From: Ignavibacteriota bacterium | GTDB lineage: Bacteria > Bacteroidota > Ignavibacteria > Tepidaquicellales > OLB5 | Direction: 5' to 3' | Assembly: GCA_003820375.1 (NCBI GenBank) | Contig: RPQH01000011.1 | Coordinates: forward strand, 4,783-68,782 | DNA length: 64,000 nucleotides | In this document: positions 1 through 64,000 of the stretch, piece after piece | Layout of the letters: each line of letters opens with the position of its first letter | Position numbering within the stretch: the stretch's first letter is position 1 | Made by a program: the position numbers and the translations under genes | Notes under the pieces: model-generated | Told to the model about the DNA's origin: nothing | Database searches by the model: none | What the model saw: the letters and a program-made list of their open reading frames with translations, nothing else

Positions 1-62
1 TGCATTGGAGTGAACCGAAAATCCATAAAAGAGTAGGTATAATAAAAATCATTTCATAATAT

Positions 63-398
63 ATGTCAAAATTAGAAGTAACTGCAATTGTAGAAAATAC
101 TCAAACATCTTCCGGGAATACAAGCCCAACTTATTTGGTTGTAAGTGTTATAGACCCTAATGGTGCAGGTGTGATTGGTTTAAATGCCGCGAATTTCACA
201 CTATGTACTGAAATTGTTGGAAACGGGGGAGGGTATAGTCATATTAGCGCAATAAGTTCTGTTAACCCGGGTGTATATATACTGAGATTACTTCCTTTAA
301 AAGGGAAAACCTGGAAAGCAGGGGTTTATATTTATTCTATTGTTGTGCACCATGGAGTTCACAGAGGCCAGACACTTTGTAAATTTTCTGTTAATTAG
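63..398 (+). CDS. hypothetical small protein (111 aa)
   Basis: Only sizeable ORF in this stretch, with an ATG start. No motif I can assign. Confidence 0.35.
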   Translation: MSKLEVTAIVENTQTSSGNTSPTYLVVSVIDPNGAGVIGLNAANFTLCTEIVGNGGGYSHISAISSVNPGVYILRLLPLKGKTWKAGVYIYSIVVHHGVHRGQTLCKFSVN

Positions 399-479
399 AA
401 AATGTGATATATCAAAAATTATTGAAGCATTGCCTTTTTATTGAAGGAAATACTTTATAAGTATTACCTATAATAAGAA

Positions 480-1037
480 TCAACTTTCAAACTTTGATAA
501 TATTTCTTTTCCTTCGATAAGATATTTATAAAACATTTCTTCCAGAACAGGATGTACCCCTTTTAAACCTTTAACAACTTTCTCAGCCCAATCAAGATAC
601 TCTTTTCTTCTTTCTACTGACCAATGGGACGGCGGGGAGTGAACAACATCTTTTATATTGCAAATCTTATCGCTTAATTTTAACATTTTCGCCTTATCGG
701 ATTTCTTTGGTGCATCTTCAACCTGGAGCTGTTTCCTGATTTTCTTGGGAAGATTTTTATCATCTGTTACTTCCAGTACGAGACGTTTTACTTCAAGCCC
801 AAAATGCTGCTCAAGCTCATCAGGTGTCGTTTCGGTATCTTCAATAGTATCATGCAGCAATGCTGCCCGGATTAAATCTACATCTTCCTCTTTGCCGTAT
901 TCTACCAATAATGATGCAACCTGTATAGGGTGATTAATATACGGAGTGGCATCTTTTCCCTTACGTCTTTGATCTTTGTGCTTTTCGGCAGCAAATTCAA
1001 GAGCTTTTAATATTTTTAAAATCCCATTTCTTTTCAT
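480..1037 (-). CDS. HD-domain (p)ppGpp pyrophosphohydrolase-like protein (RelA/SpoT hydrolase-only, Mesh1/SAH-like)
   Basis: 185-aa ORF with HD hydrolase motifs (YINHPIQVA, ALLHDTIEDT) typical of the RelA/SpoT hydrolase domain. No synthetase domain is present. Confidence 0.8.
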   Translation of the reverse strand: MKRNGILKILKALEFAAEKHKDQRRKGKDATPYINHPIQVASLLVEYGKEEDVDLIRAALLHDTIEDTETTPDELEQHFGLEVKRLVLEVTDDKNLPKKIRKQLQVEDAPKKSDKAKMLKLSDKICNIKDVVHSPPSHWSVERRKEYLDWAEKVVKGLKGVHPVLEEMFYKYLIEGKEILSKFES

Positions 1038-1482
1038 ATTCTAATTTTATATATATTTATCGTATAAACAATAGAAATGTTCCTCTCTTATATTTAAAAG
1101 CGGAATGAATAATTTTCACCAAATTCGAATACCTTAAAAGCGGTATAGCATTAAAAAACATATAGTTATATTTTTAAATGGTTCAGAAAGCAAAAGGGGA
1201 GATTTAGCAGATTATGAGTTAACAGGTCATATTTTGCTGAATTTTTAAGAGAACTATATTTAATAGGTGATAATATATCTTCCGGTAAAAGAAGCTAAAC
1301 ATTCTTCCATTCTGCAGGCTTCTTTTTAAATACCATTTCAGTTTTAAACATCTATTAAAAATTGGATTTGTTTCATATCCGGCAGTTTATTTGAACTGCT
1401 TTATAAGGATTATTATTTACAGGTTTTAAATGACACGTACGATGCGTTATGATGAATTACTTTAATTAGTAAAACCTCCTTC

Positions 1483-1524
1483 AAAAAAAAACAGGGCAGC
1501 TTTAACCACTGCCCTTATTTTTTT
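1483..1524. terminator. bidirectional intrinsic-terminator-like hairpin in an 830-bp ORF-free gap
   Basis: A9 run, stem AGGGCAG (1493-1499) / CTGCCCT (1509-1515), then TATTTTTTT. It reads as hairpin plus U-tract on both strands. Confidence 0.6.
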
Positions 1525-1867
1525 CAGCTGATTCTGATTTTTTTAATCTATGGGAACGATATGAAAATTCAGGAGGTTATTGAATTATAATGTGTTGCTA
1601 TTAATAGATTTAATTGTTATTTTGGTCACAGATTGAAAGCAAAAAATAGTTAAAGAGCGGCTTTCGGTTTATTATCGCGAAAATCTAACTTGGAGTAATA
1701 TTCTTTCGATTTTTCTTCGATTTTAACCACATGGATTCTTAAATTTTTCTATTAATTCATTAAACTCAATTTAACGTTTTATTCCTTTAATCGATTTTTC
1801 AAACTAAATGTACACCTATTTATGGGTACACAACTAATAGCCCGCTTAAAAGGGCAGGAGAATTAAT

Positions 1868-2164
1868 ATGAACATCTATGTAGGAAACATCTCAAGAGAC
1901 GCATCAGAATCTGAAATTCGTAAAGAATTTGAACAGTATGGCGAAGTAACAAGCATTAATCTTATCAAAGATAAGTTTACAAATATGCTTAAAGGATTTG
2001 GTTTTGTTGAAATGCCGAAGAAAAATGAAGCTGAAGAAGCTATAAAGAATCTTGATGGAACTATGGTAAACGGAAGACCGCTTACAGTTAACCCTGCTAA
2101 GCCAAAGACCGTTTCAAATAATCATAACAGTGGAAATTCAAGAAGATATAACTCACGTTATTAA
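1868..2164 (+). CDS. RRM-type RNA-binding protein
   Basis: 98 aa with RNP-2 (IYVGNI) and RNP-1 (KGFGFVEM) motifs. AGGAG lies 7 nt upstream of the ATG. Confidence 0.9.
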   Translation: MNIYVGNISRDASESEIRKEFEQYGEVTSINLIKDKFTNMLKGFGFVEMPKKNEAEEAIKNLDGTMVNGRPLTVNPAKPKTVSNNHNSGNSRRYNSRY

Positions 2165-2185
2165 AAAGTAATTCGGTAAATAAAA

Positions 2186-2218
2186 AACCGGGGTATTATC
2201 AATACTCCGGTTTTTTTT
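2186..2218 (+). terminator. intrinsic terminator after the RRM gene
   Basis: AACCGGGGTATT..AATACTCCGGTT hairpin followed by T8. Confidence 0.8.
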
Positions 2219-2221
2219 ATT

Positions 2222-2260
2222 CTCCAAACTTTCCAAACTTTCCAAACTCTCTGAACTCTC
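2222..2260 (-). repeat. 9-nt tandem array (GAGAGTTYR family, read on the minus strand) starting at the stop codon of the desaturase gene
   Basis: The + strand reads CTCCAAACTTTCCAAACTTTCCAAACTCTCTGAACTCTC. In mRNA sense this is TAG-AGAGTTCAGAGAGTTTGGAAAGTTTGG. Confidence 0.85.
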
Positions 2261-3141
2261 TACGCTGTTTGCATTTTTCTTCTTTCCTGCTCTATGCGCA
2301 GCAGTCTCATTGAATCTGTCTTAAACTTATTGTTGAATAATCCGAGGAAATAATTTCTGAATATATACCACCAAAAGCTTCTCTCTTTTAATGAATCATC
2401 TATTAAATGTTCAATCTTTTTATGTTCTTCAGGTAAAACGCTCCAGTGGAGTCCTGCTACTTCGTGATGAATTGTATGATACCCATTATTGAAAAGCATA
2501 TAATTGAGTAAACCTGTAAAATTTCTTGAATGGTTATACTCTGATTCTTCGTTTGCATGTACATGCTGTACATAATTAAATATCAGCACACTAAAAAGTG
2601 AGAACTGCTGTGGAATCACAACAAAAAGAATAGCTTTCTGCCAGTCCATAAAAAATGCTGCAGCAATCCATCCTGCAAGAATTACATACTGTGAAATACA
2701 CAGGTAAAAACGCGTCCTGTTATTTGTCCAAAGATGTTTAAGGAAATTCCTTATAGCTTTCTGCTGGTAATATCCGCTGATTGTCGGGTAAGTAAGGAGC
2801 GTTACAAGATTATTTTTCTCGCTGAAACGGTAAGTTATAGTATAATCACCGATACGGTTGTTCATTTTATGATGGTTCTTATTATGAGTTGGTATCCACG
2901 CAAATATTGGAAAGCCATAAAAAACTGTCAGCCACCAGTCGGTTAATTGATTCATTATCTTCGATTTCCAGATCGTAAGATGGTTATGATTATGTGTAAT
3001 CACAGCTACTGAAACTGATAAAAATAAATAAACTGTGTAAGAAACCGGATGCACACCAATAACAGTCCATTGCAACACCAGAAGTGCGGTTGTTATAACC
3101 ATGTAGATTATAGTTTTTATGTCGGCTTTGTATCTGAGCAT
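2260..3141 (-). CDS. membrane fatty-acid desaturase family protein
   Basis: 293 aa, multi-pass. His boxes HNHNH, HNKNHH and HTIHH are diagnostic of the di-iron membrane desaturase/hydroxylase superfamily. Confidence 0.8.
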   Translation of the reverse strand: MLRYKADIKTIIYMVITTALLVLQWTVIGVHPVSYTVYLFLSVSVAVITHNHNHLTIWKSKIMNQLTDWWLTVFYGFPIFAWIPTHNKNHHKMNNRIGDYTITYRFSEKNNLVTLLTYPTISGYYQQKAIRNFLKHLWTNNRTRFYLCISQYVILAGWIAAAFFMDWQKAILFVVIPQQFSLFSVLIFNYVQHVHANEESEYNHSRNFTGLLNYMLFNNGYHTIHHEVAGLHWSVLPEEHKKIEHLIDDSLKERSFWWYIFRNYFLGLFNNKFKTDSMRLLRIEQERRKMQTA

Positions 3142-3400
3142 AAAATTGATAATTAAAGTTAAAGAAATATCAGCTATTTAAAAGTTATTATGTTAATAAA
3201 TAACAAAGGGATTATAAAAAAGCACTATAGAAGGTAAATAATTGTTTTTTTACCCCTAAAGTGCAGTTATATAACCTTTTATTATATAACAGAATAAATT
3301 TATATAAATTCCGTTTTGTCAGTAATAATACTGAATAAATAAAAATACTTGTTATGAAAACAGTTAAATCAGGAAATAAGTTTTTATGAAAAGTATAAGG

Positions 3401-4888
3401 TCATTTCTTCTTGAGTTCTTTTATCTTCTCATCAGTCCATCCGATGAAATCGAAAAAGAAGAAAGCGTTCTTTTCGAACGGGTCGTCCTTTATTTCTGTC
3501 ATTCCTTTTTTAAGGAAAATAAAATGCTCGGCAAGCTCTTCATCATTTTTAATTCTTGGAAGTTTTCTTATAAAATTTAATATCAATGATTCAAGCTTAT
3601 AGAGCTGTGACCGTTTGTATAAATAGCGGTAAGTTGATTTTATCAGGTACTCTAGCAGCATATAATTCTTAAGTTCATAATGAACTATTAGATTCAATAT
3701 CTTCGAATACCATTCAACATCCTGACGTACAGAAACTAAAGGATGGTTAAGCAGCTTGTTGGTATATTTTAATGCAGATTCAAAACATTTGGAGTGTATA
3801 TACGCCTTAATAATGACACTATAAATTAATATCTCAAAATTCCTGTCAATTTTACCTTCATACTTCAAAAAACCTTTTTCAATATTTTCCACTTCACCAT
3901 CCAGCTTATCCCATTCCTTGTTTTTAATAATAAGTACAATATTCAAATAAGTACGAATAAGAAACAAAGTAACATGTTCAGATACCGTATCTTTAGAGTA
4001 TTTGCCCAGCATTTTATAATATTTATCAACCATTTCCATTTTATCAAAACGTATGCTTAACAACAGCAGATACATTAACACATCATGCCAGAAGTTAAAG
4101 GAGTGGTCTTCAAACGGATGTATATTTTGCTGTATTATCTCAAATCTTTTTTCGGCAAAGAAATGCATTTTTTCAAAATCACCGTAAAAATCCGCAATTA
4201 ATTGATGAATAAAATAATATTGCTCCTTTGCTCTGGCTGATATAGCCATTTCTTCTGATTTTATTAGCGGATGGTCTTTAAGATTTTCAAGAAACCTGTT
4301 CAAACCGATATCACGTGAACGGCCTTTAACTCTATATATACCTGTTAGCCGTTCAACCATCATATTATATTTAGCCAGGTTCTTTATTTTATTGATAATA
4401 AAAATTTCCTGCCTGTAAAGTAAAGAAGAATCTTTTTCCGGAAATATCTTTTTAATAATTATTACTTTCTCAAGCTCTATCATTTGCAGGTACAAATTAA
4501 ATCTTTCATACTTTAAAGCTGTCTCTTTTCCTTTTTCAAGTATATTAAAATATTGTTTATATAAAGCTTTATTATATAATAATTTCGCCCTGTTTATTAT
4601 TTCGTTTAATTTGCCGTCAATCTGTCCTTCCTTGCTGTAATGTATCAGGCTTTTGAACACCAGCTTATAAAGATAATTCTTTGTAAATGTGAGCTGTTTA
4701 ATAAATTTCTCATTTTTAAACTTTTCCTTAATTAAAGATTCATTATAAACCTTTTGCTTTTCAATTACATCAAATAGTTTAACATAGTTCTTACTGCCCT
4801 TCTGCATTGATGCAAAAAGCTTAAAATACCTTTTTTCACTTTTTGTCAATGACTTAATAAGGTCGAACAGGTCATTGCTTGGTTTCAT
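3401..4888 (-). CDS. hypothetical protein (495 aa, Lys/Glu/Leu-rich composition)
   Basis: Long uninterrupted ORF. The + strand ORFs that overlap it are short. No catalytic motif recognised. Confidence 0.55.
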   Translation of the reverse strand: MKPSNDLFDLIKSLTKSEKRYFKLFASMQKGSKNYVKLFDVIEKQKVYNESLIKEKFKNEKFIKQLTFTKNYLYKLVFKSLIHYSKEGQIDGKLNEIINRAKLLYNKALYKQYFNILEKGKETALKYERFNLYLQMIELEKVIIIKKIFPEKDSSLLYRQEIFIINKIKNLAKYNMMVERLTGIYRVKGRSRDIGLNRFLENLKDHPLIKSEEMAISARAKEQYYFIHQLIADFYGDFEKMHFFAEKRFEIIQQNIHPFEDHSFNFWHDVLMYLLLLSIRFDKMEMVDKYYKMLGKYSKDTVSEHVTLFLIRTYLNIVLIIKNKEWDKLDGEVENIEKGFLKYEGKIDRNFEILIYSVIIKAYIHSKCFESALKYTNKLLNHPLVSVRQDVEWYSKILNLIVHYELKNYMLLEYLIKSTYRYLYKRSQLYKLESLILNFIRKLPRIKNDEELAEHFIFLKKGMTEIKDDPFEKNAFFFFDFIGWTDEKIKELKKK

Positions 4889-5079
4889 AGAATGCTATGG
4901 ATATATGTAAATTTTCCGTTATTTATGAAAAAATTTATGTGAATATAATGTAAAATTATAATAAAATCGAGTAATTGCATTTAAAAACGATAATCAGGAT
5001 TCAATGAATTCCCTTAAATAGTATTTGGCAAATGAGATTTGGTGTATTATTTTCACAAAAATAAAAAATCATAACGCCT

Positions 5080-7152
5080 ATGGAAATTATAAAATCTAAA
5101 GAAAACTTCTTTATTCTTATCACAACACTTATGGTATATTCATTTCTTTCATCCGGATATTTCATACATAACCCGGATGGCAGCGATTCAGGACTTAGGA
5201 ACCTGATAAATAAGGAAAACCTTGATACTACAATAAGCCCTAATGACAACTTCTACCGCTATGCAAACGGTAATTGGCTGAAGAATAATCCTATACCTCC
5301 GGAGTTTAACAGGTGGGGAAGCTTCCAGATGCTGTATGACCAGAACAGCAGGGTATTGAAGGAGATACTTGAAGAAGCGGCAAATTCAAATGCTCCTAAA
5401 GGAAGCAACATGCAGAAAATAGGTGACCTCTATTATACTGCTATGGATACAAATGCAATAGATGCATTAGGTACAAAACCAATTGAAGACATTTTGGAAA
5501 AAATAAATTCAATAAAATCCAAAGAAGACCTTGTTAAAGTAATTGCATATTATCACACTTTAAGGATACAAAATTTATTTGGAATGTATGCCGGACAGGA
5601 TGATAAGAACAGCTCTATAGTTATTGCACAGTTCTATCAGAGCGGAATCGGATTGCCGGAACGGGATTATTATTTGAAAGAAGATGATAAATCGGCAGAG
5701 CTGAGAAATAAATATGTTGATTACATAAAACAAATGTTTACTCTGATTAACGATGGCTCAGCCGATGCGAACAGCAAAACAGTTATGGATATAGAGACAC
5801 GCCTGGCAAAAGCACACATGACAAATATAGAACAGCGTAATCCCGATGCAGTTTATAATAAAATGACTCTTGATGAGCTTGTAAAGCTGACTCCGGATTT
5901 TGACTGGAGATTATTTTTCAAAGAAACAGGTATAGATGAAGCTAAGCTTGTTGACGGTATCAATATTGCACAGCCAAAATATATGCAGGAGATTGATGCC
6001 ATGTTAAATGAAGTGAGCTTGAATGACTGGAAAGTCTATTTACGCTGGTGCTTATTAAATGATGCCGCCGGTTTGCTGGGGTCAAAGTTTGAAGATGCAA
6101 ACTATGATTTTTACGGTAAAACATTAAGCGGCTCCAGGCAAAAACAGCCGAGATGGCGTACAGTATTAAATTATGTAAACGGCTCGCTTGGTGAAGCATT
6201 AGGACAGCTGTTTGTTGAGAAAATGTTCAGCCCTGAAGCAAAGGAAAGAGCAATTGAGATGGTACGTAACATTCTTGCTGCTATGCGTGACAGAATAACC
6301 AACCTTGCATGGATGAGTGAACAAACCAAACAAATGGCATTGAAAAAGCTTGATGGTTTTGGTGTTAAGATTGGATACCCCGATAAATGGAGAGATTACA
6401 CAGAGCTTGAAATAAACAGAAGCTCATTATATGAGAACATGATAAGAGCAGCACAATTTGGATTCAAGCGGATGATTAACAAGCTGGGTAAAGCCCCTGA
6501 CCTGCAGGAGTGGGGAATGCTTCCTCATTATGTAAATGCTTATTACAGTGCATCAAAAAATGAAATAGTATTTCCTGCCGGTATATTGCAGCCTCCTTTC
6601 TTCGACCCTGAAGCGGATGATGCTGTAAATTACGGCGGTGTCGGCGGAATTATAGGTCATGAGATTACTCACGGCTTTGATGATGGCGGTGCTAAATATG
6701 ACGTTGAAGGCAATTTAAAGAATTGGTGGTCTAAAGAAGATGAAGAAAAATTTAATGCTTTGACCGGTAAGCTTGTTTTGCAGGCAGGTAATTTTGCACC
6801 AATAGATACATTTAAAGCTAACGGAAAATTAACACTCGGTGAAAATATTGCTGACCTTGGTGGTGTGACAATTGCATATTATGCTTTAATGAAAGCGATT
6901 GACGGTAAAAATGTAAAACCGATAGACGGTTTCACTCCTCAGCAGAGATTCTTTTTATCATGGGCACAGATATGGAGAATTAATATGACTCCTGAAATAA
7001 CCAAGCTCTTCCTGAATACTGATGTACATGGTCCCAATGAGTTTCGAGTTAACGGTCCTCTTTCCAATATGCCGGATTTTCAACAGGCATTTAAAGGGAA
7101 AGAAGGAGATCCCATGGTCAGAAACAATGAAAGCCGGATAGTAATCTGGTAA
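5080..7152 (+). CDS. pepO: M13 family zinc metallopeptidase (PepO / endothelin-converting-enzyme-like)
   Basis: 690 aa with HEITHGFD (HExxH), downstream GENIADLGG (ExxxD), NAYY and the C-terminal ..RIVIW tail typical of neprilysin-family enzymes. Hydrophobic N-terminus. Confidence 0.9.
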   Translation: MEIIKSKENFFILITTLMVYSFLSSGYFIHNPDGSDSGLRNLINKENLDTTISPNDNFYRYANGNWLKNNPIPPEFNRWGSFQMLYDQNSRVLKEILEEAANSNAPKGSNMQKIGDLYYTAMDTNAIDALGTKPIEDILEKINSIKSKEDLVKVIAYYHTLRIQNLFGMYAGQDDKNSSIVIAQFYQSGIGLPERDYYLKEDDKSAELRNKYVDYIKQMFTLINDGSADANSKTVMDIETRLAKAHMTNIEQRNPDAVYNKMTLDELVKLTPDFDWRLFFKETGIDEAKLVDGINIAQPKYMQEIDAMLNEVSLNDWKVYLRWCLLNDAAGLLGSKFEDANYDFYGKTLSGSRQKQPRWRTVLNYVNGSLGEALGQLFVEKMFSPEAKERAIEMVRNILAAMRDRITNLAWMSEQTKQMALKKLDGFGVKIGYPDKWRDYTELEINRSSLYENMIRAAQFGFKRMINKLGKAPDLQEWGMLPHYVNAYYSASKNEIVFPAGILQPPFFDPEADDAVNYGGVGGIIGHEITHGFDDGGAKYDVEGNLKNWWSKEDEEKFNALTGKLVLQAGNFAPIDTFKANGKLTLGENIADLGGVTIAYYALMKAIDGKNVKPIDGFTPQQRFFLSWAQIWRINMTPEITKLFLNTDVHGPNEFRVNGPLSNMPDFQQAFKGKEGDPMVRNNESRIVIW

Positions 7153-7314
7153 CAATTGAAAGATTGATGTTCTTCCATTTATAAGCGAAACGGTTTTCTC
7201 ATCATATAGTAAACTGTGGTCTGTCTGTGTTCCTCCGATACCATAGGCAAGAATCGAAAAGACAGGCAGACCTTCGCTTATTTAATCATTCGAAATTTAA
7301 AACATATAAAAAAT

Positions 7315-9354
7315 ATGAAAAAAATAATTCTAATATTAAATTTCATTCTTTTGTTTGGCATTTCTTTTAATTACAGCCAGACCAGCTATGACGAAACTGC
7401 TGCACCATCGGTAGATGGAAAGATTAATGACGCCGAATGGCGTGGTGCAAAGATATTTAATGATTTCCGTATTACTATACCTAAATCAGATGAAAAGGCA
7501 TATGACAGCACTATTATATATCTGAAACAGACATCTGATGCTTTATATCTGGCATATAAATTCTGGCCAAAGGGAAAGGTTATTTCAAAATCTTTAGTAC
7601 GTGATAGAAGTACTGAAGAAGAAAATGAGTTCTTCATCCTGCTTGATATGGAGAACAAAGGGCAGAACGGTTACTTCTTTGCCTTCAGTTTTTTGAACAA
7701 TCAGCGTGATGCTATTATTTATAACCAGAGAAATATGTCCAATGAATGGGATTGGGTATGGGAAGCAAAGTCAACAATATACAGTGAAGCTAATGGTGAT
7801 AAGCCGGGCTATATTGAAAGCGAAATAAAGATTCCTGTTGAAAAGATGCAAAATAAAAACACTAAACAAATAGGAGTTGATTTCCAGTGTTTTGCATATA
7901 AAGCCGATGGTTCAGGTTATTGGTATTCTAATAATCCAAATATGGAACTGCTCAGCTTGAAAAATACATATAAAGTTGATATTAAGCCATTCAATGAAAA
8001 GCTAAACCTTGATGTAAGCTTAACACCGTTTTTAGTGGGTACAAAATTCAATGGTGTTGGATACAGGGGTGCTTTTGGCGGTGACCTTAACATAAGTTAT
8101 GAAAAGCATAAATTAAAAGGAACAGTATTTACAGACCAGTCGACTCTTGAAGCAGACCCGTTCAGGTTTTCGTTTTACAACAGGCCAATCTTCCTGCAGG
8201 AAAAAAGACCGTTCTTCAGCAAAGACCTGGATATATACAGAACTCCAATCAATGTTTTTTATACAAGGGCAATTGACAGTATTGATTACGGAGCTAACTA
8301 TACTTACCGCAGTGATAAGTTTAAGGCAGGTGTAACTTTTGTAAATGAACCAAAGTTTGACAGGAATGATGAAGCAGACCATACCAAATCGAAAACGTAT
8401 TTTATTGCAAGGCCTAACTTTAACTTTCCCGGGTTTAATGCAGGTGCTTTATTTCTTTACACAAAAAACCATATGACAAACGTTGAAGAAAAAGTAATAA
8501 GCATAGATGGAAAAATTACTTTGCCTTCGAGGTTTAGATTTATACCGCAGTACATAAGGAGTTACAGCAATAATGAGCCCGGTAATGCTTACAGGGCACA
8601 TCTGTATTATGAATTTGATAACTCCGGCGGGCCATATGCTGACTTAATATATACAAGGTTTGATAAAAATTTTAATGTATCAACCGCTTTTACTGATTAT
8701 GGTAATGATTATGATAATGTGTACGGCTCATTTGGCTACAGCTTTAAGCGTAATACAAAAACATTTTCCGATATAAATGTTTCAGGAAGCTATGGACGAA
8801 CCCGCCGTCTGAGCGATAACTTTATTTATTCGGAAGGGCCATATATCAGTGCTTACTACAAGATATTTGGCTGGCTGAGCTTATATCACGGCTTTGAATA
8901 TAACAGACCGAATGATTATGATGAGAATAAAAATCTCATAAGACATACAAATATATTATTTGATAATAATGTAAAAGTAATATTTGGTCCCAATGCTTTC
9001 TTCCTGGGATATTACGGCGGTGATTATTTCGGTACTGCTTTGAAAAATCCTTATGCAGAACTTGACCTTAGCTTAACTGAAAGATTAAGCTTAAACCTGA
9101 CACTAAATTACCTGGAACAGGGTGATGTTAAGCAAACAATTTACAGGGCAAAGCTGGATTATAAGGTAATGGATAGATTGTACCTGCGGTCTTTCTTCCA
9201 GAAGGATAATTACAGGAATCTTGCATTGTGGAATACTCTTATTCAATATGAATTCTTTGCCGGAAGCAATGCATACTTTGTAATAAACCTTGAAGGACCA
9301 AAGCTGCAGAATACGAGAAGGTTCTTTAAAATTGGGTATGAGTTTAATTTCTGA
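7315..9354 (+). CDS. secreted/outer-membrane protein with an N-terminal CBM9-like domain (DUF5916-like)
   Basis: I prefer the ATG at 7315 (MKKIILILNFILLFG signal peptide) over the track start at 7216. The VDGKINDAEW..DALYLAY pattern resembles CBM9-like domains. The C-terminal part is Tyr/Phe/Asn/Gly-rich with a terminal F (..GYEFNF), as in outer-membrane beta-barrels. Confidence 0.6.
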   Translation: MKKIILILNFILLFGISFNYSQTSYDETAAPSVDGKINDAEWRGAKIFNDFRITIPKSDEKAYDSTIIYLKQTSDALYLAYKFWPKGKVISKSLVRDRSTEEENEFFILLDMENKGQNGYFFAFSFLNNQRDAIIYNQRNMSNEWDWVWEAKSTIYSEANGDKPGYIESEIKIPVEKMQNKNTKQIGVDFQCFAYKADGSGYWYSNNPNMELLSLKNTYKVDIKPFNEKLNLDVSLTPFLVGTKFNGVGYRGAFGGDLNISYEKHKLKGTVFTDQSTLEADPFRFSFYNRPIFLQEKRPFFSKDLDIYRTPINVFYTRAIDSIDYGANYTYRSDKFKAGVTFVNEPKFDRNDEADHTKSKTYFIARPNFNFPGFNAGALFLYTKNHMTNVEEKVISIDGKITLPSRFRFIPQYIRSYSNNEPGNAYRAHLYYEFDNSGGPYADLIYTRFDKNFNVSTAFTDYGNDYDNVYGSFGYSFKRNTKTFSDINVSGSYGRTRRLSDNFIYSEGPYISAYYKIFGWLSLYHGFEYNRPNDYDENKNLIRHTNILFDNNVKVIFGPNAFFLGYYGGDYFGTALKNPYAELDLSLTERLSLNLTLNYLEQGDVKQTIYRAKLDYKVMDRLYLRSFFQKDNYRNLALWNTLIQYEFFAGSNAYFVINLEGPKLQNTRRFFKIGYEFNF

Positions 9355-9365
9355 TTATTTAACAT

Positions 9366-9517
9366 CTCACCCAACCCGTACGGATTTCGGATTTCGCCTG
9401 CCTGCCCGTTGCAGTCGGGCCTGCTGCAGGCAGGGATTTGCGATTTCGGATTTAAATTATCATCACTAATTCGCAATTGACAATTCACAAATCGAAATTA
9501 TAGAGGGTGGGGTGGGA
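9366..9517. repeat. nested inverted-repeat / heptamer-array structure in the intergenic region
   Basis: Outer inverted repeat CTCACCCAACCC (9366-9377) / GGGTGGGGTGGGA (9505-9517). Central hairpin CCTGCCTGC (9397-9405) / GCAGGCAGG (9426-9434). CGGATTT heptamers lie on both sides, and CAATTNA heptamers span 9468-9500. Confidence 0.8.
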
Positions 9518-9576
9518 AATTTGCATAAAATGTTTCCGGGATATGTGTCAGTATTAATCAATTTAATTCATTTTAT

Positions 9577-12141
9577 ATGAACAAAATAAAATTTTTATTT
9601 CCGATAATACTTCTGACCGCTGTTGTGTTTTTTGTTAATATTAATAATGGTAAAAAAACAAAGCCATTAAAATTTTCAGGAGCATTAAACTCACTTGATT
9701 ACTGGGCAATGCAGAGAGCATACCCTGACAAAGTTATTCCTGATGCCGGATATTATAGTGCGTTTCAATACTCAAAACAAAATTTAAAAGGAGAAGCTGA
9801 TAACAATTTACAGCAAGGATGGGAACCGATAGGTCCGTGGAATATTGGCGGCAGAACAATATCAGTGGCAATTAACCCGTTTAACACAAATACAATATAT
9901 GCGGGCTCAGCCAGCGGCGGTTTGTGGAGAAGTTATTCAGGCGGTGTTGGTATTAGTGCATGGACAAAGCTTCAGACAGGTTTTCCCGTGCTCGGTGTCG
10001 GTGCAATTGCAATAGACCCGAATGATTCAAATACAATCTATATTGGAACAGGGGAAGTTTACGGTTACCAGAATTCCTTCGGAGGCATTACAATCAGAAC
10101 AACACGCGGAAGTTATGGAATAGGTATTTTAAAAACTACCGATGGCGGTGCAACATGGACTAAAAGCTTAGACTGGACTTACAACCAGAGACGTGGTGTT
10201 CAGGTTATTAGCATTAATCCGCAAAACCCAAATACCATATGGGCAGGTACAACTGAAGGAACATACCGTTCATATAATAAAGGGCAATCATGGGTTAAGG
10301 TAGATTCTACAATTATGGTAACAGACCTTGTAATTAATCCCCTTGATACAAATAAAGTATTCATTGCCTGCGGTAATCTTGATAGTCCCGGAAACGGCAT
10401 ATACCGGACACTCAATGCAGGCAATACATGGACAAAGCTCACAAACGGTCTGCCCGCTTCTTACGGCGGCAAGGCAGTATTTTCAATGTATAAAACTTCT
10501 CCCAATGTGATATTTGTAAGCATTGGTTTTGGAGCTAATAATAACTCTCCGACACAGCTATGCAAAACAACAAATAACGGTGATTCGTGGATTGTGGTAT
10601 CTGATATTAATTATGCCACTTACCAGGGATGGTACTCGCATTTTGTTGGGGTAAATCCAATTGATTCGAGTAAAGTCCTGACTGCCGGAATTGATATTTT
10701 TAAATCAACTAATGGGGGATATGACCTGTTTCAAAAATCGGTTTGGACTGCATGGTATTTTGGCAGGGTTCCGATTGGCGGACCTGAGGGCTCTCCTGTA
10801 TATTCACATGCAGACCACCATTGTATAACGTATCATCCAACTAATCCCGATATAATTTATTTCGGAAATGACGGCGGTGTGTTCAGAACTACAAATGGTG
10901 GTGAAACATTTGAAGGATGCAACGGGGGATACCAGTCAACACAATTTTATAATGGATTCTCAAGTGCAAGAACCGATTCATTGTTCTCAATAGGCGGAAT
11001 GCAGGATAACTCAACTGCTATTTATGACGGTGATTTAGCATGGATAAGAGTGCTTGGCGGTGACGGATGCTGGACTGCTATTAATTACAGAAATAAAGAT
11101 ACATTGTACGGTACATATCAGTATTTAAATATACTGCGGTCAACTAATATGGGAGTGGATTTTGGCAGTGTATCACCGCCGGGTAATTCAAATACATCAT
11201 TTGTTGCTCCGTTTATTGTTGGAAAAATAAACCCGCAAATAATGTATTCGGGACGTTCTGTTGTTTACAAATCCCTCAATGCAGGAGAGAGCTGGGAAAT
11301 CACGAACAATGGTGCACCGCTTGATGGTGTTAATCCTTTGCTGACCTTGGAAGCTTCTCCGGTTAATGATAATATGGTTTATGCAACTACTGCACCGTTC
11401 AGCTCAAGAGCTAAAGTGTTTAAGACAACTAATGGCGGCGATAACTGGATTGATATAACAGGAAATCTTCCTGACAGGTATATGATTGATATTGCAATTC
11501 ATCCAACAAGAGATTCTATTGCTTACATAACACTTTCCGGTTTCGGGTCTTCACACCTGTTCAGAACAACTAATGCTGGGACTAACTGGACAGATTTTAA
11601 TAACAATCTGCCGGATTTACCTACATCCGCTGTTGTCTTTGATCCTATTGACCCGCATCATATGTACGTTGGTAATGACTTAGGTGTATATGTTTCAACA
11701 GATGCAGGATTCACCTGGCAGGAATTTAAAACTGGTATGCCGGATGGCTCTATTGTTATTGATTTAGTGATTTCCCATATCAACAGGAAGCTAAGAGCTG
11801 TTACACATGGAAATGGTATTTTTGAGAGACCATTATTAGGTGTTCCAATTGGAGTTGTGAATAATCAAACAACTGTGAAAGAGTATAAGCTTTCACAAAA
11901 TTATCCAAATCCTTTTAATCCCGCTACAACGATAAAATATGATATTGCCCAAAAAGGACTTGTAACAATAAAGATATATGATATTACAGGAAGAGAAATA
12001 TCTACTCTTGTAAATGAAGTTAAGAATGTTGGCAGTTACTCGGTATTGTTCGATGCATCAAATTTAGCTTCGGGAGTGTATTTCTATAAATTATCATCGG
12101 AAGGGTTTGTGGATGTGAAGAAGATGAGTTTAGTCAAATGA
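9577..12141 (+). CDS. BNR/Asp-box repeat beta-propeller protein (sortilin/GH74-like) with T9SS C-terminal sorting domain
   Basis: 854 aa with about ten SxDxGxTW-like repeats (TTDGGATWTK, TLNAGNTWTKL, TTNGGDNWIDI, STDAGFTWQEF and others). N-terminal signal anchor. C-terminus LSQNYPNPFNP..GVYFYKL..VKKMSLVK. Confidence 0.8.
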   Translation: MNKIKFLFPIILLTAVVFFVNINNGKKTKPLKFSGALNSLDYWAMQRAYPDKVIPDAGYYSAFQYSKQNLKGEADNNLQQGWEPIGPWNIGGRTISVAINPFNTNTIYAGSASGGLWRSYSGGVGISAWTKLQTGFPVLGVGAIAIDPNDSNTIYIGTGEVYGYQNSFGGITIRTTRGSYGIGILKTTDGGATWTKSLDWTYNQRRGVQVISINPQNPNTIWAGTTEGTYRSYNKGQSWVKVDSTIMVTDLVINPLDTNKVFIACGNLDSPGNGIYRTLNAGNTWTKLTNGLPASYGGKAVFSMYKTSPNVIFVSIGFGANNNSPTQLCKTTNNGDSWIVVSDINYATYQGWYSHFVGVNPIDSSKVLTAGIDIFKSTNGGYDLFQKSVWTAWYFGRVPIGGPEGSPVYSHADHHCITYHPTNPDIIYFGNDGGVFRTTNGGETFEGCNGGYQSTQFYNGFSSARTDSLFSIGGMQDNSTAIYDGDLAWIRVLGGDGCWTAINYRNKDTLYGTYQYLNILRSTNMGVDFGSVSPPGNSNTSFVAPFIVGKINPQIMYSGRSVVYKSLNAGESWEITNNGAPLDGVNPLLTLEASPVNDNMVYATTAPFSSRAKVFKTTNGGDNWIDITGNLPDRYMIDIAIHPTRDSIAYITLSGFGSSHLFRTTNAGTNWTDFNNNLPDLPTSAVVFDPIDPHHMYVGNDLGVYVSTDAGFTWQEFKTGMPDGSIVIDLVISHINRKLRAVTHGNGIFERPLLGVPIGVVNNQTTVKEYKLSQNYPNPFNPATTIKYDIAQKGLVTIKIYDITGREISTLVNEVKNVGSYSVLFDASNLASGVYFYKLSSEGFVDVKKMSLVK

Positions 12142-12238
12142 GTGCATAGAGTGAATAGAGTGTATAGAGTGTGTTGAGTGTGTTGAGTGAATAGAGTGTG
12201 TTGAGTGTATAATAAATAGAGTGAATGGCAATTGCAGG
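12140..12238 (+). repeat. 9-nt degenerate tandem array (GAGTGNRTR family) starting inside the stop codon
   Basis: TGAGTGCATAGAGTGAATAGAGTGTATAGAGTGTGTTGAGTGTGTTGAGTGAATAGAGTG... Confidence 0.9.
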
Positions 12239-12314
12239 ATTAACGAATGATTATATTAGGTCTAGTAATAATATTCTTTAGCCCTTATTGCTCATTTAAT
12301 CTCCTTGTATAGTT

Positions 12315-12358
12315 CTGCCGGCTGCTTAGGGTTAATTTAGCAGCCGGCAGTTTTTTTT
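12315..12358 (+). terminator. strong intrinsic terminator
   Basis: CTGCCGGCTGCT..AGCAGCCGGCAG 12-bp stem followed by T8. Confidence 0.85.
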
Positions 12359-12413
12359 ATATTCGTAAACTCCTACAAGCAATAACATCAGGCATGTAAG
12401 TTTATTCTTTCTT

Positions 12414-12458
12414 TATTGCTCATTGCTCATTGCTCATTGCTCATTGTTAATTGCAAAT
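12414..12458 (-). repeat. heptamer array (CAATGAG)n in the 3' region of T9SS paralog 1
   Basis: The + strand reads TTATTGCTCATTGCTCATTGCTCATTGCTCATTGTTAATTGCAAATG. Confidence 0.9.
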
Positions 12459-12459
12459 G

Positions 12460-14250
12460 TTATTTTATCAGAGCCATTTTCTTCACATCACTAAATCCTT
12501 CGCATTCAAGCTTATAAAAATATAATCCGCTTGAATAATTCGTACCATCCCATACCACACTGTAATTGCCGGCATTTTGCTTTTCGTTTACTAATACAGC
12601 TACTTCTTTTCCCAATGCATCAAATATTGTCAGCTTCGCATAATTGTCAATTGGCAATTGATAACTGATAATTGTATTTGGATTGAACGGGTTTGGATAA
12701 TTTTGTGAAAGTGAAAATTCATCCGGTACTATGCTTTCAGGTTTTCTAATAATCCCAATCATTTGGGGAATAAAGCAAATATTAGGAAGTGTTGTCTGCA
12801 ATGCACCTGTTGTTATATCATTACACCCATCACCTGTTGTAAGGTCATTATGAGCATGATAAACCCTGCCTGTTACAGCGGTGGATTTTACTGTTGAGTT
12901 CGATGTATAACTTGAGTTATTAAAACATATTTCAATCAACAAATTTCCTCCGGTATATGTAAACGGAGTAGTGAGAGTAATAAACTGCATTCCGGTTCCG
13001 GGCATTGTAAATGCTCCGCTGTAAACTTCGGTCATTCCTGTTCCAAATCCGGATATTGTTGAAGCAGTTGTATTTTGCATCCTTATTTTAAAACCATTCA
13101 TTACCTGGGGAGCAGCAGAAATAACATCAAATCCAATTCGCATTATCGTAGCAGGGCTTGATCCTATTTCATTGGCAAGATACAGCATATCGGTTCTGGA
13201 ATCCATATAGAATGTATAGAATGGATATCCAACGGAAGTGGAACCTGTTCCCCAGCATGTCAGGAAGTAACCCGGAGGATACACTCTCACATTTGTTGAT
13301 ACGGTATCATTGCCTCTGTTTTGATCTGTTGCTAAAGCAGACACAATTTTGATATTAATAAAACCGGTATCTGCCGGAACCCAGTTAAATGTTACCGAAT
13401 CAACTGCACCTGCATTTAAGCTCATGGATATGGAATTAACCTGGGTACCCTGAATAAAGAATTTTACCGGAAAATTTGATTCGTTAGATGTACCGGTATT
13501 AGCTATCCTGGCTTTTACTTGTTTCTGCAAATTCGTATTGAAATACGCAGGTAAGCCGAGGAATGGACCTGTTGCAATATTATGAGCATATGTCTGACCT
13601 GTTCCATCGACTCTTACTCCGATAGCTTTATATTGCGAGAAGTAGTTTGTAATTGGTGCCCATGCTGACTGGATATATCCATAGCCCGGTCTCTGAGTTG
13701 TTGTAGCTGATTCATCTCCTCCTATATATTTTTGTCTATTCTCTACTGGTTGTGGATCAAAGCTAATTCCTACATAAACACTTCCGGATGTAATTGCAGG
13801 AATACCTGTTAAGTTTGTGAAATCATACCATTCTACTTGAGGCCATGTAGGAACGACAGTTACTGTCTGGTTAGGTACAGAAGCAAGTAAGTTACCCGGA
13901 GAACCGCCAGTACCTGTCTGGTCGTAGATTTCGATATCAAAGGTAAAGCTTAGTGAAGGTTGTGTTGGGTATCTTGTTAAAGCTAAGCATACCTGATTGA
14001 TAGTAAAAGGATATGATGTTGGGGTCATCAACATTACCCACTTACCAATGCCAAAGTTCGGACCCCATCCATACCCATTTTCAAATGTGTTATCATCATA
14101 GACTAATCCTCCAACACACTGCGGTCCTATTAATCCTTCAGTTCCTTTTACAAAGGGACTTCTATCATTAGCAATTTGTAAAGCCGACTGGGAATATATT
14201 AAACCGGTAAAAACTGAAAAGATGAAAAAAAGTAGAATGAGTTTTTTCAT
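12460..14250 (-). CDS. T9SS-sorted surface protein, tandem paralog 1 (unknown N-domain, CARDB-like middle domain, CTD)
   Basis: Start moved to the ATG at 14250 (MKKLILLFF, GAGG 6 nt upstream), matching the other paralogs. Conserved QCVGGLVYDDNTFENGYGW. CARDB-like VKARIANTGTSNE..NAGAVDSVTFNWVP. C-terminal LSQNYPNPFNP..GLYFYKLECEGFSDVKKMALIK. Confidence 0.85.
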   Translation of the reverse strand: MKKLILLFFIFSVFTGLIYSQSALQIANDRSPFVKGTEGLIGPQCVGGLVYDDNTFENGYGWGPNFGIGKWVMLMTPTSYPFTINQVCLALTRYPTQPSLSFTFDIEIYDQTGTGGSPGNLLASVPNQTVTVVPTWPQVEWYDFTNLTGIPAITSGSVYVGISFDPQPVENRQKYIGGDESATTTQRPGYGYIQSAWAPITNYFSQYKAIGVRVDGTGQTYAHNIATGPFLGLPAYFNTNLQKQVKARIANTGTSNESNFPVKFFIQGTQVNSISMSLNAGAVDSVTFNWVPADTGFINIKIVSALATDQNRGNDTVSTNVRVYPPGYFLTCWGTGSTSVGYPFYTFYMDSRTDMLYLANEIGSSPATIMRIGFDVISAAPQVMNGFKIRMQNTTASTISGFGTGMTEVYSGAFTMPGTGMQFITLTTPFTYTGGNLLIEICFNNSSYTSNSTVKSTAVTGRVYHAHNDLTTGDGCNDITTGALQTTLPNICFIPQMIGIIRKPESIVPDEFSLSQNYPNPFNPNTIISYQLPIDNYAKLTIFDALGKEVAVLVNEKQNAGNYSVVWDGTNYSSGLYFYKLECEGFSDVKKMALIK

Positions 14251-14302
14251 TTCAAGCCTCATTTTTTAAGTTAGGGGAAACAGCAATTTGAATATATTAT
14301 TA

Positions 14303-14330
14303 ATATTATATATTAAGCCTTTTAAGTCAA
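14303..14330 (-). promoter_or_regulatory. sigma70-type promoter for paralog 1
   Basis: The minus strand reads ATCATTGACTTAAA..TAATAT: TTGACT (14330-14325), a 16-bp spacer, then TAATAT (14308-14303). The same module recurs at 19992-20019. Confidence 0.6.
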
Positions 14331-14400
14331 TGATATTTCTTGTCTTTAACACGTTGTGATTTGTTTTCTCTCCTGTCTAACTTGTACTTGTGAAGGAAAG

Positions 14401-14464
14401 GCAATCTTTAATCTGCAATCTTTAATCTGCAATCTTTAATCTGCAATCTTTAATCTGCAATCTG
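14401..14464. repeat. 14-nt tandem array (GCAATCTTTAATCT, about 4.5 copies)
   Basis: Near-perfect direct repeats seen directly. They lie just downstream of the stop of paralog 2 in mRNA sense. The same vocabulary recurs at 59481-59555. Confidence 0.95.
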
Positions 14465-16267
14465 TTATTTAATCAATACCAGTTTCTTCACATCAGTAAA
14501 TTCATTGCATTCCAGTTTATAGAAATATAATCCTGAAGAATAATTCGTCCCATCCCATTCCACATTGTAACTTCCGGCATTTTGCTTTTCGTTTACTATT
14601 ACAGCCACTTCTCTTCCCAATGCATCGAATATTGTTAATTTCACATAATTGCTCATGGGCAATTGATAATTGATAATTGTTTTAGGATTGAATGGGTTGG
14701 GATAATTTTGTGAAAGCGAAAATTTGTCCGGTATATTATTGTTAATATTTTTCGTACCAATCATATTTGTCTGAAAGCATATATTTGGCAAATTTACCTG
14801 CACTGCTCCGGTTGTAAGATCTGTACATCCGCCTCCGTTTGGTAAATCTGAATGTTGATGAAAGATTTGCTGCCCGACAGGTGTGCTTAAAACTGTTGAA
14901 CTGGAAGCATTGCTTGAGTTGTTGAAACATATTTCGATTAACAGATTTGCGCCTGTATAAGTAAATGGAGTTGCAAGGTTAATAAACTGCCATCCTGTGC
15001 CCGGTATTGAATATGTTCCGCTATATACTTCTGTCCAGCCTGATGGTATAAATCCTGCAATTAATGTATAGGTTGTATTTTGCATCTTTATTGAGAAACC
15101 ATTCATTACTGCCTGCGGATATGCTTCTGATACATTGAATCCGATTTTCTGGATTGTTGTGCCTGCACCAAATCCAATTTGAGCAGCAGTGTATATCATC
15201 TGAGTTCTTGCATCCATATACCCTGTTTCAAATGGATAGGCTGCTGTAGTTACACCAGGACCCCAGCATGCCTGGTAAACTCCGGAAGGAAGTACATATA
15301 CTGTTGTTGTTACTGTATCGTCTGCTCTGTATTGATCTGAAGCTAAGGATGATATGACTTTAAGTATCTTTGTTCCTGTATCAGTTGGTGTCCAGCTAAA
15401 TGATACTGAATCTACTGCACCTGCATTTAAGTTCGTTGCGATTGTTGATACCTGTGTTCCATTCACTACAAATGAAATTGGAATACCTGTCTCGTTTGAT
15501 GTTCCAAAGTTTTTTATCTTTGCTTTAATAGTTTTTTGTACTCCCGTATTGAAGTATGCCGGTAAGCTAAGGAATGGACCAACACAAATGTTATGAGCAA
15601 AGTTTTGTACTATTCCATCGGCTCTTATACCAATAGCTCTGTAGCCGGAGTAGATGGTGTTCTGTATTGGCACCCAGGTTCCGGTTGTTTGAGTGTAAAA
15701 ATATCCGGCCCTTAATGGTGTTGTTGTAGATTGATCACGACCAATTAAATGTGATGTATAATATGTAACGTTATAGCTGATACCTGCATATACACTGCCT
15801 GAAGTAATGGGAGGAATACCTGTTATGCCGGCAAAATCGAACCATGTCACCGTTGGGAATGTCTGTACACCAACTGCTGTTTGATTTGGAATTATAGCAA
15901 GTAAGTTACCCGGGGAGCCGCCTGGTCCTGTATTATCATATACTACAATATCAAAGGTCCAGTCAGCTGAGCCGCTTGTTCCTTTTGTCAATGCAAAACA
16001 CAATTGATTTATTGTGTAGGGATAAGATTGCGGTGTCATCAGCATGACCCATTTATATATACTATAATAACCACTAATCCATCCACATCCGCCCTCAAAT
16101 GTATTATCATCATACACTAATCCTCCAACACATTGAGCTCCTAATATGCCTTCTGTACCTTTTTCAATATGAGTTTTATTGATTTCATCAAAAGGCAATG
16201 AATATTGTGAATAAATTAAGCAAGTAAAAATTGTTAAAGCAAAATAGAGTAGAATAAACTTTTTCAT
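14465..16267 (-). CDS. T9SS-sorted surface protein, tandem paralog 2
   Basis: 600 aa with the same domain order as 12460-14250. Signal peptide MKKFILLYFALTIF. T9SS CTD ..GLYFYKLECNEFTDVKKLVLIK. Confidence 0.85.
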   Translation of the reverse strand: MKKFILLYFALTIFTCLIYSQYSLPFDEINKTHIEKGTEGILGAQCVGGLVYDDNTFEGGCGWISGYYSIYKWVMLMTPQSYPYTINQLCFALTKGTSGSADWTFDIVVYDNTGPGGSPGNLLAIIPNQTAVGVQTFPTVTWFDFAGITGIPPITSGSVYAGISYNVTYYTSHLIGRDQSTTTPLRAGYFYTQTTGTWVPIQNTIYSGYRAIGIRADGIVQNFAHNICVGPFLSLPAYFNTGVQKTIKAKIKNFGTSNETGIPISFVVNGTQVSTIATNLNAGAVDSVSFSWTPTDTGTKILKVISSLASDQYRADDTVTTTVYVLPSGVYQACWGPGVTTAAYPFETGYMDARTQMIYTAAQIGFGAGTTIQKIGFNVSEAYPQAVMNGFSIKMQNTTYTLIAGFIPSGWTEVYSGTYSIPGTGWQFINLATPFTYTGANLLIEICFNNSSNASSSTVLSTPVGQQIFHQHSDLPNGGGCTDLTTGAVQVNLPNICFQTNMIGTKNINNNIPDKFSLSQNYPNPFNPKTIINYQLPMSNYVKLTIFDALGREVAVIVNEKQNAGSYNVEWDGTNYSSGLYFYKLECNEFTDVKKLVLIK

Positions 16268-16297
16268 GACTTACCTAATATATTATTTTTAAAAAAT

Positions 16298-18079
16298 TTA
16301 TTTAATTAGTACTAACTTCTTTACATCACTAAATCCTTCGCATTCCAGTTTATAGAAATATAACCCTGAAGAATAATTCGTCCCATCCCACTCTACACTG
16401 TAACTTCCGGCATTTTGCTTTTCGTTTACTAATACAGCTGCGTTTTTTCCTAATGCATCAAATATTGTCAGCTTAACATAATTGCTAATTGGCAATTGAT
16501 AACTGATAATTGTTTTTGGATTGAATGGATTGGGATAATTTTGTGAAAGTGAAAATTCTTTTGGTATTTCACTTTGTATTTTCCTGTTATTTCCATTCCA
16601 GATAATTAAACAAATATTCGGGCGTGTTGTTTGGGTACTGCCTGTTGTAATATTTATACACCCGTCTCCGGATGAAAGGTCTTCGTGTTTGTGATATACT
16701 TTTCCGGAAAACGTTGTTGATGCTACAGTTGAATTTTGTGAATATCCTCCATTATTAAAGCATACTTCTATTAATAGATTTGTACCATTATAAACAAATG
16801 GAGTATCAAGAGTTATCCACCTCCATCCTGTGCCGGGTACAGTATAAGTACTGCTGTAAACTATATGCCAACCTGTTTGAGGAAATCCGGAAACCGTAGT
16901 ATTAGTCGTATTCTGCATCTTAATTTTGAAACCGGACATTGTAGCAGGAGCTGCAGTCATAACATCAAAAGCAATATTAGTAATAATTGCAGGCCTGCCG
17001 TCATTTCCAATTTCATTTGCAAGATAGAGCATATCGGTTTTTGAATCCATGTAAAATGTATAGAAGGGATATCCGGCAGGTAATGCGCCGGTACCTATAC
17101 AGCTGTTTATTGCTCCCTGTGAATTCACCGTAACATTTATTGAAGCTGTATCATTGCCTCTGAATTGGTCGTTTGATAAAGCTGCAACTACTTTCAGGTT
17201 GTTGTTTCCAGCTTCTGCAGGTGTCCAATTAAAGCTTACGGAATCAACAGCACCTGTATTTAAATTTTTGTTTACGGTAAATAAATGAATTCCGTTAACG
17301 AAGAATTTAAACGGTACACCTGTTTCATTTGAAGTGCCCATGTTGGTTACTTTAGCTTTAATTACAGATTGAGTACCTAATGTAAATAATTCCGGAATAG
17401 AAAGAAAAGGACCTGCTTTAATATTATGAGAATAAATGACATCTGCAGTATCAACCCTGATACCAACAGCTCTATTTGAAGGAAAGAATGATTGAATTGT
17501 ACCCCATGTGTTCTGTATATATCCATATCCAAGTCTTGCAGGAGTTGTTGGGCTTTCATCAGCAGCAAGGTATCGCCCTGACATTGTTGAAGGATTCCAG
17601 CTAAGACCCACGTAATAACTTCCCGAATTTAATACAGGTATAGATATAATTTGATCAAAATCAAACCATGTTACCGCCGGCCAGACTGGAACATTTACTG
17701 CTGTTTGATTGACAATGCCGGTTATTAAGTTACCTGGTCTTCCATTTGTTCCTGTTGTATCATAAACTTCAATATCAAATATCCAATCCGCTCCTGAATT
17801 TCCTGTAAGCGCAAAACAAATCTTACCGATTTTATATGGGTATGATGAAGGAGTAAATTTTAAAACCCATTTTCCAATACCATAACCGGGATTCCAGCCG
17901 TAACCGTTTTCCCATGTGTTGTCATCATATACTATGCCGCCAACACATTGAGCACCAATTAATCCTTCGTTACCCTTAATAAAAGGCACATTTCCATTTG
18001 TAATTTGAGCAGCGGGTTGAGAATATATTATGCTAGTAAAGACTAATAATGCAAAAATAAGTAAAATTAGTTTTTTCAT
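16298..18079 (-). CDS. T9SS-sorted surface protein, tandem paralog 3
   Basis: 593 aa paralog. The intergenic gap to its neighbours is 30-34 nt, which suggests an operon. GAGGT lies upstream of the ATG. Confidence 0.85.
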   Translation of the reverse strand: MKKLILLIFALLVFTSIIYSQPAAQITNGNVPFIKGNEGLIGAQCVGGIVYDDNTWENGYGWNPGYGIGKWVLKFTPSSYPYKIGKICFALTGNSGADWIFDIEVYDTTGTNGRPGNLITGIVNQTAVNVPVWPAVTWFDFDQIISIPVLNSGSYYVGLSWNPSTMSGRYLAADESPTTPARLGYGYIQNTWGTIQSFFPSNRAVGIRVDTADVIYSHNIKAGPFLSIPELFTLGTQSVIKAKVTNMGTSNETGVPFKFFVNGIHLFTVNKNLNTGAVDSVSFNWTPAEAGNNNLKVVAALSNDQFRGNDTASINVTVNSQGAINSCIGTGALPAGYPFYTFYMDSKTDMLYLANEIGNDGRPAIITNIAFDVMTAAPATMSGFKIKMQNTTNTTVSGFPQTGWHIVYSSTYTVPGTGWRWITLDTPFVYNGTNLLIEVCFNNGGYSQNSTVASTTFSGKVYHKHEDLSSGDGCINITTGSTQTTRPNICLIIWNGNNRKIQSEIPKEFSLSQNYPNPFNPKTIISYQLPISNYVKLTIFDALGKNAAVLVNEKQNAGSYSVEWDGTNYSSGLYFYKLECEGFSDVKKLVLIK

Positions 18080-18113
18080 TTCTTACCTCATAGAAAAAAA
18101 ATTACTTAAAATT

Positions 18114-19940
18114 TTATTTTAATAACATAATTTTCTTTACATCGGTAAAACCATCACATTCTATTTTTAGAAAATATAACCCGCTCGCAAAATTCGTGCC
18201 ATCCCACTCCACATCGTAAGTGCCGGGTGTTTGCTTTTCATTTACAAGTGCGGCAACAACTTTTCCCAAAGCATCATAAATAACAAGCTTTACTTCACTG
18301 CTAACCGGCAATTGATAACTGATAATTGTTTTAGGATTGAATGGATTGGGATAATTTTGTGAAAGTGAAAATTCTTTTGGTATTTCATTTTGTGTCCCAT
18401 TCACTCCGACCATACATGGTGGATTAGGATTTAAATTTGTCGGGTAACCCTGGAAACATATATTTGGTAATGTAGCCTGAACAGTACCGGCTGTAATCAT
18501 AACACAACCATCTCCCGCAGAAATATCCTGGTGGTTGTGAAAAACTCTATTAGGATTTGATGTTGACGCTATTGTAGTACTTGATGTATAACTTGAATTG
18601 TTGAAGCAAATTTCAATTAAAAGATTGCAATTTGAATTATAATAAAACGGAGTTGATAAATATATCCATTGCAACCCGGTTGATGAAACAGAATAAGTTC
18701 CGCTATAAACTTCAGTCCACCCTGTTGAAACAAATCCGGTCAATGATGTCAAAGGTGTATTCTGCATTTTTATCTTAAAACCATTCATAACCTGTGGAGC
18801 TGCTGACAAAACTGTAAAGCCAATTTTAGTTATCACACTTAAATTAACTCCTATTTCACTTGCCAGGTAAAGAAAATCTGTTCTTGAATCCATATAAAAT
18901 GTATAAAAAGGATATTGAACTGCAATAGAACCTGTACCGTAACAAGGACTATAATAACCGGGAGGATATACATGCACAATTGTAGATACTGTATCATTAG
19001 CTCTGTATTCATCAGTTACCAATGCAGAAACAATTTTTAAAATAAAGTTTCCCGTATCTGCAGGCGTCCAGTTAAAAGCTACTGAATCTACTGCATTAGC
19101 ATTCAGGGATGTTATGATTAAGCTATTAACCTGAGTACCATTAACAAAGAATTTCATCGGGATATTTGATTCATTGGATGTACCGAGATTTTTTACTTTT
19201 GCTTTTATTACTTTCTGTACATTTACATTATACAATCCCGGTAAACTAAGGAACGGACCTGTTGCAATATTATGAGTATAAGTAACACCTGTACCATCAC
19301 ACCTTACACCGATAGCTTTATAGTTTGGGTAATATGTTTGAATACCTGCCCATGCACTTTGAATATATCCGTAGCCGGGTCTTAATATTGTTGTAGGGCT
19401 TTCATCAGCAGCAATATAATGAGATGGCATGGTTGCCGGGTCATAACTGATACCTACATAATAACTCTGCCCTGTTGTTAATGGAGGGACACCGGTTAAG
19501 CCGGTAAAATCAAACCATGTTACATTAGGCCATATCGGTACACCTGTTGCAGTCTGATTTGCAATAGTATGAACTAATGTTCCCGGACCGCCGCCTGTTC
19601 CGGTTGCATCATAAAATACAATATCAAAAGTAAAATTAGCTGAACCTGCGGCTACTCTCGTAAGAGCTAAGCAAACCTGATTGATTGTGAATGGGTAATC
19701 AGCCGGGGTCATTTTCATAGCCCATTTACCAATACCGTAACCGGCATTCCATCCATACCCGTTTTCCCATGTGTTGTCATCATAAACTAATCCGCCAACA
19801 CATTGAGCCCCGAGCATTCCTTCATTGCCTTTTATAAAAGGTGTATTATCATTTGCAAGCTGAGATGCAGGTTGAGAATATAAAGTATTTAAAGAAACTA
19901 TAGCTGAGAAGAGTAAAGACAGTAAAATGAGCTTTTTCAT
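18114..19940 (-). CDS. T9SS-sorted surface protein, tandem paralog 4 (first gene of the 3-gene operon)
   Basis: 608 aa paralog. GAGGTAAAAAATG ribosome-binding context. T9SS CTD ..GLYFLKIECDGFTDVKKIMLLK. Confidence 0.85.
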   Translation of the reverse strand: MKKLILLSLLFSAIVSLNTLYSQPASQLANDNTPFIKGNEGMLGAQCVGGLVYDDNTWENGYGWNAGYGIGKWAMKMTPADYPFTINQVCLALTRVAAGSANFTFDIVFYDATGTGGGPGTLVHTIANQTATGVPIWPNVTWFDFTGLTGVPPLTTGQSYYVGISYDPATMPSHYIAADESPTTILRPGYGYIQSAWAGIQTYYPNYKAIGVRCDGTGVTYTHNIATGPFLSLPGLYNVNVQKVIKAKVKNLGTSNESNIPMKFFVNGTQVNSLIITSLNANAVDSVAFNWTPADTGNFILKIVSALVTDEYRANDTVSTIVHVYPPGYYSPCYGTGSIAVQYPFYTFYMDSRTDFLYLASEIGVNLSVITKIGFTVLSAAPQVMNGFKIKMQNTPLTSLTGFVSTGWTEVYSGTYSVSSTGLQWIYLSTPFYYNSNCNLLIEICFNNSSYTSSTTIASTSNPNRVFHNHQDISAGDGCVMITAGTVQATLPNICFQGYPTNLNPNPPCMVGVNGTQNEIPKEFSLSQNYPNPFNPKTIISYQLPVSSEVKLVIYDALGKVVAALVNEKQTPGTYDVEWDGTNFASGLYFLKIECDGFTDVKKIMLLK

Positions 19941-19991
19941 TTTTTACCTCATTTTTTAAAGTTGAAAATAGGGGAATAAGAGAACGGTTAA

Positions 19992-20019
19992 ATATTATAT
20001 TTTAAACTGTTTAAGTCAA
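19992..20019 (-). promoter_or_regulatory. sigma70-type promoter for the paralog 4-3-2 operon
   Basis: Minus strand: TTGACT (20019-20014), 16 bp, TAATAT (19997-19992). Same ATCATTGACTTAAA context as 14303-14330. Confidence 0.6.
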
Positions 20020-20594
20020 TGATAAATCGTGTCTTAAAATACACATGCATTTGTTCTTAATTAAATTCATTTCCATTCTCATTGTTTTCCCTGCATTCCC
20101 ACCATATATCATTCCCCTGACTGATGCAGTCAGGGGAATGACATGTGTTAGGTAAGCGGGGAATGACACGGGGTGACATACAGTAAAAATCAGAGTTGGG
20201 TTCAAAACAGTGCGGAGATGGGTTCAAGTTGTGCCGGAGTTGGGGTCAAGTTAGTATCCAGTTGGGTTATCGTTTTTCAAAAACAGGGGTTAACTCATTG
20301 CAGTATAAGGAGATAACGCCGTCAGAGATGTGAGATTTTTGATTTAAAATTGGCGATTTCGAGCCGGAATCACCAATTTTTCATCATAATAAAACTTCAC
20401 TATATCATTAACCATTATCGTTATGGGAAAATTTTGGCAGCAAATTATTGTCGCTGATGTTGGAGAGTTAAAGTAATACTTTAAGGATTATCCGGCTCAT
20501 TTCAGGACACACCCCGTCTTATCAATTCCGTAGAACGGAATTGATAATCCACCCCTCTCGAGAGGGGAATCCTTTGATTTTTAAGCTCTAAATA

Positions 20595-20636
20595 CACCTC
20601 TCCTCCCAGGAGAGGGGAAAGGGGTGAGGTTTTTTC
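20595..20636 (+). terminator. GC-rich hairpin plus T6 inside the variable spacer of element copy A
   Basis: CCTCTCC (20597-20603) / GGAGAGG (20609-20615), then ..GGGGTGAGGTTTTTT. It is preceded by a perfect 13-bp hairpin (20519-20547) and the palindrome CCCCTCTCGAGAGGGG (20552-20567). Confidence 0.45.
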
Positions 20637-20645
20637 ACAAAAAAC

Positions 20646-20674
20646 TTGACAATTAGTAATTACTATATTAAATT
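20646..20674 (+). promoter_or_regulatory. conserved orphan promoter of element copy A
   Basis: TTGACA (20646-20651), a 17-bp spacer ending CTATAT, then TAAATT (20669-20674). The same arrangement occurs at 40874-40902 and 59130-59158. Confidence 0.7.
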
Positions 20675-20854
20675 ATATAGTGATGCTTATATATCAGTAT
20701 AAGCATAAATAATCGTTCTTTGACAAAATCGTAAATTAGAAAGTTATGTCGTTTGTTAATGTAAGGAATGGAGTCACGAAAATAGTTAGATTTTACACAG
20801 ATGAAAAAAATATGTATTGAAAAATGCACTAAAATAATTTTATCAGGAAATCAT

Positions 20855-22111
20855 TCACTTTTTGGCTGTCTGCATTTGCTTGAACCAGAATATTGTTAAT
20901 CCAATAAGCATTAATATAGAAAAAATGAAAAGAAGAAGATGATAGGGGATAGCAGGCATTGAATTGTAATAAACCAGTATCTGCATGAAAAGCAGTATTT
21001 CGCTTGCAAAAAAACCGGTTAGGAAAGTTATTAAACCTGTTTTTGAAATAACGGTATCAATTTCAAAAAATTCTTTATCTGTAAACCACCAGAACAATCC
21101 GCATGTTACAAATCCAAGCATGACCAGATGAATATACCCGATAATAATATCCCTGTTGCTAAAAACTATGCCTGCAAAATACGGGGCTGATGAAACTGAC
21201 TGCAATACATATTTTAATAGAAGCGAAAAAACGGAAATATATAATAAAAACTTAGCTAATGCCGGTAAATTCTCAGTTAAGAATGTTTTGTGTGTGTAAA
21301 TTATTCTCATCAATAATAACACTCCCAATATCTGAAGGAAAGCCGATAATGCACCTATCTGAACGAACAAATCAGGTACCGGGTAACCTAACAATGACAG
21401 GAAGTAAGCAGGAATGTTTGCAAAAAACAAAAGCCAGAATGCAGATTTTAAGTATGAAGTGTAAATAAATATTTTTACAGTTTCTATTTTCGATAATATT
21501 AAACCAATGATACCGAATGTAAACCACCCGTTATATTGAAAATGCAAATAAAAATATATTGCCTGCTGGTATAAATCTTTATTGGGAATATTAGAGGCCG
21601 TTATGACTGCAAGTCCCCACGGACCAATTGTTGATAATATTAAAAAGAATAATCCGCCGTATATAAACATCATTGATGCCGGGTACCTGTCATATACTTT
21701 ATTTATTCTGACATCTTTCACGAAACAGTAAACAAACCAATATGTAATAATTATATGGAGGGTCGAAAATATTATAGACAGAACCCAGTATCCTTTAATG
21801 GGAAATGTTATAAGCATTCCCAGCACCGAAAACTGAATCAGCCAGAATATCCTGTTATATGCCGTTGATTTAAAACCTGTACCGGGCAAAAATTTATAAA
21901 GGAATGCAATGAATAAAGCGGAATAAACCCATCCCAGCATTGCCGTATGAGAATGTGCGTGAAGAATGTAGTTGAATTCAAACAGGGGAAAGGTTACAAC
22001 AAATTTTAATCTCATTATCACACCGATAAGAGCGATAATGAGAATATAAGCTGAGCCGGTAAGAAGCCAGAACCTCTTTTTATCTTTAAAGATAAACTCT
22101 GATACTTGCAT
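20855..22111 (-). CDS. multi-pass membrane protein of unknown function, translationally coupled to glgP
   Basis: 418 aa and very hydrophobic. His-rich motifs HAHSHTAMLGW and YLHFQYNGW. Its ATG overlaps the glgP stop (TAATG). Confidence 0.7.
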   Translation of the reverse strand: MQVSEFIFKDKKRFWLLTGSAYILIIALIGVIMRLKFVVTFPLFEFNYILHAHSHTAMLGWVYSALFIAFLYKFLPGTGFKSTAYNRIFWLIQFSVLGMLITFPIKGYWVLSIIFSTLHIIITYWFVYCFVKDVRINKVYDRYPASMMFIYGGLFFLILSTIGPWGLAVITASNIPNKDLYQQAIYFYLHFQYNGWFTFGIIGLILSKIETVKIFIYTSYLKSAFWLLFFANIPAYFLSLLGYPVPDLFVQIGALSAFLQILGVLLLMRIIYTHKTFLTENLPALAKFLLYISVFSLLLKYVLQSVSSAPYFAGIVFSNRDIIIGYIHLVMLGFVTCGLFWWFTDKEFFEIDTVISKTGLITFLTGFFASEILLFMQILVYYNSMPAIPYHLLLFIFSILMLIGLTIFWFKQMQTAKK

Positions 22112-24579
22112 TATTCATTTCTGACGGGTTTAATATGCCATATGTCTTCGGCATATTGCCTGATTGTTCTGTCACTTGAAAATTTCCCGGAGCGTGCAGT
22201 GTTAATTATTGATTTCTTAAACCACATATCTTTATCGGCATATTGAGCCTCAACTGCTGACTGTGACTCTAAATAAGATTCATAATCTGCAAGAACAAGA
22301 TACGGGTCATGATTTAATAAATCGTCAACTATAGGTAAAAATATACGAGGTTCATTTTTATTAAAATAATCTGTGCTGAGCATATCTATAACTTTCATTA
22401 GCTTTTCACATCTCTCGTAATAGTCACGCGGCCTGTATCCTCTTGATTTCAATTCGCGTACTTCGTCAGATTTTAAGCCGAAAATAAAAATGTTCTCATT
22501 TCCTACTTCATCTTTGATTTCAATATTGGCACCGTCAAGAGTACCGATAGTTAAAGCTCCATTAAGTGCAAACTTCATATTGCCCGTACCTGAAGCTTCA
22601 TATCCTGCAGTAGATATCTGCTCGGAAAGCTCGGATGCAGGTATGATTATTTCTGCCAGCGATACTGAATAATTTTTCAGGAAAAGCACTTTCAGCTTAT
22701 CGCCAATCTCTTTATCGTTATTTACTACGTCGCCGATTGAGTTTATTAATTTTATAACAAGCTTTGCCATATAATATGACGGTGCCGCTTTGCCTGATAA
22801 TATTATTGTTCGCGGTAAAATATCAGCATTGGGATTTTCTTTTATCCTGTTATATAAAGTTATTACATGAAGTACATTTAACAACTGTCTTTTATATTCA
22901 TGAAAGCGTTTTACATGTGAGTCAATTAATGAACCGGTATTTATCTCAACTTTATAGTTTTGTTTTATAAATTCCTTCAGCCGTAATTTATTCTGCTGTT
23001 TGACTTTTCTCCAGTCTTCAAGGAATTCGTTATCATTAACAAATTGCTCAATGTTCTTTAATTCTGTTAGATTAGTAACCCAGGAATCACCAATCCTGCT
23101 TGTAATAAGTTCTGAAAGCCCGGGATTTGCATGCAGTAAAAATCTTCTTGGAGTAATTCCGTTTGTCTTGTTATTTATCTTATTCTTATAATACTTATCA
23201 AAATCAGGGAATACATATTTCTTTAAAATCTCAGTATGCAGTTCTGCTACACCATTGACCGAGTAGCTTCCTACTATTGCAAGATGTGACATCCTGACTT
23301 TTTTCTCGCCGTTTTCTCCGAAGATTGACATTCTTGCTATCACATTATTATCTGCTGAAAAGTTTTTCCGTACATCTTCAAGGAATATGTGGTTTATCTC
23401 ATCTATTATCCTGTAATGCCTTGGAAGCAATGCCGCTATCAGGCTTGCAGGCCATTCTTCAAGTGCTTCCGGCAGAATTGTATGGTTTGTATATGCAAAT
23501 GTTTTCTTTGTTATTTCCCATGCTGCATTCCACTCAAGCCCCTGTTCATCCATAAGAAGACGCATTAATTCGGGTATTGCAATTGCAGGATGAGTGTCGT
23601 TCAAATGTATTGTAACTTTATCAGGGAATATGGAGAAATCGGAATTATACTTCCTGAAATTTTGAATTATATCCTGAAGCGTTGCCGAAACAAAGAAATA
23701 CTGCTGCTTAAATCTTAAAATTTTTCCTGCAGGAATGGAATCGTTAGGATATAATACTTTTGAGATTACTTCAGACTCGGTTTTATCTTCAACGGCAGAA
23801 AAATAATCTCCCTGGTTGAAATATTTTAAATTAAATTCATTTGTGGAACGAGCGCTCCATAACCTGAGTGTGTTGACATTATTGTTATGATAACCGGGAA
23901 TTGGAATATCGTAAGCAACTGCAAGAACATCTTCCGAGTCCTTCCAGTTGACTAAAAGCTTTCCATCTTCATTTGTGTGTGATTCAACATAGCCGCCGAA
24001 CTTAATTGTAAAACTTAATTCCGGGCGGACAACTTCCCACAGGTTGCCGTATTTCAGCCAGTTATCGGGCTTTTCAATTTGATATCCGTTTTCAATATCC
24101 TGTTCAAATATCCCGTAATTATAAAGTATGCCGTATCCGTATGCGGGGTATTCGAGTGTCGCGAGTGAATCAAGGAAACAGGCTGCTAATCTTCCAAGGC
24201 CGCCGTTGCCAAGACCCATATCGGGCTCTAAGTCAATAATCTTTTCAAGGTCAATTCCCATCTGGCGGAAGGTTTCCTTGTATGCATCATACAAGCCGAG
24301 GTTCAATAAAGCATTCCCAAGCAGGTTGCCTGTCAGGTACTCAAGTGAAAGGTAAAATACTTTTTTGGAATTGGATTCATTGTATTTCTTTTGTGTATCT
24401 ATCCAGTTACGGGTAAGACGCCTCCTGACTGAAAGTATAAGAGCTTTCAATAAGTCTGCTTCTGTTGCCGAGCTAAAATCTTTTACAAGGTCATTTTCAA
24501 GATGTTCAGAAAATGATTTTTTCAAATTCTCCATATTTATACTCATACCGGAATGAACATTTGATTTATTTTTATACAT
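22111..24579 (-). CDS. glgP: glycogen/maltodextrin phosphorylase
   Basis: 822 aa with the PLP-lysine motif EASGTGNMKFALNG and GLGNGGLGRLAACFLDS. Confidence 0.95.
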   Translation of the reverse strand: MYKNKSNVHSGMSINMENLKKSFSEHLENDLVKDFSSATEADLLKALILSVRRRLTRNWIDTQKKYNESNSKKVFYLSLEYLTGNLLGNALLNLGLYDAYKETFRQMGIDLEKIIDLEPDMGLGNGGLGRLAACFLDSLATLEYPAYGYGILYNYGIFEQDIENGYQIEKPDNWLKYGNLWEVVRPELSFTIKFGGYVESHTNEDGKLLVNWKDSEDVLAVAYDIPIPGYHNNNVNTLRLWSARSTNEFNLKYFNQGDYFSAVEDKTESEVISKVLYPNDSIPAGKILRFKQQYFFVSATLQDIIQNFRKYNSDFSIFPDKVTIHLNDTHPAIAIPELMRLLMDEQGLEWNAAWEITKKTFAYTNHTILPEALEEWPASLIAALLPRHYRIIDEINHIFLEDVRKNFSADNNVIARMSIFGENGEKKVRMSHLAIVGSYSVNGVAELHTEILKKYVFPDFDKYYKNKINNKTNGITPRRFLLHANPGLSELITSRIGDSWVTNLTELKNIEQFVNDNEFLEDWRKVKQQNKLRLKEFIKQNYKVEINTGSLIDSHVKRFHEYKRQLLNVLHVITLYNRIKENPNADILPRTIILSGKAAPSYYMAKLVIKLINSIGDVVNNDKEIGDKLKVLFLKNYSVSLAEIIIPASELSEQISTAGYEASGTGNMKFALNGALTIGTLDGANIEIKDEVGNENIFIFGLKSDEVRELKSRGYRPRDYYERCEKLMKVIDMLSTDYFNKNEPRIFLPIVDDLLNHDPYLVLADYESYLESQSAVEAQYADKDMWFKKSIINTARSGKFSSDRTIRQYAEDIWHIKPVRNE

Positions 24580-24702
24580 TTACAAGCCTGCTTATATATC
24601 ATTCCGCTTAGAAATAAGTCTTTCCATGCTATAATAATTCCAATAAAAACTTGATTTTAAAAATTAGAAATTGGAAACTGGATTCAGAAAAATATTTAAA
24701 TA

Positions 24703-25248
24703 TTAAAAAATATCTAAACCTATATCTTTAAAAAATTTTGCCTGCAAATCTTTGGGTGAAACCAGCGGGGTATCAGTCTCCCAATCTATTGCAATATCCG
24801 GGTCTGCATAAAATATGGCTCTTTCATGTTCTTTGCTGTAAAAATTTGTGCACTTATAATGAAATATAGCTTCATCCGATAAAACTGAAAAGCCGTGTGC
24901 AAATCCTTCGGGTATCCATATCTGGTGATGATTTTCATCTGAAAGTATGGCTGCTGTATATTTGCCGAAAGTCGGCGAGCTTTTACGTAAATCAACTGCA
25001 ACATCTTTAACTTTCCCGTATAATACTTCGCATAGCTTGCCTTGTGCAAATTCTCCCACCTGGTAATGAAGTCCTCTTATTGTACCTTTTATTGACCTTG
25101 AAATATTATCCTGCACAAAATTATCAGGTATCCCAAATTCCCCGTATCTTTTGCAGTTGTAAGCTTCCAAAAAATATCCGCGGTCATCTTTAAATACATC
25201 GGGCTTTAAAATCAAAACGCCTTTTAACTCTGTCTCAACTATATTCAT
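24703..25248 (-). CDS. rfbC: dTDP-4-dehydrorhamnose 3,5-epimerase
   Basis: 181-aa cupin with the RGLHYQ motif and FVQDN. It lies directly downstream of rfbA with no gap. Confidence 0.9.
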   Translation of the reverse strand: MNIVETELKGVLILKPDVFKDDRGYFLEAYNCKRYGEFGIPDNFVQDNISRSIKGTIRGLHYQVGEFAQGKLCEVLYGKVKDVAVDLRKSSPTFGKYTAAILSDENHHQIWIPEGFAHGFSVLSDEAIFHYKCTNFYSKEHERAIFYADPDIAIDWETDTPLVSPKDLQAKFFKDIGLDIF

Positions 25249-26112
25249 TTATCCGTCTCTTAATATTTTTTCTAAGTACTCCCTGTAGAAACATTTTGGC
25301 ATACATTCAATAACATATTCGAACTGCTTCCTGTCTATAAAATGCATATGGTATGCAATTTCTTCAATGCATGCAACTTTCAATCCCTGCCTGTCTTCGA
25401 TCAATCCGAAGAAATTTGATGCCTGTAATAATGATTCAGGAGTACCGGTATCAAGCCATGCTACACCTCTGCCAATTTGTTCTACTCTTAATCTTCCTTG
25501 TTTCAAATACTCAACATTTACATCAGTAATTTCCAGCTCACCTCTTGCAGAGGGCTTTAGATTTTTGGAAATATATACAACTTCATTATCATAGATGTAT
25601 AATCCGGGCACAGCAAAATCAGATTTTGGAAATTTTGGTTTTTCCTCAATTGATAAAACTTTTCCGTCATTATCAAATTCTACTATTCCATATCTTTCGG
25701 GATCATTAACACGGTAACCAAATATTGTAGCACCGTTGTTGTTCTTCAAAGCATTGTAAAGGAAATCAAGCTTGCCGTAAAAAATATTATCACCGAGTAT
25801 CAATGTTACATCATCATCACCGATAAACTCTTCACCGATGACAAAAGATTGTGCAATACCTTTGGGCTCCGGTTGAATTGCATATTGAATATTTAAACCG
25901 ATATGGGAACCGGTATTAAAAAGCTTCTGATACTGGGGGATTGTCTCATCGTTTGAAATAATCAGGATATCCTTAATATTGCCAAGCATAAGAATGGATA
26001 ATGGATAATAAATTAACGGCTTATCATAAATTAATGTAAGCTGTTTGCTGTAAACCTTCGAAATCGGGTACATACGGGAACCAGCCCCGCCTGCAAGGAT
26101 GATACCTTTCAT
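25249..26112 (-). CDS. rfbA: glucose-1-phosphate thymidylyltransferase
   Basis: 287 aa with MKGIILAGGAGSRMYPIS (GGxGxR), LGDNIFYG and VAWLDTGT. Confidence 0.95.
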   Translation of the reverse strand: MKGIILAGGAGSRMYPISKVYSKQLTLIYDKPLIYYPLSILMLGNIKDILIISNDETIPQYQKLFNTGSHIGLNIQYAIQPEPKGIAQSFVIGEEFIGDDDVTLILGDNIFYGKLDFLYNALKNNNGATIFGYRVNDPERYGIVEFDNDGKVLSIEEKPKFPKSDFAVPGLYIYDNEVVYISKNLKPSARGELEITDVNVEYLKQGRLRVEQIGRGVAWLDTGTPESLLQASNFFGLIEDRQGLKVACIEEIAYHMHFIDRKQFEYVIECMPKCFYREYLEKILRDG

Positions 26113-26227
26113 ATTTTCGCTTTAATTTAATGGAATTAAAAGACTAAGATAATCTGAGATGGGATTTAATGCAATGAAAAAGAATATATGTGAATTATGA
26201 GTTTTTTTGCAGTTTTTATGGGTACCG

Positions 26228-26368
26228 CAAACGAATACACAAACGAATATACAAACGCTCATACCAAAATTACTCGTAACTTTAATTATTATGTAATTTA
26301 GCCCCAACAGTTATAAAGAATGAATATGCCAACGAACATACCAATGAATATCCGAATGAATACCAAAC
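26228..26368. repeat. two degenerate 11-12-nt tandem arrays in a divergent promoter region
   Basis: CAAACGAATACACAAACGAATATACAAACGCTCATACCAAAA (26228-26268) and GAATGAATATGCCAACGAACATACCAATGAATATCCGAATGAATACC (26319-26368). Confidence 0.8.
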
Positions 26369-26566
26369 AAGAAGATAAGAATATAAGAAGAGAAGAAAAA
26401 TTTTTTTAAAACGGTACCATGAAGTAGAAATGTTGTATAAAGAACTAATAATAAAAGGGATAGGTTTACAGAAATGTGGTAATACTATACAAAACAGAGA
26501 TATTTTATACCTCAAATCCTGCAAATATTCCTTTCTGAAGAAATATCTCAAAAAACTAATAAATGA

Positions 26567-28822
26567 ATGAAAAAAATTTACTTTCTTATTATTTTATTCT
26601 GTATAATAAATATTTCCTATTCACAATGGGTAAAAGTTTCAAATGGTCTTCCAAAACAAAAGGTTGTAGCGTTAACTACAAAAGGGAATAAAATATTTGC
26701 AGCAGTTGGTAATAGTGGTGTTATAGTAAATAACAATAATAGTGGTATTTTTCTAAGTACCAATAATGGATTAAACTGGTATGCTGCTAACAATGGAATG
26801 CAGGATACAAATAATGTCAGCTCACTTATCACTTGCGGTATAAATATTATTGCAGGTACAAGCAAAGGATTTTATAAGACTACCAACGATGGTCTTAGCT
26901 GGTATCAATCAAATAACGGGCTTCCTTCTAATTCTCCAATCAATGCAATGTCTGTTAATGGAGCTACTATTGCCGCATGTGTGTCCGCTACAAAAGTATA
27001 TATTAGTACAAATGAGGGTTCAAGTTGGTTTTATGCCAGTAGCAGTTTACCTGATCCGATATATTGTAGATCAATTGCCATTAACGGTAATAGCATTTTT
27101 TTTGGTACTGAATATACGTATCAAATAGCCGGCAGAGGCATTTATAAAAGCACAAATAATGGCATAAGCTGGTTTACAGTAAATAATGGTATCTCGAATA
27201 ATGTAAATATATTATCTTTAGCTGCAAATGGAACAAACTTATTTGCCGGAACTCGCGAAAATGGAATTTATCTTAGTACAAATGATGGAAATAACTGGAA
27301 GCAGGTAAATAATGGTCTTCCGTCTGAATCAGGATTTTCGGTACTTGCTATAAATGGAACAAGTGTTTTTACAGGCACCGGAGGATATTCATCACTATAT
27401 TATGGAATTTATAAGAGCACAAACAATGGAGCAAATTGGTTTGCGGTTAATAATGGTATTCAATTCAATAGTTTGAAAATTAATTCACTGGCAGTTAATA
27501 ACACAAACATATTTGCAGGCACTGCTGATAATTTGTATACAACGTCTAATGGCGGAACAAATTGGTTTATAGCATCTGATGGTATTCCGGGATGCACGAG
27601 AATCTTAACTTATTCGAGCATAGGAACAAACACATTTATTGGCTCATATTACGGTTATGGTGTTTATGTAAGTTCAGATTACGGAATCAATTGGAATCAG
27701 ATTAATAATGGATTACCGATAAATTTTATTAATGGGTATATATTAGCTTCCAGTAATGCATATTTATTTTCTGGTATCGATGGTAGTGGGCAAAATGGTT
27801 ATGGTGTTTACAAAAGCAGCGATAATGGGGCAAATTGGATTGCAGCTAATAATAATTTCCCGGTCAATACTTACAGAACAATAATTGCCTGTAACGGGTC
27901 CAATATTATTGCTAATGCTCATAATTGGGGAGTATATATAAGTACAAATCTGGGAATTAGCTGGAATGCTGCACCTATTTACACTACATTTAATATTCCA
28001 GCCAGCTGCTTTACCTTTTTAAGGAACAAAGTTTTTGCAGGTACAAATAGCACAAGCAGCACAGGTTACGGAATTTTTTCAAGCACGAATAACGGTACTA
28101 ATTGGGTCACTTCAAGTGATGGAATTCCTACGAATGCTCACATTAGATGTTTATCTGTAAATGGTAATAACATTTTTGCAGGAACAGGACTTTATACTGC
28201 TCATAATGGGCATGGAATTTATAAGAGTACGAACTCCGGTTTGAATTGGTTCGCTGTAAATAATGGAATCAATTCAAATGCAGAAATATCATTCATAATA
28301 TGTAATGGTTTGAACATATTTGCAGCAGATTTGGATAGAGGTATCTATTTGAGTACGGACAATGGTGAAAACTGGACATTGAAAAATGAAGGATTACCTG
28401 CATTTTATTTACTTGGTGCTCTCGGTGTAAGCGGAAATTATTTGTTTGTTAATGTGGATGGTCAAGAATTATATAGAAGAAGTATTTCGGAAATTACAAG
28501 TACAAATCCAATAAGCTCTAATGTTTCTTATGAATATTATTTATCCCAAAACTTTCCCAATCCCTTCAATCCATCAACAAAGATAAAGTTTGAAATTCCG
28601 GAAACCCCCCTTAGTCCCCCCTTTGGTAAAGGTGGGATAGTATCCCTGAAAATCTTTGATATACTTGGCAGGGAAGTTGCGATTCTCATAAATGATAAGC
28701 TCACTCCCGGCTCACATGAAGTTGATTGGAATGCAAGTGAATTTGCAAGCGGTGTGTATTTCTATTCATTGATTGCTGATGGAGTAATTATTGATACAAA
28801 GAAGCTTGTTTTGTTAAAATAA
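26567..28822 (+). CDS. BNR/Asp-box repeat protein with T9SS CTD carrying an in-frame insertion
   Basis: 751 aa with 13 repeats of the STNNGxNW type. Signal peptide. CTD NFPNPFNPSTKIKFEIP-ETPLSPPFGKGG-IVSLKIFDILG..GVYFYSL..KKLVLLK. Confidence 0.85.
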   Translation: MKKIYFLIILFCIINISYSQWVKVSNGLPKQKVVALTTKGNKIFAAVGNSGVIVNNNNSGIFLSTNNGLNWYAANNGMQDTNNVSSLITCGINIIAGTSKGFYKTTNDGLSWYQSNNGLPSNSPINAMSVNGATIAACVSATKVYISTNEGSSWFYASSSLPDPIYCRSIAINGNSIFFGTEYTYQIAGRGIYKSTNNGISWFTVNNGISNNVNILSLAANGTNLFAGTRENGIYLSTNDGNNWKQVNNGLPSESGFSVLAINGTSVFTGTGGYSSLYYGIYKSTNNGANWFAVNNGIQFNSLKINSLAVNNTNIFAGTADNLYTTSNGGTNWFIASDGIPGCTRILTYSSIGTNTFIGSYYGYGVYVSSDYGINWNQINNGLPINFINGYILASSNAYLFSGIDGSGQNGYGVYKSSDNGANWIAANNNFPVNTYRTIIACNGSNIIANAHNWGVYISTNLGISWNAAPIYTTFNIPASCFTFLRNKVFAGTNSTSSTGYGIFSSTNNGTNWVTSSDGIPTNAHIRCLSVNGNNIFAGTGLYTAHNGHGIYKSTNSGLNWFAVNNGINSNAEISFIICNGLNIFAADLDRGIYLSTDNGENWTLKNEGLPAFYLLGALGVSGNYLFVNVDGQELYRRSISEITSTNPISSNVSYEYYLSQNFPNPFNPSTKIKFEIPETPLSPPFGKGGIVSLKIFDILGREVAILINDKLTPGSHEVDWNASEFASGVYFYSLIADGVIIDTKKLVLLK

Positions 28823-28891
28823 ATAACGAAACTCCTTCATTATAAATTGTATTTAATATAATAAATCATCATTTTTGATTAGATGAATTAA

Positions 28892-28955
28892 TCAAATTTA
28901 TCAGATTCATCAGATTTATCAGATTCGCAATTGGCAATTCGCAATTCGAAATTGA
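28892..28955 (+). repeat. 9-nt (CAGATTYAT) then 7-nt (CAATTSG) tandem arrays upstream of the tRNA
   Basis: TCAAATTTATCAGATTCATCAGATTTATCAGATTCGCAATTGGCAATTCGCAATTCGAAATTG. Confidence 0.9.
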
Positions 28956-28959
28956 TTAT

Positions 28960-29031
28960 GCTCCCATGGTGTAATGGACAGCACGACAGGTTCCGGTCCT
29001 GTTGGTGAGGGTTCGAATCCTTCTGGGAGTA
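28960..29031 (+). tRNA. tRNA-Arg (anticodon CCG)
   Basis: Manual cloverleaf. Acceptor GCTCCCA/TGGGAGT (G1-U72 wobble). D-stem GTGT/GCAC with a GG loop. Anticodon stem ACAGG/CCTGT, loop TTCCGGT. T-arm GAGGG-TTCGAAT-CCTTC. Discriminator A. No encoded CCA. Confidence 0.8.
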
Positions 29032-29038
29032 CTAATAC

Positions 29039-29145
29039 AATTACGAATGACGAATGACGAGTTACGAATGAAGAATTACGAATTACGAATGACGAATTAC
29101 GAATGACGAATGACGAATTACGAATGACGAATTACGAATGACGAG
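29039..29145. repeat. heptamer array (ACGAATK)n, about 15 units
   Basis: TTACGAATGACGAATGACGAGTTACGAATGAAGAATTACGAATTACGAATG... It abuts the stop codon of the minus-strand gene 29146-29811. Its units are the reverse complement of the CAATTCG units left of the tRNA. Confidence 0.95.
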
Positions 29146-29811
29146 TTAACCTTTCAACCTGTAACCTGCAGCCACTCTGTGCCTGTCAACCCAATAAGCC
29201 CACAATACAAGCAGCCATTGTGTTAATCCAAGATAAGCAATAGATTTAACATCGGGCGGCGGCGGACCCATGATATTTCCAAAATAAATAATTACAAGAA
29301 AAACTATCAAAGCCCAAAAGGCATATGTGCCAATTTTATCTTTTGCAGATGTTGCAGAGATATAAAACCAAACTCCAAGGATGAAAATAACTGACTCAAG
29401 TATAATAGCAATAACCGGTGAATTCCACAATCCAAAGCCGACATTTGGTCCGGATGTAAGAAGAGGCAGGTCAGGGCGGTGTACAAACAGGTCAAGCACC
29501 CAGTGGCTTAATACCAATAAACCTACAATCAATGAATTCTTTACATTTCTTTTAATAAAGAAATAAATACCTCCAATAATAATACTCCATGCGAGTACAA
29601 AAATTAAGCTGTGGCTGTAGGGATAATCCGAAAAATTTAATGGTGTCATTATAGTATCACCCGGATTTATGACAACATGTTCAATTCCGAATAAGAGCAG
29701 CAATGGCCAAAGCAAATCAAGCCATTGAGAAGCAAGGAACAATGTTCCTAACGAAACCTGCGGAGCCGGTTTTTTGCCGGCTAATCCTGCACCAAAATGA
29801 CCTATAAACAT
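29146..29811 (-). CDS. multi-pass membrane protein, unknown function
   Basis: 221 aa and hydrophobic, with N-terminus MFIGHFGAGLAGKK. The ORFs that overlap it are short. Confidence 0.65.
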   Translation of the reverse strand: MFIGHFGAGLAGKKPAPQVSLGTLFLASQWLDLLWPLLLLFGIEHVVINPGDTIMTPLNFSDYPYSHSLIFVLAWSIIIGGIYFFIKRNVKNSLIVGLLVLSHWVLDLFVHRPDLPLLTSGPNVGFGLWNSPVIAIILESVIFILGVWFYISATSAKDKIGTYAFWALIVFLVIIYFGNIMGPPPPDVKSIAYLGLTQWLLVLWAYWVDRHRVAAGYRLKG

Positions 29812-30038
29812 ATATAATTTTTTTAATTTGCGGAAATTAACTTTGTATTTTTAAAAGTTCAATAACTTTAAAAAAATTCCAATTGATCCTGTCATTCCTT
29901 CCTGCAATCTTCCAATTGCAGCCAACAAGCTTGTAACCTTTAACCGCTTAAACCATCTAATTTAATGTAAAGGATATTTATTGATACTGACTGCTCTTTA
30001 AATTATATTGCATGAGAATCATAATAAAAAAGCTTTAA

Positions 30039-30971
30039 TTGCAAATGGAAAATAAGTTTTCCTATGAAAAAACTTTAAAAACAAAGCCGGGTGAATCATT
30101 CCTGAATTTTCAATCGTATTTACTTGTCACAGCCGGCTCCATTACAAAAGCTTTATATTACACTCCCGTTACACCTCATCAGGTTATTTTGTTTTCACTT
30201 GTATTGGGAATAGCTTCATCGGTATTGCTGATTCAGAATAATATTTATCTTGTAATTTTGGGTGCGGTTTTTCTTTTCTATAAAAATGTATTTGATAAGG
30301 TTGACGGTTCTTTGGCACGTGCCAAAAATATGACAAGCAGAAGAGGAAGATTTTATGATTCAATTTCGGATTTTATAGTATCGTTAAGCTTGTTTATTGC
30401 AATCGGCTTTAAACTGTATGAAAAATATAATGATTGGTTTGTATTTGTAATTAGTTTTCTTGGATTGCTTTTTTCAATGCTCCAGTGTTCGTTCTTTATA
30501 TATTATGAGGTAGCTTTTATAAAACAATCCGGAAAAGAAACAATAAACCGGCTGCTTGAAAATATTACTGAGGCAGATAAACAGCATGAAGATAAGTTCA
30601 CTTTATTCCTGCAAAAAGTGTTTTTAATTATATACGGCTGGCAGGATTGGATTGTGAATAAAACAGATAAATACCTGTTTAATAAAACGAAAAAGAGCTT
30701 AAAACCGGGTGATAACAGTGAGTCAAATTTAGAAGCTATATGGTATATGAATAAACCTTTTTTAACAATTGCCAGCATTTTTTCCATTGGTTCACATATG
30801 GTTTTAATTGCTGTATTTTCAATAGCGGGGAAGATTGAGTACTATCTTTTTGTGAATTTAATATTATGGAATTTATTGTTAGGTTTATCAATTATTTATC
30901 AGTATTATTCCGTTAAAAACAGGATAAAACGGTCAGGAAATGGTATTTATAACAAGAAAATTTCATTTTAG
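30039..30971 (+). CDS. CDP-alcohol phosphatidyltransferase family protein
   Basis: The signature DGx2ARx8Gx3Dx3D is present as DKVDGSLARAKNMTSRRGRFYDSISDF. Multi-pass membrane protein. Confidence 0.8.
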   Translation: MQMENKFSYEKTLKTKPGESFLNFQSYLLVTAGSITKALYYTPVTPHQVILFSLVLGIASSVLLIQNNIYLVILGAVFLFYKNVFDKVDGSLARAKNMTSRRGRFYDSISDFIVSLSLFIAIGFKLYEKYNDWFVFVISFLGLLFSMLQCSFFIYYEVAFIKQSGKETINRLLENITEADKQHEDKFTLFLQKVFLIIYGWQDWIVNKTDKYLFNKTKKSLKPGDNSESNLEAIWYMNKPFLTIASIFSIGSHMVLIAVFSIAGKIEYYLFVNLILWNLLLGLSIIYQYYSVKNRIKRSGNGIYNKKISF

Positions 30972-31353
30972 TGCATCACACAGATTATATGATCCTGCAC
31001 TGAGCAATGAAGAAAGCGAAAGAATTTACGGCAAATGCAGTAATCCAAACGGGCACGGGCATAATTACATGTTGGAAGTTACTGTTGCCGGTGAGCCTGA
31101 TGTACATATCGGTTATGTAATGGACCTGAAAGAGCTAAAAGAACTTGTTAACAGTGAACTGATAAATAAAGTCGACCATAAGAATTTAAACCTCGATGTT
31201 GATTTTATGAAAGGTGTTATTCCTACGGCAGAGAACATTGCAATACAGTTCTGGAAACAAATAGAAAATAAAATTAATAATAATAACAGGAAGCTTTATT
31301 CAGTTAAGCTTTTTGAAACAGAAAATAATAGTGTAGAGTACAGGGGAAGTTAA
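30940..31353 (+). CDS. 6-pyruvoyl-tetrahydropterin synthase family protein (PTPS/QueD superfamily, animal-PTPS-like)
   Basis: 137 aa. FSASHRL..GKCSNPNGHGHNY..DHKNLNLDV follows, to my recollection, the animal PTPS pattern rather than the E. coli QueD CxxxHGH pattern. It overlaps the upstream CDS by 32 nt. Confidence 0.85.
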   Translation: MVFITRKFHFSASHRLYDPALSNEESERIYGKCSNPNGHGHNYMLEVTVAGEPDVHIGYVMDLKELKELVNSELINKVDHKNLNLDVDFMKGVIPTAENIAIQFWKQIENKINNNNRKLYSVKLFETENNSVEYRGS

Positions 31354-32001
31354 ATGAATAAAAATGCAAATAAAAAAAACGGATTAGGTGTAATTGAAGA
31401 TATTGATGAACCGCATCTTCCCGAAATGGATGGGGCATCAACAAGTAAAATGGAACACATTGTTAAAGACCTCCTCATCGAAATGGGCGAAGACCCAACG
31501 CGTGAGGGATTATTAAGAACACCATTACGTGTTGCTAAGGCATATAAGTTTCTTACCAAAGGCTATGAGCAGGATGTTAACACAGTTCTTAACGGTGCAA
31601 TATTCAATGAGTGCTATAATGAAATAGTTCTTGTAAAAGATATTGATTTCTTCAGCTTGTGTGAACATCATCTGTTGCCGTTTTACGGGAAATGCCATAT
31701 AGCCTACATTCCGAATAATAAGATTGTCGGGTTAAGCAAAATACCAAGGATAGTTGAAATATTTTCAAGACGCCTGCAGGTACAGGAAAGGATGACAAAG
31801 CAGATTGGGGATGTATTATATAAGGCACTTCAGCCAAAAGGTGTGGCAGTAGTTATTGAAGCAAGGCACCTTTGCATGATGATGCGTGGTGTTGAGAAGC
31901 AGAATTCAATTGCAACAACATCTAATATGCTTGGAGTGTTTAAATCAGATGCAAAAACAAGAGCCGAGTTCCTGAAATTGATTAATGCAAAACTGAGCTG
32001 A
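31354..32001 (+). CDS. folE: GTP cyclohydrolase I
   Basis: 215 aa with CEHHLLPF and HLCMMMRGV motifs. It starts directly after the PTPS stop. Confidence 0.95.
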
Positions 32002-32771
32002 TGCTGTCTGCAAAAGAATTAAAGATGCTCGGTTCACTGAAGCAAAAAAAATACCGTGAACAGGAAGGAAAGTTTTTAATAGAAGGTTTTCATTTAGTAG
32101 AGGAGTGCCTGAGCTCCTCTTTTTATTTGAAAAAAATAATTGTAAGTAATGATACAGATGAAAATAAACTTGAAAATATAAAGAAAAAATTTAAAAACAT
32201 CATACCCGAAATTACAGAAATCTCACCCCGGCAATTTAAGAAAATATCCGAAACTGAGAATCCGCAGGGAATAATAGGAGTAGTGGGAATACCTTCGAAA
32301 CTGCCAAATACTGAAGAAAAATCAGGAAATTTAATCATAGCACTTGACAGAATTAATGACCCGGGGAATCTTGGCACTATTATCCGCACTGCATACTGGT
32401 TTGGAGCAGACAGAATATTGGCGGGTAAAAATTCCGCTGATATTTATAACTCCAAAGTAATACGCTCATCTCAGGGCGGGATTTTTCATATCGAAATTCA
32501 ACCGGACTGCACGTTGGAAGAAGAGCTTAAAAAATACAGGAAATCGGGTTTTAATGTATATTTATTTACATTAGATGCAGAAAAATATCTGGATGAAATT
32601 AAGAACGTTGATAAATCGGTGCTTGTATTTGGCAATGAAACAGAGGGCATTTCTTCCGGCTTGTTTAATCATGACTATCAAAAGGTAAAGATAAGAGGTT
32701 TCAGCAGCTGCGAATCCCTTAATGCTGCAATCAGCTCTGCTATAGGTTTATACCATTTCAGAAATAAATAA
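32001..32771 (+). CDS. TrmH/SpoU family RNA 2'-O-methyltransferase
   Basis: 256 aa with SpoU motifs NPGNLGTIIRTA, LVFGNETEGIS and SLNAAISSAI. TGATG overlap with folE. Confidence 0.85.
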   Translation: MLSAKELKMLGSLKQKKYREQEGKFLIEGFHLVEECLSSSFYLKKIIVSNDTDENKLENIKKKFKNIIPEITEISPRQFKKISETENPQGIIGVVGIPSKLPNTEEKSGNLIIALDRINDPGNLGTIIRTAYWFGADRILAGKNSADIYNSKVIRSSQGGIFHIEIQPDCTLEEELKKYRKSGFNVYLFTLDAEKYLDEIKNVDKSVLVFGNETEGISSGLFNHDYQKVKIRGFSSCESLNAAISSAIGLYHFRNK

Positions 32772-32850
32772 CCGGTCATATACACAGTACCGGGAAACTT
32801 TAATCCCCCAAATCCCTTTAACTCCTTATAAAAGTTTATATTTAATACTA

Positions 32851-32879
32851 TTGACCGTTAAATTTATTTTAAATAAATT
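32851..32879 (+). promoter_or_regulatory. sigma70-type promoter upstream of the first OmpA-family gene
   Basis: TTGACC (32851-32856), 17 bp, TAAATT (32874-32879). Confidence 0.5.
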
Positions 32880-32981
32880 ATACTTCCGTAGGGGTTAAGT
32901 TCTAATTTCAAAATAAATTTTGGTAAAATTTAGCATTTGATAACTAATCCTACATCAAAAAACATTTCTTCCGGGGGGAAC

Positions 32982-34793
32982 GTGAAAAACTTCCTTACTG
33001 CATATTTTATTTTGTTTATTCTTTCTGTCATTTTATTTTCATTTAATACAAAATATTTATTAGCACAAATACAGGTCGATGACGGAAACGACCCTGAGTA
33101 TTATTTTAATATTGTAAAGCTTTATGCACCTAACGAAGATGCGTTTATTGCATTACAAAGACTGGCAAAGCCTTACATAGATAGAAAAGACTGGAAAAAA
33201 GCAATTAAAGTATTTGAAGAGAACAAGAGCAGGTTCCCGGCAATGACTGAAAGGTTTGATAAAATTATAGCTATTCTCGAAGGTCCTGAAGAAGGCATTA
33301 AAATGATAAATATGGGAGGCAATATTAATTCAGGCGGAGCCGAATATGTACCTAACCTGACTCCCGATATGAAAAAACTTTATTTTACAGGACGAAACAG
33401 GGAAGATGAAATCGGCGGTGAAGATGTGTATATATCTTATTACATTGGCAATCATTGGTCTATAGCATTACCCATTAGCGGAAAGATAAATACCGAAAGT
33501 AATGAATTTGTAAACAGCATTTCTGCCGATGGTAATACATTGGTTCTTTTTGGCAACTATGAGAAACAACTTGGCAGAGGCGATAATTTTTATTCTGAAA
33601 GAATTCCTTTGGGCTGGTCTGATATAAAAACTTTCCCGGCACCGATAAATTCCAAGTGGTGGGATGCGGATGCTTTTTTAACCGCAGATGGTAAAGCAAT
33701 CATATTTTCTTCCGAAAGACCGGGAGGTGTTGGTCCCTATCATCAAAAAGGAGATTACTTTCATGGCATGTACTGGGGTAATATTGACCTGTATGTTTGT
33801 TTAAGAGAAGGTGACGGCTGGAGCAAGGAAGCAATTAATTTAGGTCCATCAATTAATACACCTTTTACCGAGCGTTCGGCTTTTCTTCATCCCGATGGTA
33901 AAACTTTATATTTCTCTTCGGATGGTTTTCCCGGTTTAGGTAAATCTGATGTATTCAAATCTGTCAGGTTAAGCGATACATCGTGGACAATGTGGAGTGA
34001 GCCGATAAATCTCGGGAAAGAAATAAATACCAGCCAGGAAGACTGGGGCTATAAAATATCGACAGACGGGAAAACGGCTTATTTCTCTACTGTAAATAAT
34101 TCGGGTTTTGGTGAGGAAGATATTTATTACATTAACCTGCCGCAGTATGCAAAACCCGAAAAGAACGTAATTACAATTACAGGGAAAGTACTTGATGAAA
34201 AAGGTAAACCTGTTGACGCAGTTATTAAGTGGGAAGATATAGACAGGCTAATAGAAGTAGGTATTGCGAAAACAGACCCTGCAACAGGTGAGTATTTTAT
34301 TGCTTTACCTGTAGGCAAGTATTACGCATATTTTGCTGAAGTCCGCGGTTATTATTCAACAGTGAATTATCTTGACCTGACCGATGCAAATACATTTCAG
34401 GAAATAAAAACGGATGTCAATCTTGTTTCTGTTGAGGAGCTGAAGAATTCAGGCAAGAGCATAAAAATAGAAAATATATTTTTTGATTTCGGAAAATATG
34501 ATTTAAAGGAAAAATCATATGAAGCCCTGAACCTGCTTTATAAGTTTATGAAAGATAACCCCGATATAATGGTAGAAATTAATGCTCATACCGATAACAT
34601 AGGGAGTGATAATTTTAATATTCATTTATCTGAAAACAGGGCATCATCCGTAGTAAATTATCTTTTACAAAAAGGAATTGAGCCCGGCAGACTATTCCCG
34701 CAGGGTTTTGGCAAAAACAACCCTGTTGCAAGCAATGATACCGACGAAGGCAGAGCCCTTAACAGGCGTGTGGAATTCCGCTTGAAAAAATAA
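32982..34793 (+). CDS. OmpA-family protein with TolB-like beta-propeller repeats
   Basis: C-terminal OmpA-like domain (FDFGKYDLK..NAHTDNIGS..NRRVEFRL). Repeats of the type ..DGKTLYFSSD. The start is uncertain: GTG at 32982 preceded by GGGGGG, or the track TTG at 32937. Confidence 0.8.
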   Translation: MKNFLTAYFILFILSVILFSFNTKYLLAQIQVDDGNDPEYYFNIVKLYAPNEDAFIALQRLAKPYIDRKDWKKAIKVFEENKSRFPAMTERFDKIIAILEGPEEGIKMINMGGNINSGGAEYVPNLTPDMKKLYFTGRNREDEIGGEDVYISYYIGNHWSIALPISGKINTESNEFVNSISADGNTLVLFGNYEKQLGRGDNFYSERIPLGWSDIKTFPAPINSKWWDADAFLTADGKAIIFSSERPGGVGPYHQKGDYFHGMYWGNIDLYVCLREGDGWSKEAINLGPSINTPFTERSAFLHPDGKTLYFSSDGFPGLGKSDVFKSVRLSDTSWTMWSEPINLGKEINTSQEDWGYKISTDGKTAYFSTVNNSGFGEEDIYYINLPQYAKPEKNVITITGKVLDEKGKPVDAVIKWEDIDRLIEVGIAKTDPATGEYFIALPVGKYYAYFAEVRGYYSTVNYLDLTDANTFQEIKTDVNLVSVEELKNSGKSIKIENIFFDFGKYDLKEKSYEALNLLYKFMKDNPDIMVEINAHTDNIGSDNFNIHLSENRASSVVNYLLQKGIEPGRLFPQGFGKNNPVASNDTDEGRALNRRVEFRLKK

Positions 34794-34866
34794 TAAATAT
34801 TCTAATTTCTCTGACTGCATAATTTCTTCCTGAAATTTCTTTATACTATTTACTGTTTATTCTATT

Positions 34867-36654
34867 ATGAAATTAATACAATCGTGTATAACTCTTCTTG
34901 TAATTCTTGCTGCCGGAAGCCCTGTTTTATCACAAAGAACTATTGATGATATAACGACAGTTGCTGAGTTTAAACAGTATGCCCGTTTAATGGCACCAAA
35001 TGAAAATGCTTTTGTGGCAGTGCAAAGGATTGCAAAAGAATATCTGGACAGTAAAGACTGGCAGGGTGCTGCACAGGTATTTGCCGCGTACAGCAAGCTA
35101 TTTCCTAATATGAATGAGCGTTTTGCAAAGATAGATTCGCTTTTGAAAGCATCTCCGCAAAATTTAATACTTACTAATCTAAGGGTAATAAATTCAAGTG
35201 ATGATGAATATTTTCCTGTAATTACAATAGATGAGAACCGTATATATTTTACCGGAAGCAGCAGAAAAGATAATATCGGCGGCGAAGATATCTTTTACTC
35301 CGACAGGATAAACGAGAAATGGACTAAGGCAAAGTTATTACCGGCCCCCTTCAGCACATATGAAAATGATGCTGTTAACAGTGTATCTGCAGACGGGATT
35401 ATTCTCGTTGTCTTTGGTACGTATAAAGGTGCAATCGGCGAAGGGGATAACTTTTATTCCGAAAGAACCGCTTCGGGATGGTCTGCAATAAAACCGTTTC
35501 AAGTTCCGGTTAATTCCAAGTACTGGGATTGTGACGGGTTTCTTTCTGCCGATGGCAAAGCATTCTTTTTTGTAAGTGACAGACCCGGGGGAACCGGTGA
35601 GTTCAACAGGAGCGGTTATCCTTTCCATGGTGATATACAAGGTAACACTGATATTTATGTTTGCGTCAAAAATGATTCAGGCTGGTCTGCTCCAATCAAT
35701 CTTGGCACTTATGTTAACACGCCTTATTCAGAACGCTCGCCTTTCCTGCATCCAGATGGAAGGACATTGTATTTTTCATCTGACGGCTTTTACGGACTTG
35801 GTGAGCTTGATGTATTTAAGACTGTCAGGTTAAATGATACCTCATGGACAGAATGGGGTAAACCGGTAAATCTCGGTAAAGATATTAATACAAGCGGAAC
35901 GGATATTGCATATAAGATTTCAACAAAAGGTGAACTCGCTTATTTTTCAACAAATTATTCCGGCGGTGAAGGCGGGTATGACATTTATTCGATAACACTT
36001 CCGCCTGAAGCAAGACCGCAAAGAAATGTGGTTGCCGTTAAAGGAAAAGTAACCGATGAAAATGATAATCCGCTTGATGCAAATATCAATTGGGCGGATA
36101 TTTCTTCTAACACAAATGTCGGAGCTTTAAAATCGGACCCTGTAACCGGCGATTATATCATCGTACTTCCTGTAGGGAAAGTTTACAGCTATTTTGCAGA
36201 TAAGCAGGGTTATTACTCGGTTTCAAATGAAGTGAATCTTTCGGATAAAACCGAATACTCGGAAATGAATGTTGATATAAAAATGATTGCTGTTAAATCA
36301 CTTGAGGAAACAGCAATAAAGCTAAATAATATTTATTTTGATTTTGATAAATATGACCTGAAGCCTGAATCATTCAGTGAACTGGAGAGAGTGTATAAAT
36401 TTCTCACAGATAATCCTGAAATTAAAGTAGAGATATCTGCACATACAGATGCAATAGGCAGCGAAGAATATAATATGGGACTTTCACAAAAGCGTGCACA
36501 AAGTGTTGTTGATTATCTTATCAGCATTGGTATCAATCAGGACAGGTTGATTGCAAAAGGTTACGGTAAAAGCCAGCCTGTAGCAGATAATGGTACCGAA
36601 GAAGGCAGAGCATTAAACAGAAGAGTGGAAATGAAAATAGTTAAGAGTCTATAG
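34867..36654 (+). CDS. OmpA-family protein with TolB-like repeats (paralog of the preceding gene)
   Basis: 595 aa, collinear with 32982-34793. Signal peptide. ..SAHTDAIGSEEYN..NRRVEMKI. Confidence 0.85.
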   Translation: MKLIQSCITLLVILAAGSPVLSQRTIDDITTVAEFKQYARLMAPNENAFVAVQRIAKEYLDSKDWQGAAQVFAAYSKLFPNMNERFAKIDSLLKASPQNLILTNLRVINSSDDEYFPVITIDENRIYFTGSSRKDNIGGEDIFYSDRINEKWTKAKLLPAPFSTYENDAVNSVSADGIILVVFGTYKGAIGEGDNFYSERTASGWSAIKPFQVPVNSKYWDCDGFLSADGKAFFFVSDRPGGTGEFNRSGYPFHGDIQGNTDIYVCVKNDSGWSAPINLGTYVNTPYSERSPFLHPDGRTLYFSSDGFYGLGELDVFKTVRLNDTSWTEWGKPVNLGKDINTSGTDIAYKISTKGELAYFSTNYSGGEGGYDIYSITLPPEARPQRNVVAVKGKVTDENDNPLDANINWADISSNTNVGALKSDPVTGDYIIVLPVGKVYSYFADKQGYYSVSNEVNLSDKTEYSEMNVDIKMIAVKSLEETAIKLNNIYFDFDKYDLKPESFSELERVYKFLTDNPEIKVEISAHTDAIGSEEYNMGLSQKRAQSVVDYLISIGINQDRLIAKGYGKSQPVADNGTEEGRALNRRVEMKIVKSL

Positions 36655-36786
36655 AGTTCAGAGAGTTTAGAGAGTATAGAGAGTTCAGAGAGTTTGGAGA
36701 GTTCGGAGAGTTCGGAGGGTTCAGAGAGTTCAGAGAGTTCAGAGAGTTCAGAGGGTTCAGAGAGTTCGGAGAGTTCGGAGAGTTTA
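36653..36786 (+). repeat. 9-nt tandem array (GAGAGTTYR), about 15 units, starting in the stop codon
   Basis: TAGAGTTCAGAGAGTTTAGAGAGTATAGAGAGTTCAGAGAGTTTGGAGAGTTCGGAGAGTTCGG... Confidence 0.95.
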
Positions 36787-36882
36787 TGGGATGGAATAAT
36801 TGAGAGCTCAAACATTATAGGTAAACTGTGATACAGAATTCTATAATGTATTGTATATTGATACTACATATAGTATCTTTAA

Positions 36883-37161
36883 ATGATGGGTGATATAGAA
36901 AAAAGAATTGAGAAGTGGAGAAGTTCTAAACAACCTGTTTCAAAAAAAGATCTTGAACCAGTGCTTAATTATTATTTTCCGGGTTGGAAATCAGGCAAAG
37001 GCACTTCTCATTTATATAAACTATATCACGAGAAGTTAATTAATAATACTGATTATTTTTATGGTCATTTTACTATTCCGGTTACAGGGGGTAACAAAGT
37101 GAAATATATTTACATTAAACAGCTTATAAAAGCAATTGAAATAATTGAAACAAAATTCTAA
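36883..37161 (+). CDS. hicA: HicA-like mRNA-interferase toxin (N-terminally extended)
   Basis: 92 aa. GKGTSHLYKLYH..FTIPVTGGNKVKYIYIKQLIKAI resembles the HicA GSH..IP.H pattern. It sits immediately upstream of a clear HicB-like gene. Confidence 0.55.
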   Translation: MMGDIEKRIEKWRSSKQPVSKKDLEPVLNYYFPGWKSGKGTSHLYKLYHEKLINNTDYFYGHFTIPVTGGNKVKYIYIKQLIKAIEIIETKF

Positions 37162-37165
37162 TCAT

Positions 37166-37588
37166 ATGAAAAACAATATAACACATTATATGATACTTGA
37201 TTACGAGGTAGTTCATAGAAGATTAACAAAAGAAGAAGGCGGCGGTTATATAGCATATATTCCCCAGTTAGGAAGAAATACATTTCAGGCGGATGGCGAA
37301 ACTCTTGAAGAAGCTTTAGCAAATTTGGAAATTGTGAAAAAGGAATTATTCAAAGACTTTATTAAAAAAGGTTATCAAATTCCGGAACCGGAAAGCCAAG
37401 AACAGGAATACAGCGGGAAATTTATAGTTCGTGTTCCTAAATTTCTGCATAAGGAACTTGTTAGTGAAGCAAAGAAAAACAACAGCAGCTTGAATCAATA
37501 TGTTCTAACACTGTTATCAAAAAATTTATATGTATCGGATGGAAGCACAAAATATTATGTGAAAAAATCCTCAAAACGAAAAAATTAG
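37166..37588 (+). CDS. hicB: HicB-family antitoxin with a C-terminal RHH-like DNA-binding tail
   Basis: EGGGYIAYIPQLGRNTFQADGETLEEALANLE is the HicB N-domain pattern. The C-terminus GKFIVRVPKFLHKELVSEAKKNNSSLNQYVLTLLSK is RHH-like. The ATG at 37166 lies 4 nt after the hicA stop, whereas the track uses a TTG at 37145. Confidence 0.75.
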   Translation: MKNNITHYMILDYEVVHRRLTKEEGGGYIAYIPQLGRNTFQADGETLEEALANLEIVKKELFKDFIKKGYQIPEPESQEQEYSGKFIVRVPKFLHKELVSEAKKNNSSLNQYVLTLLSKNLYVSDGSTKYYVKKSSKRKN

Positions 37589-37628
37589 AATTTTAAAAAT
37601 AAGAATAATCTGAATCATAAAAATTTCT

Positions 37629-38285
37629 TCATTCTTCATTCTTATTTTTTAACTGCAGAAGCTCTTTCGGCTGTTTCATTAATATATCTGCCTCATCAAT
37701 TTCATCTAAATTTCCATGCCCCCATAAACAACCGATGAACTGACACCCAACGTATTGTGCTGCATTGAGGTCAGACCTCCTGTCACCAATCATAACCCAG
37801 TTATCTGCTGTATTATTCTGGTCTTTTATATAAGCTTTAAGCAGCTCGCCTTTATTATTAATTAAAAGGTCTTCAAGTGTTAGTACGGTCTGGAAATATT
37901 CCTCCAGATTATAATAATGAAGAACAGCTTCCACATATTTCCGTCTGCCGTTTGAGCAAACAAACAGCTTATACTTTTTTGAAAGCTCGTAAACTGTTTC
38001 CGGAATATCCTCATACATATAGCCTCTGCCTTCGTTAATCATATTAACAACTGATACCAGTGTTTCTTTATGAAGTATTGCAATTTCTTCCGCTGTAATA
38101 TTTGGGAACAGGTTTCTGAAAATCTCTGTGATTGGTTTTCCTACCTGGTGAATTATAGCTTCAGATGTCGGCAGCGGCAGCTTTAACTGCGCACGTATAA
38201 TAGCATCTTCGTATGCATCGCCTATAAAACTTTCGGATGAGAACAAAACACCATCCATATCAAAAGCCAAATGCGTAATATTCAT
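37629..38285 (-). CDS. HAD-superfamily hydrolase (phosphatase-like)
   Basis: 218 aa with motif I FDMDGVLF and motif IV-like GDRRSD. Confidence 0.8.
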   Translation of the reverse strand: MNITHLAFDMDGVLFSSESFIGDAYEDAIIRAQLKLPLPTSEAIIHQVGKPITEIFRNLFPNITAEEIAILHKETLVSVVNMINEGRGYMYEDIPETVYELSKKYKLFVCSNGRRKYVEAVLHYYNLEEYFQTVLTLEDLLINNKGELLKAYIKDQNNTADNWVMIGDRRSDLNAAQYVGCQFIGCLWGHGNLDEIDEADILMKQPKELLQLKNKNEE

Positions 38286-38293
38286 GTTAAATT

Positions 38294-38800
38294 TTAAAAA
38301 TCCATTCCATCCCAGCAGTTACCTGTATGCAATTGAGGGCAACAGCTTGATTTTAAATAAATGAAAAACTGCATTCTGTAAGCAACTGCTGTCTTCAAAG
38401 GCATGTCAATCAGGTTTGCACCAAGTGTTTTATTTAATGACCATCCCGGAACAACTTCCCTTGTATTAAGTTCGTCTTCATTTAATCCTGCAAACATTTT
38501 CCGGAATTTTTCAATCTGCACATCCATTGCTTCAGGAAAATTCTCCGGCTTTAATGATGCGGCATTCTTTTCGGCATTAGAGTAGCTTGTCCAATCATTG
38601 GTTTTAAATGTATCACATAACATAGCAGCTGCAAATTCGTATGGCGCAAAGGTAAGATATTGGATTAACTCAAGTGTTGTCCTCATATTCTCATTAGGGC
38701 GGTAATTGAAATCATATCCTTCCGGTATCTTTGAATATAAATGTTTGCATACATTACATTCCTGTATAATGGATTGAAGAAGTTGTTCTTTATTTATCAT
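38294..38800 (-). CDS. hypothetical protein (possibly DinB-like fold)
   Basis: 168-aa ORF, 8 nt upstream of the HAD gene. No firm motif, so the fold assignment is a guess. Confidence 0.45.
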   Translation of the reverse strand: MINKEQLLQSIIQECNVCKHLYSKIPEGYDFNYRPNENMRTTLELIQYLTFAPYEFAAAMLCDTFKTNDWTSYSNAEKNAASLKPENFPEAMDVQIEKFRKMFAGLNEDELNTREVVPGWSLNKTLGANLIDMPLKTAVAYRMQFFIYLKSSCCPQLHTGNCWDGMDF

Positions 38801-38832
38801 ATGTTATAATATTAAAGGGGAGTTTATAATGT

Positions 38833-39201
38833 TTACTCAAACAAGCTTTCGTCTCTTTCAAGAAGCAGGATAGAGTGCTGGTGAACTATAAAATATTTTT
38901 CGCCCTCATAAATTACTTCAATCGCATCCCGTGAAAGAAAAATTGCCAGGTCACCTATTTTTGCCTGCAATGGAATATACCTGATTTTTTCTTCTTCTTT
39001 TTTCCAGGGTTCATCCTCGTCGGTTGGTAAAGATATGGGAAAACCCGGACCGACTTTGACAACATAACCGCTTTTGACCTGTTCTTTTTCCTGGATACCG
39101 GGAGGTAAATACAATCCGCTGTCGGTCTTATCCGATAATGATTTCGGTTTTACGAGAATCCTGTCTCCTACAACTATCAGTTTATCAAGTTTATTTTCCA
39201 T
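38833..39201 (-). CDS. GroES/Cpn10-like protein (no adjacent groEL)
   Basis: 122 aa. VVGDRILVKP..SGLYLP..GYVVKVGPG..GDLAIF matches the Cpn10 pattern, with an acidic insertion (PTDEDEPWKKEEEKIRY). Confidence 0.65.
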   Translation of the reverse strand: MENKLDKLIVVGDRILVKPKSLSDKTDSGLYLPPGIQEKEQVKSGYVVKVGPGFPISLPTDEDEPWKKEEEKIRYIPLQAKIGDLAIFLSRDAIEVIYEGEKYFIVHQHSILLLERDESLFE

Positions 39202-39402
39202 GGTTACACTAATTTACAAAATCTATAAAACATTTAAAATTCAATTCTTTATATATATAACCTTTTAATTATTCTATACATTCAAATGAAGATAAGGAAC
39301 TAATCTTTTGAAAAACCACGTTTTAATTTATAATTGTATATGGCGACATATTTAGTTCTTATAAATTATATAAATACAAATAAAATTAAAGATACTTACG
39401 GA

Positions 39403-40074
39403 ATGCAAATGAAAAGAATATACATTGTACTGATAACCACGATAATTTTAACGCCATCCGGTATTTATTCGCAGGCATACGCAACATTTGATACTGCAAT
39501 GTTTACAGCTTACGGCATTTACCATGCAATGGAGCTTAACAACAGCACGGTGCGTGAAAAAGCATATGCTCTTTCTGCCAGCAATACAAATGACTATACC
39601 GGCCAGGTATGTACTATATTTGATTATATGTATTATAACTGGAATTATGTAAACGATCCGGGCGGCATGGAATATTTTGCAGATGCAACCGAAACGCTGG
39701 AAACTATGACAGGGGATTGTGATGATTATGCTATTGCTATGGTATCTATGCTTTCAAACCTAGGAGGGGATGGGCGTGTAATCTGTGTTTCAGGGCATGC
39801 TTATCCCGAAATGTATCTTGGGAAAGATCTCGATGAAAGTACATTAATTGATTTAAAACAACAGATAAACAGCCATTATGAAAAGCTTTACGGCAGGAAA
39901 AACAAAGTAAGAAATATGCATTACCGCCGTGATTATGACGGTACTTACTGGCTTAATCTCGATTGGCAGTCTGATCATCCCGGAGGAAGATGGGTGGATG
40001 ATTCAAGCGATGCGCAATTTCTTGTAATTTATACAAATGGAACTTGGAGACAGGGTTATCTAAATAATGAATAA
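39403..40074 (+). CDS. secreted transglutaminase-like (papain-fold) protein
   Basis: Cys motif TGDCDDYA and downstream SGHAYPE. Signal peptide MKRIYIVLITTIIL. I prefer the ATG at 39403/39409 over the track TTG at 39334. Confidence 0.6.
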   Translation: MQMKRIYIVLITTIILTPSGIYSQAYATFDTAMFTAYGIYHAMELNNSTVREKAYALSASNTNDYTGQVCTIFDYMYYNWNYVNDPGGMEYFADATETLETMTGDCDDYAIAMVSMLSNLGGDGRVICVSGHAYPEMYLGKDLDESTLIDLKQQINSHYEKLYGRKNKVRNMHYRRDYDGTYWLNLDWQSDHPGGRWVDDSSDAQFLVIYTNGTWRQGYLNNE

Positions 40075-40107
40075 TTAAAGATTTTTTCAAACCTCCTTCT
40101 TTAGACT

Positions 40108-40151
40108 GACATCAATGTCATATTGCTGTATGATGTTGATGTCTTTTTTTA
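40108..40151 (+). terminator. intrinsic terminator
   Basis: GACATCAA (40108-40115) / TTGATGTC (40136-40143) followed by T7. Confidence 0.65.
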
Positions 40152-40161
40152 TTTCTTTCCC

Positions 40162-40292
40162 CTCCTTCCCAAGTTGTACTTGGGAAGGAAATTGAGTTTG
40201 AAATTGTATTTCAATCTTTGATCTCCAATGCTGCTGATGTGTAAGTTCAACTTACAGTACATTTTACTTCCCAAGTACAACTTGGGAAGGAG
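40162..40292. repeat. MITE-like unit bounded by a 26-bp inverted repeat
   Basis: CTCCTTCCCAAGTTGTACTTGGGAAG (40162-40187) and its reverse complement at 40267-40292. Each arm is itself a hairpin. A related word, AACTTGTACTTGTGAAGG, occurs near 14375. Confidence 0.75.
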
Positions 40293-40411
40293 GAAAAGCA
40301 ACTGCCAAAGGCAGTCAAGCCAACAACGGGTAACTAATCAAACCCGTCACTGTCTCAAAAATGCCGCCCGCCTGTACGGGCAGACATGTGGATTTTCTCC
40401 ACAAAAAACCG

Positions 40412-41047
40412 GAGTTGGGTTCAAAACAGTGCTAAGTTAGGTTCAAGTTGTGTCGGAGTTGGGTTCAAGTTGGCATCAAGTTGGGTCATCGTTTTTGGAA
40501 AACAGGGGTTAACTCATTGCAGTATAAGGAGATAACGCCATCAAAAATATGAGATTTTCGATTAAAGATTTGCGATTTTGAGCCGGAAACGGCATTTTTC
40601 TAGCAAAATAAAACTTCACTATATCATTAACCATTATCGCTATGGGAAAAATTTGGTAGCAGATAATTGTCGCTGATGTTGGAGGAGTTAAAGTATTACT
40701 TGAAGGTATTTCCGGTTTATTTTATTCACATCCCGGTCTAATCGCATATTGATTCTTCTTACTTCTAACCTCTGATATATAACTTCTTATAATTGTAAAT
40801 CCTGCTAAAATTGATGGGATTGCCACGCTTTGCTCGCAATTGTGCTTAACATCCAACTATTTTCACCAAAAACTTGACAATAAGCAATTACTATATTAAT
40901 TTAATGTAGTAGTGATTATCATCACTCAGTAACGTTCTTTGATAAAATAGAGATGAATTTATACATGTCGTAATATTGTATGAAAATACTGCTCACTAAT
41001 TTGGTTAGATTTTGGAAGTTTGAAAAAAATATGTACTGAAAAATACC
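40412..41047 (+). repeat. ORF-free modular element, copy B
   Basis: Same order of modules as copy A. Islands identical to A include GGGGTTAACTCATTGCAGTATAAGGAGATAACGCC (40505-40539) and AAAACTTCACTATATCATTAACCATTATCG. Confidence 0.85.
40874..40902 (+). promoter_or_regulatory. conserved orphan promoter of element copy B
   Basis: TTGACA (40874-40879), 17 bp ending CTATAT, TAATTT (40897-40902). Confidence 0.7.
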
Positions 41048-41050
41048 TAA

Positions 41051-41172
41051 AGAGTCAGGAGTTCAAGAGTCTGGAGTCGGGAGTCTGAGAGTTGAGAATC
41101 TAAGAGTTTGAAAGTCAGAGTTATAAGTTCGGGAGTTGAGAGCTATAAGTTTTAAAGTTGCGGGTTATGAGC
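41051..41172 (+). repeat. degenerate 7-9-nt array (GAGTYNR words)
   Basis: GAGTCAGGAGTTCAAGAGTCTGGAGTCGGGAGTCTGAGAGTTGAGAATCTAAGAGTTTGAAAGTCAGAG... Confidence 0.8.
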
Positions 41173-41251
41173 CGGGTGGTGAATACTGTTTTTGTTTTCT
41201 GGATACTCATTTTCCCGAATATATTTGGCAATAAGATTCTATGTTCAGTAT

Positions 41252-42982
41252 TTATTTTGTGTCGCGAAGACAGGAGAAGATAAAATCATTAATATCTTTT
41301 ACAGTAACATTTGGAGTGATTTTCATGAAAGTGGAAGGAGAGTTGTTCTGGTATATCCAGTTGGAAATTAATTTCATACTATCCAGCTCTTCTTTATTAT
41401 ATTTACCGTAATTGTTATATAATACAGAGCCAAAAAGGTTTCCTCTGAAATATATATTCTTAATCAATTCATTCAAAATCTCCTTGCCCTGTGTTGAATC
41501 CTGCAGGGCAGGGGAGACATAAAACGTCTTTACCAGCTTACCACCCGAAATAAAAAACAACTCACCGGAATTTTCCTCCCCGGTTTCCGGGCATTTTACA
41601 ATGTAGTTTTTCAGATTAATCTCTGCAGAGGTTAAAATCATGTTAGCCATTACTTTTTTCAGGTCTTCAATCCTGTCACGTAAAATCGATGCCTCTTCAA
41701 ATTGCAGTTGTTCTGAATATTCAAACATCTTTTTCTCGAGCATCTGAAGTGCTCCCGGGCTTGCTTCCGATTCGAGGAATGTTATAACACGGTTCACCTC
41801 TGCCCTGTAAGCAGGGTGCGGCTCCGAGAAATTGCACGGTGCATTGCATTGCTTAAATTCATGATACATGCAGGTTGAGTGTTTAACCGAAGGTGTTAAT
41901 TTTTTATCATCACATTTACGGAGGAAAAATCCCTTGTAAATCCTGTCAAGCAATGAATTAACCGTATACGAACTGCGGAATGGTCCGTAATATCTTCCGC
42001 CGTCCAGCTTCACCTCAAATGTTTTTTCTGCTTTGGGATACTCGTTCTGCACATCAATTTTGATAAATGGGAAATTGCTGTATCTCTTTGTTGCTGAATT
42101 ATACGGCGGCTTTAATGATTTTATCAGCCTGCTCTCAAGTATTAATGCAGAAAGCTCAGAGCCGGTAATTTCATAATTAACTTTTTGTACTTCACGCAGC
42201 ATTTTTTTTATCTTTGGTGTGTGCGATACATTATGATAGAAATAAGAACGTACCCTGCTGTTGAGATTCTTTGCCTTGCCGACATAAATTATCTTATCAT
42301 GTCTATCTTTCATAAAATATACACCGGAATTAAACGGGATATCCTTCAGCTGCTGCTTGATGCGTTTTATATTGGGTGGTATCTTTTCTGCTTCAAATAT
42401 TTTTTTATACTGGAATGAAAGTATTTCATCAATAGATTCGTATTCATATTCATTCAGCAGTGTATCAATAAACCTGAGGAGTATTTTTGCAGTTGCAGTA
42501 GCATCATCAAGTGCACGGTGTCTTCTTTCAACTTTTATCTGGTAATGTTGTGAAAGTGAATAAAGCGATTTTGACCTGAGATTCTTGTTTAGCCTTCTGG
42601 CAAGCCGTCCTGTACAAATGGTGGGTGTATCAACAGGCATCTCACCGCATCTTTGTAATGAGTTATTCAAAAACTTGTAATCGAACGATACATTATGCCC
42701 TCCCAGAACAACATTATCCGAACCGAAGGCAAAATCCTTTAGAATCGGCACAACTTTATCGAATGTTGGCTTATCGTACACCATTTCATTTGTAATTCCT
42801 GTAAGAGATGTAATATATGATGATATATACATCTGTGGATTTACAAGTGTTGAGAATTCTGAAATAATCTTTCCCTTCTGGATTTTAACCATTCCAATTT
42901 CCGTAATACGGTCATGGACGGCACTTAAACCGGTTGTTTCAACGTCTAATACTATGAATGTTGTATCTGAAATTGAGTTCAA
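41252..42982 (-). CDS. DnaQ-like 3'-5' exonuclease fused to a GIY-YIG (UvrC/Cho N-terminal-like) nuclease
   Basis: Exo motifs FIVLDVETTGL, GHNVSFDYKFL and HRALDDA. Then GVYFMKDRHDKIIYVGKAKNLNSRVRSYF and ELSALILESRLIKSLKPPYN. Confidence 0.85.
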   Translation of the reverse strand: MNSISDTTFIVLDVETTGLSAVHDRITEIGMVKIQKGKIISEFSTLVNPQMYISSYITSLTGITNEMVYDKPTFDKVVPILKDFAFGSDNVVLGGHNVSFDYKFLNNSLQRCGEMPVDTPTICTGRLARRLNKNLRSKSLYSLSQHYQIKVERRHRALDDATATAKILLRFIDTLLNEYEYESIDEILSFQYKKIFEAEKIPPNIKRIKQQLKDIPFNSGVYFMKDRHDKIIYVGKAKNLNSRVRSYFYHNVSHTPKIKKMLREVQKVNYEITGSELSALILESRLIKSLKPPYNSATKRYSNFPFIKIDVQNEYPKAEKTFEVKLDGGRYYGPFRSSYTVNSLLDRIYKGFFLRKCDDKKLTPSVKHSTCMYHEFKQCNAPCNFSEPHPAYRAEVNRVITFLESEASPGALQMLEKKMFEYSEQLQFEEASILRDRIEDLKKVMANMILTSAEINLKNYIVKCPETGEENSGELFFISGGKLVKTFYVSPALQDSTQGKEILNELIKNIYFRGNLFGSVLYNNYGKYNKEELDSMKLISNWIYQNNSPSTFMKITPNVTVKDINDFIFSCLRDTK

Positions 42983-43224
42983 TTTTAACAGAGGAAAAAT
43001 TTTTCAGATAAAATAATAATGTTTAAAATTAACTAAAAAATGCAAAAACTAAAAGGGAAAGCTCATAAACTGCTTAAATACATTCAGTAAAAAATACAGA
43101 TTTTTACGGAATACTTTTATAATATTTTTAATTTTCATAAAAATAATATGTTAGATATGGAACTACTCAAACATTGTTTTAATTTATACTTATAATCAAT
43201 TCAAACTTTATAAATTTATTAAAA

Positions 43225-43857
43225 ATGAGAACATATATTAAATCAGTTATTTTTCTTTTCACATTTTCTTTTTTATTCAGCACATACGGCAGTACATGGA
43301 CAGTTGAGGTAACAAATTTCCAGTTTACACCCAGTAATTTCAATGTCAGTGTCGGCGACAGCATTAAATGGGTATTGATAACGGGTGATCATACAACAAC
43401 TTCAATAAGTGTACCCACAGGTGCTTTATCATGGGATTCACCAATTAATATCAATACGCCAACATACATATATGTACCGGCAGTAGCAGGATTATATCAA
43501 TATAAATGCACGCCGCATTTTCCAACAATGACCGGTTCATTCACTGCAACACCTATTGGAATAATACCGATAAGCAGTAATGTGCCTGAAAAATTTAATC
43601 TTTATCAGAATTATCCTAATCCATTCAACCCGGTAACAAAAATAAAATTCGATATTCCGTCAATAGCATCGGGTAGTGCTAAACTAACTGTATATAATAT
43701 TCTTGGCAGTGAAGTAGCTTCACTGGTGAATGAACAATTAAATGCCGGTACATATGAAGTAGAATGGAATGCTTCCAATTATCCAAGCGGAGTTTATTTT
43801 TACACATTACAGGCAGGAGCATTTACAGAGACAAAGAAGATAACACTTATCAAATAA
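43225..43857 (+). CDS. cupredoxin (plastocyanin/azurin-like blue copper protein) with T9SS CTD
   Basis: Type-1 Cu ligand pattern GDHTT (His) and YKCTPHFPTM (Cys-x2-His-x3-Met). CTD LYQNYPNPFNP..GVYFYTL..KKITLIK. Confidence 0.8.
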   Translation: MRTYIKSVIFLFTFSFLFSTYGSTWTVEVTNFQFTPSNFNVSVGDSIKWVLITGDHTTTSISVPTGALSWDSPININTPTYIYVPAVAGLYQYKCTPHFPTMTGSFTATPIGIIPISSNVPEKFNLYQNYPNPFNPVTKIKFDIPSIASGSAKLTVYNILGSEVASLVNEQLNAGTYEVEWNASNYPSGVYFYTLQAGAFTETKKITLIK

Positions 43858-43871
43858 CAGGTAACAATTAT

Positions 43872-43908
43872 AAAAAAAGCCGCTTTGATACAAGCGGCTT
43901 TTTTATTT
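43872..43908. terminator. bidirectional terminator between convergent genes
   Basis: A7-AGCCGCTT..AAGCGGCT-T6ATTT. Confidence 0.85.
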
Positions 43909-43920
43909 GCTTTAAACTTT

Positions 43921-44631
43921 TTATTTTTTGTTTGTTCTCTTCTTAAAAGGAGCTTTTATTTTAATCAGTCTTATCTTCCACCAGTTCTCAAACCTGTTCT
44001 CTTCGCCGTGCATTAAACGTTTTATATTGGCACGGTGATTATAAACAAGAAAAATTGCCACAAATAAGCTGAAATAAATTAATGTATGATAACCGTTAAT
44101 CTCTACATCAAATACATTTTCTCTTAAGAACATAACAAGCGGGAAAGCAAAAGCTGCAGAAATGGAGCCGAGTGAAACATAACCGGATGAAAAAAGAACT
44201 AATACAAATACTCCGATTGCAATTGTAGCATCAATCGGTGCCAAACTGACAAGCATGCCTGCCGCGGTATTAATACCTTTTCCGCCTTTGAATCCTGCAA
44301 AAATTGTCCATACATGACCTGCTATTGCTGAGATACCCGCGATTATTTGTACTACTGCAAAATCTTCAAACGGTGTAACATTTTCAAAAGGAAGCTGGCC
44401 GTAAAAAAATCTTGATATCAATAATGTAGCAATCAGCCCTTTGCTTATATCAACAAGCTGAACTAATGCGCCTAGCTTCCATCCAAGTACACGGAAAGCA
44501 TTTGTGCTTCCCATATTCCTGCTTCCGAATTTCCTTGGATCCATTCCTTTAAAATGTTTTCCAATGAGCATAGCAGTTGGAAATGAACCAACAAGATAAC
44601 TGAATATAATGACTAGTAATAATGAAAGCAT
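43921..44631 (-). CDS. plsY: glycerol-3-phosphate acyltransferase PlsY (with a basic C-terminal extension)
   Basis: YLVGSFPTAMLIGK, GSRNMGSTNAFRVLG and FKGGKG motifs. Confidence 0.9.
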   Translation of the reverse strand: MLSLLLVIIFSYLVGSFPTAMLIGKHFKGMDPRKFGSRNMGSTNAFRVLGWKLGALVQLVDISKGLIATLLISRFFYGQLPFENVTPFEDFAVVQIIAGISAIAGHVWTIFAGFKGGKGINTAAGMLVSLAPIDATIAIGVFVLVLFSSGYVSLGSISAAFAFPLVMFLRENVFDVEINGYHTLIYFSLFVAIFLVYNHRANIKRLMHGEENRFENWWKIRLIKIKAPFKKRTNKK

Positions 44632-44646
44632 AAATTGATTTAGATT

Positions 44647-44889
44647 TTAATGAACCGACTCTATTCTTTTAATTTCGGGCACTTCATGCATTATGGCTCT
44701 TTCAATGCCGGCTCTAAGCGTCATTGGACTCATTGCACAGTTCGTACATGAACCGAGAAATTTTACTTCTGCAATTCCGTCATCTGTTACTCTTACCAGC
44801 TCGACATCACCGCCATCTATTTGCAAAAAAGGCCTGATGTGTTCTAAAACCAACTGAATTTTATTGATAACTTCAGCCAGGTTTTCCAT
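44647..44889 (-). CDS. NifU/Nfu-like Fe-S cluster scaffold domain protein
   Basis: 80 aa with IRPFLQIDGGDVELV and GSCTNCAMS (CxxC). Confidence 0.85.
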   Translation of the reverse strand: MENLAEVINKIQLVLEHIRPFLQIDGGDVELVRVTDDGIAEVKFLGSCTNCAMSPMTLRAGIERAIMHEVPEIKRIESVH

Positions 44890-44962
44890 TTTTAAAAAAT
44901 AATAAGTATAAGTTACTAATTTATATAATAATTATCAGTGAAAAAATAACGCGTGAAATTTT

Positions 44963-45814
44963 CTATAATGAAATCTCTATTTTCGGCTGCCCCGGTCTTT
45001 CGCCTCTGGATATGACTTCCGAAACAAGACTTTTGGCAATCTCAGTAAATTGTTTCGCCTCAACTGAATCAGGATTGCGTAATACAATAGGATTGCCTTC
45101 ATCACCGCCTAAACGTATCTGTGTATTGATAGCAATCTCACCCAGGAAATTAATATCCATCTCTTTGCTGAGCTTATCACCACCGCCCTTGCCGAAAATA
45201 TAATCCTTTGTGCCATCGGGATTATTGTAATAACTCATGTTCTCAATTATGCCAAGAACAGGAACATTTACTTTCTCAAACATCTTAGCACCTTTACGTG
45301 CATCTATCAATGATATATCCTGCGGAGTTGTAACTATTACTGCACCTGTTAACGGGATAGTCTGCGTTAAAGTCAATTGTATATCACCTGTACCCGGAGG
45401 CATGTCGTATAAAAGAAAATCAAGTTCATCCCATGCAACATCATTCATAAATTGTTTTAATGCACTTGATGCCATTGGCCCGCGCCATACAACTGCTTCA
45501 TTTGCATCCACAAGAAATCCGATTGACATAAGCTTCAAACTGTATTTAACAATTGGGAGCAGCTTATTTCTATCACCGATCTTTACAATTTTTGGTCTCT
45601 CATTTACACCAAGCATCATAGGTATAGATGGACCGTATATATCGGCATCTATAAGACCAACTTTATAACCTTCTTTGGCGAGCGCTGCGGCTAAATTAAC
45701 TGCAACGGTAGATTTTCCTACTCCGCCTTTACCTGATGCTATGGCTATTGTATATTTAACGTCCGGTAATATTTCTTCTCCACTTTGACTCTGGAAATTT
45801 GGTATTTCTGCCAT
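44963..45814 (-). CDS. apbC: Mrp/ApbC-family Fe-S cluster carrier ATPase
   Basis: Deviant Walker A SGKGGVGKST. DADIYGPS. MPPGTGD. Confidence 0.9.
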   Translation of the reverse strand: MAEIPNFQSQSGEEILPDVKYTIAIASGKGGVGKSTVAVNLAAALAKEGYKVGLIDADIYGPSIPMMLGVNERPKIVKIGDRNKLLPIVKYSLKLMSIGFLVDANEAVVWRGPMASSALKQFMNDVAWDELDFLLYDMPPGTGDIQLTLTQTIPLTGAVIVTTPQDISLIDARKGAKMFEKVNVPVLGIIENMSYYNNPDGTKDYIFGKGGGDKLSKEMDINFLGEIAINTQIRLGGDEGNPIVLRNPDSVEAKQFTEIAKSLVSEVISRGERPGQPKIEISL

Positions 45815-45899
45815 AAAATTTTAATATTATCAACAAATATAGTGATATTCCCTTACAGATATTATAACAAAATAAGAGCCTATATAAGTTCTTAATTAT

Positions 45900-46343
45900 T
45901 TAATTATCAGTATGTTCACTGCAAATATAATCCTTAACATACCACCATGGGTCTATGTAACCATTGTCTGCATCTGATATTCCCATAGGGATAACTCTGT
46001 ATTGCCCGTATTCTTCTTTAAACTTGAATGCCAGAAGATGCTTCCATGAAGTGCCTCCTATGGTCGCTATGCAAATATCACCTGAAGCAAACAAAACTTC
46101 GAATTCCTCCGGTGAATAATTATTTATTTTATATTTCTTTAAGTTTACGTGTTTAATTTCAAGCCAATCTTCGGATATGTATTTTTTCAGCTTATCTGAT
46201 TGACCGCTCTTAAATATTTCAAGAATTTCGGTAGTTACCTGTTTCATTTTCGTCGATGAAAGCTCTTCACCATTCCCCGATGAATATACTTTGGCTGTAT
46301 AAATAAATAATACTAAAAGAATTGGAATTAATATTTTTTTCAT
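45900..46343 (-). CDS. hypothetical secreted protein
   Basis: 147 aa with signal peptide MKKILIPILLVLFIYTAKVYS. No motif recognised. Confidence 0.55.
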   Translation of the reverse strand: MKKILIPILLVLFIYTAKVYSSGNGEELSSTKMKQVTTEILEIFKSGQSDKLKKYISEDWLEIKHVNLKKYKINNYSPEEFEVLFASGDICIATIGGTSWKHLLAFKFKEEYGQYRVIPMGISDADNGYIDPWWYVKDYICSEHTDN

Positions 46344-46485
46344 GACTGTGATATTAATTTGGTAAAAGTTAAAATTTTTTTTATAGAATGCTCATCCGAC
46401 GACCTGTGCTATTATCAATCATTCGTATTTCAAATGCTCATATCAATTTTCGAAAGTCGTAAGACGAATGAACTTTAAATACCTA

Positions 46486-48615
46486 TTATTTTTCCGAGAA
46501 CGAAACCGATTCAATAAAATCACCAACCTGTATTTCATCAACAACCTGCTGTCCATCAATCATTTTTCCAAATACTGTGTATTTAGTATCAAGGTGCGGC
46601 TGTGATGAATGAGTTATGAAGAACTGGCTTCCTTCTGTATCTTTACCGCTTGATGCCATACCAACAACATAAGGTCCGAAACTGCCTGACTGGTTTATTT
46701 CAGTCCTGATTGAATATCCCGGTCCGCTAAAGCCTGTACCTGTCGGGTCACCGCCCTGTATTACGAAATTTGGTATTACACGATGGAAGATGAGATTATC
46801 GAAATAATGCTTGTCAGCAAGCTTCACAAAACTTTGTGATGTAAATGGGGCATTGGAAATCTCTAATTGTATTTTAATTATACCGCGGTTTGTTTTTATG
46901 TTTGCTACGCTGCGTTTCATTAATGACTCTATAAAAGCCCAGTTAAAATCAGTTCTGTATTTTTTTACTTTTATTTTTTTCTCATAGTTCTTTCCGGTTA
47001 TAATAAACAGAGCATCGGCAGATGTTTTTGCAATATCATAATTTTCGGATGAAAGGTTTTTCTTCAGCAAATCATTTGCTTTGGTAATTTTTAATTCACC
47101 CATCGTCTGTATATACATAAGCATAATATCCAGGTCTTTCGGATATTGGAGGTCATTATAATCGAACAGCAGTATTTGCGAAGTCTCATCTTTATATTTT
47201 GCAAACATGGAATCCTTCAATGCTCCAAGGCATAGGTCAACAATTGCAGGATTTCTTGATGATAAAAATTCCGAGAAAATTAATCTTATATTATTTTTAT
47301 TTTCTTCGTCAACTTTACTGCTTACATTATAAACAAGCTCTACAAATGCTTTATAAAGTTTTGCCATTTCATCACCGGATATCATTTCACCTGATGTAAT
47401 GTTCTTCTGAGCATTGTATCTTTGCACATCTGCACTTATACTGTCACGTACTTCGCGGTAAATTAACCCGTCTGAAATATATGATAACGAACGGATAATA
47501 TCTGCTTTAATATCATAGTTTGTTGTAGTTGAATAATAACTAATCAGTTCATTTTTTGCTTCATCTTTAAATATCCTGGCATATGTTTTTACAGCTTCTG
47601 ATTTTACCTGCCAGTCAACTGCTTTTGCTGGAATGAAATACCACTGCAATCTATCTTTAACCTTATTTTTGATTTCATCTGTCATAGTAAACCCGTCAAG
47701 CAGCCTGCCAATAACATTCAACGCAATTAATGAAATAGAAGTATTTGATTGCTCTGCAGTATTAAATAACAGTTCTAACAGAGAATCTGAAATATTAGCT
47801 TTATTAGTACTGCCGATTGCATTTAAGATATTGACTTTAATTTTCCATTCAGATTCACGGCTAAGTGCTTCAACTAAATATTTAAGCTCATCAGCACCTT
47901 TCAATCTTCCTAGTGCAGTATAAGCCCACATACGTGTTTCAGGATGGTCTTGCTGTGTTAATTTAATTATTTCATTTCTTGCTGCTTCAATCAGGTTCTT
48001 TTCCGGTATCCTGGCAAATGCATAAGATGAACTCCGCATTAATTCCCATTGGTCTGTAGAATTAATAAATTCCTTTAATTTATTTACTGTATTTATATTT
48101 ATAATTTTCCTGTATGCAAATCGTGAAATTGCCATAGCAAGGGCGGCATTAACCTCATCATAAGTTGATTTGTATTCAAGTAACCTGTTCAGGTCTGTTT
48201 CATTGCCCAATATCCCAATTGATAAAATTATTTCAGACAGTACATTTTTATCCTGTTCGTTTTCAAGTGCTTTGAAAAGTGATTCAACACTCCTCCTGCT
48301 GTTTAATTGTCCTAAAACGAATGCTGCCTTCACTCTGAAAACAGGAGTTATTAACCTGTCAGACAATATTCCCGATACTTCAGCAACAGCTGTTGTATCC
48401 TGGATGTTTGCCAGTGCTGTTAATGTACGGTGTAATACCAAATCATTATCTGATTTTAGATATTGCAGAAGTTCCCTGTCTTCACCTAATGAACGTGTAT
48501 CCTGAAGCTCAAGTATTTTTTGGTCATCTCCTGTAAAATTTTGTGCGTTCGTTAGAGATGGTATTAAAAAAATACAGAAAAATATTATTGAGAAAAAATA
48601 TCTGTTAATTTTCAT
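46486..48615 (-). CDS. secreted HEAT-repeat protein fused to a cyclophilin-type peptidyl-prolyl isomerase
   Basis: 709 aa. The C-terminus FHRVIPNFVIQGGDPTGTG..SQFFIT is the cyclophilin signature. The N-terminal ~520 aa look like helical repeats. Signal peptide present. Confidence 0.85.
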   Translation of the reverse strand: MKINRYFFSIIFFCIFLIPSLTNAQNFTGDDQKILELQDTRSLGEDRELLQYLKSDNDLVLHRTLTALANIQDTTAVAEVSGILSDRLITPVFRVKAAFVLGQLNSRRSVESLFKALENEQDKNVLSEIILSIGILGNETDLNRLLEYKSTYDEVNAALAMAISRFAYRKIININTVNKLKEFINSTDQWELMRSSSYAFARIPEKNLIEAARNEIIKLTQQDHPETRMWAYTALGRLKGADELKYLVEALSRESEWKIKVNILNAIGSTNKANISDSLLELLFNTAEQSNTSISLIALNVIGRLLDGFTMTDEIKNKVKDRLQWYFIPAKAVDWQVKSEAVKTYARIFKDEAKNELISYYSTTTNYDIKADIIRSLSYISDGLIYREVRDSISADVQRYNAQKNITSGEMISGDEMAKLYKAFVELVYNVSSKVDEENKNNIRLIFSEFLSSRNPAIVDLCLGALKDSMFAKYKDETSQILLFDYNDLQYPKDLDIMLMYIQTMGELKITKANDLLKKNLSSENYDIAKTSADALFIITGKNYEKKIKVKKYRTDFNWAFIESLMKRSVANIKTNRGIIKIQLEISNAPFTSQSFVKLADKHYFDNLIFHRVIPNFVIQGGDPTGTGFSGPGYSIRTEINQSGSFGPYVVGMASSGKDTEGSQFFITHSSQPHLDTKYTVFGKMIDGQQVVDEIQVGDFIESVSFSEK

Positions 48616-49934
48616 TTCTTATTTGTTGTTGTTTGTTTCTTCTTTGTGTCTTTGGTATCTGTTGTTTTCTTCTGAACCGGCTTTTTGTTCTTATCAGCAG
48701 GCTTTACATCCTTCTTTTTCTTTGCGTCCTCTTCCTGTCTCTCCTTCAGTAATTTTTCTTTTTTCTGTCTATCCGATTCTTTAGTTAAGAACTGGGAGAA
48801 ATTGTAAAACTTAAATCCCTGCTTCTTTAATGTAAGTACCTCGCTGTAAAAATTTTTAAAAGCATCGTAATCCATAAAGAGAACTGTAATTACTTTTCCT
48901 GAATTGCTTGCCTTTGCTTTAAGTGTATTAATAACCGATTGTACTTTACTGCTGTTTATTTCCACGTCCGGAAACTTGAAGAATAAAGTATCGGGTATTG
49001 TTTTTACATCAAATTTCGCAAATTCCTCTGCCAGCTTATTGTATATTTTATCTTTCTGGATATTAGGGTCAGTTGTTGAAAGTAACACATATTTAACGGA
49101 AGGGAAGTCAACATTGAAGCTTTTTACCCTTTGCTTAATTTCCTTATCCTCCATGTCAAGTGAGAAATCGGTTTCAACAGCTTCCTTTTCACCGACACTG
49201 AGGTTTATGATGAGATCTTTTTTATCATGTATCAGCTTATTCTGCAGCTCAATATCCTCCAGGTTTCTTGGAAGTATAAAACTGAATTCGGATGTTGAAT
49301 TTATTATTTCTTCCAGCTGCTCAGTTTTTAATTCGCTGAGATTACTTAAAACAATAACCAGCGTACCGCTTTCGCGGGTAATTTTATCGGTATGATTAAC
49401 CGATATTCTTGCCAGCGGCTGTCCTGCAGCTGAAACGGAATCTTTGAAAACCGTTATATCAATGTCGGTCGTTCTGATATCTTCGTTTACAATTGAATAT
49501 AAACCGGAGCTTTTTATTAAATTTGTAAGGTCAAGATTTACTTCCGCTGATGTCAGGTCTTTAGGTATTAACACACTCTTCGCAAACCATTCGGCATTTA
49601 TTGATGTTTTCTTCTGCTGGTCGGTCTTCGTTTTGACCTGTTTTGTACCTGCCAAAGTTGTAGTTATCCAATCTTTTTTTATACCAAAGCTCATCAAAAC
49701 ACTATCAATATTTTTATCGAGTAATTGAGATGAATTTTGCAGCTCTGTTGAAATAACTTTGGAAGTATCACCTTTATTCTCAGAATTATTCTGTTTATCT
49801 GTGCGTAATGAATTGCCCGGGTTATGCCAAAAAATAAAATATAAAATAACTACAGCAGCAATAACAAGTATCGAGGCCAGTATTACCTTGAACCGGAATG
49901 ATTTTAAAAAACTATTCCTTTTTGTATTAATCAA
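48612..49934 (-). CDS. membrane-anchored hypothetical protein with a Lys-rich C-terminal tail
   Basis: 440 aa. An N-terminal TM helix and a C-terminal KKEKLLKERQEEDAKKKKDVKPADKNKKPVQKK tail. ATGA overlap with the downstream HEAT-PPIase gene. Confidence 0.6.
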   Translation of the reverse strand: MINTKRNSFLKSFRFKVILASILVIAAVVILYFIFWHNPGNSLRTDKQNNSENKGDTSKVISTELQNSSQLLDKNIDSVLMSFGIKKDWITTTLAGTKQVKTKTDQQKKTSINAEWFAKSVLIPKDLTSAEVNLDLTNLIKSSGLYSIVNEDIRTTDIDITVFKDSVSAAGQPLARISVNHTDKITRESGTLVIVLSNLSELKTEQLEEIINSTSEFSFILPRNLEDIELQNKLIHDKKDLIINLSVGEKEAVETDFSLDMEDKEIKQRVKSFNVDFPSVKYVLLSTTDPNIQKDKIYNKLAEEFAKFDVKTIPDTLFFKFPDVEINSSKVQSVINTLKAKASNSGKVITVLFMDYDAFKNFYSEVLTLKKQGFKFYNFSQFLTKESDRQKKEKLLKERQEEDAKKKKDVKPADKNKKPVQKKTTDTKDTKKKQTTTNKK

Positions 49935-50023
49935 TAACTTATGTGATTTGAATTGTCCAAAAATATTTATATTTTAAGTATAATACTATATATTTAATAA
50001 TAAATCATAAGGAGGTTTATACA

Positions 50024-50728
50024 ATGCAACCATATCCTGTAACAGGAAATACAACAGCTGCAAGTGAATACCAGGCATCATTTATACTTAAAGTATATAA
50101 CTGGATGACAATGGGGCTTGCAATAACTGCTTTGATTTCACTGGGAATTGAAGTGGGTCTTCCGGGCTTAAAAATGATTATGGTAAGTAATCCAATGATA
50201 TTCTTTGTATTATTAGGTCTTGAGCTTGTTATAGTGTGGGTGCTATCGGCTGTTATTAATAAAATTCCTGCTTTTGTTGCTGTATTGATTTTCATGGCTT
50301 ATGCCGCATTAAACGGCGTAACATTATCCATAATTTTTATGGTATATACATCCGCATCAATTGCTACAACATTTTTTGTTACAGCAGCTATGTTTGCATG
50401 CACAAGTATTTTTGGATTCATAACAAAAATTGACCTGTCACGGTTTGGAGGAATTTTAATGATGGCATTAATAGGTCTTATTATTGCATCCATTGCAAAC
50501 ATTTTTGTAGCATCAAGTGGTTTGGAATGGATAATTTCTTACGCAGGTGTAATTATTTTTGTCGGTTTAACCGCATATGATACTCAGAAAATAAAAAATA
50601 TGAGTACCGGAATTGACAGCTCATCAGAAGAAGGCGGCAGGGCTTCGATTATGGGTGCTTTAGCTTTATATCTCGATTTTATTAACCTTTTCCTTTTCTT
50701 GCTGCGCATTCTGGGAAGAAGAAGATAA
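50024..50728 (+). CDS. BAX-inhibitor-1/YccA family membrane protein
   Basis: 234 aa and hydrophobic throughout (several predicted TM segments), with N-terminus ..FILKVYNWMTMGL and a basic C-terminal tail, as is typical of the family. Confidence 0.8.
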   Translation: MQPYPVTGNTTAASEYQASFILKVYNWMTMGLAITALISLGIEVGLPGLKMIMVSNPMIFFVLLGLELVIVWVLSAVINKIPAFVAVLIFMAYAALNGVTLSIIFMVYTSASIATTFFVTAAMFACTSIFGFITKIDLSRFGGILMMALIGLIIASIANIFVASSGLEWIISYAGVIIFVGLTAYDTQKIKNMSTGIDSSSEEGGRASIMGALALYLDFINLFLFLLRILGRRR

Positions 50729-50769
50729 TAAACCGGTAATAAACTTATAATAAACAGAAATTTTTTTCA

Positions 50770-50815
50770 CCCTTCTTGTGTTTTACGTATTTAACAAACA
50801 TAAGAAGGGTTTTTT
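50770..50815 (+). terminator. large-loop hairpin plus T6
   Basis: CCCTTCTT (50770-50777) / AAGAAGGG (50802-50809) followed by T6. Related GAAGGG-T-run modules precede the next two paralogs. Confidence 0.55.
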
Positions 50816-50862
50816 ATATTCTATTCGATTTTTAAAGATTTTTATTAATTTAATAAATATAC

Positions 50863-52233
50863 ATGAAAAAAATATTAGTTCTTTTACTGTTTATTTTATT
50901 TTCTCCTGAATTATTTTCTCAATACGTTGTTGAACCTACTGTAACGGGATTGAACAGTCCTGTAGCATTTGCTTTTTTACCTAACGGCAATGTAATAATG
51001 ACACATAAAGCAGGTCCTGTGCGGATATATAATCTTAATAACACAATTGTGTCAACATTCTGGAATTTTACCGATTCATGCCAGAGCGGCTTTGAAAGAG
51101 GAACTCTCGGAATCTGTCTTGACCCGAACTTTTCAACAAATCATTACGTATATGTTTATTATGTTCACCTCAACCCGCAGAGCTTAAGAGTAGTAAGATT
51201 TACTGAAAATAACAATCTCGGAACAAACCCGTTAATAATTTTCGATTATCCTGTTGGAACAATAGCGGGAAATCACGTGGGTGGAAATATACATTTTGGT
51301 CCGCAGGGAAAATTATACATCACAATTGGAGAGACTGCCGTATCCTCAAATTCACAATTACTTACAAATCCGAAAGGGAAAATAATAAGAATTAATTCCA
51401 ATGGTACTATACCAACCGATAATCCATATTATGATGACGGTAATCCATCATCAAATAATGATGACAGGATATGGTGTTATGGATTAAGAAACAGCTTTGA
51501 TTTCTGTTTTAGCCCAATAAATGATTCTCTTTATGCTACTGAAAACGGAGCTAACACTTACGATGAAGTAAACTTTATCCGCAAAGGCAAAAACTACGGC
51601 TGGCCAAATTGCGAAGGATATTGCAATCCTTACAATCCTGCATTCAAACAACCGATGCATGTTTGGGGCTCTCCTCTTCCTGCAGTAACAGGTATAATGG
51701 TCTATAATAGTACAGTCATGCCTGAGTTTAATGGAAAGCTTCTGGTTGCTGATAATGATAACGGAATGATATATAAGCTTGAACTCGGAAATGCCCCGTT
51801 TTATGATACCGTTACAACACGTACACAGGCATTTGATCTGGATGGTTTAACAGCATTAATGCAGGGTCCCGATAATTATATTTATGCATTAAACGGAGGA
51901 TACACAACAACGGGAAAGCTGTACCGTATCAAACCCTCTACATCCGGAACAGGTAACCAGAATACTCCTGAGGGATATGAATTAAAGCAAAATTATCCGA
52001 ACCCGTTTAATCCCAACACAACCATCTCATATTCAATAGGGAATGCAGCAATTGTTAATTTGAAAATCTATAATGCTATGGGACAGGAGGTTGGCTTTAT
52101 AGTTAATGAATATAAATATGCCGGCACTTACAATATAGAATGGAATGCCGTCAATCACCCAAGCGGGATTTACTTATACAAGCTAACTGCAGGTGATTTC
52201 GTCGCCGAAAGAAAAATGGTCTTAATCAAATAA
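50863..52233 (+). CDS. PQQ-dependent sugar (glucose/sorbosone) dehydrogenase-like beta-propeller with T9SS CTD, paralog 1
   Basis: PVAFAFLPNGNVIMTHKAGPVRIY, ERGTLGICLDPNF, NHVGGNIHFGPQGKLYITIGE, GKIIRINSNGTIPTDNPY, GLRNSFDF and GKNYGWP. CTD LKQNYPNPFNP..GIYLYKL..RKMVLIK. Confidence 0.85.
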   Translation: MKKILVLLLFILFSPELFSQYVVEPTVTGLNSPVAFAFLPNGNVIMTHKAGPVRIYNLNNTIVSTFWNFTDSCQSGFERGTLGICLDPNFSTNHYVYVYYVHLNPQSLRVVRFTENNNLGTNPLIIFDYPVGTIAGNHVGGNIHFGPQGKLYITIGETAVSSNSQLLTNPKGKIIRINSNGTIPTDNPYYDDGNPSSNNDDRIWCYGLRNSFDFCFSPINDSLYATENGANTYDEVNFIRKGKNYGWPNCEGYCNPYNPAFKQPMHVWGSPLPAVTGIMVYNSTVMPEFNGKLLVADNDNGMIYKLELGNAPFYDTVTTRTQAFDLDGLTALMQGPDNYIYALNGGYTTTGKLYRIKPSTSGTGNQNTPEGYELKQNYPNPFNPNTTISYSIGNAAIVNLKIYNAMGQEVGFIVNEYKYAGTYNIEWNAVNHPSGIYLYKLTAGDFVAERKMVLIK

Positions 52234-52269
52234 TTAAGAAATAAAACGTAACTTATAAGAATTTTATTA

Positions 52270-52321
52270 ACCCTTCGAATGTTTTTCTAAAAGTTTGGAG
52301 AAACAGAGAAGGGGTTTTTTT
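52270..52321 (+). terminator. large-loop hairpin plus T7
   Basis: CCCTTC (52271-52276) / GAAGGG (52308-52313) followed by GTTTTTTT. Confidence 0.5.
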
Positions 52322-52372
52322 ATCCCCTGATATGCTAAATGTAAGTTTTTAAAAACTTTTATTTGTAATCTT

Positions 52373-53749
52373 ATGAGAAAATTCTTATTTGTACTGATGT
52401 TTACAATTTTTACGCCCTTTCTTTTTTCCCAATATACAATTGAAACTCCAATAACAGGTTTGGTACGCCCGGTAGCATTTAGCTTTTTGCCGAATGGTAA
52501 CGTGATTATGACACATAAAGCCGGACCTGTAAGAATATACACTTTAGGCGGTGCTGTTGTATCTACTTTCTGGAATTTTACCGATTCCTGCAACAGTGTT
52601 GATGAAAGGGGAACACTGGGTATCTGTATTGATCCGAATTATGCTGTAAACCATTATGTTTATGTATTTTACATTCATCTCAATCCGCAAGGTATCAGGG
52701 TGGTGCGGTTTACCGAAAATAACAATCTTGGGACCAATCCCTTAATAGTGTTTAATTACCCGACCGGAACACTTAATGGAAATCATGTCGGCGGAAATAT
52801 CAGGTTCGGTCCTGATGACAAGCTTTATATTACAATCGGTGAAACAGGCATTTCATCCAATGCCCAGTTACTGACTAATCCGCGGGGTAAAATTTTACGC
52901 ATTAATTCTAACGGTACTATACCAACCGATAATCCATATTATGACGACGGGAATCCTTCAACGAACAATGATGACAGGATATGGGCTTACGGATTAAGGA
53001 ACAGCTTTGATTTCTGTTTCAGCCCGGTAAATGACTCGCTTTATGCATCTGAGAATGGTTCAACAATCTGGGATGAGATTAATTTTATCCGCAAAGGTAA
53101 AAATTACGGCTGGCCGGTTTGCGAAGGATATTGCAATCCTTACAATCCTGCATACAGGCAGCCAATGCACGTAATTGGCGGTTCACCACTGCCCGGTGTA
53201 ACGGGTATTATGATATACAGCAGTACCGTAATGCCCGACTTCAATGGAAAGCTCCTTTTTGGCGATAATAATTATGGGAGATTGTTCAGTTGTACGCTGG
53301 GAAATGCTCCTTTCTACGATACCATAACTGCCCGGACACAGGTTTTCGACCTTGATGGATTAACAACATTAATGCAGGGTCCCGATAATTATATTTATGC
53401 ATTAAACGGCGGTTATACTACGACAGGGAAATTATACCGTATCCGGCCTTCCATAACAGGTATTGGCAATAATCATTCTATTCCCGATGGGTTTGAATTG
53501 AGACAAAATTTTCCAAATCCTTTTAATCCTAAAACAATTATCAATTATCAATTGGCAATGAGCAAAGACGTTAAGCTTGTTGTATATGATGTAATGGGAA
53601 AGGAAATTGCTGTACTTGTAAATCAAAAGCAAAATGCAGGCACACACGAAGTAGAATGGAATGCATCAAATTATCCAAGCGGAGTTTATTTTTACAGTTT
53701 AACCGCTGGCGATTTTACTGCTGAGAAAAAAATGGTACTGCTCAAATAA
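52373..53749 (+). CDS. PQQ-dependent sugar dehydrogenase-like T9SS cargo, paralog 2
   Basis: 458 aa, collinear with paralog 1. CTD LRQNFPNPFNP..GVYFYSL..KKMVLLK. Confidence 0.85.
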   Translation: MRKFLFVLMFTIFTPFLFSQYTIETPITGLVRPVAFSFLPNGNVIMTHKAGPVRIYTLGGAVVSTFWNFTDSCNSVDERGTLGICIDPNYAVNHYVYVFYIHLNPQGIRVVRFTENNNLGTNPLIVFNYPTGTLNGNHVGGNIRFGPDDKLYITIGETGISSNAQLLTNPRGKILRINSNGTIPTDNPYYDDGNPSTNNDDRIWAYGLRNSFDFCFSPVNDSLYASENGSTIWDEINFIRKGKNYGWPVCEGYCNPYNPAYRQPMHVIGGSPLPGVTGIMIYSSTVMPDFNGKLLFGDNNYGRLFSCTLGNAPFYDTITARTQVFDLDGLTTLMQGPDNYIYALNGGYTTTGKLYRIRPSITGIGNNHSIPDGFELRQNFPNPFNPKTIINYQLAMSKDVKLVVYDVMGKEIAVLVNQKQNAGTHEVEWNASNYPSGVYFYSLTAGDFTAEKKMVLLK

Positions 53750-53940
53750 AAAGCAGTAAAAGCAGGTAAAAAGCTTTTTAAAAAGTGAAGTTTTGTATTG
53801 CTCTTATCTTAATATATAAGTGATATAAACGCGTAAGAATTATTTAGATCCTTTAAATGTATCTTAATCAGTGAAACGAGGAGAAGGGTTTGAGTTTTTT
53901 TATTTAATGATAATATTTTTAAAATTTACGATAAATTAAT

Positions 53941-55335
53941 ATGAAAATAGCTTTGTTTTTGTTACTGATTTCTGCTTGTTCTTTCCAGGTATTTCCGCAA
54001 TACACAATTGAAGTACCAATATCGAATTTAGTTCAGCCGGTAGCATTTTCATTTTTACCTAACAACAATGTAATAATCACACATAAACCGGGGCTTGTCA
54101 GAATTTACTCTATGGATGGCAGTATTGTCTCGGATTTCTGGAATTTTACAGATTCATGCAGTAGTGCCGGTGAACATGGAGCACTCGGCATTTGCCTTGA
54201 CCCGAATTATGCTACAAACCATTATATATATATCTACTATATTCACAGTAATCCGATGGGAATTAGAATAGTCAGACTTACTGAGAATAATAATGTTGGT
54301 ACAAACCCTTTCATCATATATAATTATTTACCTGCTCCGCTAACAGGATTTCATGTTGGAGGTAACGTAAAATTCGGTGCCGATGGAAAGCTCTATTTTT
54401 CCACCGGTGAAACAGCAGTATCTCCTAATGCACAATTGCTGACTAATCCGCTTGGAAAAATTTTACGTATTAATTCCAATGGGACGATTCCAACTGATAA
54501 TCCATTCTATGATGATGGTAATCCATCAACAGGTAATGATGACAGGATTTGGGCTTATGGATTAAGAAACAGCTTTGATTTCTGCTTTAGTCCTGTAAAT
54601 GATTCTCTTTATGCAACCGAGAATGGTGCCGCTCTTTATGATGAAGTAAATTTCATACGAAAAGGGAAGAATTACGGATGGCCGGTATGCCAGGGATATT
54701 GCAACCCATATAATCCTTTATATCAGCAGCCGATGCACGTTTGGGGTGTCCCTATACCTGCTTTGACCGGTATTATGGTTTATAGCGGCTCTGTCATGCC
54801 TGAGTTTAACGGTAAGCTTCTTGTTGCAGATAATAATTTCGGAAAAATATATAAATGTGATTTGGGTGATGCTCCAAATTATGATACTATTACCGGGGTC
54901 ACACAGGTTTTCGATCTTGATGGTTTTACTACATTGCTGCAGGGACCGGATGGGTTTATCTACGGACTGAGCGGCGGTTATATCACTGCCGGAGGATTAT
55001 ACAGAATCAAGCCGCAGGCTTTTGGAATTAAAAATAATAAGAATGTTGCTGATGTATTTGAGCTAAAACAAAATTTCCCGAATCCGTTTAATCCGAATAC
55101 TAAAATTAATTATGAATTAAAGGCGGCAAGTGATGTCCGCTTATCCGTATTTGATGTTACTGGGAAAGAGATAGCTGTTCTTATTAATAAAAAACAAAAC
55201 CCCGGCCCGTATGAAGTAATCTGGAATGCGGAAGGATTTTCAAGCGGTGTGTATTTTTACCGTATATCAGCCCGCAGGGACGGTTCTTCGACAGAAGAAT
55301 TTACTGATGAGAAAAAAATGATCTTAATTAAATGA
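53941..55335 (+). CDS. PQQ-dependent sugar dehydrogenase-like T9SS cargo, paralog 3
   Basis: 464 aa, collinear. The CTD has an extra RRDGSSTEE segment before the final strand. Confidence 0.85.
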   Translation: MKIALFLLLISACSFQVFPQYTIEVPISNLVQPVAFSFLPNNNVIITHKPGLVRIYSMDGSIVSDFWNFTDSCSSAGEHGALGICLDPNYATNHYIYIYYIHSNPMGIRIVRLTENNNVGTNPFIIYNYLPAPLTGFHVGGNVKFGADGKLYFSTGETAVSPNAQLLTNPLGKILRINSNGTIPTDNPFYDDGNPSTGNDDRIWAYGLRNSFDFCFSPVNDSLYATENGAALYDEVNFIRKGKNYGWPVCQGYCNPYNPLYQQPMHVWGVPIPALTGIMVYSGSVMPEFNGKLLVADNNFGKIYKCDLGDAPNYDTITGVTQVFDLDGFTTLLQGPDGFIYGLSGGYITAGGLYRIKPQAFGIKNNKNVADVFELKQNFPNPFNPNTKINYELKAASDVRLSVFDVTGKEIAVLINKKQNPGPYEVIWNAEGFSSGVYFYRISARRDGSSTEEFTDEKKMILIK

Positions 55336-55400
55336 GTGTATAAAATATATGGAGTGTCCGGCTATTGCCGGATAACTGCAGCGGGTTAAAGCAATTAAAC

Positions 55401-55435
55401 AAAAAGCGTTCTTCAATAGAACGCTTTTTCGTTTT
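55401..55435 (+). terminator. intrinsic terminator
   Basis: AGCGTTCT (55405-55412) / AGAACGCT (55418-55425) followed by TTTTTCGTTTT. Confidence 0.8.
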
Positions 55436-55454
55436 ATTTGTTATAGTATTTAAG

Positions 55455-56873
55455 ATGAAAACAAATAAAATAATATTTCTGCTTTTGTTTATTCCCGTTA
55501 CGTTTTTTTCCCAGTTTTACACAGCAGATACACTCATTACCAATCTCAGCTATCCGGTTGCTTTTGCATTTCTGCCTGACGGGAATGTAATGATTACACT
55601 AAAAGAAGGACCGGTGAAAATATATACTCTGAATAACACAATTGTTTCGCAGGTCTGGAATTTTACGGATTCATGTGTCTCTGACGGCGAAAGGGGTGTG
55701 CTTGGTATTTGCGCAGACCCGCAATTTACGGTTAACAGGTATATCTATATTTATTATGTTCATGCTATACCGCCTTTACCAACAGAACCGCAATGGCTTA
55801 GAGTTGTCAGGTTAACATTGAATGCTAATAATACAGGAGGAAATCCTTTTATTGTTTTTAATCACCCGGTAGAAGTTATTGGATGCTGTCATGTTGGGGG
55901 TAATGTCCATTTTGGACATGACGGGAAACTGTATCTTACACTTGGTGAAACAAATAACCAGCCCGCAGCACAATCAAAAGTTACACCGCTTGGAAAAATA
56001 TTGAGAATGAATTCGAACGGTACGGCACCAACAGATAATCCTTTCTATGATGACGGCAATCCGAATTCGGGAAATGATGACAGGATTTGGTGCATGGGAT
56101 TAAGAAACAGCTTTGATTTTTGCTTCAGTCCCATTAATGATTCACTGTATGCAACTGAAAATGGATTAATTACTGCTGATGAAGTTAACTATATACGTAA
56201 AGGTAAAAACTACGGCTGGCCAATTTGCGAAGGTTACTGCAATCCTCCTGTAGATTCATTTACTCAGCCAATGCACACCTGGTCACCGACTATTGCTGTT
56301 ACGGGAATAATGGTCTACCAGGGAACGCAGTATCCTGAATTGAACGGGAGATTGTTAGTTGCAGATAATAAAAACGGAAGAATATATAAATGTGAGTTGG
56401 GCAGGGCACCTGCTTATGATACTATAATTTCACGTACACAAATAATTGAGCTGGGACCGCTGACATCTTTAATGCAGGGTACTGATGGATTCATTTATGT
56501 TTTAAACGGCGGTTATGAGCCAAGTGGAAAATTACACAGAATAAGACCATCAAGCATTGGAGTAAACAATAATCAACAAGAGGTACCCGGTGGATTTGTT
56601 CTTTATCAGAATTATCCGAATCCGTTCAATCCAAAAACTATTATCAATTACCAATTGACAATGAGCAATTATGTGATGTTAACAATCTATGATTTAATAG
56701 GAAGAGAAGTTGCTGTGCTCGTTAGCCAAAAACAAAATGAAGGCAATTATAAAGTTGAATGGGATGCATCAAATTATCCAAGCGGAGTTTATTTCTATAA
56801 GCTAACTGTCCGGCAAGCCGGATCTTCGACAGGAAATTTCTCTGCGGAAAAAAAGATGGTCCTGTTGAAATGA
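55455..56873 (+). CDS. PQQ-dependent sugar dehydrogenase-like T9SS cargo, paralog 4
   Basis: I prefer the ATG at 55455 (MKTNKIIFLLLFIPVTFFSQ signal peptide), because the track start at 55365 runs through the terminator. The CTD has an RQAGSSTGN insertion. Confidence 0.85.
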   Translation: MKTNKIIFLLLFIPVTFFSQFYTADTLITNLSYPVAFAFLPDGNVMITLKEGPVKIYTLNNTIVSQVWNFTDSCVSDGERGVLGICADPQFTVNRYIYIYYVHAIPPLPTEPQWLRVVRLTLNANNTGGNPFIVFNHPVEVIGCCHVGGNVHFGHDGKLYLTLGETNNQPAAQSKVTPLGKILRMNSNGTAPTDNPFYDDGNPNSGNDDRIWCMGLRNSFDFCFSPINDSLYATENGLITADEVNYIRKGKNYGWPICEGYCNPPVDSFTQPMHTWSPTIAVTGIMVYQGTQYPELNGRLLVADNKNGRIYKCELGRAPAYDTIISRTQIIELGPLTSLMQGTDGFIYVLNGGYEPSGKLHRIRPSSIGVNNNQQEVPGGFVLYQNYPNPFNPKTIINYQLTMSNYVMLTIYDLIGREVAVLVSQKQNEGNYKVEWDASNYPSGVYFYKLTVRQAGSSTGNFSAEKKMVLLK

Positions 56874-57092
56874 GTGTATGGAGTGTGTAGATTATATGGA
56901 GTGCAGTAACCGTGTTACTGCTAATTAATTTGGAGCGTACCCGTCCTGTTTACAGGAGTAACCGCTTAACCCCCAGTACTTTTGCCGTTATATAATTCAT
57001 TAAATAAAGTACTCCCAATTATATTATTCAATAAATCAACAATTATTACTAATTTACTTTAATTTCATTGTAGATATTAAAGTAAAAAATTA

Positions 57093-58514
57093 TTGAATAA
57101 CATAACCGGTTTGAAAAATTCATTTCTGAAAAGATATGACTTGTGGATAATTTTTGCGGTGACCTTTGCGGTTTTTGCTTTTCTGAAAATTCACCAATTT
57201 TACTCGTTTACTTCAATTAATGCTGAAGTCATTGACTGGTATGAAACAACGGTCTGGAATTTTCTGCAGGGGAAGTTTTTTATTGCAAATCATAATATAC
57301 CTTTATTCTCTGAACATTTTTCTCCTTTTATAATATTTTTAGTGCCGTTTTATGCTTTGTTCCGTTCACCTTATGTATTTATTGTAATTCATGCTTTGGC
57401 TTGCGCTCTTCCTGTTATCCCGCTTTATCTTTTAGCAGAAAAATATTTTACTTACCGGTTTGCTCCGGTTGCTTTTTGTCTTGCTTATTTTTTTTCAAGG
57501 ATAGTCAATTTAGGATTGATGTTTGACTTCCATATAGAAATATTTTATCCGCTTCTGTTTTTATCTGCTCTTTTGTATATTGAAAAAGTCAGGTGGAATT
57601 TAGTTTATGTATTCTTAATACTGGCTTTAATGATTAAAGAAGATGCCTCAATTGCAGTTATTGCAATTGGTATATACATTTTCTTCAGCAAAGAAAAACA
57701 AAAAGGGATTATAATTTCATTAATTGGTTTGACCTGGCTTCTTCTTACTACTCAGGTGATAATTCCATATTACCGTGCCGGTATATACGGATGGGGTTAC
57801 GGATTTTTAAGTTACTGGTCTGAATATGGAAATACACAAAAAGATATTTTTCTGAATATGTTCAACCCGGTAAAACATATACAGGTTCTTTTCACCGGTG
57901 CGAAGATGCAAAGTACTTTTAACTTTTTTTCCGTTTATCTTTTCCTGCCTTTCTTTGCTCCGCTTGCTTTTTTACTTCTTGTTTTGCCGCAGTGGTTCCT
58001 TTTATATTCTTCCGGCAATACTATGATGTTCAATGTTGTAAATTATTACGGTTATCTTTCATTGCCTTTTTTATTTTATACCTGTATTCTTGGATTTAAG
58101 AATATTGAAAAGAAAGTTCACAAAAAATATTTTATCATATCCATTTTGATATTGCTGGTTATTGTGAATGCCGCTAACTCAAGGTATTACAAATTATTTT
58201 TTCAGGATTCTATGAAGAAAAAAGCCAGGTACGAGGTAGTCGAAAAAATTATTGAAAACATACCGCCTCAATCGAGCATTACCGCACAGGCAAACCTGGT
58301 GGGGCATATACCTCCAGGAGAAAACCGCGTATTCTTTCCGCAGAATATAAATGAATCGGAGTTAATACTTCTGGACCTTGAAGGTGCTAAATGGCCTTTA
58401 TCGGATTCAGATTACAAACAGTGTGTTGATACACTTCTGAATAATATTAATTTCAGGGTAATTGAAAATAATTCATCGTTTCTATACATAGAAAATTTAC
58501 AAGTAAAGAAATAA
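57093..58514 (+). CDS. polytopic membrane protein (DUF2079-like, possible GT-C-type glycosyltransferase)
   Basis: 473 aa with many TM segments and a soluble C-terminal domain. TTG start as in the track, with no nearby in-frame ATG. Confidence 0.6.
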   Translation: MNNITGLKNSFLKRYDLWIIFAVTFAVFAFLKIHQFYSFTSINAEVIDWYETTVWNFLQGKFFIANHNIPLFSEHFSPFIIFLVPFYALFRSPYVFIVIHALACALPVIPLYLLAEKYFTYRFAPVAFCLAYFFSRIVNLGLMFDFHIEIFYPLLFLSALLYIEKVRWNLVYVFLILALMIKEDASIAVIAIGIYIFFSKEKQKGIIISLIGLTWLLLTTQVIIPYYRAGIYGWGYGFLSYWSEYGNTQKDIFLNMFNPVKHIQVLFTGAKMQSTFNFFSVYLFLPFFAPLAFLLLVLPQWFLLYSSGNTMMFNVVNYYGYLSLPFLFYTCILGFKNIEKKVHKKYFIISILILLVIVNAANSRYYKLFFQDSMKKKARYEVVEKIIENIPPQSSITAQANLVGHIPPGENRVFFPQNINESELILLDLEGAKWPLSDSDYKQCVDTLLNNINFRVIENNSSFLYIENLQVKK

Positions 58515-58517
58515 ATT

Positions 58518-58686
58518 GAGTGTGTAGAGTGTGTGGAGTGAGTGGAGTGTGTAGAGTGTGTAGAGTGTGTGGAGTGTGTGGAGTGTGTGGAGTGTGTGGA
58601 GTGTGTGTAGTGTGTAGAATGTGTAGAGTGTGTAGAATGTGTAGAGTGCATTGAGTGTGTAGGTACGTTGAGTGTGTGGAGTTTGT
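58518..58686 (+). repeat. 9-nt tandem array (GAGTGTGTR), about 18 units
   Basis: TAAATTGAGTGTGTAGAGTGTGTGGAGTGAGTGGAGTGTGTAGAGTGTGTAGAGTGTGTGGAGTGTGTGG... Confidence 0.95.
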
Positions 58687-58693
58687 AGTCAGC

Positions 58694-59310
58694 GGTCACT
58701 CAGTGGTCACTCAGCGGGCAGTTTATGGGCACTCAGTGGGCACTTTACGGGCACTTTATGGGCAGGTTTTGGGCAGGAGTTTTTAAAAAATGACTGTAAC
58801 TTATTGCAGTATAAAGAGATAACTCCTGCCCAAAGTGCTAAAAATGGCTCGAAATTTGGCGATTATAAGCAGGAAATGAGGTTTTTGAAAAACCGCTCCT
58901 GCCCACTGATTTTCGGGAAAAAATAAACAAAATAACCGAATCATCGTCGCTATAATTTAAGAGTTAAAGTAATACTTCAAGGGTTTCCCGGCTCGTTTAA
59001 ACTCACGCCCCCTTAATCACTTCGAAGAGGGAACTGCTTACTATATTAATCCTCTAATCTGATAAATTTGATAAATCTGATGAATTTGATAAATTATTCT
59101 ATACATTCGAAACTATTTTTTGCTAAAACTTGACAAGAGGCAATCTCTATATTAATTTTATATAGTAGTGAATGCTGATGCAATTTATTATCCGTTGTCG
59201 TACTTTGCTAATATCGAAATCATGATTATCAGGTCGTAAATTTAATTTATCGGGAGCTTAGCTACAGGGCCGGATATGGGAATAAAAAAGTATTAAAAAT
59301 GAAAATTTTT
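58694..59310 (+). repeat. ORF-free modular element, copy C (diverged)
   Basis: Eight GGKCAS words at exact 11-bp steps (58694 to 58771). Then CTGTAACTTATTGCAGTATAAAGAGATAAC, GAGTTAAAGTAATACTTCAAGG..CCGGCTC, a spacer containing 9-mers, and the promoter module. Confidence 0.8.
59130..59158 (+). promoter_or_regulatory. conserved orphan promoter of element copy C
   Basis: TTGACA (59130-59135), 17 bp ending CTATAT, TAATTT (59153-59158). Confidence 0.7.
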
Positions 59311-59336
59311 CCATTTGTAGGAGTTTTCCTACAAAT

Positions 59337-59440
59337 CAATTAGCAATTTGCAATGAGCAATGGAGAGTTCAGAGAGTTTGGAGAGTTCAGAGAGTTTGGA
59401 GAGTTCAGAGAGTTAAGAGAGTTTAGAGTGTTTGGAGAGT
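59337..59440 (+). repeat. heptamer (CAATNNG) then 9-nt (GAGAGTTYR) tandem arrays
   Basis: CAATTAGCAATTTGCAATGAGCAATGGAGAGTTCAGAGAGTTTGGAGAGTTCAGAGAGTTTGG... Confidence 0.95.
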
Positions 59441-59480
59441 ATATCTTTTTCCCCACTAGTCCTACAGGAATCTTGTGGTA

Positions 59481-59555
59481 TAATCTTTAATCTATAATCT
59501 TTAATCTGTAATCTTTAATCTGTAATCTGTAATCTTTAATCTGTAATCTTTAATT
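59481..59555 (+). repeat. 7-nt tandem array (TAATCTK)
   Basis: TAATCTTTAATCTATAATCTTTAATCTGTAATCTTTAATCTGTAATCTGTAATC... Confidence 0.95.
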
Positions 59556-59620
59556 CATCAATAATCACTTGTTTAAGGTAAAGTTTTTTTAAATACATTT
59601 CGGTATATTTGTTCTTCATT

Positions 59621-61282
59621 ATGGAAAAAAATTATAAGAAAATACTTGTTACTTCGGCACTTACGTATGCCAATGGATATACTCATTTAGGACATATTGC
59701 AGGCTCATTGCTTCCTGCTGATATATATGTACGTTTCCAGAGATTATTGGGACGTGATGTATTATATATTTGCGGCTCCGATGAACATGGTACTGCTATT
59801 GAAATGTCAGCAATAAAAGAAAACATTACGCCTAAAGAGATAATCGATAAATATCATAAGTCAAATAAAAAAGCTTATTATGACCTTGGAATGTCTTTTG
59901 ATATATATTCACGTACATCGACGGATGTTCACAGAGCAACATCACAGGATTTTTTCATGAACCTGTATAATAAGGACCTGTTATATACTAAAACCGAGAA
60001 ACAGCTTTATTCTGAAAAAGAAAAACGTTTTCTTGCAGACAGGTTTGTAATCGGTACATGCCCTGTATGCGGATTTGAAGAAGCAACCGGCGATGAATGT
60101 GAGAATTGCGGAAGCTCTCTCACTCCTCTTGAATTGAAAAATCCAAGATCAAAAATTACAGGTGATACACCTGTAGTTAAGGAATCCAACCATTTCTATT
60201 TTCCGCTGAGCAAGTACCAGCAATCGCTGGAAACATGGCAGGGAACAAAAAATAACTGGAAACCGAATGTAATAAACTATTGTGCGGGTTGGTTTAAAAA
60301 GGGACTTCAGGACAGAGCCATTACACGCGACCTGGATTGGGGTGTACCCGTTCCTGTTGAAGGTTATGACGAAAAAGTTTTGTATGTGTGGTTTGATGCT
60401 CCCATTGGTTATATATCGGCAACAAAAGAATTGTTCATTGAAAGAAACAATCCTGACGGATGGAAAGATTATTGGTATAATGGAGAGACAAAGCTGGTGC
60501 ATTTCCTGGGAAAAGATAATATCATATTTCATGCAATCTTTTTCCCGGCAATGCTGATGGCACACGGTGATTTTGTTCTGGCAGATAATGTCCCGGCAAA
60601 TGAATTCATGAATCTTGAAGGAAGCAAGCTGTCTAAAAGAAGAGGGAATATAATTTATGTTAAAGATGCAGTTGAAAAAATTAATCCCGATACAATCAGG
60701 TACACAATAGCATCTAACATGCCCGAGAACCGCGACACGGATTTTTACTGGAGCGACCTCCAGGCAAAGAACAATAATGAGCTTGGAGCTATACTGGGCA
60801 ATTTTATAAACAGGACGTTCGTTTTTGCAAATAAATATTTTGATGGAACAATCCCGCCTCAAAATGAATTACAGGATATAGACACAAATATTAAGCTAAG
60901 GCTTAACAGCGGTTTAGAAAAGATTGAAGCAGATTACGAAAATTATAAATTCAAAGATGCTGTCACAGATTCTATGAATATTGTTCGTGATGCCAATAAA
61001 TATTTTAATGATACAGAACCGTGGAAAGCTGTAAAGGAAAATAAAGAAAGATGTGAGACAATAATAAATATATGTCTTCAGCTTGTTCATTCTTTTGCAG
61101 TAATATTTCATCCTGTTTTGCCCTTCAGCACTGAGAAAATCCTTCACATGCTGAATAAAGGGAAAGAGGACCTGAGCTGGGATAAAGCAGGTGATTTTGT
61201 GCTTAAGCCGGGCCACAGGTTAAATCAACCTGAAATACTATTTAATAAAATTGAAGATTCAGAAATTGAAAAACTTTCGTAA
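59621..61282 (+). CDS. metG: methionyl-tRNA synthetase
   Basis: HIGH-region NGYTHLGH. Zn knuckles CPVCG..CENCG. KMSKS-like KLSKRRGN. I prefer the ATG at 59621 (MEKNYKKILVT) over the track TTG at 59609. Confidence 0.95.
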   Translation: MEKNYKKILVTSALTYANGYTHLGHIAGSLLPADIYVRFQRLLGRDVLYICGSDEHGTAIEMSAIKENITPKEIIDKYHKSNKKAYYDLGMSFDIYSRTSTDVHRATSQDFFMNLYNKDLLYTKTEKQLYSEKEKRFLADRFVIGTCPVCGFEEATGDECENCGSSLTPLELKNPRSKITGDTPVVKESNHFYFPLSKYQQSLETWQGTKNNWKPNVINYCAGWFKKGLQDRAITRDLDWGVPVPVEGYDEKVLYVWFDAPIGYISATKELFIERNNPDGWKDYWYNGETKLVHFLGKDNIIFHAIFFPAMLMAHGDFVLADNVPANEFMNLEGSKLSKRRGNIIYVKDAVEKINPDTIRYTIASNMPENRDTDFYWSDLQAKNNNELGAILGNFINRTFVFANKYFDGTIPPQNELQDIDTNIKLRLNSGLEKIEADYENYKFKDAVTDSMNIVRDANKYFNDTEPWKAVKENKERCETIINICLQLVHSFAVIFHPVLPFSTEKILHMLNKGKEDLSWDKAGDFVLKPGHRLNQPEILFNKIEDSEIEKLS

Positions 61283-61301
61283 ACGATATTAAAGAACTAC
61301 T

Positions 61302-62147
61302 ATGAATGATAATTATTCTTATAAATTCGGAAGCTTAGTTTATGATTTAAGCAGCAGAACCCACGTGATGGGAATATTGAATATAACCCCGGATTCATTT
61401 TTTGACGGTGGAAATTTTATGGATACCGGCAAAGCCATTGCACACGGTATTCAAATGGCTGAAGACGGTGCCGACTTTATTGATATCGGCGGTATGTCCA
61501 CACGCCCGGGCTCCGAAGAGATTCCTGTTGAAGAAGAGTTAAACAGGATTATACCTGTTATCAAAACATTAAGAAAAGAAGTTAAAGTACCGTTGTCTGT
61601 AGATACATACCGTTCTGAAGTTGCCGAAGAAGCTATGAAAAACGGCGCATTGATAATAAATGATATAAGTGCATTCACCTATGATGAGAACATGGCACAT
61701 ATTGCGGCAAAGTATAAAGCCACCTGCATTCTGATGCACACTAAAGGTATGCCAAGAACTATGCAGGACAACCCTCAATACGAGAATTTAATGGCTGAGA
61801 TATTAGCATTTCTTGAAAAAGCTGTATGGAAGGCAAATGTTGAAGGAATTGAACAAATGATAATTGACCCGGGTATAGGTTTCGGAAAAACAATTGAGCA
61901 TAATTTGCTTGTCATAAAAAACATATATGAATTGAAACGTCTTGATTGCCCGGTAATGATTGGTGTCTCAAGAAAAAGTACAATAGGTGCCTTAACAGGA
62001 GCCGATGTAAACGACAGGCTTGAAGGAACAATTGCATTAAACACAATTGCATTGCTTAATGGAATAAACATAATCCGTGTTCATGATGCAAAGGAAAATG
62101 TCAGGGCAGCCAAAATAATTGATGCTTATAAGAAGCTATCCCCGTAA
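61302..62147 (+). CDS. folP: dihydropteroate synthase
   Basis: GILNITPDSFFDGG, DIGGMSTRPG, INDISA, DPGIGFGK and RVHD motifs. Confidence 0.95.
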   Translation: MNDNYSYKFGSLVYDLSSRTHVMGILNITPDSFFDGGNFMDTGKAIAHGIQMAEDGADFIDIGGMSTRPGSEEIPVEEELNRIIPVIKTLRKEVKVPLSVDTYRSEVAEEAMKNGALIINDISAFTYDENMAHIAAKYKATCILMHTKGMPRTMQDNPQYENLMAEILAFLEKAVWKANVEGIEQMIIDPGIGFGKTIEHNLLVIKNIYELKRLDCPVMIGVSRKSTIGALTGADVNDRLEGTIALNTIALLNGINIIRVHDAKENVRAAKIIDAYKKLSP

Positions 62148-62342
62148 AATCCGCTAAATTTAGCAATAATACACCTTCTACCGAAAATCGCTACTGGAAA
62201 GTATTGATTTTCCTCCATTTATATATTATTATACCGTATAAGGATTAACCGATTCTCTGATTATAAATCATGTACCTGGTACGTACGTTAGATTTTGCAG
62301 TATCTCTTAATTAACGTATTTAAAAACCTTATACTTACGAAC

Positions 62343-64000
62343 ATGAAAAAACTTTACTTTTTTCTAAGTTCAACAATTCTTCTCGTATTATTATCCTATA
62401 CATCATTATCACAGCCATATGGATGGTTCACACAAAGCAGCAGCACCACGAACAATCTGAATGCTTTATATTTTTCAAATACAACGACAGGTACAGTCGT
62501 AGGTTACGCCGGCACAATTAAAAGGACCACAAACGGCGGAACAAACTGGTATTCACAAAGCAGCGGCACACCCAATCATCTGTTCGGGGTTTATTTTATA
62601 AATGCAAATACAGGGTGGGCTTCGGGTGATGTAGGTGTAATACTTAAAACCACCAATGGTGGTTCAAGCTGGGTTATTCAATACAGCAATACTATTTACC
62701 AGCTTCATTCAATTTCTTTTATTAATTCAAGCACGGGAATGATAGCCGGCTGGTATGGAACGATTGTCAAAACAACCAACGGCGGAAGCTCGTGGCTTGT
62801 ATTAACAAGCGGTATTGTAACAAATCTCCGTGGTATTTCTTTTGTTAATTCTTCAACGGGGTATTCAGTCGGCTGGCTTGGTACAATCATTAAAACATTA
62901 AACGGCGGAGCCAACTGGTATGCTGTTTCAAGCGGTACGGCAAATGAGCTTGAAGATGTGATATTTACAGATGCATATACTGGGTATATAACAGGTGAAG
63001 GAGGGAGGATACAAAAGACGACAAATGGCGGTGCAAACTGGATTGTGCAAAACTCCGGAACGGGCGGCTGGCTGTTGGGAATTACAAATCCTGCGGCAAA
63101 TATGTTCATTACTGCAGGTGAAAACGGTACATTAAGAAAAACTTCCAATGGCGGTTTAAACTGGATTACCCAGTCAAGTGCTTCAGGAATGTGGCTTAAC
63201 AGTATTTCATTCCCGGATACCAATACCGGTTATGCTGCAGGGGATAACGGAGTTATCATTAAAACAACAACGGGAGGATGGCTGCCTCCTCAAACTCCTG
63301 CGTTAAATTCTCCTGCAAATAATGCGACGTGTGTTTCCGTAACGGCAACACTGGACTGGAATGATATTATTCCGCCTGCACCGTTATATACTGTACAGGT
63401 ATCCACACAATCTGGTTTTAATACTATTGTGATTGATAAAGACAGCTTAATGACATCAGCTTATGCTGTACAGTCTGGTGCGTTATCATATAATACTCTT
63501 TATTATTGGCGGGTGAAGGCAAAGAACCAGGTTGCAGAAGGATCGTGGTCAAGTATAAGAAGCTTCACAACTACGTTTCCTTCACCGGCAGCACCGGTTC
63601 TTGTTTCGCCTCCAAACAACTCAACCGGGATAACACTTACTCCAATACTTGACTGGGATAGCATACCTGCAGCATCTTCCTATAGGGTAAGATTATCGGC
63701 AGATTCAACCTTCGGCTCATCTATTATTGATACAAGCGGTGTTGTTATTGCCAGGTATAACGTACCTGCGGGAAAGTTAAGTAATAACATAAAGTATTTC
63801 TGGAGGGTTTATGGTAATAACTCATGTATCACAGGTCCTTCATCACAGGTATGGAATTTCAGAACGTTGATTACCGGTGTAATAGTTGAAAACAATCAAT
63901 TGCCAAAAGAGTTTAAGCTTTATAATAATTATCCTAATCCTTTCAATCCATTAACGCATATCCGCTTCGACGTTCCCTCTTTAGAAGGAGGGGGAGGGAA
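62343..64000 (+). CDS. Ycf48/BNR-like beta-propeller plus Fn3-like repeats, T9SS cargo (partial, runs off the window)
   Basis: Not in the ORF track because no stop is reached. ATG at 62343 (MKKLYFFLSSTILLVLLSYTSLSQ). Six TTNGGxNW repeats. Two repeated ~90-aa modules (LDWNDI.., LDWDSI..). A CTD begins at LYNNYPNPFNP near 63930. Confidence 0.85.
   Translation, partial: MKKLYFFLSSTILLVLLSYTSLSQPYGWFTQSSSTTNNLNALYFSNTTTGTVVGYAGTIKRTTNGGTNWYSQSSGTPNHLFGVYFINANTGWASGDVGVILKTTNGGSSWVIQYSNTIYQLHSISFINSSTGMIAGWYGTIVKTTNGGSSWLVLTSGIVTNLRGISFVNSSTGYSVGWLGTIIKTLNGGANWYAVSSGTANELEDVIFTDAYTGYITGEGGRIQKTTNGGANWIVQNSGTGGWLLGITNPAANMFITAGENGTLRKTSNGGLNWITQSSASGMWLNSISFPDTNTGYAAGDNGVIIKTTTGGWLPPQTPALNSPANNATCVSVTATLDWNDIIPPAPLYTVQVSTQSGFNTIVIDKDSLMTSAYAVQSGALSYNTLYYWRVKAKNQVAEGSWSSIRSFTTTFPSPAAPVLVSPPNNSTGITLTPILDWDSIPAASSYRVRLSADSTFGSSIIDTSGVVIARYNVPAGKLSNNIKYFWRVYGNNSCITGPSSQVWNFRTLITGVIVENNQLPKEFKLYNNYPNPFNPLTHIRFDVPSLEGGGG

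Follow-up and report, generated by a model that had tools for sequence, protein, structure and literature searches.

A putative lineage-restricted family of promoter-bearing, non-coding cassettes in an Ignavibacteria genome

The 64,000-nt stretch of Ignavibacteriota bacterium contig RPQH01000011.1 analyzed here (the window) holds three + strand copies of a gene-free cassette of ∼640 bp, which we read as members of a previously undescribed family of promoter-bearing, non-coding elements restricted to one lineage of Ignavibacteria. In the account that we prefer, and to which we give about an even chance, the cassette is a self-contained, promoter-carrying unit without coding function, confined to this lineage, where each genome carries some 40 copies divided between two subfamilies (T1 and T2), with a promoter and boxA leader of the rRNA operon (rrn) type. 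Its sequence does not match any RNA or mobile-element family described so far.

Alignment and nhmmer placed full elements at 20188–20832 (copy A, HMM positions 2–644, E = 6e–142), 40407–41047 (copy B, E = 1e–143) and 58698–59310 (copy C, E = 5e–144, with its repeat array beginning at ∼58689–58694); A and B belong to T1 and C to T2. A first-pass annotation of the window had described three homologous + strand copies at essentially these positions, and that count holds for the window, but the family is much larger. A metagenome search gave 49 matches, one of them by chance, which collapsed to ∼38 distinct full-length copies (at least 38, from the same metagenome population). Truncation of nhmmer matches was seen only at contig ends, all other matches being full length, and many contigs stop inside a cassette; the family is a practical source of assembly breaks in Ignavibacteria MAGs. 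Identity is 76% among T1 copies, 71% among T2 copies and 52% between T1 and T2, with a set of conserved blocks common to both subfamilies and with repeat words in the 5′ array that differ between them. The 5′ boundary is sharp across the 38 copies. Flanking genes are unrelated from copy to copy, being housekeeping genes or T9SS cargo, and downstream sequence is copy-specific, in line with the earlier description of an autonomous, modular unit. Beyond its own population the cassette had no match in Rfam, in phage, plasmid or viral-contig sequences, or among 185,579 species genomes: scans of genome contigs returned 0 matches and then five by chance, scans of viral contigs returned chance matches only, and an ENA match considered for membership (L040) was likewise rejected as a chance match.

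Best supported is the 3′ third of the cassette, which shows, in its motifs, a promoter and leader layout of the rRNA-operon type. In copy A a promoter scan marked 20626–20674 (+ strand), comprising an UP-like A/T tract (..TTTTTTCACAAAAAAC), a –35 TTGACA at 20646–20651, a 17-bp spacer and a –10 TAAATT at 20669–20674; the –35 lies at 40874–40879 in copy B and 59130–59135 in copy C. TTGACA is found in 37 of the 38 copies, every one of these 37 has a –10 of the form TAnnTT at exactly 17 bp spacing, and AAAAAC or TAAAAC stands just 5′ of the –35 in 30 of them. The TATATT named in the first pass sits only 12 bp from the –35; the –10 at the functional spacing of 17 bp is TAAATT or TAATTT. Right after the presumed start site, in a boxB-like position, is a leader hairpin (20683–20706, + strand), with at least six sequence variants in the family, all of which fold (mean z = –3.0 over 36 copies). 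Behind this conserved hairpin, 30 or 39–40 nt past the –10, 34 of 37 copies carry a boxA-like element of the family form CGTTCTTTG(A/T)NAAT; in copy A it reads CGTTCTTTGACAAA (20714–20727), it lies at 40933–40941 in copy B and 59199–59207 in copy C (all + strand), and in the most diverged copy the block is TGTTCTTTGAAAAT. In 515 kb the joint promoter and boxA pattern was counted 40 times within elements and never outside them. The published boxA consensus is GYTCTTTAANA (PMC5725501), the order in rrn leaders is promoter, hairpin, boxA (PMC10250234), and boxA usually serves long untranslated transcripts (PMC5725501, PMC10250234). The boxA-like core corresponds to positions 1–7 of that consensus and also resembles TGCTCTTTAACAA of Escherichia coli rrnH, yardsticks that may not be the boxA of the host lineage; the match is a 7–8-nt core, and the chance that some one among the conserved blocks fits it by accident is, on a rough estimate, ∼5%. 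We found nothing usable in the literature by way of a non-proteobacterial boxA sequence for comparison. The first-pass annotation had missed the boxA-like element, along with the two subfamilies and their different repeat words.

The promoter unit would drive a largely unstructured RNA of ∼150 nt with predicted start and ends. Its 3′ body, running to the element boundary (20728–20832, + strand), contains ..GTCGT.., CTCACG..TTGGTTAGATTTTGG and GAAAAAAATATGTATTGAAAAATGCACT, blocks kept across T1 and in a related genome; MFE z-scores for this body range from –1.6 to +0.75, and RNAalifold gave 0 pairs. In that related genome (locus L051) the 3′ end of copy A is retained at the same site and in the same orientation, with CGTTCTTTG, GTCG, CTCACG..TTGGTTA and GAAAAAATATGTA all kept and a flanking protein only 71% identical to that of the window, and we count this conservation as arguing for purifying selection on the 3′ end. 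Copies B and C are missing from relatives at 75–87% protein identity: L190 has an empty 22-bp site for copy B between the same two convergent genes, and three relatives have no copy C 5′ of metG. Of the genes that lie downstream of a cassette, 19 are antisense and 9 sense (18 versus 12 with a lower ORF cut-off), a difference that is not significant. Past the 3′ end, TRF detected a C-poor tandem-repeat tail after copy B (41050–41170) and after copy C (59361–59440, both + strand). Such a tail lies at most 110 nt away in 14 of the 38 copies, has a C content of 0–15% in 13 of these 14, and looks like the tails found past genes and a tRNA. Many copies finish ..CTAAAGAGTT.. and then enter GAGAGTTYR repeats, which are also found after ordinary protein genes.

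The 5′ part looks like a protein-binding platform, and its phased repeats are most naturally read as a putative site of nucleoprotein assembly. In T1 it opens with an array of 11-bp-phased repeats (20188–20271, + strand) of the word (G/A)AGTTGGGTTCA, with an A-run plus TC marking its 5′ edge and with degenerate alternate units that produce a 22-bp period. Autocorrelation in copy A is 0.55 at lag 22 and 0.39 at lag 11, and the best lag is 22 bp in both A and B (11 second) and 11 bp in C; the GGG words reported earlier at 22-bp steps (20198, 20220, 20242, 20264 and 20286 in copy A) are confirmed. The T2 array of copy C (58689–58781, + strand) has ∼8 units YGGGCACTNNN at an exact 11-bp period (lag 11 = 0.67; TRF 11-bp array at 58689–58775). 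An inverted-repeat search found inverted copies of its word downstream, at 58821–58834 and 58896–58909, which frame a second AT palindrome in a palindromic site and overlap a minus-strand TATAAT; T1 has neither the inverted word copies nor the minus-strand promoter. The AT palindrome that had been noted after the array is present (GTTTTTCAAAAAC, 20272–20284) but only semi-conserved, with the family consensus TTTTT-NN-AAAA. Beyond it stands a 27-bp island, TAACTCATTGCAGTATAAGGAGATAAC (20291–20317, 40510–40536 and 58797–58823, + strand), the same in T1 and T2 except for three variable positions (TAACTYATTGCAGTATAARGAGATAAC). In the window the island TTGCAGTATAARGAGATAAC has exactly three occurrences, and so has GAGTTAAAGTAWTACTTNAAGG, where 0 would be expected of either; island invariance beyond the window is partly ascertainment, because the island word was the bait for those copies.

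An invariant GCGATT (20353–20358, + strand) follows exactly 44 nt past GCAGTATAA in 38 of 38 copies, a gap of fixed length filled with differing sequence, and in T1 and T2 alike the distances from array to island and on to GCGATT are rigid. (T)GTCGC at 20449–20454 is a potential partner for GCGATT, in a pairing (GCGAT:GTCGC) that is uninformative because it is invariant in 36 of 36 copies. The conserved block GAGTTAAAGTAATACTTTAAGG (20465–20486, + strand; three window matches against 0 expected) contains the 17-bp palindrome of the earlier description, which is conserved as sequence but not as a pair, its outer positions changing in the alignment with no compensation. An inverted pair GAGCCGG/CCGGCTC, also described earlier, proved weak (mean 6.4 of 9 pairs), often broken and free of compensatory change. 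After CACACCCC (20508–20515) comes a variable spacer (20516–20625, + strand) with unrelated hairpins, REP-like insertions and, in many copies, C-rich 9-mer repeats; it is the most diverse stretch of the cassette (pi 0.43–0.47). The 5′ repeats are one-sided, and the ∼370 bp between them and the conserved promoter are a large distance for a classical operator. Looking for a promoter of the 5′ part itself, we found no conserved –35 at the A-run boundary. A minus-strand promoter near GCGATT is good in T2 only and hence not general, and for the island a promoter of the sigma-54 or ECF type was rejected by inspection, with a spacing that suits T1 only and not T2. An apparent type-specific recurrence of the last 5′ repeat unit near the 3′ end, seen by eye, was rejected when local alignment scores equaled the shuffled baseline.

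Coding potential was not detected in any form. Six-frame analysis of the 38 copies gave no conserved ORF, codon-phase diversity gave no 3-nt periodicity, no frame is both open and conserved across subfamilies, start codons are not conserved, and recurrent peptides had no Pfam match, which bears out the earlier statement that the cassette has no conserved ORF. At the gathering threshold Rfam found only a tRNA and DUF805b in the whole window, permissive Rfam searches with copies A and C (E ≤ 10, E ≤ 5) gave sub-threshold chance matches only, and ARAGORN found nothing on the cassette, so that its placement outside known RNA families stands. An IS200/IS605-derived PATE would bring subterminal hairpins at both ends and a highly structured 3′ RNA of ∼150 nt, but no Rfam match to an omega or HEARO-type RNA was obtained, and the 3′ RNA of the cassette has no consensus structure. 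Covariation, named in the first pass as a check, gave no significant support in RNAalifold runs on the 3′ and 5′ parts (all copies and per subfamily) or in an all-pairs scan of both strands; across subfamilies RNAalifold proposed 0–5 pairs, and a T2-only structure had 2 compensatory pairs against 1.4 in shuffles, 65–222 of 500 shuffles scoring as high. Folding of the + strand gave the T2 5′ region z values of –1.0 to –4.4, mostly below –2.3, and T1 values near 0 (27 copies, mononucleotide shuffles), and this thermodynamic stability of T2 is due to its inverted repeat copies. Signs of transposition were sought at the ends and among relatives. When the first 45 nt were compared with the last 45 in reverse complement, the longest shared word was 4.8 nt (4.7 nt after shuffling), and the inverted-repeat search gave no terminal pairs. 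The junction word averages 5.89 nt within the same copy against 5.87 nt between different copies, and the 515 kb of loci, the plasmids, the phages and the viral contigs yielded no transposase-bearing relative that shares the ends of the cassette. Sequence of rRNA was absent from all loci examined, and neither a par nor a rep gene adjoins any of the 38 copies.

On the reading that we prefer, RNA polymerase would start at the cassette promoter and the nascent boxA would recruit NusB/NusE (S10), so that the elongation complex would resist Rho. The product would be a weakly structured RNA of ∼150 nt reaching the 3′ edge of the cassette, and would end in the C-poor tandem-repeat tail, as after ordinary genes here, or read on into the neighbor, more often antisense. 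The 5′ ∼330 bp would most likely be a platform for a sequence-specific protein encoded elsewhere in the genome, composed of seven to eight 11-bp-phased, subfamily-specific repeats, the AT palindrome, the 27-bp island and GCGATT at rigid spacing; the protein may control the cassette or mobilize it. As related species diverged, single intergenic sites would have gained or lost copies by a mechanism leaving neither inverted ends nor target duplication. A dispersed ncRNA gene family, one of the identities suggested in the first pass, would best suit the 3′ third (promoter, leader hairpin, boxA-like block and conservation in a relative).

Other accounts shift the weight among these parts. In one that we consider unlikely, the chromosomal cassette is the circularly permuted version of a circular or tandem form, in which promoter and boxA would transcribe over the 3′/5′ junction into the repeats and island and stop at the spacer hairpins and C-rich repeats, yielding one ∼600-nt Rho-resistant RNA, while the repeats and a hairpin-presented island would be recognized by an iteron-binding recombinase or HUH nuclease acting in trans. 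Terminator-like hairpins and C-rich 9-mers do lie directly upstream of the promoter, boxA is typical of long untranslated transcripts, the subfamily-specific repeat words recall Rep–iteron pairs, there is neither TIR nor TSD, and the island is set between inverted arms (GGGCAGGAGTT/AACTCCTGCCC in T2, GGGGTTAAC/GATAACGCC in T1), with a double compensatory change in one copy; in composition, the T1 5′ repeats are like the 3′ tail repeats. The arms, however, are often mismatched, and 5′/3′ similarity is not significant. Moreover, neither tandem dimer, circle junction nor partner gene turned up in the 515 kb of loci or in viral contigs; the copies, old and diverged, show no trace of recent activity. 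It is rather improbable, too, that the 5′ part is the functional core and the promoter secondary, that is, that a protein polymerizes on the repeats of a chromosomal nucleoprotein site such as a parC-type centromere, an origin or operator of the iteron type, or a site of silencing or organization. This would suit the exact 11-bp (or 22-bp) period over ∼85 bp, the rigid spacing in both subfamilies and the palindromic T2 site at the second AT palindrome with its minus-strand TATAAT, which follows the direct-repeat-plus-operator logic of iteron plasmids. Yet T1 lacks that site and promoter, ∼40 sites per chromosome are unlike a centromere or origin, and the strongly conserved 3′ transcription unit, kept in L051, would be left unexplained. 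The analogy with R1 parC drawn in the first pass fails on layout, since the iterons are one-sided and ∼370 bp from the promoter and no partition genes adjoin.

The rrn-like layout could alternatively be taken literally, the cassettes being leftovers or duplicates of the upstream region of the host's own rRNA (or tRNA) operon (promoter, boxB–boxA leader and upstream control region) that were spread by recombination and detached from the rRNA gene. We think this quite doubtful: promoter, hairpin, boxA and then ∼110–135 nt follow one another as in the E. coli rrnH P2 leader, with an UP-like A-tract and a perfect –35, but none of the loci examined has rRNA sequence, and ∼38 copies with unique flanks far exceed any number of rRNA operons. 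The copy ends, ..CTAAAGAGTT.. plus GAGAGTTYR, do recall the 16S 5′ end AAGAGTTTGATC, a resemblance that may be accidental because GAGAGTTYR repeats also follow ordinary protein genes. We find it very unlikely that one large structured ncRNA of the GOLLD, ROOL or OLE kind, with conserved junctions between sequence-variable stems, makes up all 640 bp or the 5′ 330 nt. That idea draws on conserved blocks that keep a rigid spacing while the intervening sequence varies, on hairpins of different sequence at the same position (island to GCGATT) in T1, T1b and T2, on the better-than-shuffled + strand folding of the T2 5′ region and on the many G–U to G–C changes tolerated; against it stand covariation at the shuffled level, RNAalifold finding nothing across subfamilies, T1 z-scores near 0, a 5′ part with no detected promoter, an internal consensus promoter that divides the unit and the lack of an Rfam family match. 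An ordinary inactive MITE, the deletion derivative of a DDE-transposase IS, is already largely refuted and seems to us extremely improbable. The copies are indeed multiple and intergenic, with sharp ends, presence/absence among relatives and assembly breaks, but TIR and TSD tests came out at control level, the search for a transposase-bearing relative was negative, and neutral MITE decay does not fit, because copies only 52–76% identical are all full-length with conserved internal blocks. For the non-autonomous mobile element suggested in the first pass, only presence/absence among relatives speaks, while TIR, TSD and autonomous partner are missing and the copies are old (52–76%).

If the preferred reading is true, a free-living bacterium would maintain ∼40 individually conserved units of promoter plus rRNA-style antitermination with no attached gene, and boxA/Nus biology would stretch well past rRNA, suhB and CRISPR leaders. 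The cassettes would be natural portable Rho-resistant transcription units, bearing, in a phylum that has been little studied, on antisense control, transcriptional insulation and genome plasticity, and the phased, subfamily-specific repeats would imply a sequence-specific binding protein of two specificities. A bolder version strikes us as a long shot: either a new kind of element, making a ∼600-nt Nus-protected RNA only from an excised circle or tandem and served by a trans-acting iteron-binding recombinase or HUH-type enzyme that reads the 11-bp repeats of each subfamily and the island presented on a hairpin, or ∼40 boxA-armed promoters acting as a host-wide Rho-resistant read-out or antisense system.

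Among known systems, the type I toxin–antitoxin repeats of E. coli (LDR/Ldr-Rdl and Sib/Ibs) are likewise units of ∼500 bp with their own promoters, small RNAs and seemingly no ORF; the cassette differs in having no conserved small ORF in any frame and no conserved convergent promoter pair. With R1 parC, where 11-bp iterons surround the parMR promoter, and with iteron origins and their 22-bp repeats, the cassette shares an 11- or 22-bp period, an adjacent AT-rich palindrome and a type-specific word, and in T2 only the inverted copies near a promoter-like site resemble an inverted-repeat operator; it is, however, chromosomal, in ∼40 copies, with no par/rep neighbor and with one-sided repeats distant from its promoter. 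Putative mobile promoters and the Correia elements of Neisseria are intergenic and non-coding, with an outward promoter and unrelated neighbors, and vary between relatives. The cassette is alike as a non-coding intergenic promoter repeat, variably present and with unrelated flanks, but is far longer (640 bp), has no inverted ends, and its copies are old and individually conserved; to our knowledge neither a phased repeat array nor a boxA-like leader has been described for Correia-type elements. The rrn leader, with its boxB hairpin and boxA and its NusB/NusE-dependent rrnTAC, and the boxA leaders of other untranslated transcripts differ from the cassette in what lies downstream, the cassette having neither rRNA nor a recognizable product there, in copy number (∼40 per genome for the cassette) and in boxA position 8, which in the cassette is G instead of A, G being the form in many non-proteobacterial rrn leaders. 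The order of parts is nonetheless the same, namely, a strong sigma-70 promoter, a hairpin and a single-stranded G(Y)TCTTT(R)A ∼40 nt past the start, and an A-tract 5′ of the –35 is common to both.

The three copies of the ORF-free element that the first-pass annotation placed on the + strand of the window align with one another over ~640 bp, and matches to a family profile delimit them as copy A (20188-20832), copy B (40407-41047) and copy C (58698-59310), all on the + strand. For each of two conserved words of the element, the window contains exactly three occurrences where none would be expected. The claimed absence of a conserved ORF also held: ORF analysis was negative, a codon-phase signal was absent, and a Pfam search of the element's recurrent peptides gave no match. 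We regard the element as a promoter-carrying, non-coding cassette.

A 20-nt word from the conserved island, used as the family search query, matched none of 185,579 species genomes and no viral contig; it had 49 matches in metagenome contigs, of which the one at locus L040 is due to chance. All the true matches belong to a single population, represented by two JGI assemblies, and a protein flanking the element is 100% identical to one from the NCBI MAG 'Ignavibacteriae bacterium' (locus tag EHM58). A second scan of the species genomes with a relaxed three-block pattern yielded chance matches only, and phage records, plasmid records and viral contigs held nothing similar to the element. The family is confined to one uncultured lineage and lies outside every described family that could be compared. 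Once duplicates were removed, ~38 distinct full-length copies (553-703 bp) remained. Profile matches are always full length except where contig ends cut them, and many contigs break off within the element, which fits a high-copy, assembly-breaking repeat. Two subfamilies co-occur in one genome: T1, with repeat word (G/A)AGTTGGGTTCA, includes A and B, and T2, with YGGGCACTNNN, includes C; recombinant forms, T1b, join a T1 array to a T2-like middle. Copies share on average 76% identity within T1, 71% within T2 and 52% across the two subfamilies. The sole clearly truncated copy is at L042 (1056-1340), where the first ~280 nt of a T2 element adjoin a minus-strand gene that replaces the remainder.

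Read 5' to 3', the element opens at a sharp boundary, an A-run then (T/C)C, followed by an array of seven or eight repeats in 11-bp phase. The phasing described for copy A was confirmed, with GGG at 20198, 20220, 20242, 20264 and 20286. Autocorrelation peaks at a lag of 22 bp in A and B (11 bp second) and of 11 bp in C, and 11-bp arrays are also called by TRF; the basic period is thus 11 bp, with alternate units degenerate in A and B. Next come an AT palindrome (TTTTT-NN-AAAA), which, contrary to the first description, is only partially conserved, the 27-bp island TAACTYATTGCAGTATAARGAGATAAC, and GCGATT, which lies exactly 44 nt past GCAGTATAA in 38 of 38 copies, although the intervening sequence is wholly different among T1, T1b and T2. 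TGTCGC and the blocks GAGTTAAAGTNATACTT and CACACCCC follow, and directly before the 3' module the sequence is highly variable, a spacer in which hairpins, REP-like insertions and C-rich 9-mer repeats have accumulated. The final repeat unit of T2 elements pairs with downstream inverted copies, so that the island is flanked by perfect 11-14-bp arms; the T1 arms are weaker and in another register, with a double compensatory change in one copy and mismatches in several others. Two further pairings annotated earlier fared less well: the GAGCCGG/CCGGCTC inverted pair is weak and uncompensated, and in the 17-bp palindrome it is the sequence, not the pairing, that is conserved. An invariant block specific to T1, AAAACTTCACTATATCATTAACC (window 20391-20420), resembles the element's promoter core minus the spacer (compare AAAACTTGACAA..CTATATTAA) and is 83% complementary across 18 nt to the start-site region at 20671-20688.

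The 3' module is, from its sequence, the best-supported candidate for a functional part. The -35 hexamer TTGACA is found in 37 of the 38 copies, with a -10 (TAAATT, TATTTT, TAATTT, TACATT or TATATT) exactly 17 bp beyond; the -10 first proposed, TATATT, had to be revised, being only 12 bp from the -35, and TAAATT or TAATTT occupies the functional 17-bp spacing. AAAAAC or TAAAAC abuts the -35 on its upstream side, and the AAACTATTTT before it resembles an UP element. Directly after the presumed start site a hairpin is predicted, in at least six unrelated sequence variants (mean z-score -3.0). Of 37 copies, 34 then have CGTTCTTTG(A/T)NAAT, 30 or 39-40 nt past the -10; in the most diverged one this position reads TGTTCTTTGAAAAT. 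The block agrees with positions 1-7 of the published boxA consensus, GYTCTTTAANA (PMC5725501), and the order of promoter, hairpin and boxA-like block is that of rrn operons, where boxB-boxA comes 'just after promoter P2' (PMC10250234); comparison with the E. coli rrnH leader sequence gave the same layout. The joint promoter and boxA pattern occurred 40 times inside elements and nowhere else in 515 kb. The probability that any one of the conserved blocks resembles the boxA core by chance is roughly estimated at ~5%; position and context lend the putative boxA more credibility. Over the final ~110 nt, conservation extends to the sequence and not to a fold: MFE z-scores range from -1.6 to +0.75, and RNAalifold returned 0 pairs for T1 and, for T2, a fold that is weak and uncompensated. 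Another boxA-like sequence, GCTCTTTAAAT (window 29993-30003, ~35 nt before gene 30039..30971), is not related to the element.

In a relative from SRR22334931, with the same gene order and a flanking 418-aa protein 71% identical to that of the window, ~115 nt of the element's 3' part persist in unchanged position and orientation before the contig stops inside the element. Neutral intergenic DNA should be unrecognisable at 71% protein identity, so the retained blocks (CGTTCTTTG, GTCG, CTCACG..TTGGTTA and GAAAAAATATGTA) are under constraint. At 61% identity, relatives further removed carry a different gene within ~50 bp instead. Copy C, upstream of metG, is absent in relatives at 87 (the same SRR22334931 sample), 85 and 79% MetRS identity, and copy B in relatives at 86, 81 and 75% identity of a flanking protein, its site being a convergent gene pair 22 bp apart in L190 vs. 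1,177 bp in the window. Since B and C are missing in relatives, copies have been gained or lost site by site.

Flanking genes are unrelated, as had been claimed (glycogen phosphorylase operon genes, exonuclease, MetRS, T9SS cargo proteins, sigma factor, ExbD and others). The downstream gene, usually 20-300 nt away, is in antisense orientation 19 times and in sense orientation 9 times (not significant), and the upstream intergenic DNA is longer and rich in other repeats. Short C-poor tandem repeats lie directly 3' of genes and of a tRNA in this genome, and a like tail follows 14 of the 38 copies; this resemblance suggests that the element's 3' edge acts like a gene end. Such 7-, 9- and 14-bp repeats (e.g., GAGAGTTCR, GAGTGTGTA, AATGACG) directly past stop codons and tRNA-Arg occupy window positions 2221-2260, 12140-12226, 12415-12454, 14401-14464, 28887-28925, 29039-29148, 36653-36784, 58518-58688 and 59481-59554, and ~560-700 of L063. 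They are C-poor on the preceding gene's sense strand, therefore pyrimidine/C-rich on the opposite one, occur also in the relative ERR4335697, and seem to mark 3' ends throughout the genome, perhaps as terminators or as a barrier to antisense read-in.

Also present are a small dispersed REP-like hairpin, CCTTCCCAAGTTGTACTTGGGAAGG, and a module, CTCTCC..GGAGAGGGG..GGGGTGAGGTTTT, which has inserted into copy A's variable spacer as well; these small repeats lie at window 40160-40185, 40268-40295 and 20597-20635 and in the upstream flanks of L017, L019, L024 and L027. Arrays of ~50-bp tandem repeats with hairpin ATCATCCCTTCGGGATT precede element copies by 100-800 bp at L007 and L019, and this hairpin module is also upstream of several T1 and T2 copies (L025, L033, L047). 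Two tandem arrays of four paralogous T9SS cargo genes each (window 12460-19940, -; 50863-56873, +), encoding ~600-aa CARDB and ~460-aa GSDH-like proteins, each end beside an element copy (A and C); in the relative L062, the GSDH locus comprises one GSDH gene only and lacks the element. A DUF805b RNA motif (RF02914) at window 5-39 scores 41.4 bits, above the gathering score.

We propose that the 3' third of the element would act as a transcription unit resembling an rrn leader, its start boxA-dependent and Rho-resistant, and that the 5' part would serve as the platform on which a sequence-specific protein of two specificities acts in regulation or spread. Instead, the element might be circularly permuted and moved or expressed via a circle, a remnant of an rrn upstream region, or a purely DNA nucleoprotein site. 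Against a large structured RNA count the covariation tests, and against an ordinary MITE the TIR and TSD tests, the element's ends having neither inverted ends nor target duplications; the copies are also old and all full length, unlike those of a decaying MITE family.

Layout, conservation, copy number, and gain and loss describe a family that is real, conserved, testable and of unusual architecture; its function, from transcription and putative Nus binding to RNA fate and the role of the repeats, is our reading of the sequence. Its broader kind is that of dispersed promoter-bearing non-coding repeats, with a modest chance that it is something more unusual. With each of its nearest known counterparts, rrn/boxA leaders, mobile promoter-bearing intergenic repeats and plasmid iteron arrays, the element has only part of its design in common.

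Follow-up and report, generated by a model that had tools for sequence, protein, structure and literature searches.

Several described repeats and RNA elements of bacteria come close to the element reported here. The Correia elements of Neisseria (CREE/NEMIS) are likewise short non-coding repeats, are present in high copy number between genes, fall into subfamilies and place functional promoter and terminator signals beside genes upon insertion. Correia elements measure 100-155 bp and have 26-bp terminal inverted repeats, a TA target duplication and an IHF site, whereas the present repeat is about 600 nt long, has neither terminal inverted repeats nor sequence similarity to them, and its promoter-like sequence lies about 190 nt inside the right end with conserved sequence after it. 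The BOX elements of Streptococcus pneumoniae (boxA-boxB-boxC) and the BIME/REP elements of enterobacteria are also modular mosaics with fixed outer and variable internal modules, extragenic, dispersed in tens to hundreds of copies and with reassorted modules. They are built from short palindromic units predicted to fold as RNA or to bind gyrase/IHF, but they contain no conserved complete promoter and are unrelated in sequence to the repeat found here.

Outward-directed promoters like the putative one described below are known from the ends of insertion sequences (IS10 pOUT, ISAba1 and IS4351/IS1186 of Bacteroides), where they can transcribe neighbouring genes or make antisense RNA. The insertion sequences concerned encode a transposase and have terminal inverted repeats, neither of which was found here. 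The omega RNA of IscB/TnpB and the IS110 bridge RNA resemble the putative RNA in length (about 150-200 nt), in their position at an element end and in having their own sigma-70 promoter. However, they are strongly structured and adjoin a nuclease or recombinase gene, whereas the present repeat has no adjacent ORF (no tnpB, iscB or IS110 recombinase gene), no supported fold and no match in Rfam, which holds the HEARO/omega-RNA family. Multi-copy sRNA families such as Qrr, LhrC and the cyanobacterial Yfr2-5 likewise consist of paralogues with a common promoter and short single-stranded motifs. They comprise 2-7 copies with defined terminators and cross-species conservation, in contrast to at least 34 full-length copies without a common terminator, restricted to a single lineage and linked to a DNA-level module of about 300 nt.

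The segment flagged in the earlier note forms the right module (R) of a composite intergenic repeat that spans about 0.6 kb and contains no ORF. In it, an array of 11-nt iterons is followed by a left module (L, about 300 nt), a mosaic spacer of 106-207 nt and R. The window, i.e., the whole stretch of 64,000 nucleotides that was analysed, contains three copies (A, B and C), about 18-20 kb apart. Together with 49 loci on metagenome contigs, nearly all from the JGI assemblies Ga0105092 and Ga0209819 of one community, these yielded 34 distinct full-length copies, a count taken over the window and the metagenome contigs together. L and R only occur together and in constant order and orientation (nhmmer, 1.44 Mb), the exceptions being copies at the end of a locus and one truncated copy (L041). 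Two subfamilies can be distinguished, type 1 with 19 copies and type 2 with 15. All 19 type-1 copies carry a type-1 iteron array (RAGTTGGKDTC, with a 22-nt super-period), and the type-2 unit, as read in copy C, is YAGYGGGCACT. Within a subfamily R is about 66-72% identical and between subfamilies about 50%, with pairwise differences of about 30%. Modules have been reassorted between copies, and the spacer, a mosaic of other short repeats, is the only variable part upstream of the promoter-like sequence. No ORF is conserved between the subfamilies, and the repeat is thus non-coding.

The family looks confined to one uncultured lineage of Ignavibacteria, as judged from database comparisons. An exact 21-mer pattern had no match in the GTDB representative genomes, the conserved block of L none in viral contigs, and the repeat none in a blastn search of plasmids. 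A loose R pattern gave 55 matches in viral contigs, all of which were chance matches by nhmmer. Rfam 15 returned only far sub-threshold matches to miRNA-like hairpins at gathering and permissive thresholds. In relatives, 80 kb from seven loci contained no copy, and in the literature no report of intergenic repeats with promoters in Ignavibacteria was found.

All modules of the three window copies lie on the + strand. In copy A about 7.5 tandem 11-nt units of type 1 can be read at 20190..20272, followed by L at 20273..20515 (nhmmer modL 20268-20512, E = 1e-68). Features of this L are the invariant block TAACTCATTGCAGTATAAGGAGATAAC (20291-20317), the palindrome GAGTTAAAGTAATACTTTAAGG (20465-20486) and, between them, a GGCGATT...GGAA hairpin with a T-run behind it (20355-20380), as well as GTCGCT and CCGGCTCATTT..CACACCCC. 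The 11/22-nt type-1 array of copy B (40410..40491; Tandem Repeats Finder, period 22, 40434-40486) precedes L at 40492..40734 (nhmmer modL 40487-40724, E = 2e-64), with the block at 40510-40536 and the palindrome at 40685-40706. Copy C has about eight 11-nt units of type 2 (58689..58780, ending in TGGGCAGGAG), L at 58781..59015 (nhmmer modL 58774-59007, E = 9e-57) with the block at 58797-58823 and the palindrome at 58961-58982, and inverted iteron copies CTCCTGCCCA at 58824-58833 and 58896-58905. The spacer of copy A (20516..20625) is unrelated to those of B and C; it holds REP-like hairpins (TTATCAATTCCGT/ACGGAATTGATAA, CCCCTCTCGAGAGGGG and CCTCTCC..GGAGAGG) and ends in GGGGTGAGGTTTTTT. The spacers of B and C span 40735..40855 and 59016..59111, the latter including a TGATAAATT simple repeat (59056-59094).

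With its iterons, their inverted copies and the palindrome GAGTTAAAGTAWTACTTNAAGG, L behaves as a putative DNA-level protein-binding sequence and not as an RNA structure, since the inverted iteron copies and the palindrome vary without compensating changes. A 14-bp stem of type-2 L (GGGCAGGAGTT/AACTCCTGCCC) was rejected as an RNA helix, one arm having changed to CTCGTGACC without a compensating change, and a long-range pairing TTAACTC/GAGTTAA likewise shows no compensation.

The promoter-like motif read from the letters of the three copies was confirmed in each: TTGACA begins at 20646, 40874 and 59130, followed after 17 nt by TAAATT or TAATTT. Within the window the pattern AAAACTTGACAANNNGNAATNNCTATATTAAWTT matches the + strand at 20641-20674, 40869-40902 and 59125-59158 and occurs nowhere else, and shuffled sequences gave no match. 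In copy A the promoter-like module (20626..20674) consists of the A/T tract T6-CAC-A6, the -35 element TTGACA (20646-20651), the 17-nt spacer and the -10 element TAAATT (20669-20674), with 10 of 12 consensus matches and the support of the information-content profile. The corresponding modules are ACTATTTTCACCAAAAAC, TTGACA (40874-40879), 17 nt and TAATTT (40897-40902) in copy B (40856..40902), and ACTATTTTTTGCTAAAAC, TTGACA (59130-59135), 17 nt and TAATTT (59153-59158) in copy C (59112..59158). The core AAAACTTGACAA-N-CTATATTAAWTT is found in these three and in 30 further distinct full-length copies from the same metagenome. Over these 33 copies TTGACA is invariant (33/33), the spacer measured 17 nt in every copy inspected, and the -10 element varies between TAAATT, TAATTT, TATTTT, TATATT and TACATT with T1, A2 and T6 invariant. 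Information content is near maximal at ACTATTTT, AAAAC, TTGACAA and TA..TT and low in the 17-nt spacer and the middle of the -10 element, which is the pattern expected of a selected sigma-70-type promoter. The promoter reading is strengthened by the fixation of TTGACA, the spacing and TA..TT despite the divergence of R. As shown by this conservation, purifying selection appears to keep the promoter-like sequence intact in essentially every copy. The statement that the sequence upstream of the promoter is unrelated among copies holds for the variable spacer, but neither for the A/T tract ACTATTTT-N4-6-AAAAC directly before TTGACA nor for the conserved module L further upstream.

The -10 element agrees with TATAAT at 3-4 of 6 positions, and the promoter grammar of the host itself is not independently established, as the window offers a single other site and none before its tRNA gene. 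This second site, TTGAC-N18-TAAATT at 32851-32879, is indeed present and the only one outside the three copies; as a single site it is weak evidence for a general grammar of the organism. The tRNA gene, upstream of which no promoter was recognisable, is a tRNA-Arg at 28960, the only one that ARAGORN detected in the window. Upstream of 163 genes on contigs of the same metagenome, canonical sigma-70-like sites (at least 10/12) are modestly enriched, with 21 in sense and 14 in antisense orientation compared to 7 in shuffled sequence. The Bacteroidetes-type grammar TTG-N19-21-TAnnTTTG showed no enrichment upstream of genes.

Directly behind the predicted start, the hairpins reported for the three copies were found again, at 20683-20706 in copy A (10 bp, -10.2 kcal/mol), at 40911/40912-40926 in copy B (AGTGAT/ATCACT) and at 59165-59191 in copy C, where G-U pairs are included. 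That the copies form this hairpin with different sequences applies to all 33: the stems comprise at least five unrelated sequences, and the mean z-score against dinucleotide shuffles is -2.4, with z below -2 in 19 of 33. The hairpin is more stable on the + than on the - strand in 23/33 copies, and 44 of its 363 pairs are G-U. In some copies the stem reaches partly upstream of the expected start, which a DNA palindrome would explain equally.

The predicted transcribed part of R extends over 20681..20833 in copy A (nhmmer modR 20641-20841, E = 2e-30), 40909..41055 in copy B (40869-41055, E = 5e-42) and 59165..59336 in copy C (59125-59326, E = 1e-38). Behind the hairpin it is AU-rich and contains the shared blocks described previously, i.e., CGTTCTTTG..., (A/G)(T/G)GTCGT, GTTAGATTTT and an A-rich tail. 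In copy A they appear as CGTTCTTTGACAAAATCG (20714-20731), ATGTCGT (20746-20752), GTTAGATTTT (20785-20794) and the tail GATGAAAAAAATATGTATTGAAAAATGCAC (20800-20829). Copy B carries the shared blocks and ends with TGAAAAATACCTAAAG, and a 7-nt simple repeat GAGTCNG lies at its 3' side (41050-41170). In copy C GTCGTACTTTGCTAATATCGAAAT and GGTCGT are followed by an A-rich tail up to about 59305 and by the perfect 10-bp hairpin (59313-59336) that had been noted, without a U-tract after it. The conserved blocks could equally be DNA sites.

Since promoter and 5' hairpin are kept in every intact copy, R probably fires a short non-coding transcript. In our view the family is a new intergenic repeat of modular build, within which a promoter under selection gives rise to a non-coding RNA, a reading that we consider about evenly balanced between right and wrong. 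R would then carry a sigma-70-type promoter composed of an A/T-rich upstream tract, the -35 element TTGACA, a 17-bp spacer and a -10 element TAnnTT, from which an AU-rich, non-coding + strand transcript would start about 6-8 nt past the -10 element. Its 5' end would be formed, and probably stabilised, by the stem-loop, which is preserved as a structure and not as a sequence. Over the following 120 nt or so the transcript would present short conserved single-stranded blocks (CGUUCUUUG, GUCGU, GUYAGAUWU, GGAA and the A-rich tail) without a supported conserved fold. The 3' end would depend on the copy, the transcript stopping at a hairpin, running into simple repeats or reading towards the neighbouring gene.

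Many insertion sequences carry outward-facing promoters, and R may instead be the end of a non-autonomous mobile element with such a promoter, the downstream blocks being recognition sequences of a trans-acting recombinase or transposase and the RNA having no function beyond occasional read-out into adjoining genes; we judge this possible but unlikely. The repeats are dispersed, multi-copy and intergenic, and 42 of their 66 flanks are gene 3' ends. The downstream neighbour is co-directional in 10 of 30 copies, starting 34-442 nt away, and convergent in 20, a bias that could have pointed to polar promoter activity but is not significant after removal of duplicates (20 vs 10, p = 0.10); the convergent genes expected behind copies A (20855..22111, - strand) and B (41252..42982, - strand) are in place. 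The convergent genes around copy B lie 1,177 nt apart, but only 21 nt separate their orthologues in the relative L191. Such sites, empty in relatives, indicate that the repeats were inserted or built up within this lineage, to which the family is restricted. The conservation up to the very end of the element, the lack of RNA structure in the R body and the iteron-like repeats of L, whose inverted copies do not covary as is typical of protein-binding ends, would also suit a mobile element. However, neither an inverted-repeat search nor a comparison of the consensus ends (left against reverse-complemented right) revealed terminal inverted repeats, and the ends are unrelated. Copy B and the empty site differ in 1.15 kb of non-coding DNA that has been built up, and the flanks consist of further repeats (hairpins and simple repeats), so that a target duplication and the exact junctions are unreadable. 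About 0.5 Mb of these contigs contain neither a transposase nor any other gene in several copies, and the two modules have no ORF between them or at their side; the sole recurrent neighbours are paralogues of T9SS-secreted proteins. No two non-duplicate copies are more than 95.5% identical, and thus there is no sign of recent transposition. Furthermore, a recombinase site would hardly account for a hairpin that varies in sequence but not in place, favours the + strand and includes G-U pairs. The mobile unit offered as an alternative in the earlier note fits in part, by dispersal, copy number and the empty site, but not by terminal inverted repeats, a transposase or an identifiable target duplication. 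Like a MITE, the repeat is small, non-coding, multi-copy and present or absent between relatives, but it has no terminal inverted repeats and, in the 0.5 Mb covered, no related autonomous element with a transposase.

It is improbable that the whole repeat is a DNA-level protein-binding platform (e.g., a domain boundary, an operator/iteron array or a site of a nucleoid-associated protein), so that proteins would bind TTGACA/TA..TT and the blocks behind it and no working promoter would exist. Such a platform would fit the eight tandem 11-nt units that each subfamily has at the same position with its own sequence (11 nt being one helical turn), the uncompensated variation in L and the distances of about 18-20 kb between the window copies. 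In type-2 copies the block CTTTGTCAA 3' of the hairpin imperfectly repeats the -35 region CTTGACAA(G) in inverted orientation, but the inverted TTGACA is degenerate in type 1. The conserved positions match a full promoter and nothing else there, the strand asymmetry and G-U pairs of the hairpin point to RNA, and no candidate binding protein was identified. The reading preferred in the earlier note, in which R encodes a discrete, structured sRNA that acts in trans, measures about 150-170 nt and has a promoter and terminator of its own, is quite improbable. In its favour are the promoter module and the 5' hairpin, conserved single-stranded blocks that may serve as seeds or for protein binding, an A-rich tail that might attract Hfq-like proteins and the strong hairpin at which five type-2 copies end. 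But whole transcripts fold no better than shuffled ones (z = -1.7, +0.2 and +1.1), and RNAalifold gave -0.5 kcal/mol for type 1 and -4.9 kcal/mol for type 2 without compensatory pairs. For type 1, type 2 or both, on either strand, it found no supported helix beyond the 5' hairpin, and a candidate hairpin enclosing GUCGU was inconsistent across copies. There is no common terminator either, as a hairpin follows only some type-2 copies, never with a U-tract, and in the others R leads into simple repeats or a neighbouring gene. Beyond the lack of an Rfam match, a search of the window for targets that pair with the R blocks found none, the predicted R-L duplexes had non-significant z-scores, and the family is not conserved across genomes, being absent from the loci compared in related species. 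That the segment encodes a small protein is barely conceivable. An ORF of 32 codons begins in the A-rich tail of copy A (20801-20899), and in type-1 copies GGAAGGA before the ATG resembles a ribosome-binding site. The ATG is, however, missing or replaced in several copies, the commonest frame (ATG-TAT-TGA) has only two codons and type-2 frames differ, so that with no ORF conserved across copies this reading was rejected.

Returning to the preferred reading of a repeat with a selected, transcribed promoter, selfish repeats are usually not expected to keep a promoter and a 5' hairpin in more than 30 diverged copies, and selection on both may point to a role of the RNA at the level of the host or of the element. 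It is highly improbable, though conceivable, that the repeat is a self-contained unit that pairs an iteron platform (L) with a constitutive RNA (R), either as a mobile element without terminal inverted repeats or as a set of more than 40 transcribed boundary units. As a mobile element, its RNA could act as primer, guide or antisense regulator in propagation or copy control, together with a trans-acting iteron-binding protein. Otherwise the family could be a set of transcribed units that are spread over the chromosome at distances of tens of kilobases and act as insulators or boundaries. Either version, if true, would be a kind of bacterial repeat that has not been described so far. If the promoter is active, the family would set dozens of extra transcription starts beside gene ends, from which antisense and read-through transcripts and regulatory novelty would arise in a poorly studied phylum.

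The family is also of practical relevance, as gene callers annotate spurious 'hypothetical proteins' in such repeats and recognising it would clean up MAG annotation. When 5.8 billion proteins were compared with the spurious ORF called inside L, only 11 relatives turned up, each of which came from the same sample or belonged to an NCBI MAG record named 'Ignavibacteriae bacterium'.

Alignment of the three copies in the window (A, B and C, in order of position) showed that the segment flagged in the earlier note forms the right end of a ~650-nt element, which consists from left to right of an 11-nt tandem array, a left module (L, ~300 nt), a variable spacer and the promoter-bearing right module (R). 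In copies A and B (type 1) the array is built of RAGTTGGKDTC units and has a super-period of 22 nt, and in copy C, which belongs to the second subfamily (type 2), the unit is YAGYGGGCACT. The invariant blocks of L are TAACTYATTGCAGTATAARGAGATAAC, GGCGATT..GGAA, GTCGC and the palindrome GAGTTAAAGTAWTACTTNAAGG; the invariant block ATTGCAGTATAA... starts at 20296, 40515 and 58802, always on the + strand, at distances of 20.2 kb from A to B and 18.3 kb from B to C. As had been stated for the flagged segment, no ORF is common to the three copies on either strand, and Rfam gave no match for the repeat at gathering or permissive thresholds. In profile searches of 1.44 Mb L and R were found only together, in constant order and orientation and 106-207 nt apart, except for copies cut at a locus end and one truncated copy (metagenome locus L041). 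Other short repeats (REP-like hairpins and simple repeats of 7-9 nt) make up a mosaic in the spacer, in the left flank and in parts of L, and these pieces are reshuffled from copy to copy. In locus L012 a short hairpin (TCCGCCTAGGCGGA) is inserted within L, and in locus L011 another (CCCAGAGGGATCCCTGTGGGA, about 7040-7075) separates the -10 from the 5' hairpin, so the repeat is itself a target of smaller palindromic repeats.

An exact 21-mer of L had no match in one genome per GTDB species or in viral contigs. It matched 49 metagenome-contig loci, almost all in the JGI assemblies Ga0105092 and Ga0209819; the window's own metG gene is present on a Ga0209819 contig, NCBI assigns its protein to a 'MAG: Ignavibacteriae bacterium', and the best GlgP relatives are from Ignavibacteriaceae MAGs (60-62% identity). 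After removal of duplicates between the two assemblies 34 distinct full-length copies remained (type 1, 19; type 2, 15). Pairwise identity of L is 82% within type 1, 76% within type 2 and 57% between types, and for the 215-nt R segment 72, 66 and 50%, respectively. Duplicates aside, any two copies are at most 95.5% identical.

With duplicates removed, 20 copies have a convergent and 10 a co-directional gene next to R (p = 0.10). On the L side the adjoining gene faces the repeat with its 3' end in 22 cases and with its 5' end in 14. By these counts gene 3' ends are mildly preferred, and the polarity is not significant. The only recurrent neighbours are genes for T9SS-secreted proteins, which are abundant all over these contigs. 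On multi-copy contigs the orientations are mixed, so replication-linked polarity is not evident. Seven loci from relatives (80 kb in total, orthologues 75-87% identical) contain no copy. The relative L191 presents an empty site: convergent genes for a transglutaminase-like protein and a DEDD/GIY-YIG exonuclease (81% identical to that of the window) lie 21 nt apart (1949-1969). In the window 1,177 nt (40075-41251) separate these genes, and the extra DNA consists of repeats throughout: besides copy B it holds hairpins and a simple repeat.

The promoter-like motif that the earlier note had described in all three copies was confirmed. The pattern AAAACTTGACAA-N3-G-N-AAT-N2-CTATATTAAWTT has exactly three matches in the window (20641, 40869 and 59125, all + strand) and none in shuffled sequence, and in each copy TTGACA is followed after 17 nt by TAAATT or TAATTT. 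In a set of 33 copies, information content is near-maximal in the A/T tract upstream (ACTATTTT and AAAAC, with 4-6 variable nt between them), in TTGACAA and in TA..TT, and low in the 17-nt spacer and the two central -10 positions (variants TAAATT, TAATTT, TATTTT, TATATT and TACATT). The surrounding sequence has diverged by roughly 30%. Such a pattern is expected for a sigma-70-type promoter with an UP-like element under purifying selection, as judged from what is established for sigma-70 promoters. Sigma-70-like sites scoring at least 10/12 upstream of 163 genes numbered 21 in sense, 14 in antisense and 7 in shuffled sequence, which gives weak independent support for use of this grammar by the host itself; a Bacteroidetes-type motif was not enriched upstream of genes. 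The additional candidate TTGACC-N17-TAAATT is present at 32851-32879 (+), 58 nt upstream of the ORF 32937..34793, and is the sole TTGAC-N18-TAnnTT site in the 64 kb besides the repeat copies. No recognisable sigma-70-type promoter was seen upstream of the tRNA-Arg(CCG) gene (28960-29032, +), which simple-repeat arrays adjoin on either side.

In all 33 copies a hairpin begins a few nucleotides from the predicted start, as noted before for A, B and C. At least five unrelated stem designs occur, for example GATGCTTATA/TATAAGCATC, AGTGATA/TATCACT, TGATGGAGCTTATAT/ATATAAGCATCATTA, ATAGTAGTGA/TCACTCACTGT and GTGGT/ACCGC. Against dinucleotide shuffles the mean z is -2.4 (z < -2 in 19/33 copies), the + strand folds more stably than its reverse complement in 23/33 (mean -8.9 vs -6.7 kcal/mol), and 44 of 363 pairs are G-U. 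These statistics favour selection on the + strand RNA. The analysis also bore out the shared blocks and the A-rich tail downstream of the promoter, the convergent genes downstream of A and B, and the perfect hairpin of copy C at 59313-59336.

In L, the 3' arm of the palindrome varies without compensation. In type 2 TGGGCAGGAG extends the iteron array and recurs twice in inverted form further downstream. In copy C the proximal inverted copy could pair with it as a perfect 14-bp stem; an RNA helix was rejected here since other copies have CTCGTGACC with no compensating change. By its uncompensated arm changes L looks like a sequence acting at the DNA level. The arrays of the two types share the 11-nt period and the position and have unlike units, which suggests that each subfamily may bind its own protein.

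Taken together, we give about even weight to a lineage-specific modular intergenic repeat, in which selection would keep the promoter of R intact, R would start an AU-rich non-coding transcript protected by its 5' stem-loop, and L would serve as a DNA-level binding platform. The build of the repeat, its copy number, the pattern of conservation, the hairpin statistics and the empty site are observations; that the promoter is active, where transcription starts, what the hairpin does and whether the RNA has a function are inferred in this reading. A discrete structured sRNA of ~150-170 nt, as preferred in the earlier note, would share the promoter and the 5' hairpin and is quite improbable. Predicted whole transcripts did not fold beyond chance (z = -1.7, +0.2 and +1.1), and RNAalifold energies for R were -0.5 (type 1) and -4.9 (type 2) kcal/mol, compensatory pairs being absent. 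By these results the ~120 nt of R after the 5' hairpin are unlike a structured RNA. A hairpin considered for the GUCGU region was inconsistent among copies and was rejected. R has no uniform 3' end: a 10-12-bp hairpin without U-tract occurs in five type-2 copies, ~14 copies continue directly into simple repeats and others head for the neighbouring gene. No RNA complementarity of R to L or to other sequences in the window was found. A small protein is hardly credible, as R has no small ORF conserved across copies. Gene callers place 59-98-aa 'hypothetical proteins' in the iteron array and L of type-2 copies (58672-58926 (+) in the window; proteins P0121-P0131; NCBI RPI14808.1, EHM58_15615); these are almost certainly spurious products of the repeat. 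Only 11 of 5.8 billion proteins are related to an 84-codon ORF called inside type-2 L, and the source of each is either the same sample or an NCBI 'Ignavibacteriae bacterium' MAG record.

That R is the end of a non-autonomous mobile element and carries its outward promoter is unlikely. The empty site fits this reading; terminal inverted repeats were not found, and ~0.5 Mb of these contigs hold no multi-copy transposase-like ORF. A binding array acting purely at the DNA level would fit L, leaves the + strand bias of the 5' hairpins aside, and is rather improbable. Among known systems, Correia elements are closest in working, as they likewise carry promoters, and BOX and BIME repeats in their modular build. 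The repeat belongs to none of them: it has neither inverted repeats nor a definable target duplication, differs in size and shows no sequence similarity. Nor is it an omega RNA or bridge RNA, since an adjacent nuclease or recombinase gene, a stable scaffold and an Rfam match are absent. We rate it among the interspersed non-coding repeats.

Many intergenic regions carry long tandem arrays with units of 7 or 9 nt, usually just 3' of genes (e.g., GAGTGTGTA x19, AGAGTTCAG x15 and AATGACG x15). They lie at 12140-12226, 12415-12454, 14401-14464, 28887-28926, 29039-29148, 36653-36784, 41082-41160, 58518-58688, 59363-59440 and 59481-59554, often beside the element and also without it; no perfect arrays of this kind were seen in 80 kb from relatives. 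REP-like perfect hairpin families (CATTCCCC..GGGGAATG, CCTTCCCAAGTTGTACTTGGGAAGG and CCCCTCTCGAGAGGGG) occur beside or within the element at 20100-20175, 40163-40190, 40268-40292, 20552-20567 and 20597-20617, and the same modules adjoin copies on other contigs (e.g., loci L004, L008, L024, L026 and L028). Two tandem arrays of four paralogues each (60-83% identity) encode secreted proteins, of ~600 aa at 12460-19940 (- strand), ending in the T9SS sorting motif NYPNPFNP, and of ~460 aa at 50863-56873 (+ strand), where an orthologue has GSDH and Por_Secre_tail domains. In a relative one gene stands in place of a four-gene array of the window. At the extreme start of the window (5-39, +) the Rfam DUF805b RNA motif scores 41.4 bits, with a gathering threshold of 35.6.

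Follow-up and report, generated by a model that had tools for sequence, protein, structure and literature searches.

Arrays of short tandem repeats anchored at stop codons and oriented in mRNA sense in an Ignavibacteriota genome

In a 64,000-nucleotide stretch of DNA from an Ignavibacteriota bacterium, here called the window, arrays of short tandem repeats start in or within a few bases of a stop codon and carry their G-rich strand in the mRNA. This stop-and-sense rule is supported statistically, and it covers unrelated unit families and several phyla. For decades, arrays of 7-9-nt units, among them the STRR, TAACTGA and GGGNATC repeats, have stood without an accepted function or origin. The start at the stop codon, together with the strand, the end of the array at a terminator and the independence from unit sequence and phylum, is the sharpest positional rule found for this class. 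We favor, with moderate confidence, the reading that the arrays are 3'-UTR microsatellites of the STRR/LSSR kind that would have grown by slippage and been filtered by strand. The rule turns a vague repeat class into one with testable predictions, namely strand-specific Rho loading, R-loops and an effect of orientation on repeat stability.

Anatomy of the array at the OmpA locus

The array at the OmpA locus consists of contiguous units of the nonamer GAGAGTTYR, with a spacing of 9 nt from the start of one unit to the start of the next, and it begins within the coding sequence of the upstream gene.

34867 to 36654, plus strand: OmpA-family/PD40 gene, with its stop codon inside the GAGAGTTYR array
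36643 to 36786, plus strand: GAGAGTTYR nonamer array of about 16 units, unit 1 being AAGAGTCTA and unit 2 TAGAGTTCA

Unit 1, with two mismatches to the repeat unit, forms the final codons K-S-L of the gene, and unit 2 contains its TAG stop, which is in register with the units (...AAG AGT CTA TAG AGT TCA GAG AGT TTA...). Compared to its orthologues, the gene has two additional codons, supplied by one repeat unit. Tandem Repeats Finder (TRF) calls positions 36653-36784 with a period of 9, 14.7 copies, 89% matches, 0% indels and a score of 187, in agreement with the initial annotation, which had described a degenerate array of about 15 9-nt units starting from inside the OmpA TAG. The window contains 19 exact copies of GAGAGTTYR, compared to 1.1 +/- 1.1 in shuffled sequences, and the array is matched at 100% identity over its length by an independent contig from JGI (3300027722 Ga0209819_10000100).

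In mRNA sense the array contains 39% G and 8% C. The RNA is G/U-rich and C-poor, as had been annotated, and differs from a Rho-loading (rut) site, which is C-rich, G-poor and unstructured; it is the antisense strand that fits a rut site in its composition. The array was also correctly described as not CRISPR-like, since CRISPRs have repeats of about 23-55 nt with unique spacers of similar length, whereas the units here are contiguous and no spacers separate them. RNA folding of the arrays revealed no excess stability over shuffled sequence (z = +1.44 and +0.46), no inverted copies of the array families were found near the arrays in the window, and the window arrays hold no stable inverted repeat of the REP/BIME or terminator-hairpin type. 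As the arrays fold no better than shuffles, a hairpin or terminator role for them in the window is rejected. Neither the arrays nor the repeated non-coding element had an Rfam match at the gathering threshold, and relaxing the cutoff to E <= 1 added none.

Further arrays in the window

Three other loci in the window carry GAGAGTTYR-type arrays:

2182 to 2216, either strand: bidirectional terminator hairpin, abutting the 3' end of the following array
2221 to 2262, minus strand: GAGAGTTYR/GAAAGTTTG array of about 4.4 units in mRNA sense, starting at the G of the desaturase TAG
2260 to 3141, minus strand: fatty-acid desaturase gene with a TAG stop, directly followed by the array
41051 to 41172, plus strand: decayed GAGAGTT-like array at the 3' end of copy B of a repeated non-coding element
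59363 to 59440, plus strand: GAGAGTTYR array of 8.7 units with an 18-nt higher-order period, within the array cluster 58518-59554

The minus strand at 2221-2262 reads gcg TAG AGAGTTCAG AGAGTTTGG AAAGTTTGG AAAGTTTGG AGAA and then enters the terminator hairpin. Since the hairpin directly abuts the array, the array occupies the entire spacer from stop to terminator. The related units that had been annotated in mRNA sense behind the desaturase TAG are thus present, and TRF likewise recovers the recurrences reported at 59360-59440 (59363-59440) and, in degenerate form, at 41051-41172 (41066-41160, about 68% matches). The 59363 array has its nearest upstream stop 848 nt away and adjoins no stop of a long gene, the cluster around it spanning 1.1 kb, and the 41051 array runs antisense to 41252..42982 (minus strand), whose end is the closest gene end. 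The claim that these arrays begin at stop codons and stay in sense orientation therefore has a mixed outcome: it holds statistically and reaches beyond this family, but among the four GAGAGTTYR arrays only two come after the stop of a gene that is clearly real.

A second nonamer family and true heptamer arrays under the same rule had been overlooked in the initial annotation:

12140 to 12226, plus strand: GAGTGTRTR array, beginning inside the TGA stop of the T9SS cargo gene 9577..12141
12415 to 12454, minus strand: heptamer array, GAGCAAT in gene sense, 5 nt past the TAA of 12460..14262
14401 to 14464, minus strand: heptamer/14-mer array, AGATTGC/AGATTAA in gene sense, abutting the TAA of 14465..16267
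29039 to 29148, minus strand: heptamer array with CGTCATT/CGTAATT units in gene sense, reaching from the TAA of 29146..29811 to at most 7 nt from tRNA-Arg
55334 to 55360, plus strand: vestigial GAGTGT units, starting in the TGA of the GSDH/T9SS gene 53941..55335
56872 to 56903, plus strand: GAGTGTRTR array of 3.6 units, from the TGA of 55365..56873 to the terminator hairpin 56903-56921
58518 to 58688, plus strand: GAGTGTRTR array of 19 units, 3 nt past the TAA of the DUF2079 gene 57093..58514
59481 to 59554, plus strand: array of 10.6 TAATCTK heptamers, 55 nt upstream of metG

Altogether, at least eight unit families are present in the 64 kb, intergenic nearly without exception. Periods of 7 and 9 predominate over 8 and 10, and TRF reports higher-order periods of 14, 18, 21 and 27 nt. 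One tRNA has arrays on both sides, each 6-7 nt away, and the CGTCATT family at 29039 contains more C than G in sense. About 100 nt past the 12140 array, a hairpin with a T-run (approximately 12318-12350) can be seen by eye; it is not in the terminator scan list.

Anchoring at stop codons and terminators

Six of the 15 intergenic arrays in the window lie within 5 nt of an inward-pointing stop codon, compared to 1.16 expected when the arrays are placed at random within the same spacers (p ~5e-5). These stop-proximal arrays include the GAGTGTRTR family and three heptamer arrays (0-5 nt from the stops). The small arrays at 2221 and 56872, which are additional to the six, are likewise found at stops, and both have the order stop, array, terminator with tight edges. 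Furthermore, arrays can rewrite the stop codon, as seen in the extra codons of the OmpA gene and among the 11 genes with the T9SS-tail motif ..KKxxLxK before the stop: the three with GAGTGT units end in TGA (T followed by GAGTG), whereas the eight without such units end in TAA (Fisher p ~0.006).

TAG is a rare stop in the window (6 of 46), and both genes followed by GAGAGTT arrays use it. As the frame past the OmpA TAG is also open for 58 codons, read-through could add a Ser/Glu-rich tail (SSESLESIESSE...) to OmpA. Such a coding extension is exceedingly unlikely, since the desaturase gene would continue in a different frame (RVQRVW...), in-frame stops interrupt the GAGTGT and heptamer arrays, orthologues lack the tail, and on a T9SS cargo protein the tail would bury the C-terminal sorting domain. 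A coding repeat would keep a consistent frame that is conserved in homologues; here the sole ORF across the array, of 84 aa (MFELS..SELSELSEP..), is the antisense translation of the repeats. The earlier view that the array is non-coding and the SELSELSEP ORF merely antisense is upheld by the differing frames and the array-free orthologues.

Sense orientation across phyla

A genome scan for GAGAGTTYR-type arrays yielded at least 95 stretches from many phyla. The ORFs in this comparison run from stop to stop, no gene finder being used, and distances refer to the stops of these ORFs instead of greedy gene calls, which are noisy in high-GC loci; the loci are non-independent and were chosen for carrying the family. 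Among the matches listed, the gene sense of stop-adjacent GAGAGTTYR arrays from other phyla is G-rich in 36 cases versus 3. Stop-adjacent arrays of unrelated units behave in the same way, with G exceeding C in 24 of 31 and C exceeding G in 6 of 31, and with a mean G of 0.27 and a mean C of 0.12 in gene sense (again among the matches listed). Within the same limit, 24 arrays have the stop of a sense ORF at most 10 nt from their 5' edge and 4 have the stop of an antisense ORF at their 3' edge, and an inverted partner array follows in 18 cases and precedes in none. In Pyrinomonadaceae, arrays are paired with an inverted copy, giving a palindromic arrangement and hairpins. Because the inverted partner always comes after and never before, the polarity follows the gene and not the direction of replication; the replication strand is rejected as the cause of orientation, each of the paired inverted arrays being sense to its own gene. 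The strand bias is present between convergent genes too. Amplification of the local 3'-UTR composition is rejected as well, because array-free 3' UTRs are G-poor (ordinary 3' UTR starts in the window: G 0.11, C 0.145).

Polarity of this type could be purely mutational, with R-loops past the stop provoking slippage and no selection acting on orientation, which we regard as quite unlikely. Nascent G-rich RNA, free of ribosomes, would re-anneal to the C-rich template into stable R-loops, and repeats that are G-rich in sense would expand preferentially from the stop codon onward. This accounts for arrays starting at the stop as well as for their G-rich non-template strand, and it fits arrays that are not conserved and change quickly. 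Immunoglobulin switch regions offer a likeness, with G-rich tandem repeats on the non-template strand. However, the heptamer families are weakly G-skewed, one of them having more C than G, and the tight 3' edge at terminators would stay unexplained.

The genes upstream of the arrays are functionally unrelated. A link to secreted or membrane proteins, suggestive in the window, is rejected by the other phyla, in which the upstream genes encode ordinary cytoplasmic enzymes. In viral contigs, the pattern has 6 matches versus 11, 5 and 16 for three permuted-unit controls; as this count is no higher than that of the controls, the recurrence across phyla speaks neither for a special unit nor for horizontal transfer. 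A resemblance of AGAGTTTG to the 5' end of 16S rRNA is unsupported, TTTA units outnumbering TTTG units.

Turnover and growth in place

The initial annotation had proposed a comparison of orthologous loci. Orthologues of the OmpA protein (60-67% identity) end in ...NRRVEMKIIK at the stop and have no array behind it, and the arrays are absent from a syntenic 13-kb relative (MetG 87% identical). Between two genomes that are 94% identical to one another, the array-bearing spacers are quite different. The absence at orthologous loci argues against a gene-specific role. From these comparisons, the GAGAGTTYR arrays are fast-evolving and bear no sign of a gene-specific function, and rapid turnover (a 'hypermutable spacer') is the best supported among the roles suggested initially, which also comprised a stabiliser, a landing pad for the RRM protein and an anti-Rho element. 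In the relative, the position of the (TAATCTK)10.6 array upstream of metG is occupied by gCAATCTaTAATCa, a 2-unit seed. The array has grown in place from such a seed, which persists in the relative. Other contigs encoding the same proteins are 100% identical to the window, and a search for strain-level copies found no record for the DUF2079 protein.

Growth in place bears directly on an insertional or mobile origin, in which a transposase- or recombinase-like activity would spread the arrays and target them to stops via microhomology (TGAG, TAGAG), in the manner of REP/REPIN, the mobile unit being the array or a palindrome of array and inverted array. The same families do occur at several unrelated loci, the overlap of the stop with the first unit has preferred phases (6, 7, 8 or 0 in 23 of 33 cases among the matches listed), and Pyrinomonadaceae have palindromic arrangements. 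Nevertheless, this origin is very unlikely: no terminal structures, target duplications or associated transposase were found in the window, copy numbers form a continuum, the arrays have degenerate edges, and for one array the relative still carries a seed at the corresponding position.

Turnover also weighs against the possible, though unlikely, reading that the arrays are RNA landing pads, i.e., multivalent sites for a single-stranded RNA-binding protein (RRM, cold-shock or S1-type) that would govern mRNA stability or act on the terminating ribosome. Action on the terminating ribosome would explain why arrays start at the stop codon. The sense-strand polarity is strong, the RNA is unstructured, and arrays between stop and terminator are transcribed. 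Units of 7 and 9 nt are within the footprint range of a single RNA-binding domain. The RRM protein to which the initial annotation pointed is real and encoded in the window at 1868-2164, but nothing except proximity to one array ties its gene to them. Moreover, many unrelated units under one positional rule would require several binding specificities, the arrays are missing at orthologous loci and strongly variable among close relatives, and the decayed 41051 array suggests that purifying selection does not act.

Relation to known repeats

The arrays have the features of LSSR/STRR-like repeats, with head-to-tail units of 5-11 nt beyond chance expectation, non-coding and in several families at many loci. 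The nearest analogue that had been named, the STRR of heterocystous cyanobacteria, is a good descriptive match: both are spacer-less tandem arrays of short units, intergenic, in several families per genome and at many loci. In a strict sense the OmpA-type arrays are not STRR, as the unit has 9 nt and the host belongs to the Ignavibacteriae (a MetG 100% identical to that of the window comes from an Ignavibacteriae MAG), although separate 7-nt arrays are present in the window. STRR consensus units are reportedly CCCCAGT, TTGGTCA and CAACAGT, and no TRF unit here resembles them. To our knowledge, no rule that ties STRR to stop codons in mRNA sense has been described.

With LSSR of 5-11-nt units (Mrazek 2007, as presented in PMC4679880), the arrays share unit length, tandem form, excess length and a sporadic presence across genomes, and slippage is the origin proposed for both; as presented there, that class is purely descriptive and carries no rule for position or strand, unlike the arrays here. 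TAACTGA heptamers are known from Beggiatoaceae, Cyanobacteria and some Bacteroidetes (MacGregor 2015, PMC4679880). They have in common with our arrays a scattered phylogeny including Bacteroidetes, long mixed intergenic heptamer arrays and relatives without arrays at the corresponding loci, but in the best-studied genome they mostly lie just upstream of starts, in forward orientation and with 2-6 copies, whereas the arrays here follow stops.

The positional bias has a precedent in the G-rich heptamers GGGNATC and GGGGAYT of Xanthomonas and Nostoc, which form G-quadruplexes and prefer four copies (Rehm et al. 2015, PMC4692102). In both cases the G-rich strand is directed away from the nearest ORF, and the repeats are transcribed, variable among close relatives and not tied to a gene class; the G-rich strand here is the coding strand, at most 50 bp from the stop. 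Unlike those heptamers, GAGAGTTYR has no G-runs, reaches 15-19 copies at a 9-nt period and directly joins the stop; neither GAGAGTTYR nor GAGTGTRTR contains GGG, while a G-quadruplex takes at least four runs of at least three G. REP/BIME elements likewise occupy the 3' UTR just past stops between co-directional or convergent genes, and the Pyrinomonadaceae arrays resemble them in pairing into hairpins, but in the window the repeats are direct, lack an inverted partner and are not predicted to form an RNA structure. Finally, the tandem repeats of Borgs (PMC9879509) are also fast-evolving and locally formed, with partial flanking units and a gene-strand composition bias; they differ in being perfect, A-rich, longer in unit and limited to an archaeal extrachromosomal element.

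Proposed origin

In the favored reading of slippage-grown, strand-filtered and transcribed microsatellites, the host genome (Ignavibacteriae) would be prone to 7- and 9-nt tandem duplication, and short seeds just past a stop would multiply where they lie, through slipped-strand mispairing and the duplication of 2-3-unit blocks. The array would come to occupy whatever sequence between stop and terminator can vary freely; its 5' edge would thereby settle on the stop codon, which it may rewrite, and its 3' edge on a terminator hairpin, a tRNA or the next array. The orientation that persists would be the one with the G-rich, C-poor strand in the mRNA. The reason we prefer involves Rho, which would load onto a long, unstructured and C-rich repeat if this lay in untranslated RNA; the persisting orientation would hide the mRNA from Rho and put the strand that loads Rho into any antisense RNA. 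No gene-specific function would attach to the arrays. Several observations sit uneasily with this reading. Slippage alone accounts neither for one unit family at several unrelated loci per genome nor for periods of 7 and 9 over 8 and 10. Expansion displaces the flanks instead of overwriting them, so a junction flush with the stop would require a further process, for which microhomology-mediated spacer loss or flank conversion are candidates. A Rho filter would be expected to have little effect at operon ends, yet the bias is seen between convergent genes as well, and the CGTCATT heptamers at 29039, with their C excess in sense, run against a strand filter.

It is rather doubtful that the arrays constitute a functional 3'-end module in Ignavibacteriota, Bacteroidota, Zixibacteria and Acidobacteriota, either as a directional insulator or as a pad for a single-stranded RNA-binding protein. 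As an insulator, the outward RNA may be G-rich and invisible to Rho and the gene-ward RNA may form a regularly spaced, YC-rich Rho-loading track; Rho loading may then stop antisense or read-in transcription, and two arrays between convergent genes may form a hairpin. Alternatively, the module may provide multivalent pads for a conserved protein of this kind at the terminating ribosome.

An assembly artefact, which the many matches at the contig ends of MAGs could suggest, can practically be dismissed, as a second assembly is identical and arrays lie inside long contigs and inside the complete Pyrinomonadaceae chromosomes OY969701.1 and OZ243957.1. In practice, the arrays break assemblies, give rise to false antisense ORFs, the 84-aa SELSEL protein being one, and can alter the stop codon or the final residues of real genes.

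The main array and the OmpA stop codon

The initial annotation had placed GAGAGTTYR nonamer arrays at the stops of an OmpA-family and a desaturase gene, with recurrences at 59360-59440 and, in degenerate form, at 41051-41172. The arrays are real and non-random, as the window contains 19 exact GAGAGTTYR units compared to 1.1 +/- 1.1 in shuffles, and they were confirmed by Tandem Repeats Finder (TRF).

GAGAGTTYR arrays in the window
36653-36784, plus strand: main array, period 9, 14.7 copies, 89% matches, 0 indels, score 187
2221-2262, minus strand: array at the 3' end of the desaturase gene 2260..3141 (-)
41051-41172: decayed array, 68% matches, antisense to the nearest gene end
59363-59440: 8.7 copies, higher-order period 18 nt, no gene stop adjoining

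The main array starts within the TAG of ORF 34867..36654, which encodes an OmpA-family protein with PD40 repeats, and the TAG is in register with the units: ...AAG/AGT CTA TAG/AGT TCA GAG/AGT TTA GAG/.... The 9-mer 5' of the stop, AAGAGTCTA, is already an array unit with 2 mismatches and codes for K-S-L, while the next unit, TAGAGTTCA, contains the TAG. OmpA orthologues (60-67% identity) end in ...NRRVEMKIIK and the window protein in ...KIVKSL, its two extra C-terminal codons being encoded by the repeat unit. The 84-aa ORF over the array is, as proposed, a translation of the antisense strand, and coding by read-through of the in-register stop is hardly credible. An independent contig from a JGI metagenome matches at 100% identity across 7.8 kb, main array included, which leaves the suspicion of an assembly artefact with next to no probability. 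Directly 3' of the array lie a hicA-like gene (92 aa, no Pfam match) and a HicB gene (36883-37588), with a small AT-rich palindrome, gatactacatatagtatc, 5' of the pair; no clear intrinsic terminator was found between array and pair.

The desaturase gene, read along the minus strand, ends ...gcg TAG AGAGTTCAG AGAGTTTGG AAAGTTTGG AAAGTTTGG AGAA, in agreement with an array that follows the TAG in mRNA sense. A bidirectional terminator hairpin (2182-2216) comes directly after, so that the array occupies the entire stop-to-terminator spacer. The two recurrences are both present, but the array at 59363-59440 does not adjoin a gene's stop and belongs to a group of six different arrays within 1.1 kb of intergenic sequence, and that at 41051-41172 is not in sense orientation to the nearest gene end.

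Stop anchoring across repeat families

TRF detected many period-7 and period-9 arrays in the window, and the stop-anchoring rule is wider than the GAGAGTTYR family.

Stop-adjacent arrays of other families
Gene 9577..12141: GAGTGTRTR array, starting inside the TGA stop
Gene 53941..55335: vestigial GAGTGTRTR units, starting inside the TGA stop
Gene 55365..56873: GAGTGTRTR array, starting inside the TGA stop
Gene 57093..58514: GAGTGTRTR array, 3 nt after the TAA
Three minus-strand genes, stops at 12460, 14465 and 29146: heptamer arrays, 0-5 nt after the stop

An inward-pointing stop lies within 5 nt of 6 of 15 intergenic arrays, compared to 1.16 by random placement in the same spacers (p about 5e-5), and two smaller arrays outside this test show the same behaviour. 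Several arrays have a 3' edge that is just as tight: that at 56872 ends at a hairpin (56903-56921). Furthermore, tRNA-Arg(CCG) (28960-29032) has heptamer arrays within 6-7 nt on either side (ATTCGCA x4.4 and AATGACG/AATTACG x15; window 28923-29148), and arrays therefore halt at RNA-gene boundaries too. Another nonamer family, TCTGATAAA / ATTTATCAG, is present at 28887-28925 and 59056-59095 in opposite orientations on the plus strand, with G and C in balance and neither copy flush with a stop.

Eleven window genes (within 9577-12141, 12460-19940, 26567-28822, 43225-43857 and 50863-56873) end in the T9SS sorting-domain tail ..KKxxLxK, the domain being recognized by Pfam in all except 26567..28822 (10/11). 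Their stop is TGA, read as T/GAGTG..., in 3/3 genes with GAGTGT units and TAA in 8/8 without (Fisher p about 0.006). Among the matches listed, all sources pooled, 23 of 33 stop-adjacent arrays have their stop in unit phase 6, 7, 8 or 0; these are the phases in which TAG, TGA or TAA differs least from the junction YR/GAG. We infer a process that makes the array flush with the stop.

Arrays in other genomes

With one genome scanned per species, at least 95 stretches with at least 3 GAGAGTTYR units were recovered. Among the matches listed, several loci occur per single genome in Pyrinomonadaceae, a Zixibacteria MAG, Alistipes/Rikenellaceae, Ignavibacteriaceae, Thermoanaerobaculia and others, downstream of unrelated housekeeping and membrane genes. 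Taxonomic breadth as such is not special: in viral contigs the pattern had 6 matches, and three controls with permuted units had 11, 5 and 16; the informative aspect is the behaviour of the arrays.

Among the matches listed, with stop-to-stop ORF calls at non-independent loci picked for carrying the family, the stop of a sense ORF lies 10 nt or less from the 5' edge in 24 arrays, and in 4 the 3' edge has the stop of an antisense ORF; stop-adjacent GAGAGTTYR-family arrays are G-rich in gene sense in 36 cases and C-rich in 3, and of 31 stop-adjacent arrays of unrelated units, 24 have more G than C and 6 more C than G (mean content 0.27 for G and 0.12 for C). The array-bearing loci of these matches (629 kb, many phyla) are dominated by periods 9 and 7: they hold 147 arrays of period 9, about 96 of them by selection, and 73, 10, 3 and 5 of periods 7, 8, 10 and 11.

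Among the matches listed, an inverted copy comes after the array in 18 of 98 cases, beside a gene that is convergent or lies downstream, and before it in 0; polarity therefore tracks the gene and not replication direction. R-loop-driven polar expansion, which bears on the same polarity, is quite unlikely. Where (GAGAGTTYR)n gives way, past a short loop, to (YRAACTCTC)n beside the neighbouring gene, long tandem-repeat hairpins result, mostly in Pyrinomonadaceae (loci L006, L013, L020, L036, L037, L040, L041, L051, L054, L064, L081, L092 and L094); another such pair, in L046, was seen by eye outside the computed list.

Turnover of the arrays

Orthologous loci, a comparison suggested with the initial annotation, lack the arrays: none follows the stop in OmpA orthologues, and none was found on the 13-kb contig L181 of a relative (MetG 87% identical), which has the gene order of window 43.9-62 kb. 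This contig carries one GSDH gene (7404-8801) of four paralogues and lacks a DUF2079 gene at that position; genes as well as repeats have therefore expanded in the window lineage. The tandem clusters 12460-19940 and 50863-56873 each consist of four paralogous T9SS cargo genes (CARDB-type, ~600 aa; GSDH-type, ~460 aa).

Upstream of metG, (TAATCTK)10.6 (59481-59554) corresponds to a two-unit seed, gCAATCTaTAATCa, in L181 (8920-8950), and to a degenerate heptamer run (AACCTGT AACTTGT AATCTTC AATTTTA...) in another relative (L182, 620-690). The position, unlike the array itself, is conserved. Insertion targeted to stop codons is very improbable. Around an orthologous AACTCTC array, two genomes that share 94% identity over 3.9 kb (L061 4620-4860, L080 1-250) have entirely different spacers, with about 4-5 array units in one and at least 14, reaching the contig end, in the other. 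Higher-order periods of 14, 18, 21 and 27 nt in window arrays (TRF) point to block duplication.

RNA properties and interpretation

The arrays are unstructured (folding z = +1.44 and +0.46 versus shuffles) and match no Rfam family. Mere amplification of local composition was ruled out, since ordinary 3'-UTR starts in the window contain little G (0.11, with C at 0.145). The decayed 41051 array argues against selection on the array sequence itself; that such arrays serve as protein landing pads is unlikely.

Microsatellites of the STRR/LSSR class (short tandemly repeated repetitive heptamers; long simple sequence repeats), amplified in place, best fit the arrays. They would fill the sole freely variable DNA, the transcribed spacer from stop codon to terminator, and a strand filter would retain the G-rich, C-poor strand in mRNA. 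We favour a Rho-related filter: Rho would load onto untranslated RNA that carried an unstructured C-rich repeat, and the orientation seen here shifts the C-rich strand to antisense transcripts.

STRR are long-known intergenic short tandem arrays. Intergenic arrays of 5-11-nt units are likewise long known from Mrazek (2007), as summarised in PMC4679880, as are TAACTGA repeats (PMC4679880). In Xanthomonas and Nostoc, most G-rich heptamers are reported to be on the coding strand <50 bp from the stop, which they overlap in some cases (Rehm et al. 2015, PMC4692102), whereas the GAGAGTTYR arrays have a 9-nt period and no G-quadruplex potential. New are this period without such potential, the flush junction that rewrites the stop, the generality of the rule across unit families, and the presence in Ignavibacteriota, Zixibacteria, Acidobacteriota and Bacteroidota.

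Other repeated and RNA elements

The 59363 and 41051 arrays each lie at the 3' end of a copy of a repeated non-coding element of ~650 nt (20185-20830, 40404-41050 and 58776-59330; copies A and B 87% identical over 281 nt). The element has no Rfam match and is absent from the relatives' contigs fetched. Each copy starts with an 11-mer array, AGTTGGGTTCA or TCAGTGGGCAC; TAACTCATTGCAGTATAAGGAGATAAC, GAGTTAAAGTAATACTTnAAGG and a sigma-70-like CTTGACA-N17-TATATTAA form conserved boxes, and a possible ORF of 19-24 aa ends in ..EKNMY. At window 5-39, just 5' of ORF 63..398, lies a DUF805b RNA motif (RF02914, 41.4 bits versus a gathering score of 35.6).

Follow-up and report, generated by a model that had tools for sequence, protein, structure and literature searches.

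The window, by which we mean the whole 64,000-nucleotide stretch of DNA that was analysed, contains a gene-free gap of 1177 bp (40075 to 41251) that is bounded by the stop codons of two convergent genes. Copy B of a repeated element lies in this gap (Table 1) and, being placed between two 3' ends, cannot be a 5' leader of either neighbour; the initial annotation was right on both points. It had also described an inverted repeat to the left of the copy, which we find to have 76-nt arms (40136-40318), and an array to its right, which has 7-8/22-bp periods (41066-41160). The coordinates given for words inside the element were all correct, but the start at 40412 was not: the unit has its edges at ~40403 and ~41052. 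Homology reaches further left, to ~40285, in copy B and three other copies.

The GGG words of copy B are present at 40417, 40439 (as AGG), 40461, 40483 and 40505 with a spacing of exactly 22 bp, and the half-step word GGCATCAAG is found at 40472. The 22-bp phasing of the GGG words results from the alternation of two 11-bp units, AAGTTGGGTTC and AAGTTGTGTCG. Tandem Repeats Finder (TRF) reports a period of 11 with 4.8 copies (40434-40486) and a repeat search gives the 22/11-bp spacing. Over the left 335 bp, copies A and B have 84.5% identity. Perfect matches of 21, 41, 28 and 17 nt are separated by substitution-rich stretches and three indel columns, which is the pattern of islands and indels that had been reported.

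Table 1. Coordinates of copy B with its parts and surroundings, and of copies A and C
Feature	Position	Strand	Remarks
Transglutaminase-like gene	39334-40074	+	left neighbour of copy B
REP-like hairpin doublet, inverted (REPIN-like)	40136-40318		CTTCCCAAGT-TGT-ACTTGGGAAG; outside the unit
Optional left extension, class 1	40285-40402	+	four small hairpins in a run; common to L018, L019 and L020 only; blastn of L020
Copy B, whole unit	40403-41052	+	nhmmer with family profile 40404-41047, E 1e-187; edges from 19-copy alignment
Phased direct-repeat array	40403-40510	+	11-bp unit AAGTTGGGTTC, 22-bp super-period; present in 19/19 copies
Near-invariant core GGGGTTAACTCATTGCAGTATAAGGAGATAACGCC	40505-40543	+	41-nt identical A/B run; almost every column fixed in 19 copies
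Module 3	40544-40612	+	exchangeable, two versions; GATTT heptads, local hairpin around GAGCCGGAA, T-run
Module 4, conserved block	40613-40735	+	palindrome GAGTTAAAGT-ATT-ACTTGAAGG 40686-40706; TTTCCGGTTT 40709-40718
Hypervariable spacer, allele type beta	40736-40856	+	shared with L005, L013, L020
Promoter (predicted)	40857-40902	+	UP-like A/T-rich AACTATTTTCACCAAAAAC; -35 TTGACA 40874-40879; 17-nt spacer; -10 TAATTT 40897-40902
Hairpin AGTGAT-TATC-ATCACT	40911-40926	+	just after predicted transcription start
Conserved A/U-rich tail	40927-41052	+	~130 nt to right edge; ...GGTTAGATTTTGGAAG..TGAAAAAAATATGTAYTGAAAAATRCMCT
G/A/T-rich 7-8-bp array	41066-41160	+	right of B edge, in sense with element promoter
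DEDD-exonuclease/GIY-YIG gene	41252-42982	-	right neighbour of copy B
Copy A	20184-20835	+	nhmmer E 7e-173
Copy C, divergent member	58690-59310	+	nhmmer E 5e-43; 11-bp array GGGCACTTTAT x8; core, palindrome, promoter, tail kept

Further copies were sought with a 21-mer taken from the longest A/B island. Two JGI assemblies of one sample contained 21 loci with the exact 21-mer, and removal of duplicates and one chance match left 17 further distinct copies, among them one (L004b) that does not have the exact 21-mer. The family therefore counts at least 19 distinct aligned copies plus the divergent copy C, all from one Ignavibacteria population genome; the proteins flanking the metagenome copies are those of Ignavibacteria, and the samples that yielded these copies are also the origin of the contig of the window. 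The suggestion that the sequence is a discrete repeated element was borne out, as the 19 copies have common edges and a median pairwise identity of 86% in the left unit. Copies are ~620-710 bp long. Their right edge is sharp and ends in ...GAAAAATRCMCT; the left edge is common as well but is blurred by alternative extension modules. The copies differ by ~14%, which gives no sign of recent movement. The density is ~1 copy per 30-50 kb, estimated from contigs that were selected for holding a copy, and in a single lineage of Ignavibacteria the family appears to reach tens of copies in each genome.

The 21-mer has no match in 185,579 GTDB species genomes, and no true match to the family was obtained in GTDB genomes, phage collections, plasmid collections or Rfam. 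The core, array and promoter patterns have no true match in IMG/VR. A GTDB hit to a looser two-block pattern (L022) and viral matches to the array pattern (L027-L032), as well as L049, are chance matches in which the other parts of the element are absent. The literature, searched by keyword and by sequence string, gave nothing relevant to the element. No described family fits, and this roughly 650-bp non-coding repeat family thus seems to be previously undescribed.

A protein-coding gene or pseudogene can be ruled out. Once the further copies are aligned, no ORF that has a start codon is conserved among them, and the variable columns are spread evenly over the three phases (57/52/50, p = 0.78), so both the non-coding nature of the element and the expected lack of 3-nt periodicity were confirmed. 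The array contains no stop triplets, hence the open frames in all three phases that run over it.

The copies are insertions. At a relative locus (L025; exonuclease ortholog 81% identical at the amino acid level) the same two convergent genes are 21 bp apart, compared with 1177 bp in the window. The insertion of copy C is upstream of metG. The window has 1095 bp there, copy C included; relatives with 87% and 79% amino acid identity have 198 bp and 108 bp respectively, and an 85% relative has no copy in the 726 bp upstream of the gene that were compared. No family member is present at any of the relative loci examined. The B and C sites thus measure 21-198 bp in relatives with 79-87% protein identity, and we conclude that the insertions are specific to this lineage. 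Between the 87% relative and the window, similarity upstream of metG is limited to the final 88 bp, which excludes copy C as the ancestral metG promoter.

Each copy has different, unrelated neighbours, all of them ordinary chromosomal genes. Among 15 copies, seven have convergent genes on either side; at the right edge, 11 of the 15 face the 3' end of a gene and the other four a gene start. This genomic context is typical of tolerated insertions. The ends of the element show no inverted match and hence no terminal inverted repeats (TIRs), and its terminal ~40 nt hold no hairpins. Target-site duplications (TSDs) are also absent: the longest words shared by the two flanks are 3-9 nt, differ for each copy and are mostly A-runs. 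The bases at the left junction vary (CAC, GGC, TCG, CGT, ATG). Insertion into a repeated target was rejected because the right-end words AAAAATGCACT/AAAAATACCCT are found only within copies. No autonomous partner or longer coding copy was seen in 222 kb of sampled contigs.

The order of the parts in the unit, with a G-rich array, a hairpin with T-run, a spacer, a promoter and a leader, mimics a co-directional intergenic region. The unit might accordingly be read as a non-mobile 'terminator plus promoter' cassette, formed from the 3' region of one gene and the promoter, leader and first codons of the next, that spread by segmental duplication and gene conversion and is tolerated at gene ends. 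The sequence GGAAGGATGAAAAAA at the right edge could provide a ribosome site and ATG, and the left neighbour is on the + strand in 10 of 15 copies. We regard this origin as very unlikely. A source locus in which a real gene follows the unit was not found, and the frame that starts at the right-edge ATG is short and different in every copy. The unrelated flanking genes leave no visible segmental duplication, the edges are identical in all copies, unlike those expected from duplication, and the unit is wholly absent from relatives.

The optional left extension exists in at least three classes. The extension motif GGCATGTGGATTTTCTCCAC is found solely adjoining copies, and in copy B the extension contains two terminator-like hairpins on the minus strand. 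Copy C carries its different 11-bp unit at the same position as the array of the other copies. Next come a T5/A5 mini-hairpin and the almost invariant core sequence TAACTYATTGCAGTATAARGAGATAAC. Copy C retains this core and has the arms of a perfect 14-bp inverted repeat on either side of it (58768-58781 / 58821-58834). Module 3 exists in two versions that are unrelated to each other; the rarer one occurs in L009, L010 and L020 and resembles that of copy C, and module 3 of copy A received a terminator-like call. In module 4 the arms of the palindrome TTAAAGT-N3-ACTTKAA are invariant in 19 copies (the sites in copies A and C are 20465-20485 and 58961-58981) and are followed by TTCCGGYTC.

The spacer is 120-200 bp long and comes in four unrelated versions, none of which occurs outside copies. 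The hairpins of region 5 are likewise confined to the inside of copies, which rules them out as independent REP insertions. Module 3 has two versions, the spacer four, the promoter-proximal hairpin about four and the left extension three or more, and the unit is thus a mosaic; its polarity is fixed. The versions occur in shuffled combinations, so the copies recombine, and gene conversion instead of selection could account for part of the block conservation. Two copies carry an additional tiny palindrome, TCCGCCTAGGCGGA between modules 3 and 4 of L006 (also present outside a copy, L001 12325) and CCCAGAGGGATCCCTGTGGG between the -10 and the hairpin of L005. These look like very small hairpin insertions.

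The initial annotation had noticed neither copy C nor the promoter, which is the most constrained feature of the element. TTGACA is exact, the spacer is 17 nt and TAnnTT is present in 18 of 18 copies, copy C included, against a median identity of only 74% for the right unit. A promoter scan also calls a promoter in copy A. A hairpin follows the predicted start in nearly all copies with about four unrelated stem sequences (mean z -1.8), and no terminator-like site is found from the promoter to the right edge. Similar G-rich arrays to the one to the right of copy B follow the right edges of L006, L007, L019 and copy C. They are of the type that starts at, or a few bases from, stop codons elsewhere in the window, and their presence in sense after five right edges fits rightward transcription. 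Arrays of this type have 7-9-bp units (GAGTGTRTA, GAGAGTTYR, GAGTCWG) with the G-rich, C-poor strand in sense. They were seen at 12130-12217, 36613-36810, 58515-58688, 59363-59440, 2218-2279 (reverse) and 41066-41160, and a relative (L051, ~560-620) has similar arrays.

The long-range pair noted initially is present in copy B, where GAGCCGGAAA (40580-40589) is complementary to TTTCCGGTTT (40709-40718) with two G-T pairs; copy A has GAGCCGGA/TCCGGCTC instead. That the pair would be kept in other copies proved only partly true: all eight pairs form in 11 of 19 copies and seven in three, but six form in one copy and four or fewer in another four. The 3' arm TTCCGGYTC is kept in L010, L020 and copy C despite replacement of the 5' arm by another module, and long-range pairing therefore does not explain its conservation. 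All tolerated changes in the pair replace G-C by G-U on the + strand and hint, weakly at best, at pairing of this strand. When six helices picked by hand in the left unit are taken together, 88% of cells pair across 19 copies, and covariation measures are no higher than in column shuffles, of which 119-364 out of 500 equal or exceed the real alignment. Mean folding z-scores of the left unit are -1.4 (+ strand) and -0.7 (- strand); that of copy B alone gives -85 (+) compared with -55 (-) kcal/mol (z -3.4 and -1.1). RNAalifold returned no consensus structure, and no pairs, in the right unit. The structured-RNA reading implied by the long-range pair found no support, and a large structured RNA is unsupported by z-scores this weak, by covariation at shuffle level and by a right unit with no consensus. 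No Rfam covariance model reached its gathering score in the window, which excludes a known RNA family. At E ≤ 10 the region 40412-41047 gave one chance snoRNA match (sn2903, E 0.25), and matches to microRNA precursors, far below gathering scores, fall on the inverted repeat to the left of copy B.

These data bear on the possibility that we are dealing with a family of regulatory RNA genes, in which the left and/or right unit would be a base-pairing sRNA, a protein sponge or a cis-antisense RNA and the host would keep the copies for that reason. A promoter conserved without exception, a 5' hairpin whose structure but not sequence is maintained, a conserved tail and G-rich stop-codon-type arrays in sense are features that such genes might have; the better folding of the + strand of the left unit and the G-U changes of the long-range helix point the same way. 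Nevertheless, we consider RNA genes unlikely. Beyond the lack of an Rfam match, of a consensus structure and of covariation above shuffles, mean z-scores are only -1.4 to -0.2, and the modules, including one arm of the long-range helix, are freely swapped. Compared with a stand-alone sRNA gene, the right unit has its own predicted promoter (18/18) and lacks an intrinsic terminator before the right edge. Tens of copies with random neighbours are unlike known sRNA gene families, and a riboswitch or leader is at odds with a right edge that faces a gene start in so few copies (4/15).

The module 4 palindrome is shared with phages. In the form GAGTTAAAGT-RWT-ACTTNAAG, which includes its flanks and can also be written with the ending ACTTTAAG, it occurs exactly in 16 IMG/VR contigs (L033-L048), several of which have two or three related copies each. 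The free position completes the palindrome in 15 of the 16 viral contigs; the element copies have T (9/19) or G (10/19) there, and the perfect palindrome is not conserved. In eight of the 16 viral contigs an ORF lies within ~25 nt, with the GAG side upstream and the start codon 3-25 nt away. One palindrome precedes a 78-aa protein of LexA_DNA_bind type (wHTH) and a large terminase, and in rodent-gut Microviridae (L053 2162-2198) the palindrome is duplicated in a 30-bp gap before an ORF. In 222 kb of Ignavibacteria DNA the perfect palindrome is restricted to element copies, and looser versions add a few sites that are apparently within genes. Two LexA-like SOS-box motifs of Bacteroidetes have been described (PMC8565304); the palindrome resembles neither and is not upstream of genes in the sample, and we rejected an SOS box. 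The palindrome sequence was not found in the literature searched. Its distribution points to a protein-recognized or otherwise directional signal that would be shared with phages.

Iteron-type replication origins, such as those of pPS10, R6K and P1, also have contiguous 22-bp direct repeats in helical phase, with A/T-rich DNA, palindromes and a promoter nearby. At least three direct repeats of 17-22 bp in helical phase characterize these origins, and the element has five GGG words and a TRF period of 11. By analogy, the unit may be a relic or decoy of a phage or plasmid replication-control region, in which the array would represent iterons, the palindromes operators and the promoter a control promoter. 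Its copies would then have been dispersed as a satellite, or would serve to titrate an initiator or repressor that enters the cell. Four to five 22-bp repeats in helical phase would suit this origin, as would a palindrome that overlaps the -10 region in all copies, a second palindrome that is a motif beside viral genes and once precedes a wHTH gene, and an array whose sequence varies between subfamilies at a constant position. We find it improbable nonetheless. No initiator (rep), repressor or other gene is linked to any copy, and the array, core and promoter are absent from IMG/VR, phage and plasmid collections. The shared palindrome spans only 21 nt, and the element does not conserve it in perfect form. 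The unit is present in tens of copies per chromosome, where dozens of functional origins would be harmful.

A related idea is that the element is a gene-less phage parasite or sensor whose array and phage-type palindrome would be bound by a phage initiator, small terminase or repressor. This is a long shot in our judgement. Were it true, infection would be the only time at which copies are replicated, mobilized or activated, or else the copies would titrate phage proteins as chromosomal decoys. The family would then represent a so far undescribed type of non-coding phage satellite or decoy.

Several classes of mobile or repeated DNA resemble the element in part. MITEs are likewise short, gene-free, multicopy, intergenic and lineage-specific and presumably moved by a factor encoded elsewhere, and at ~620-710 bp, with at least 19 copies and no conserved ORF, the family is short, non-coding and multicopy in the same sense. 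In contrast to MITEs it has no TIRs or TSDs, which excludes a DDE-type MITE, and its ~650 bp (larger than most), strong polarity and internal promoter also set it apart. Mosaic intergenic repeats are known as BIME/REP in enterobacteria, BOX in pneumococci and NIME/Correia in Neisseria, and consist of units that are 20-150 bp palindromes or short boxes. They share with our family the shuffling of alternative modules, a location at gene ends and, in some cases, promoters or protein-binding sites. The element differs from them by its fixed 650-bp order, non-palindromic blocks and phased array and has no sequence similarity to them. Unlike REP, BIME or REPIN sequences, the 650-bp unit is not palindromic, while the neighbouring doublet at 40136-40318 does fit that description.

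As in REP systems, this genome contains REP-like hairpins and a Y1 (RAYT/IS200-like) gene. The hairpin was found seven times in the sample, always outside copies and mostly within a few hundred bp to their left (L003 2728, L013 12779/12880, L016 10272, L006 3189, L020 ~6484, L024 377); a 75%-identity relative without the element has the hairpin too. An AAGT-N3-ACTT core is common to this hairpin and the element palindrome. The Y1 gene, of IS200-like or RAYT type (L004 ~700-1600, minus strand; Pfam Y1_Tnp E 1e-6), is the only transposase seen in the sampled loci. It lies 350 bp from an element copy but, in contrast to a RAYT-REP pair, has inverted repeats of its own (~120 bp) on both sides and no similarity to the element.

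Insertion sequences without TIRs and TSDs are known from the IS110/IS1111, IS200/IS605 and IS91 families. These, and insertion sequences with outward promoters, share with the element the outward promoter near one end and the absence of TIR and TSD, and the preference for sites adjoining REP-like hairpins recurs in it. An IS200/IS605-derived element should have subterminal hairpins at both ends and a fixed target of 4-5 nt at the left junction, and neither is present here. Compared with IS110, in which the DEDD recombinase gene lies downstream of a structured bridge RNA of ~180 nt, the element lacks a recombinase ORF and a supported RNA structure; no structure resembling a bridge RNA or an omega RNA was detected in it. 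A CRISPR array or leader and type III antitoxin repeats were dismissed, the 11/22-bp period being too short and no cas or toxin gene being nearby. We assign the family to the bacterial non-coding interspersed mosaic repeats, among which its size, fixed polarity, phased array and conserved promoter are novel.

That copies A, B and C belong to a real, inserted, non-coding repeat family is our main conclusion, and we put its probability at about 90%. For the fuller mechanism, in which the family is a non-autonomous dispersed element that carries sites for proteins to bind and a promoter directed outwards, we would give roughly even odds on the sequence evidence. Two kinds of sequence remain constant as the rest drifts, from which we infer that both are under selection. 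The helix-phased array (11/22 bp), the core and the palindrome are putative protein-binding sites and would be the handles for a factor encoded elsewhere. Candidates for this factor are a recombinase or transposase that leaves no inverted repeats or duplications, or a DNA-binding protein of a phage or of the host. The predicted strong promoter (UP-like, TTGACA, 17 nt, TAnnTT) would fire towards the right edge and yield a poorly structured RNA of ~140 nt or more, headed by a protective 5' hairpin. Transcription would leave the element and in most cases enter a convergent gene from its 3' end. The RNA may serve the spread of the element or a host function.

Bacterial genomes are usually thought to be poor in large non-coding repeats. 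This family fills perhaps 1% of the genome of an uncultured organism, with no copy in which promoter or phased array is disrupted. An active promoter would mean that RNA is sent from dozens of sites into neighbouring gene ends, a genome-wide layer of antisense or read-out transcription from one family. If a mobile-element or phage protein binds array and palindrome, it would provide a handle on a mechanism of insertion that creates neither inverted repeats nor duplications, and would point to an unstudied host-phage interaction in Ignavibacteria, for which we know of no genetic system. The family is also a clean marker for strain typing in metagenomes.

The window contains further repeats and genes that deserve mention. 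Two runs of four tandem paralogous genes are located at 12460-19940 and 50863-56873; the one member that was scanned, at 18114-19940 in the first run, codes for a secreted protein that combines CARDB and T9SS sorting domains. Copy A is found at the end of the first run, and the copy in L005 lies between two paralogs of the same family. An association with T9SS cargo genes was rejected, as these make up 10 of ~36 immediate neighbours, which we estimate to be roughly the genome background. A tRNA gene (28960-29031) is situated between 7-bp tandem arrays (28870-29160), with ATCAGATT... and CGCAATT... upstream and AATTACGAATGACG... downstream. Heptads of the same kind (CGAAATT/CGCAATT) form the end of the element's class-3 left extension. 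Finally, a DUF805b RNA motif (Rfam RF02914, 41 bits) is present at positions 5-39 of the window, upstream of the first ORF.
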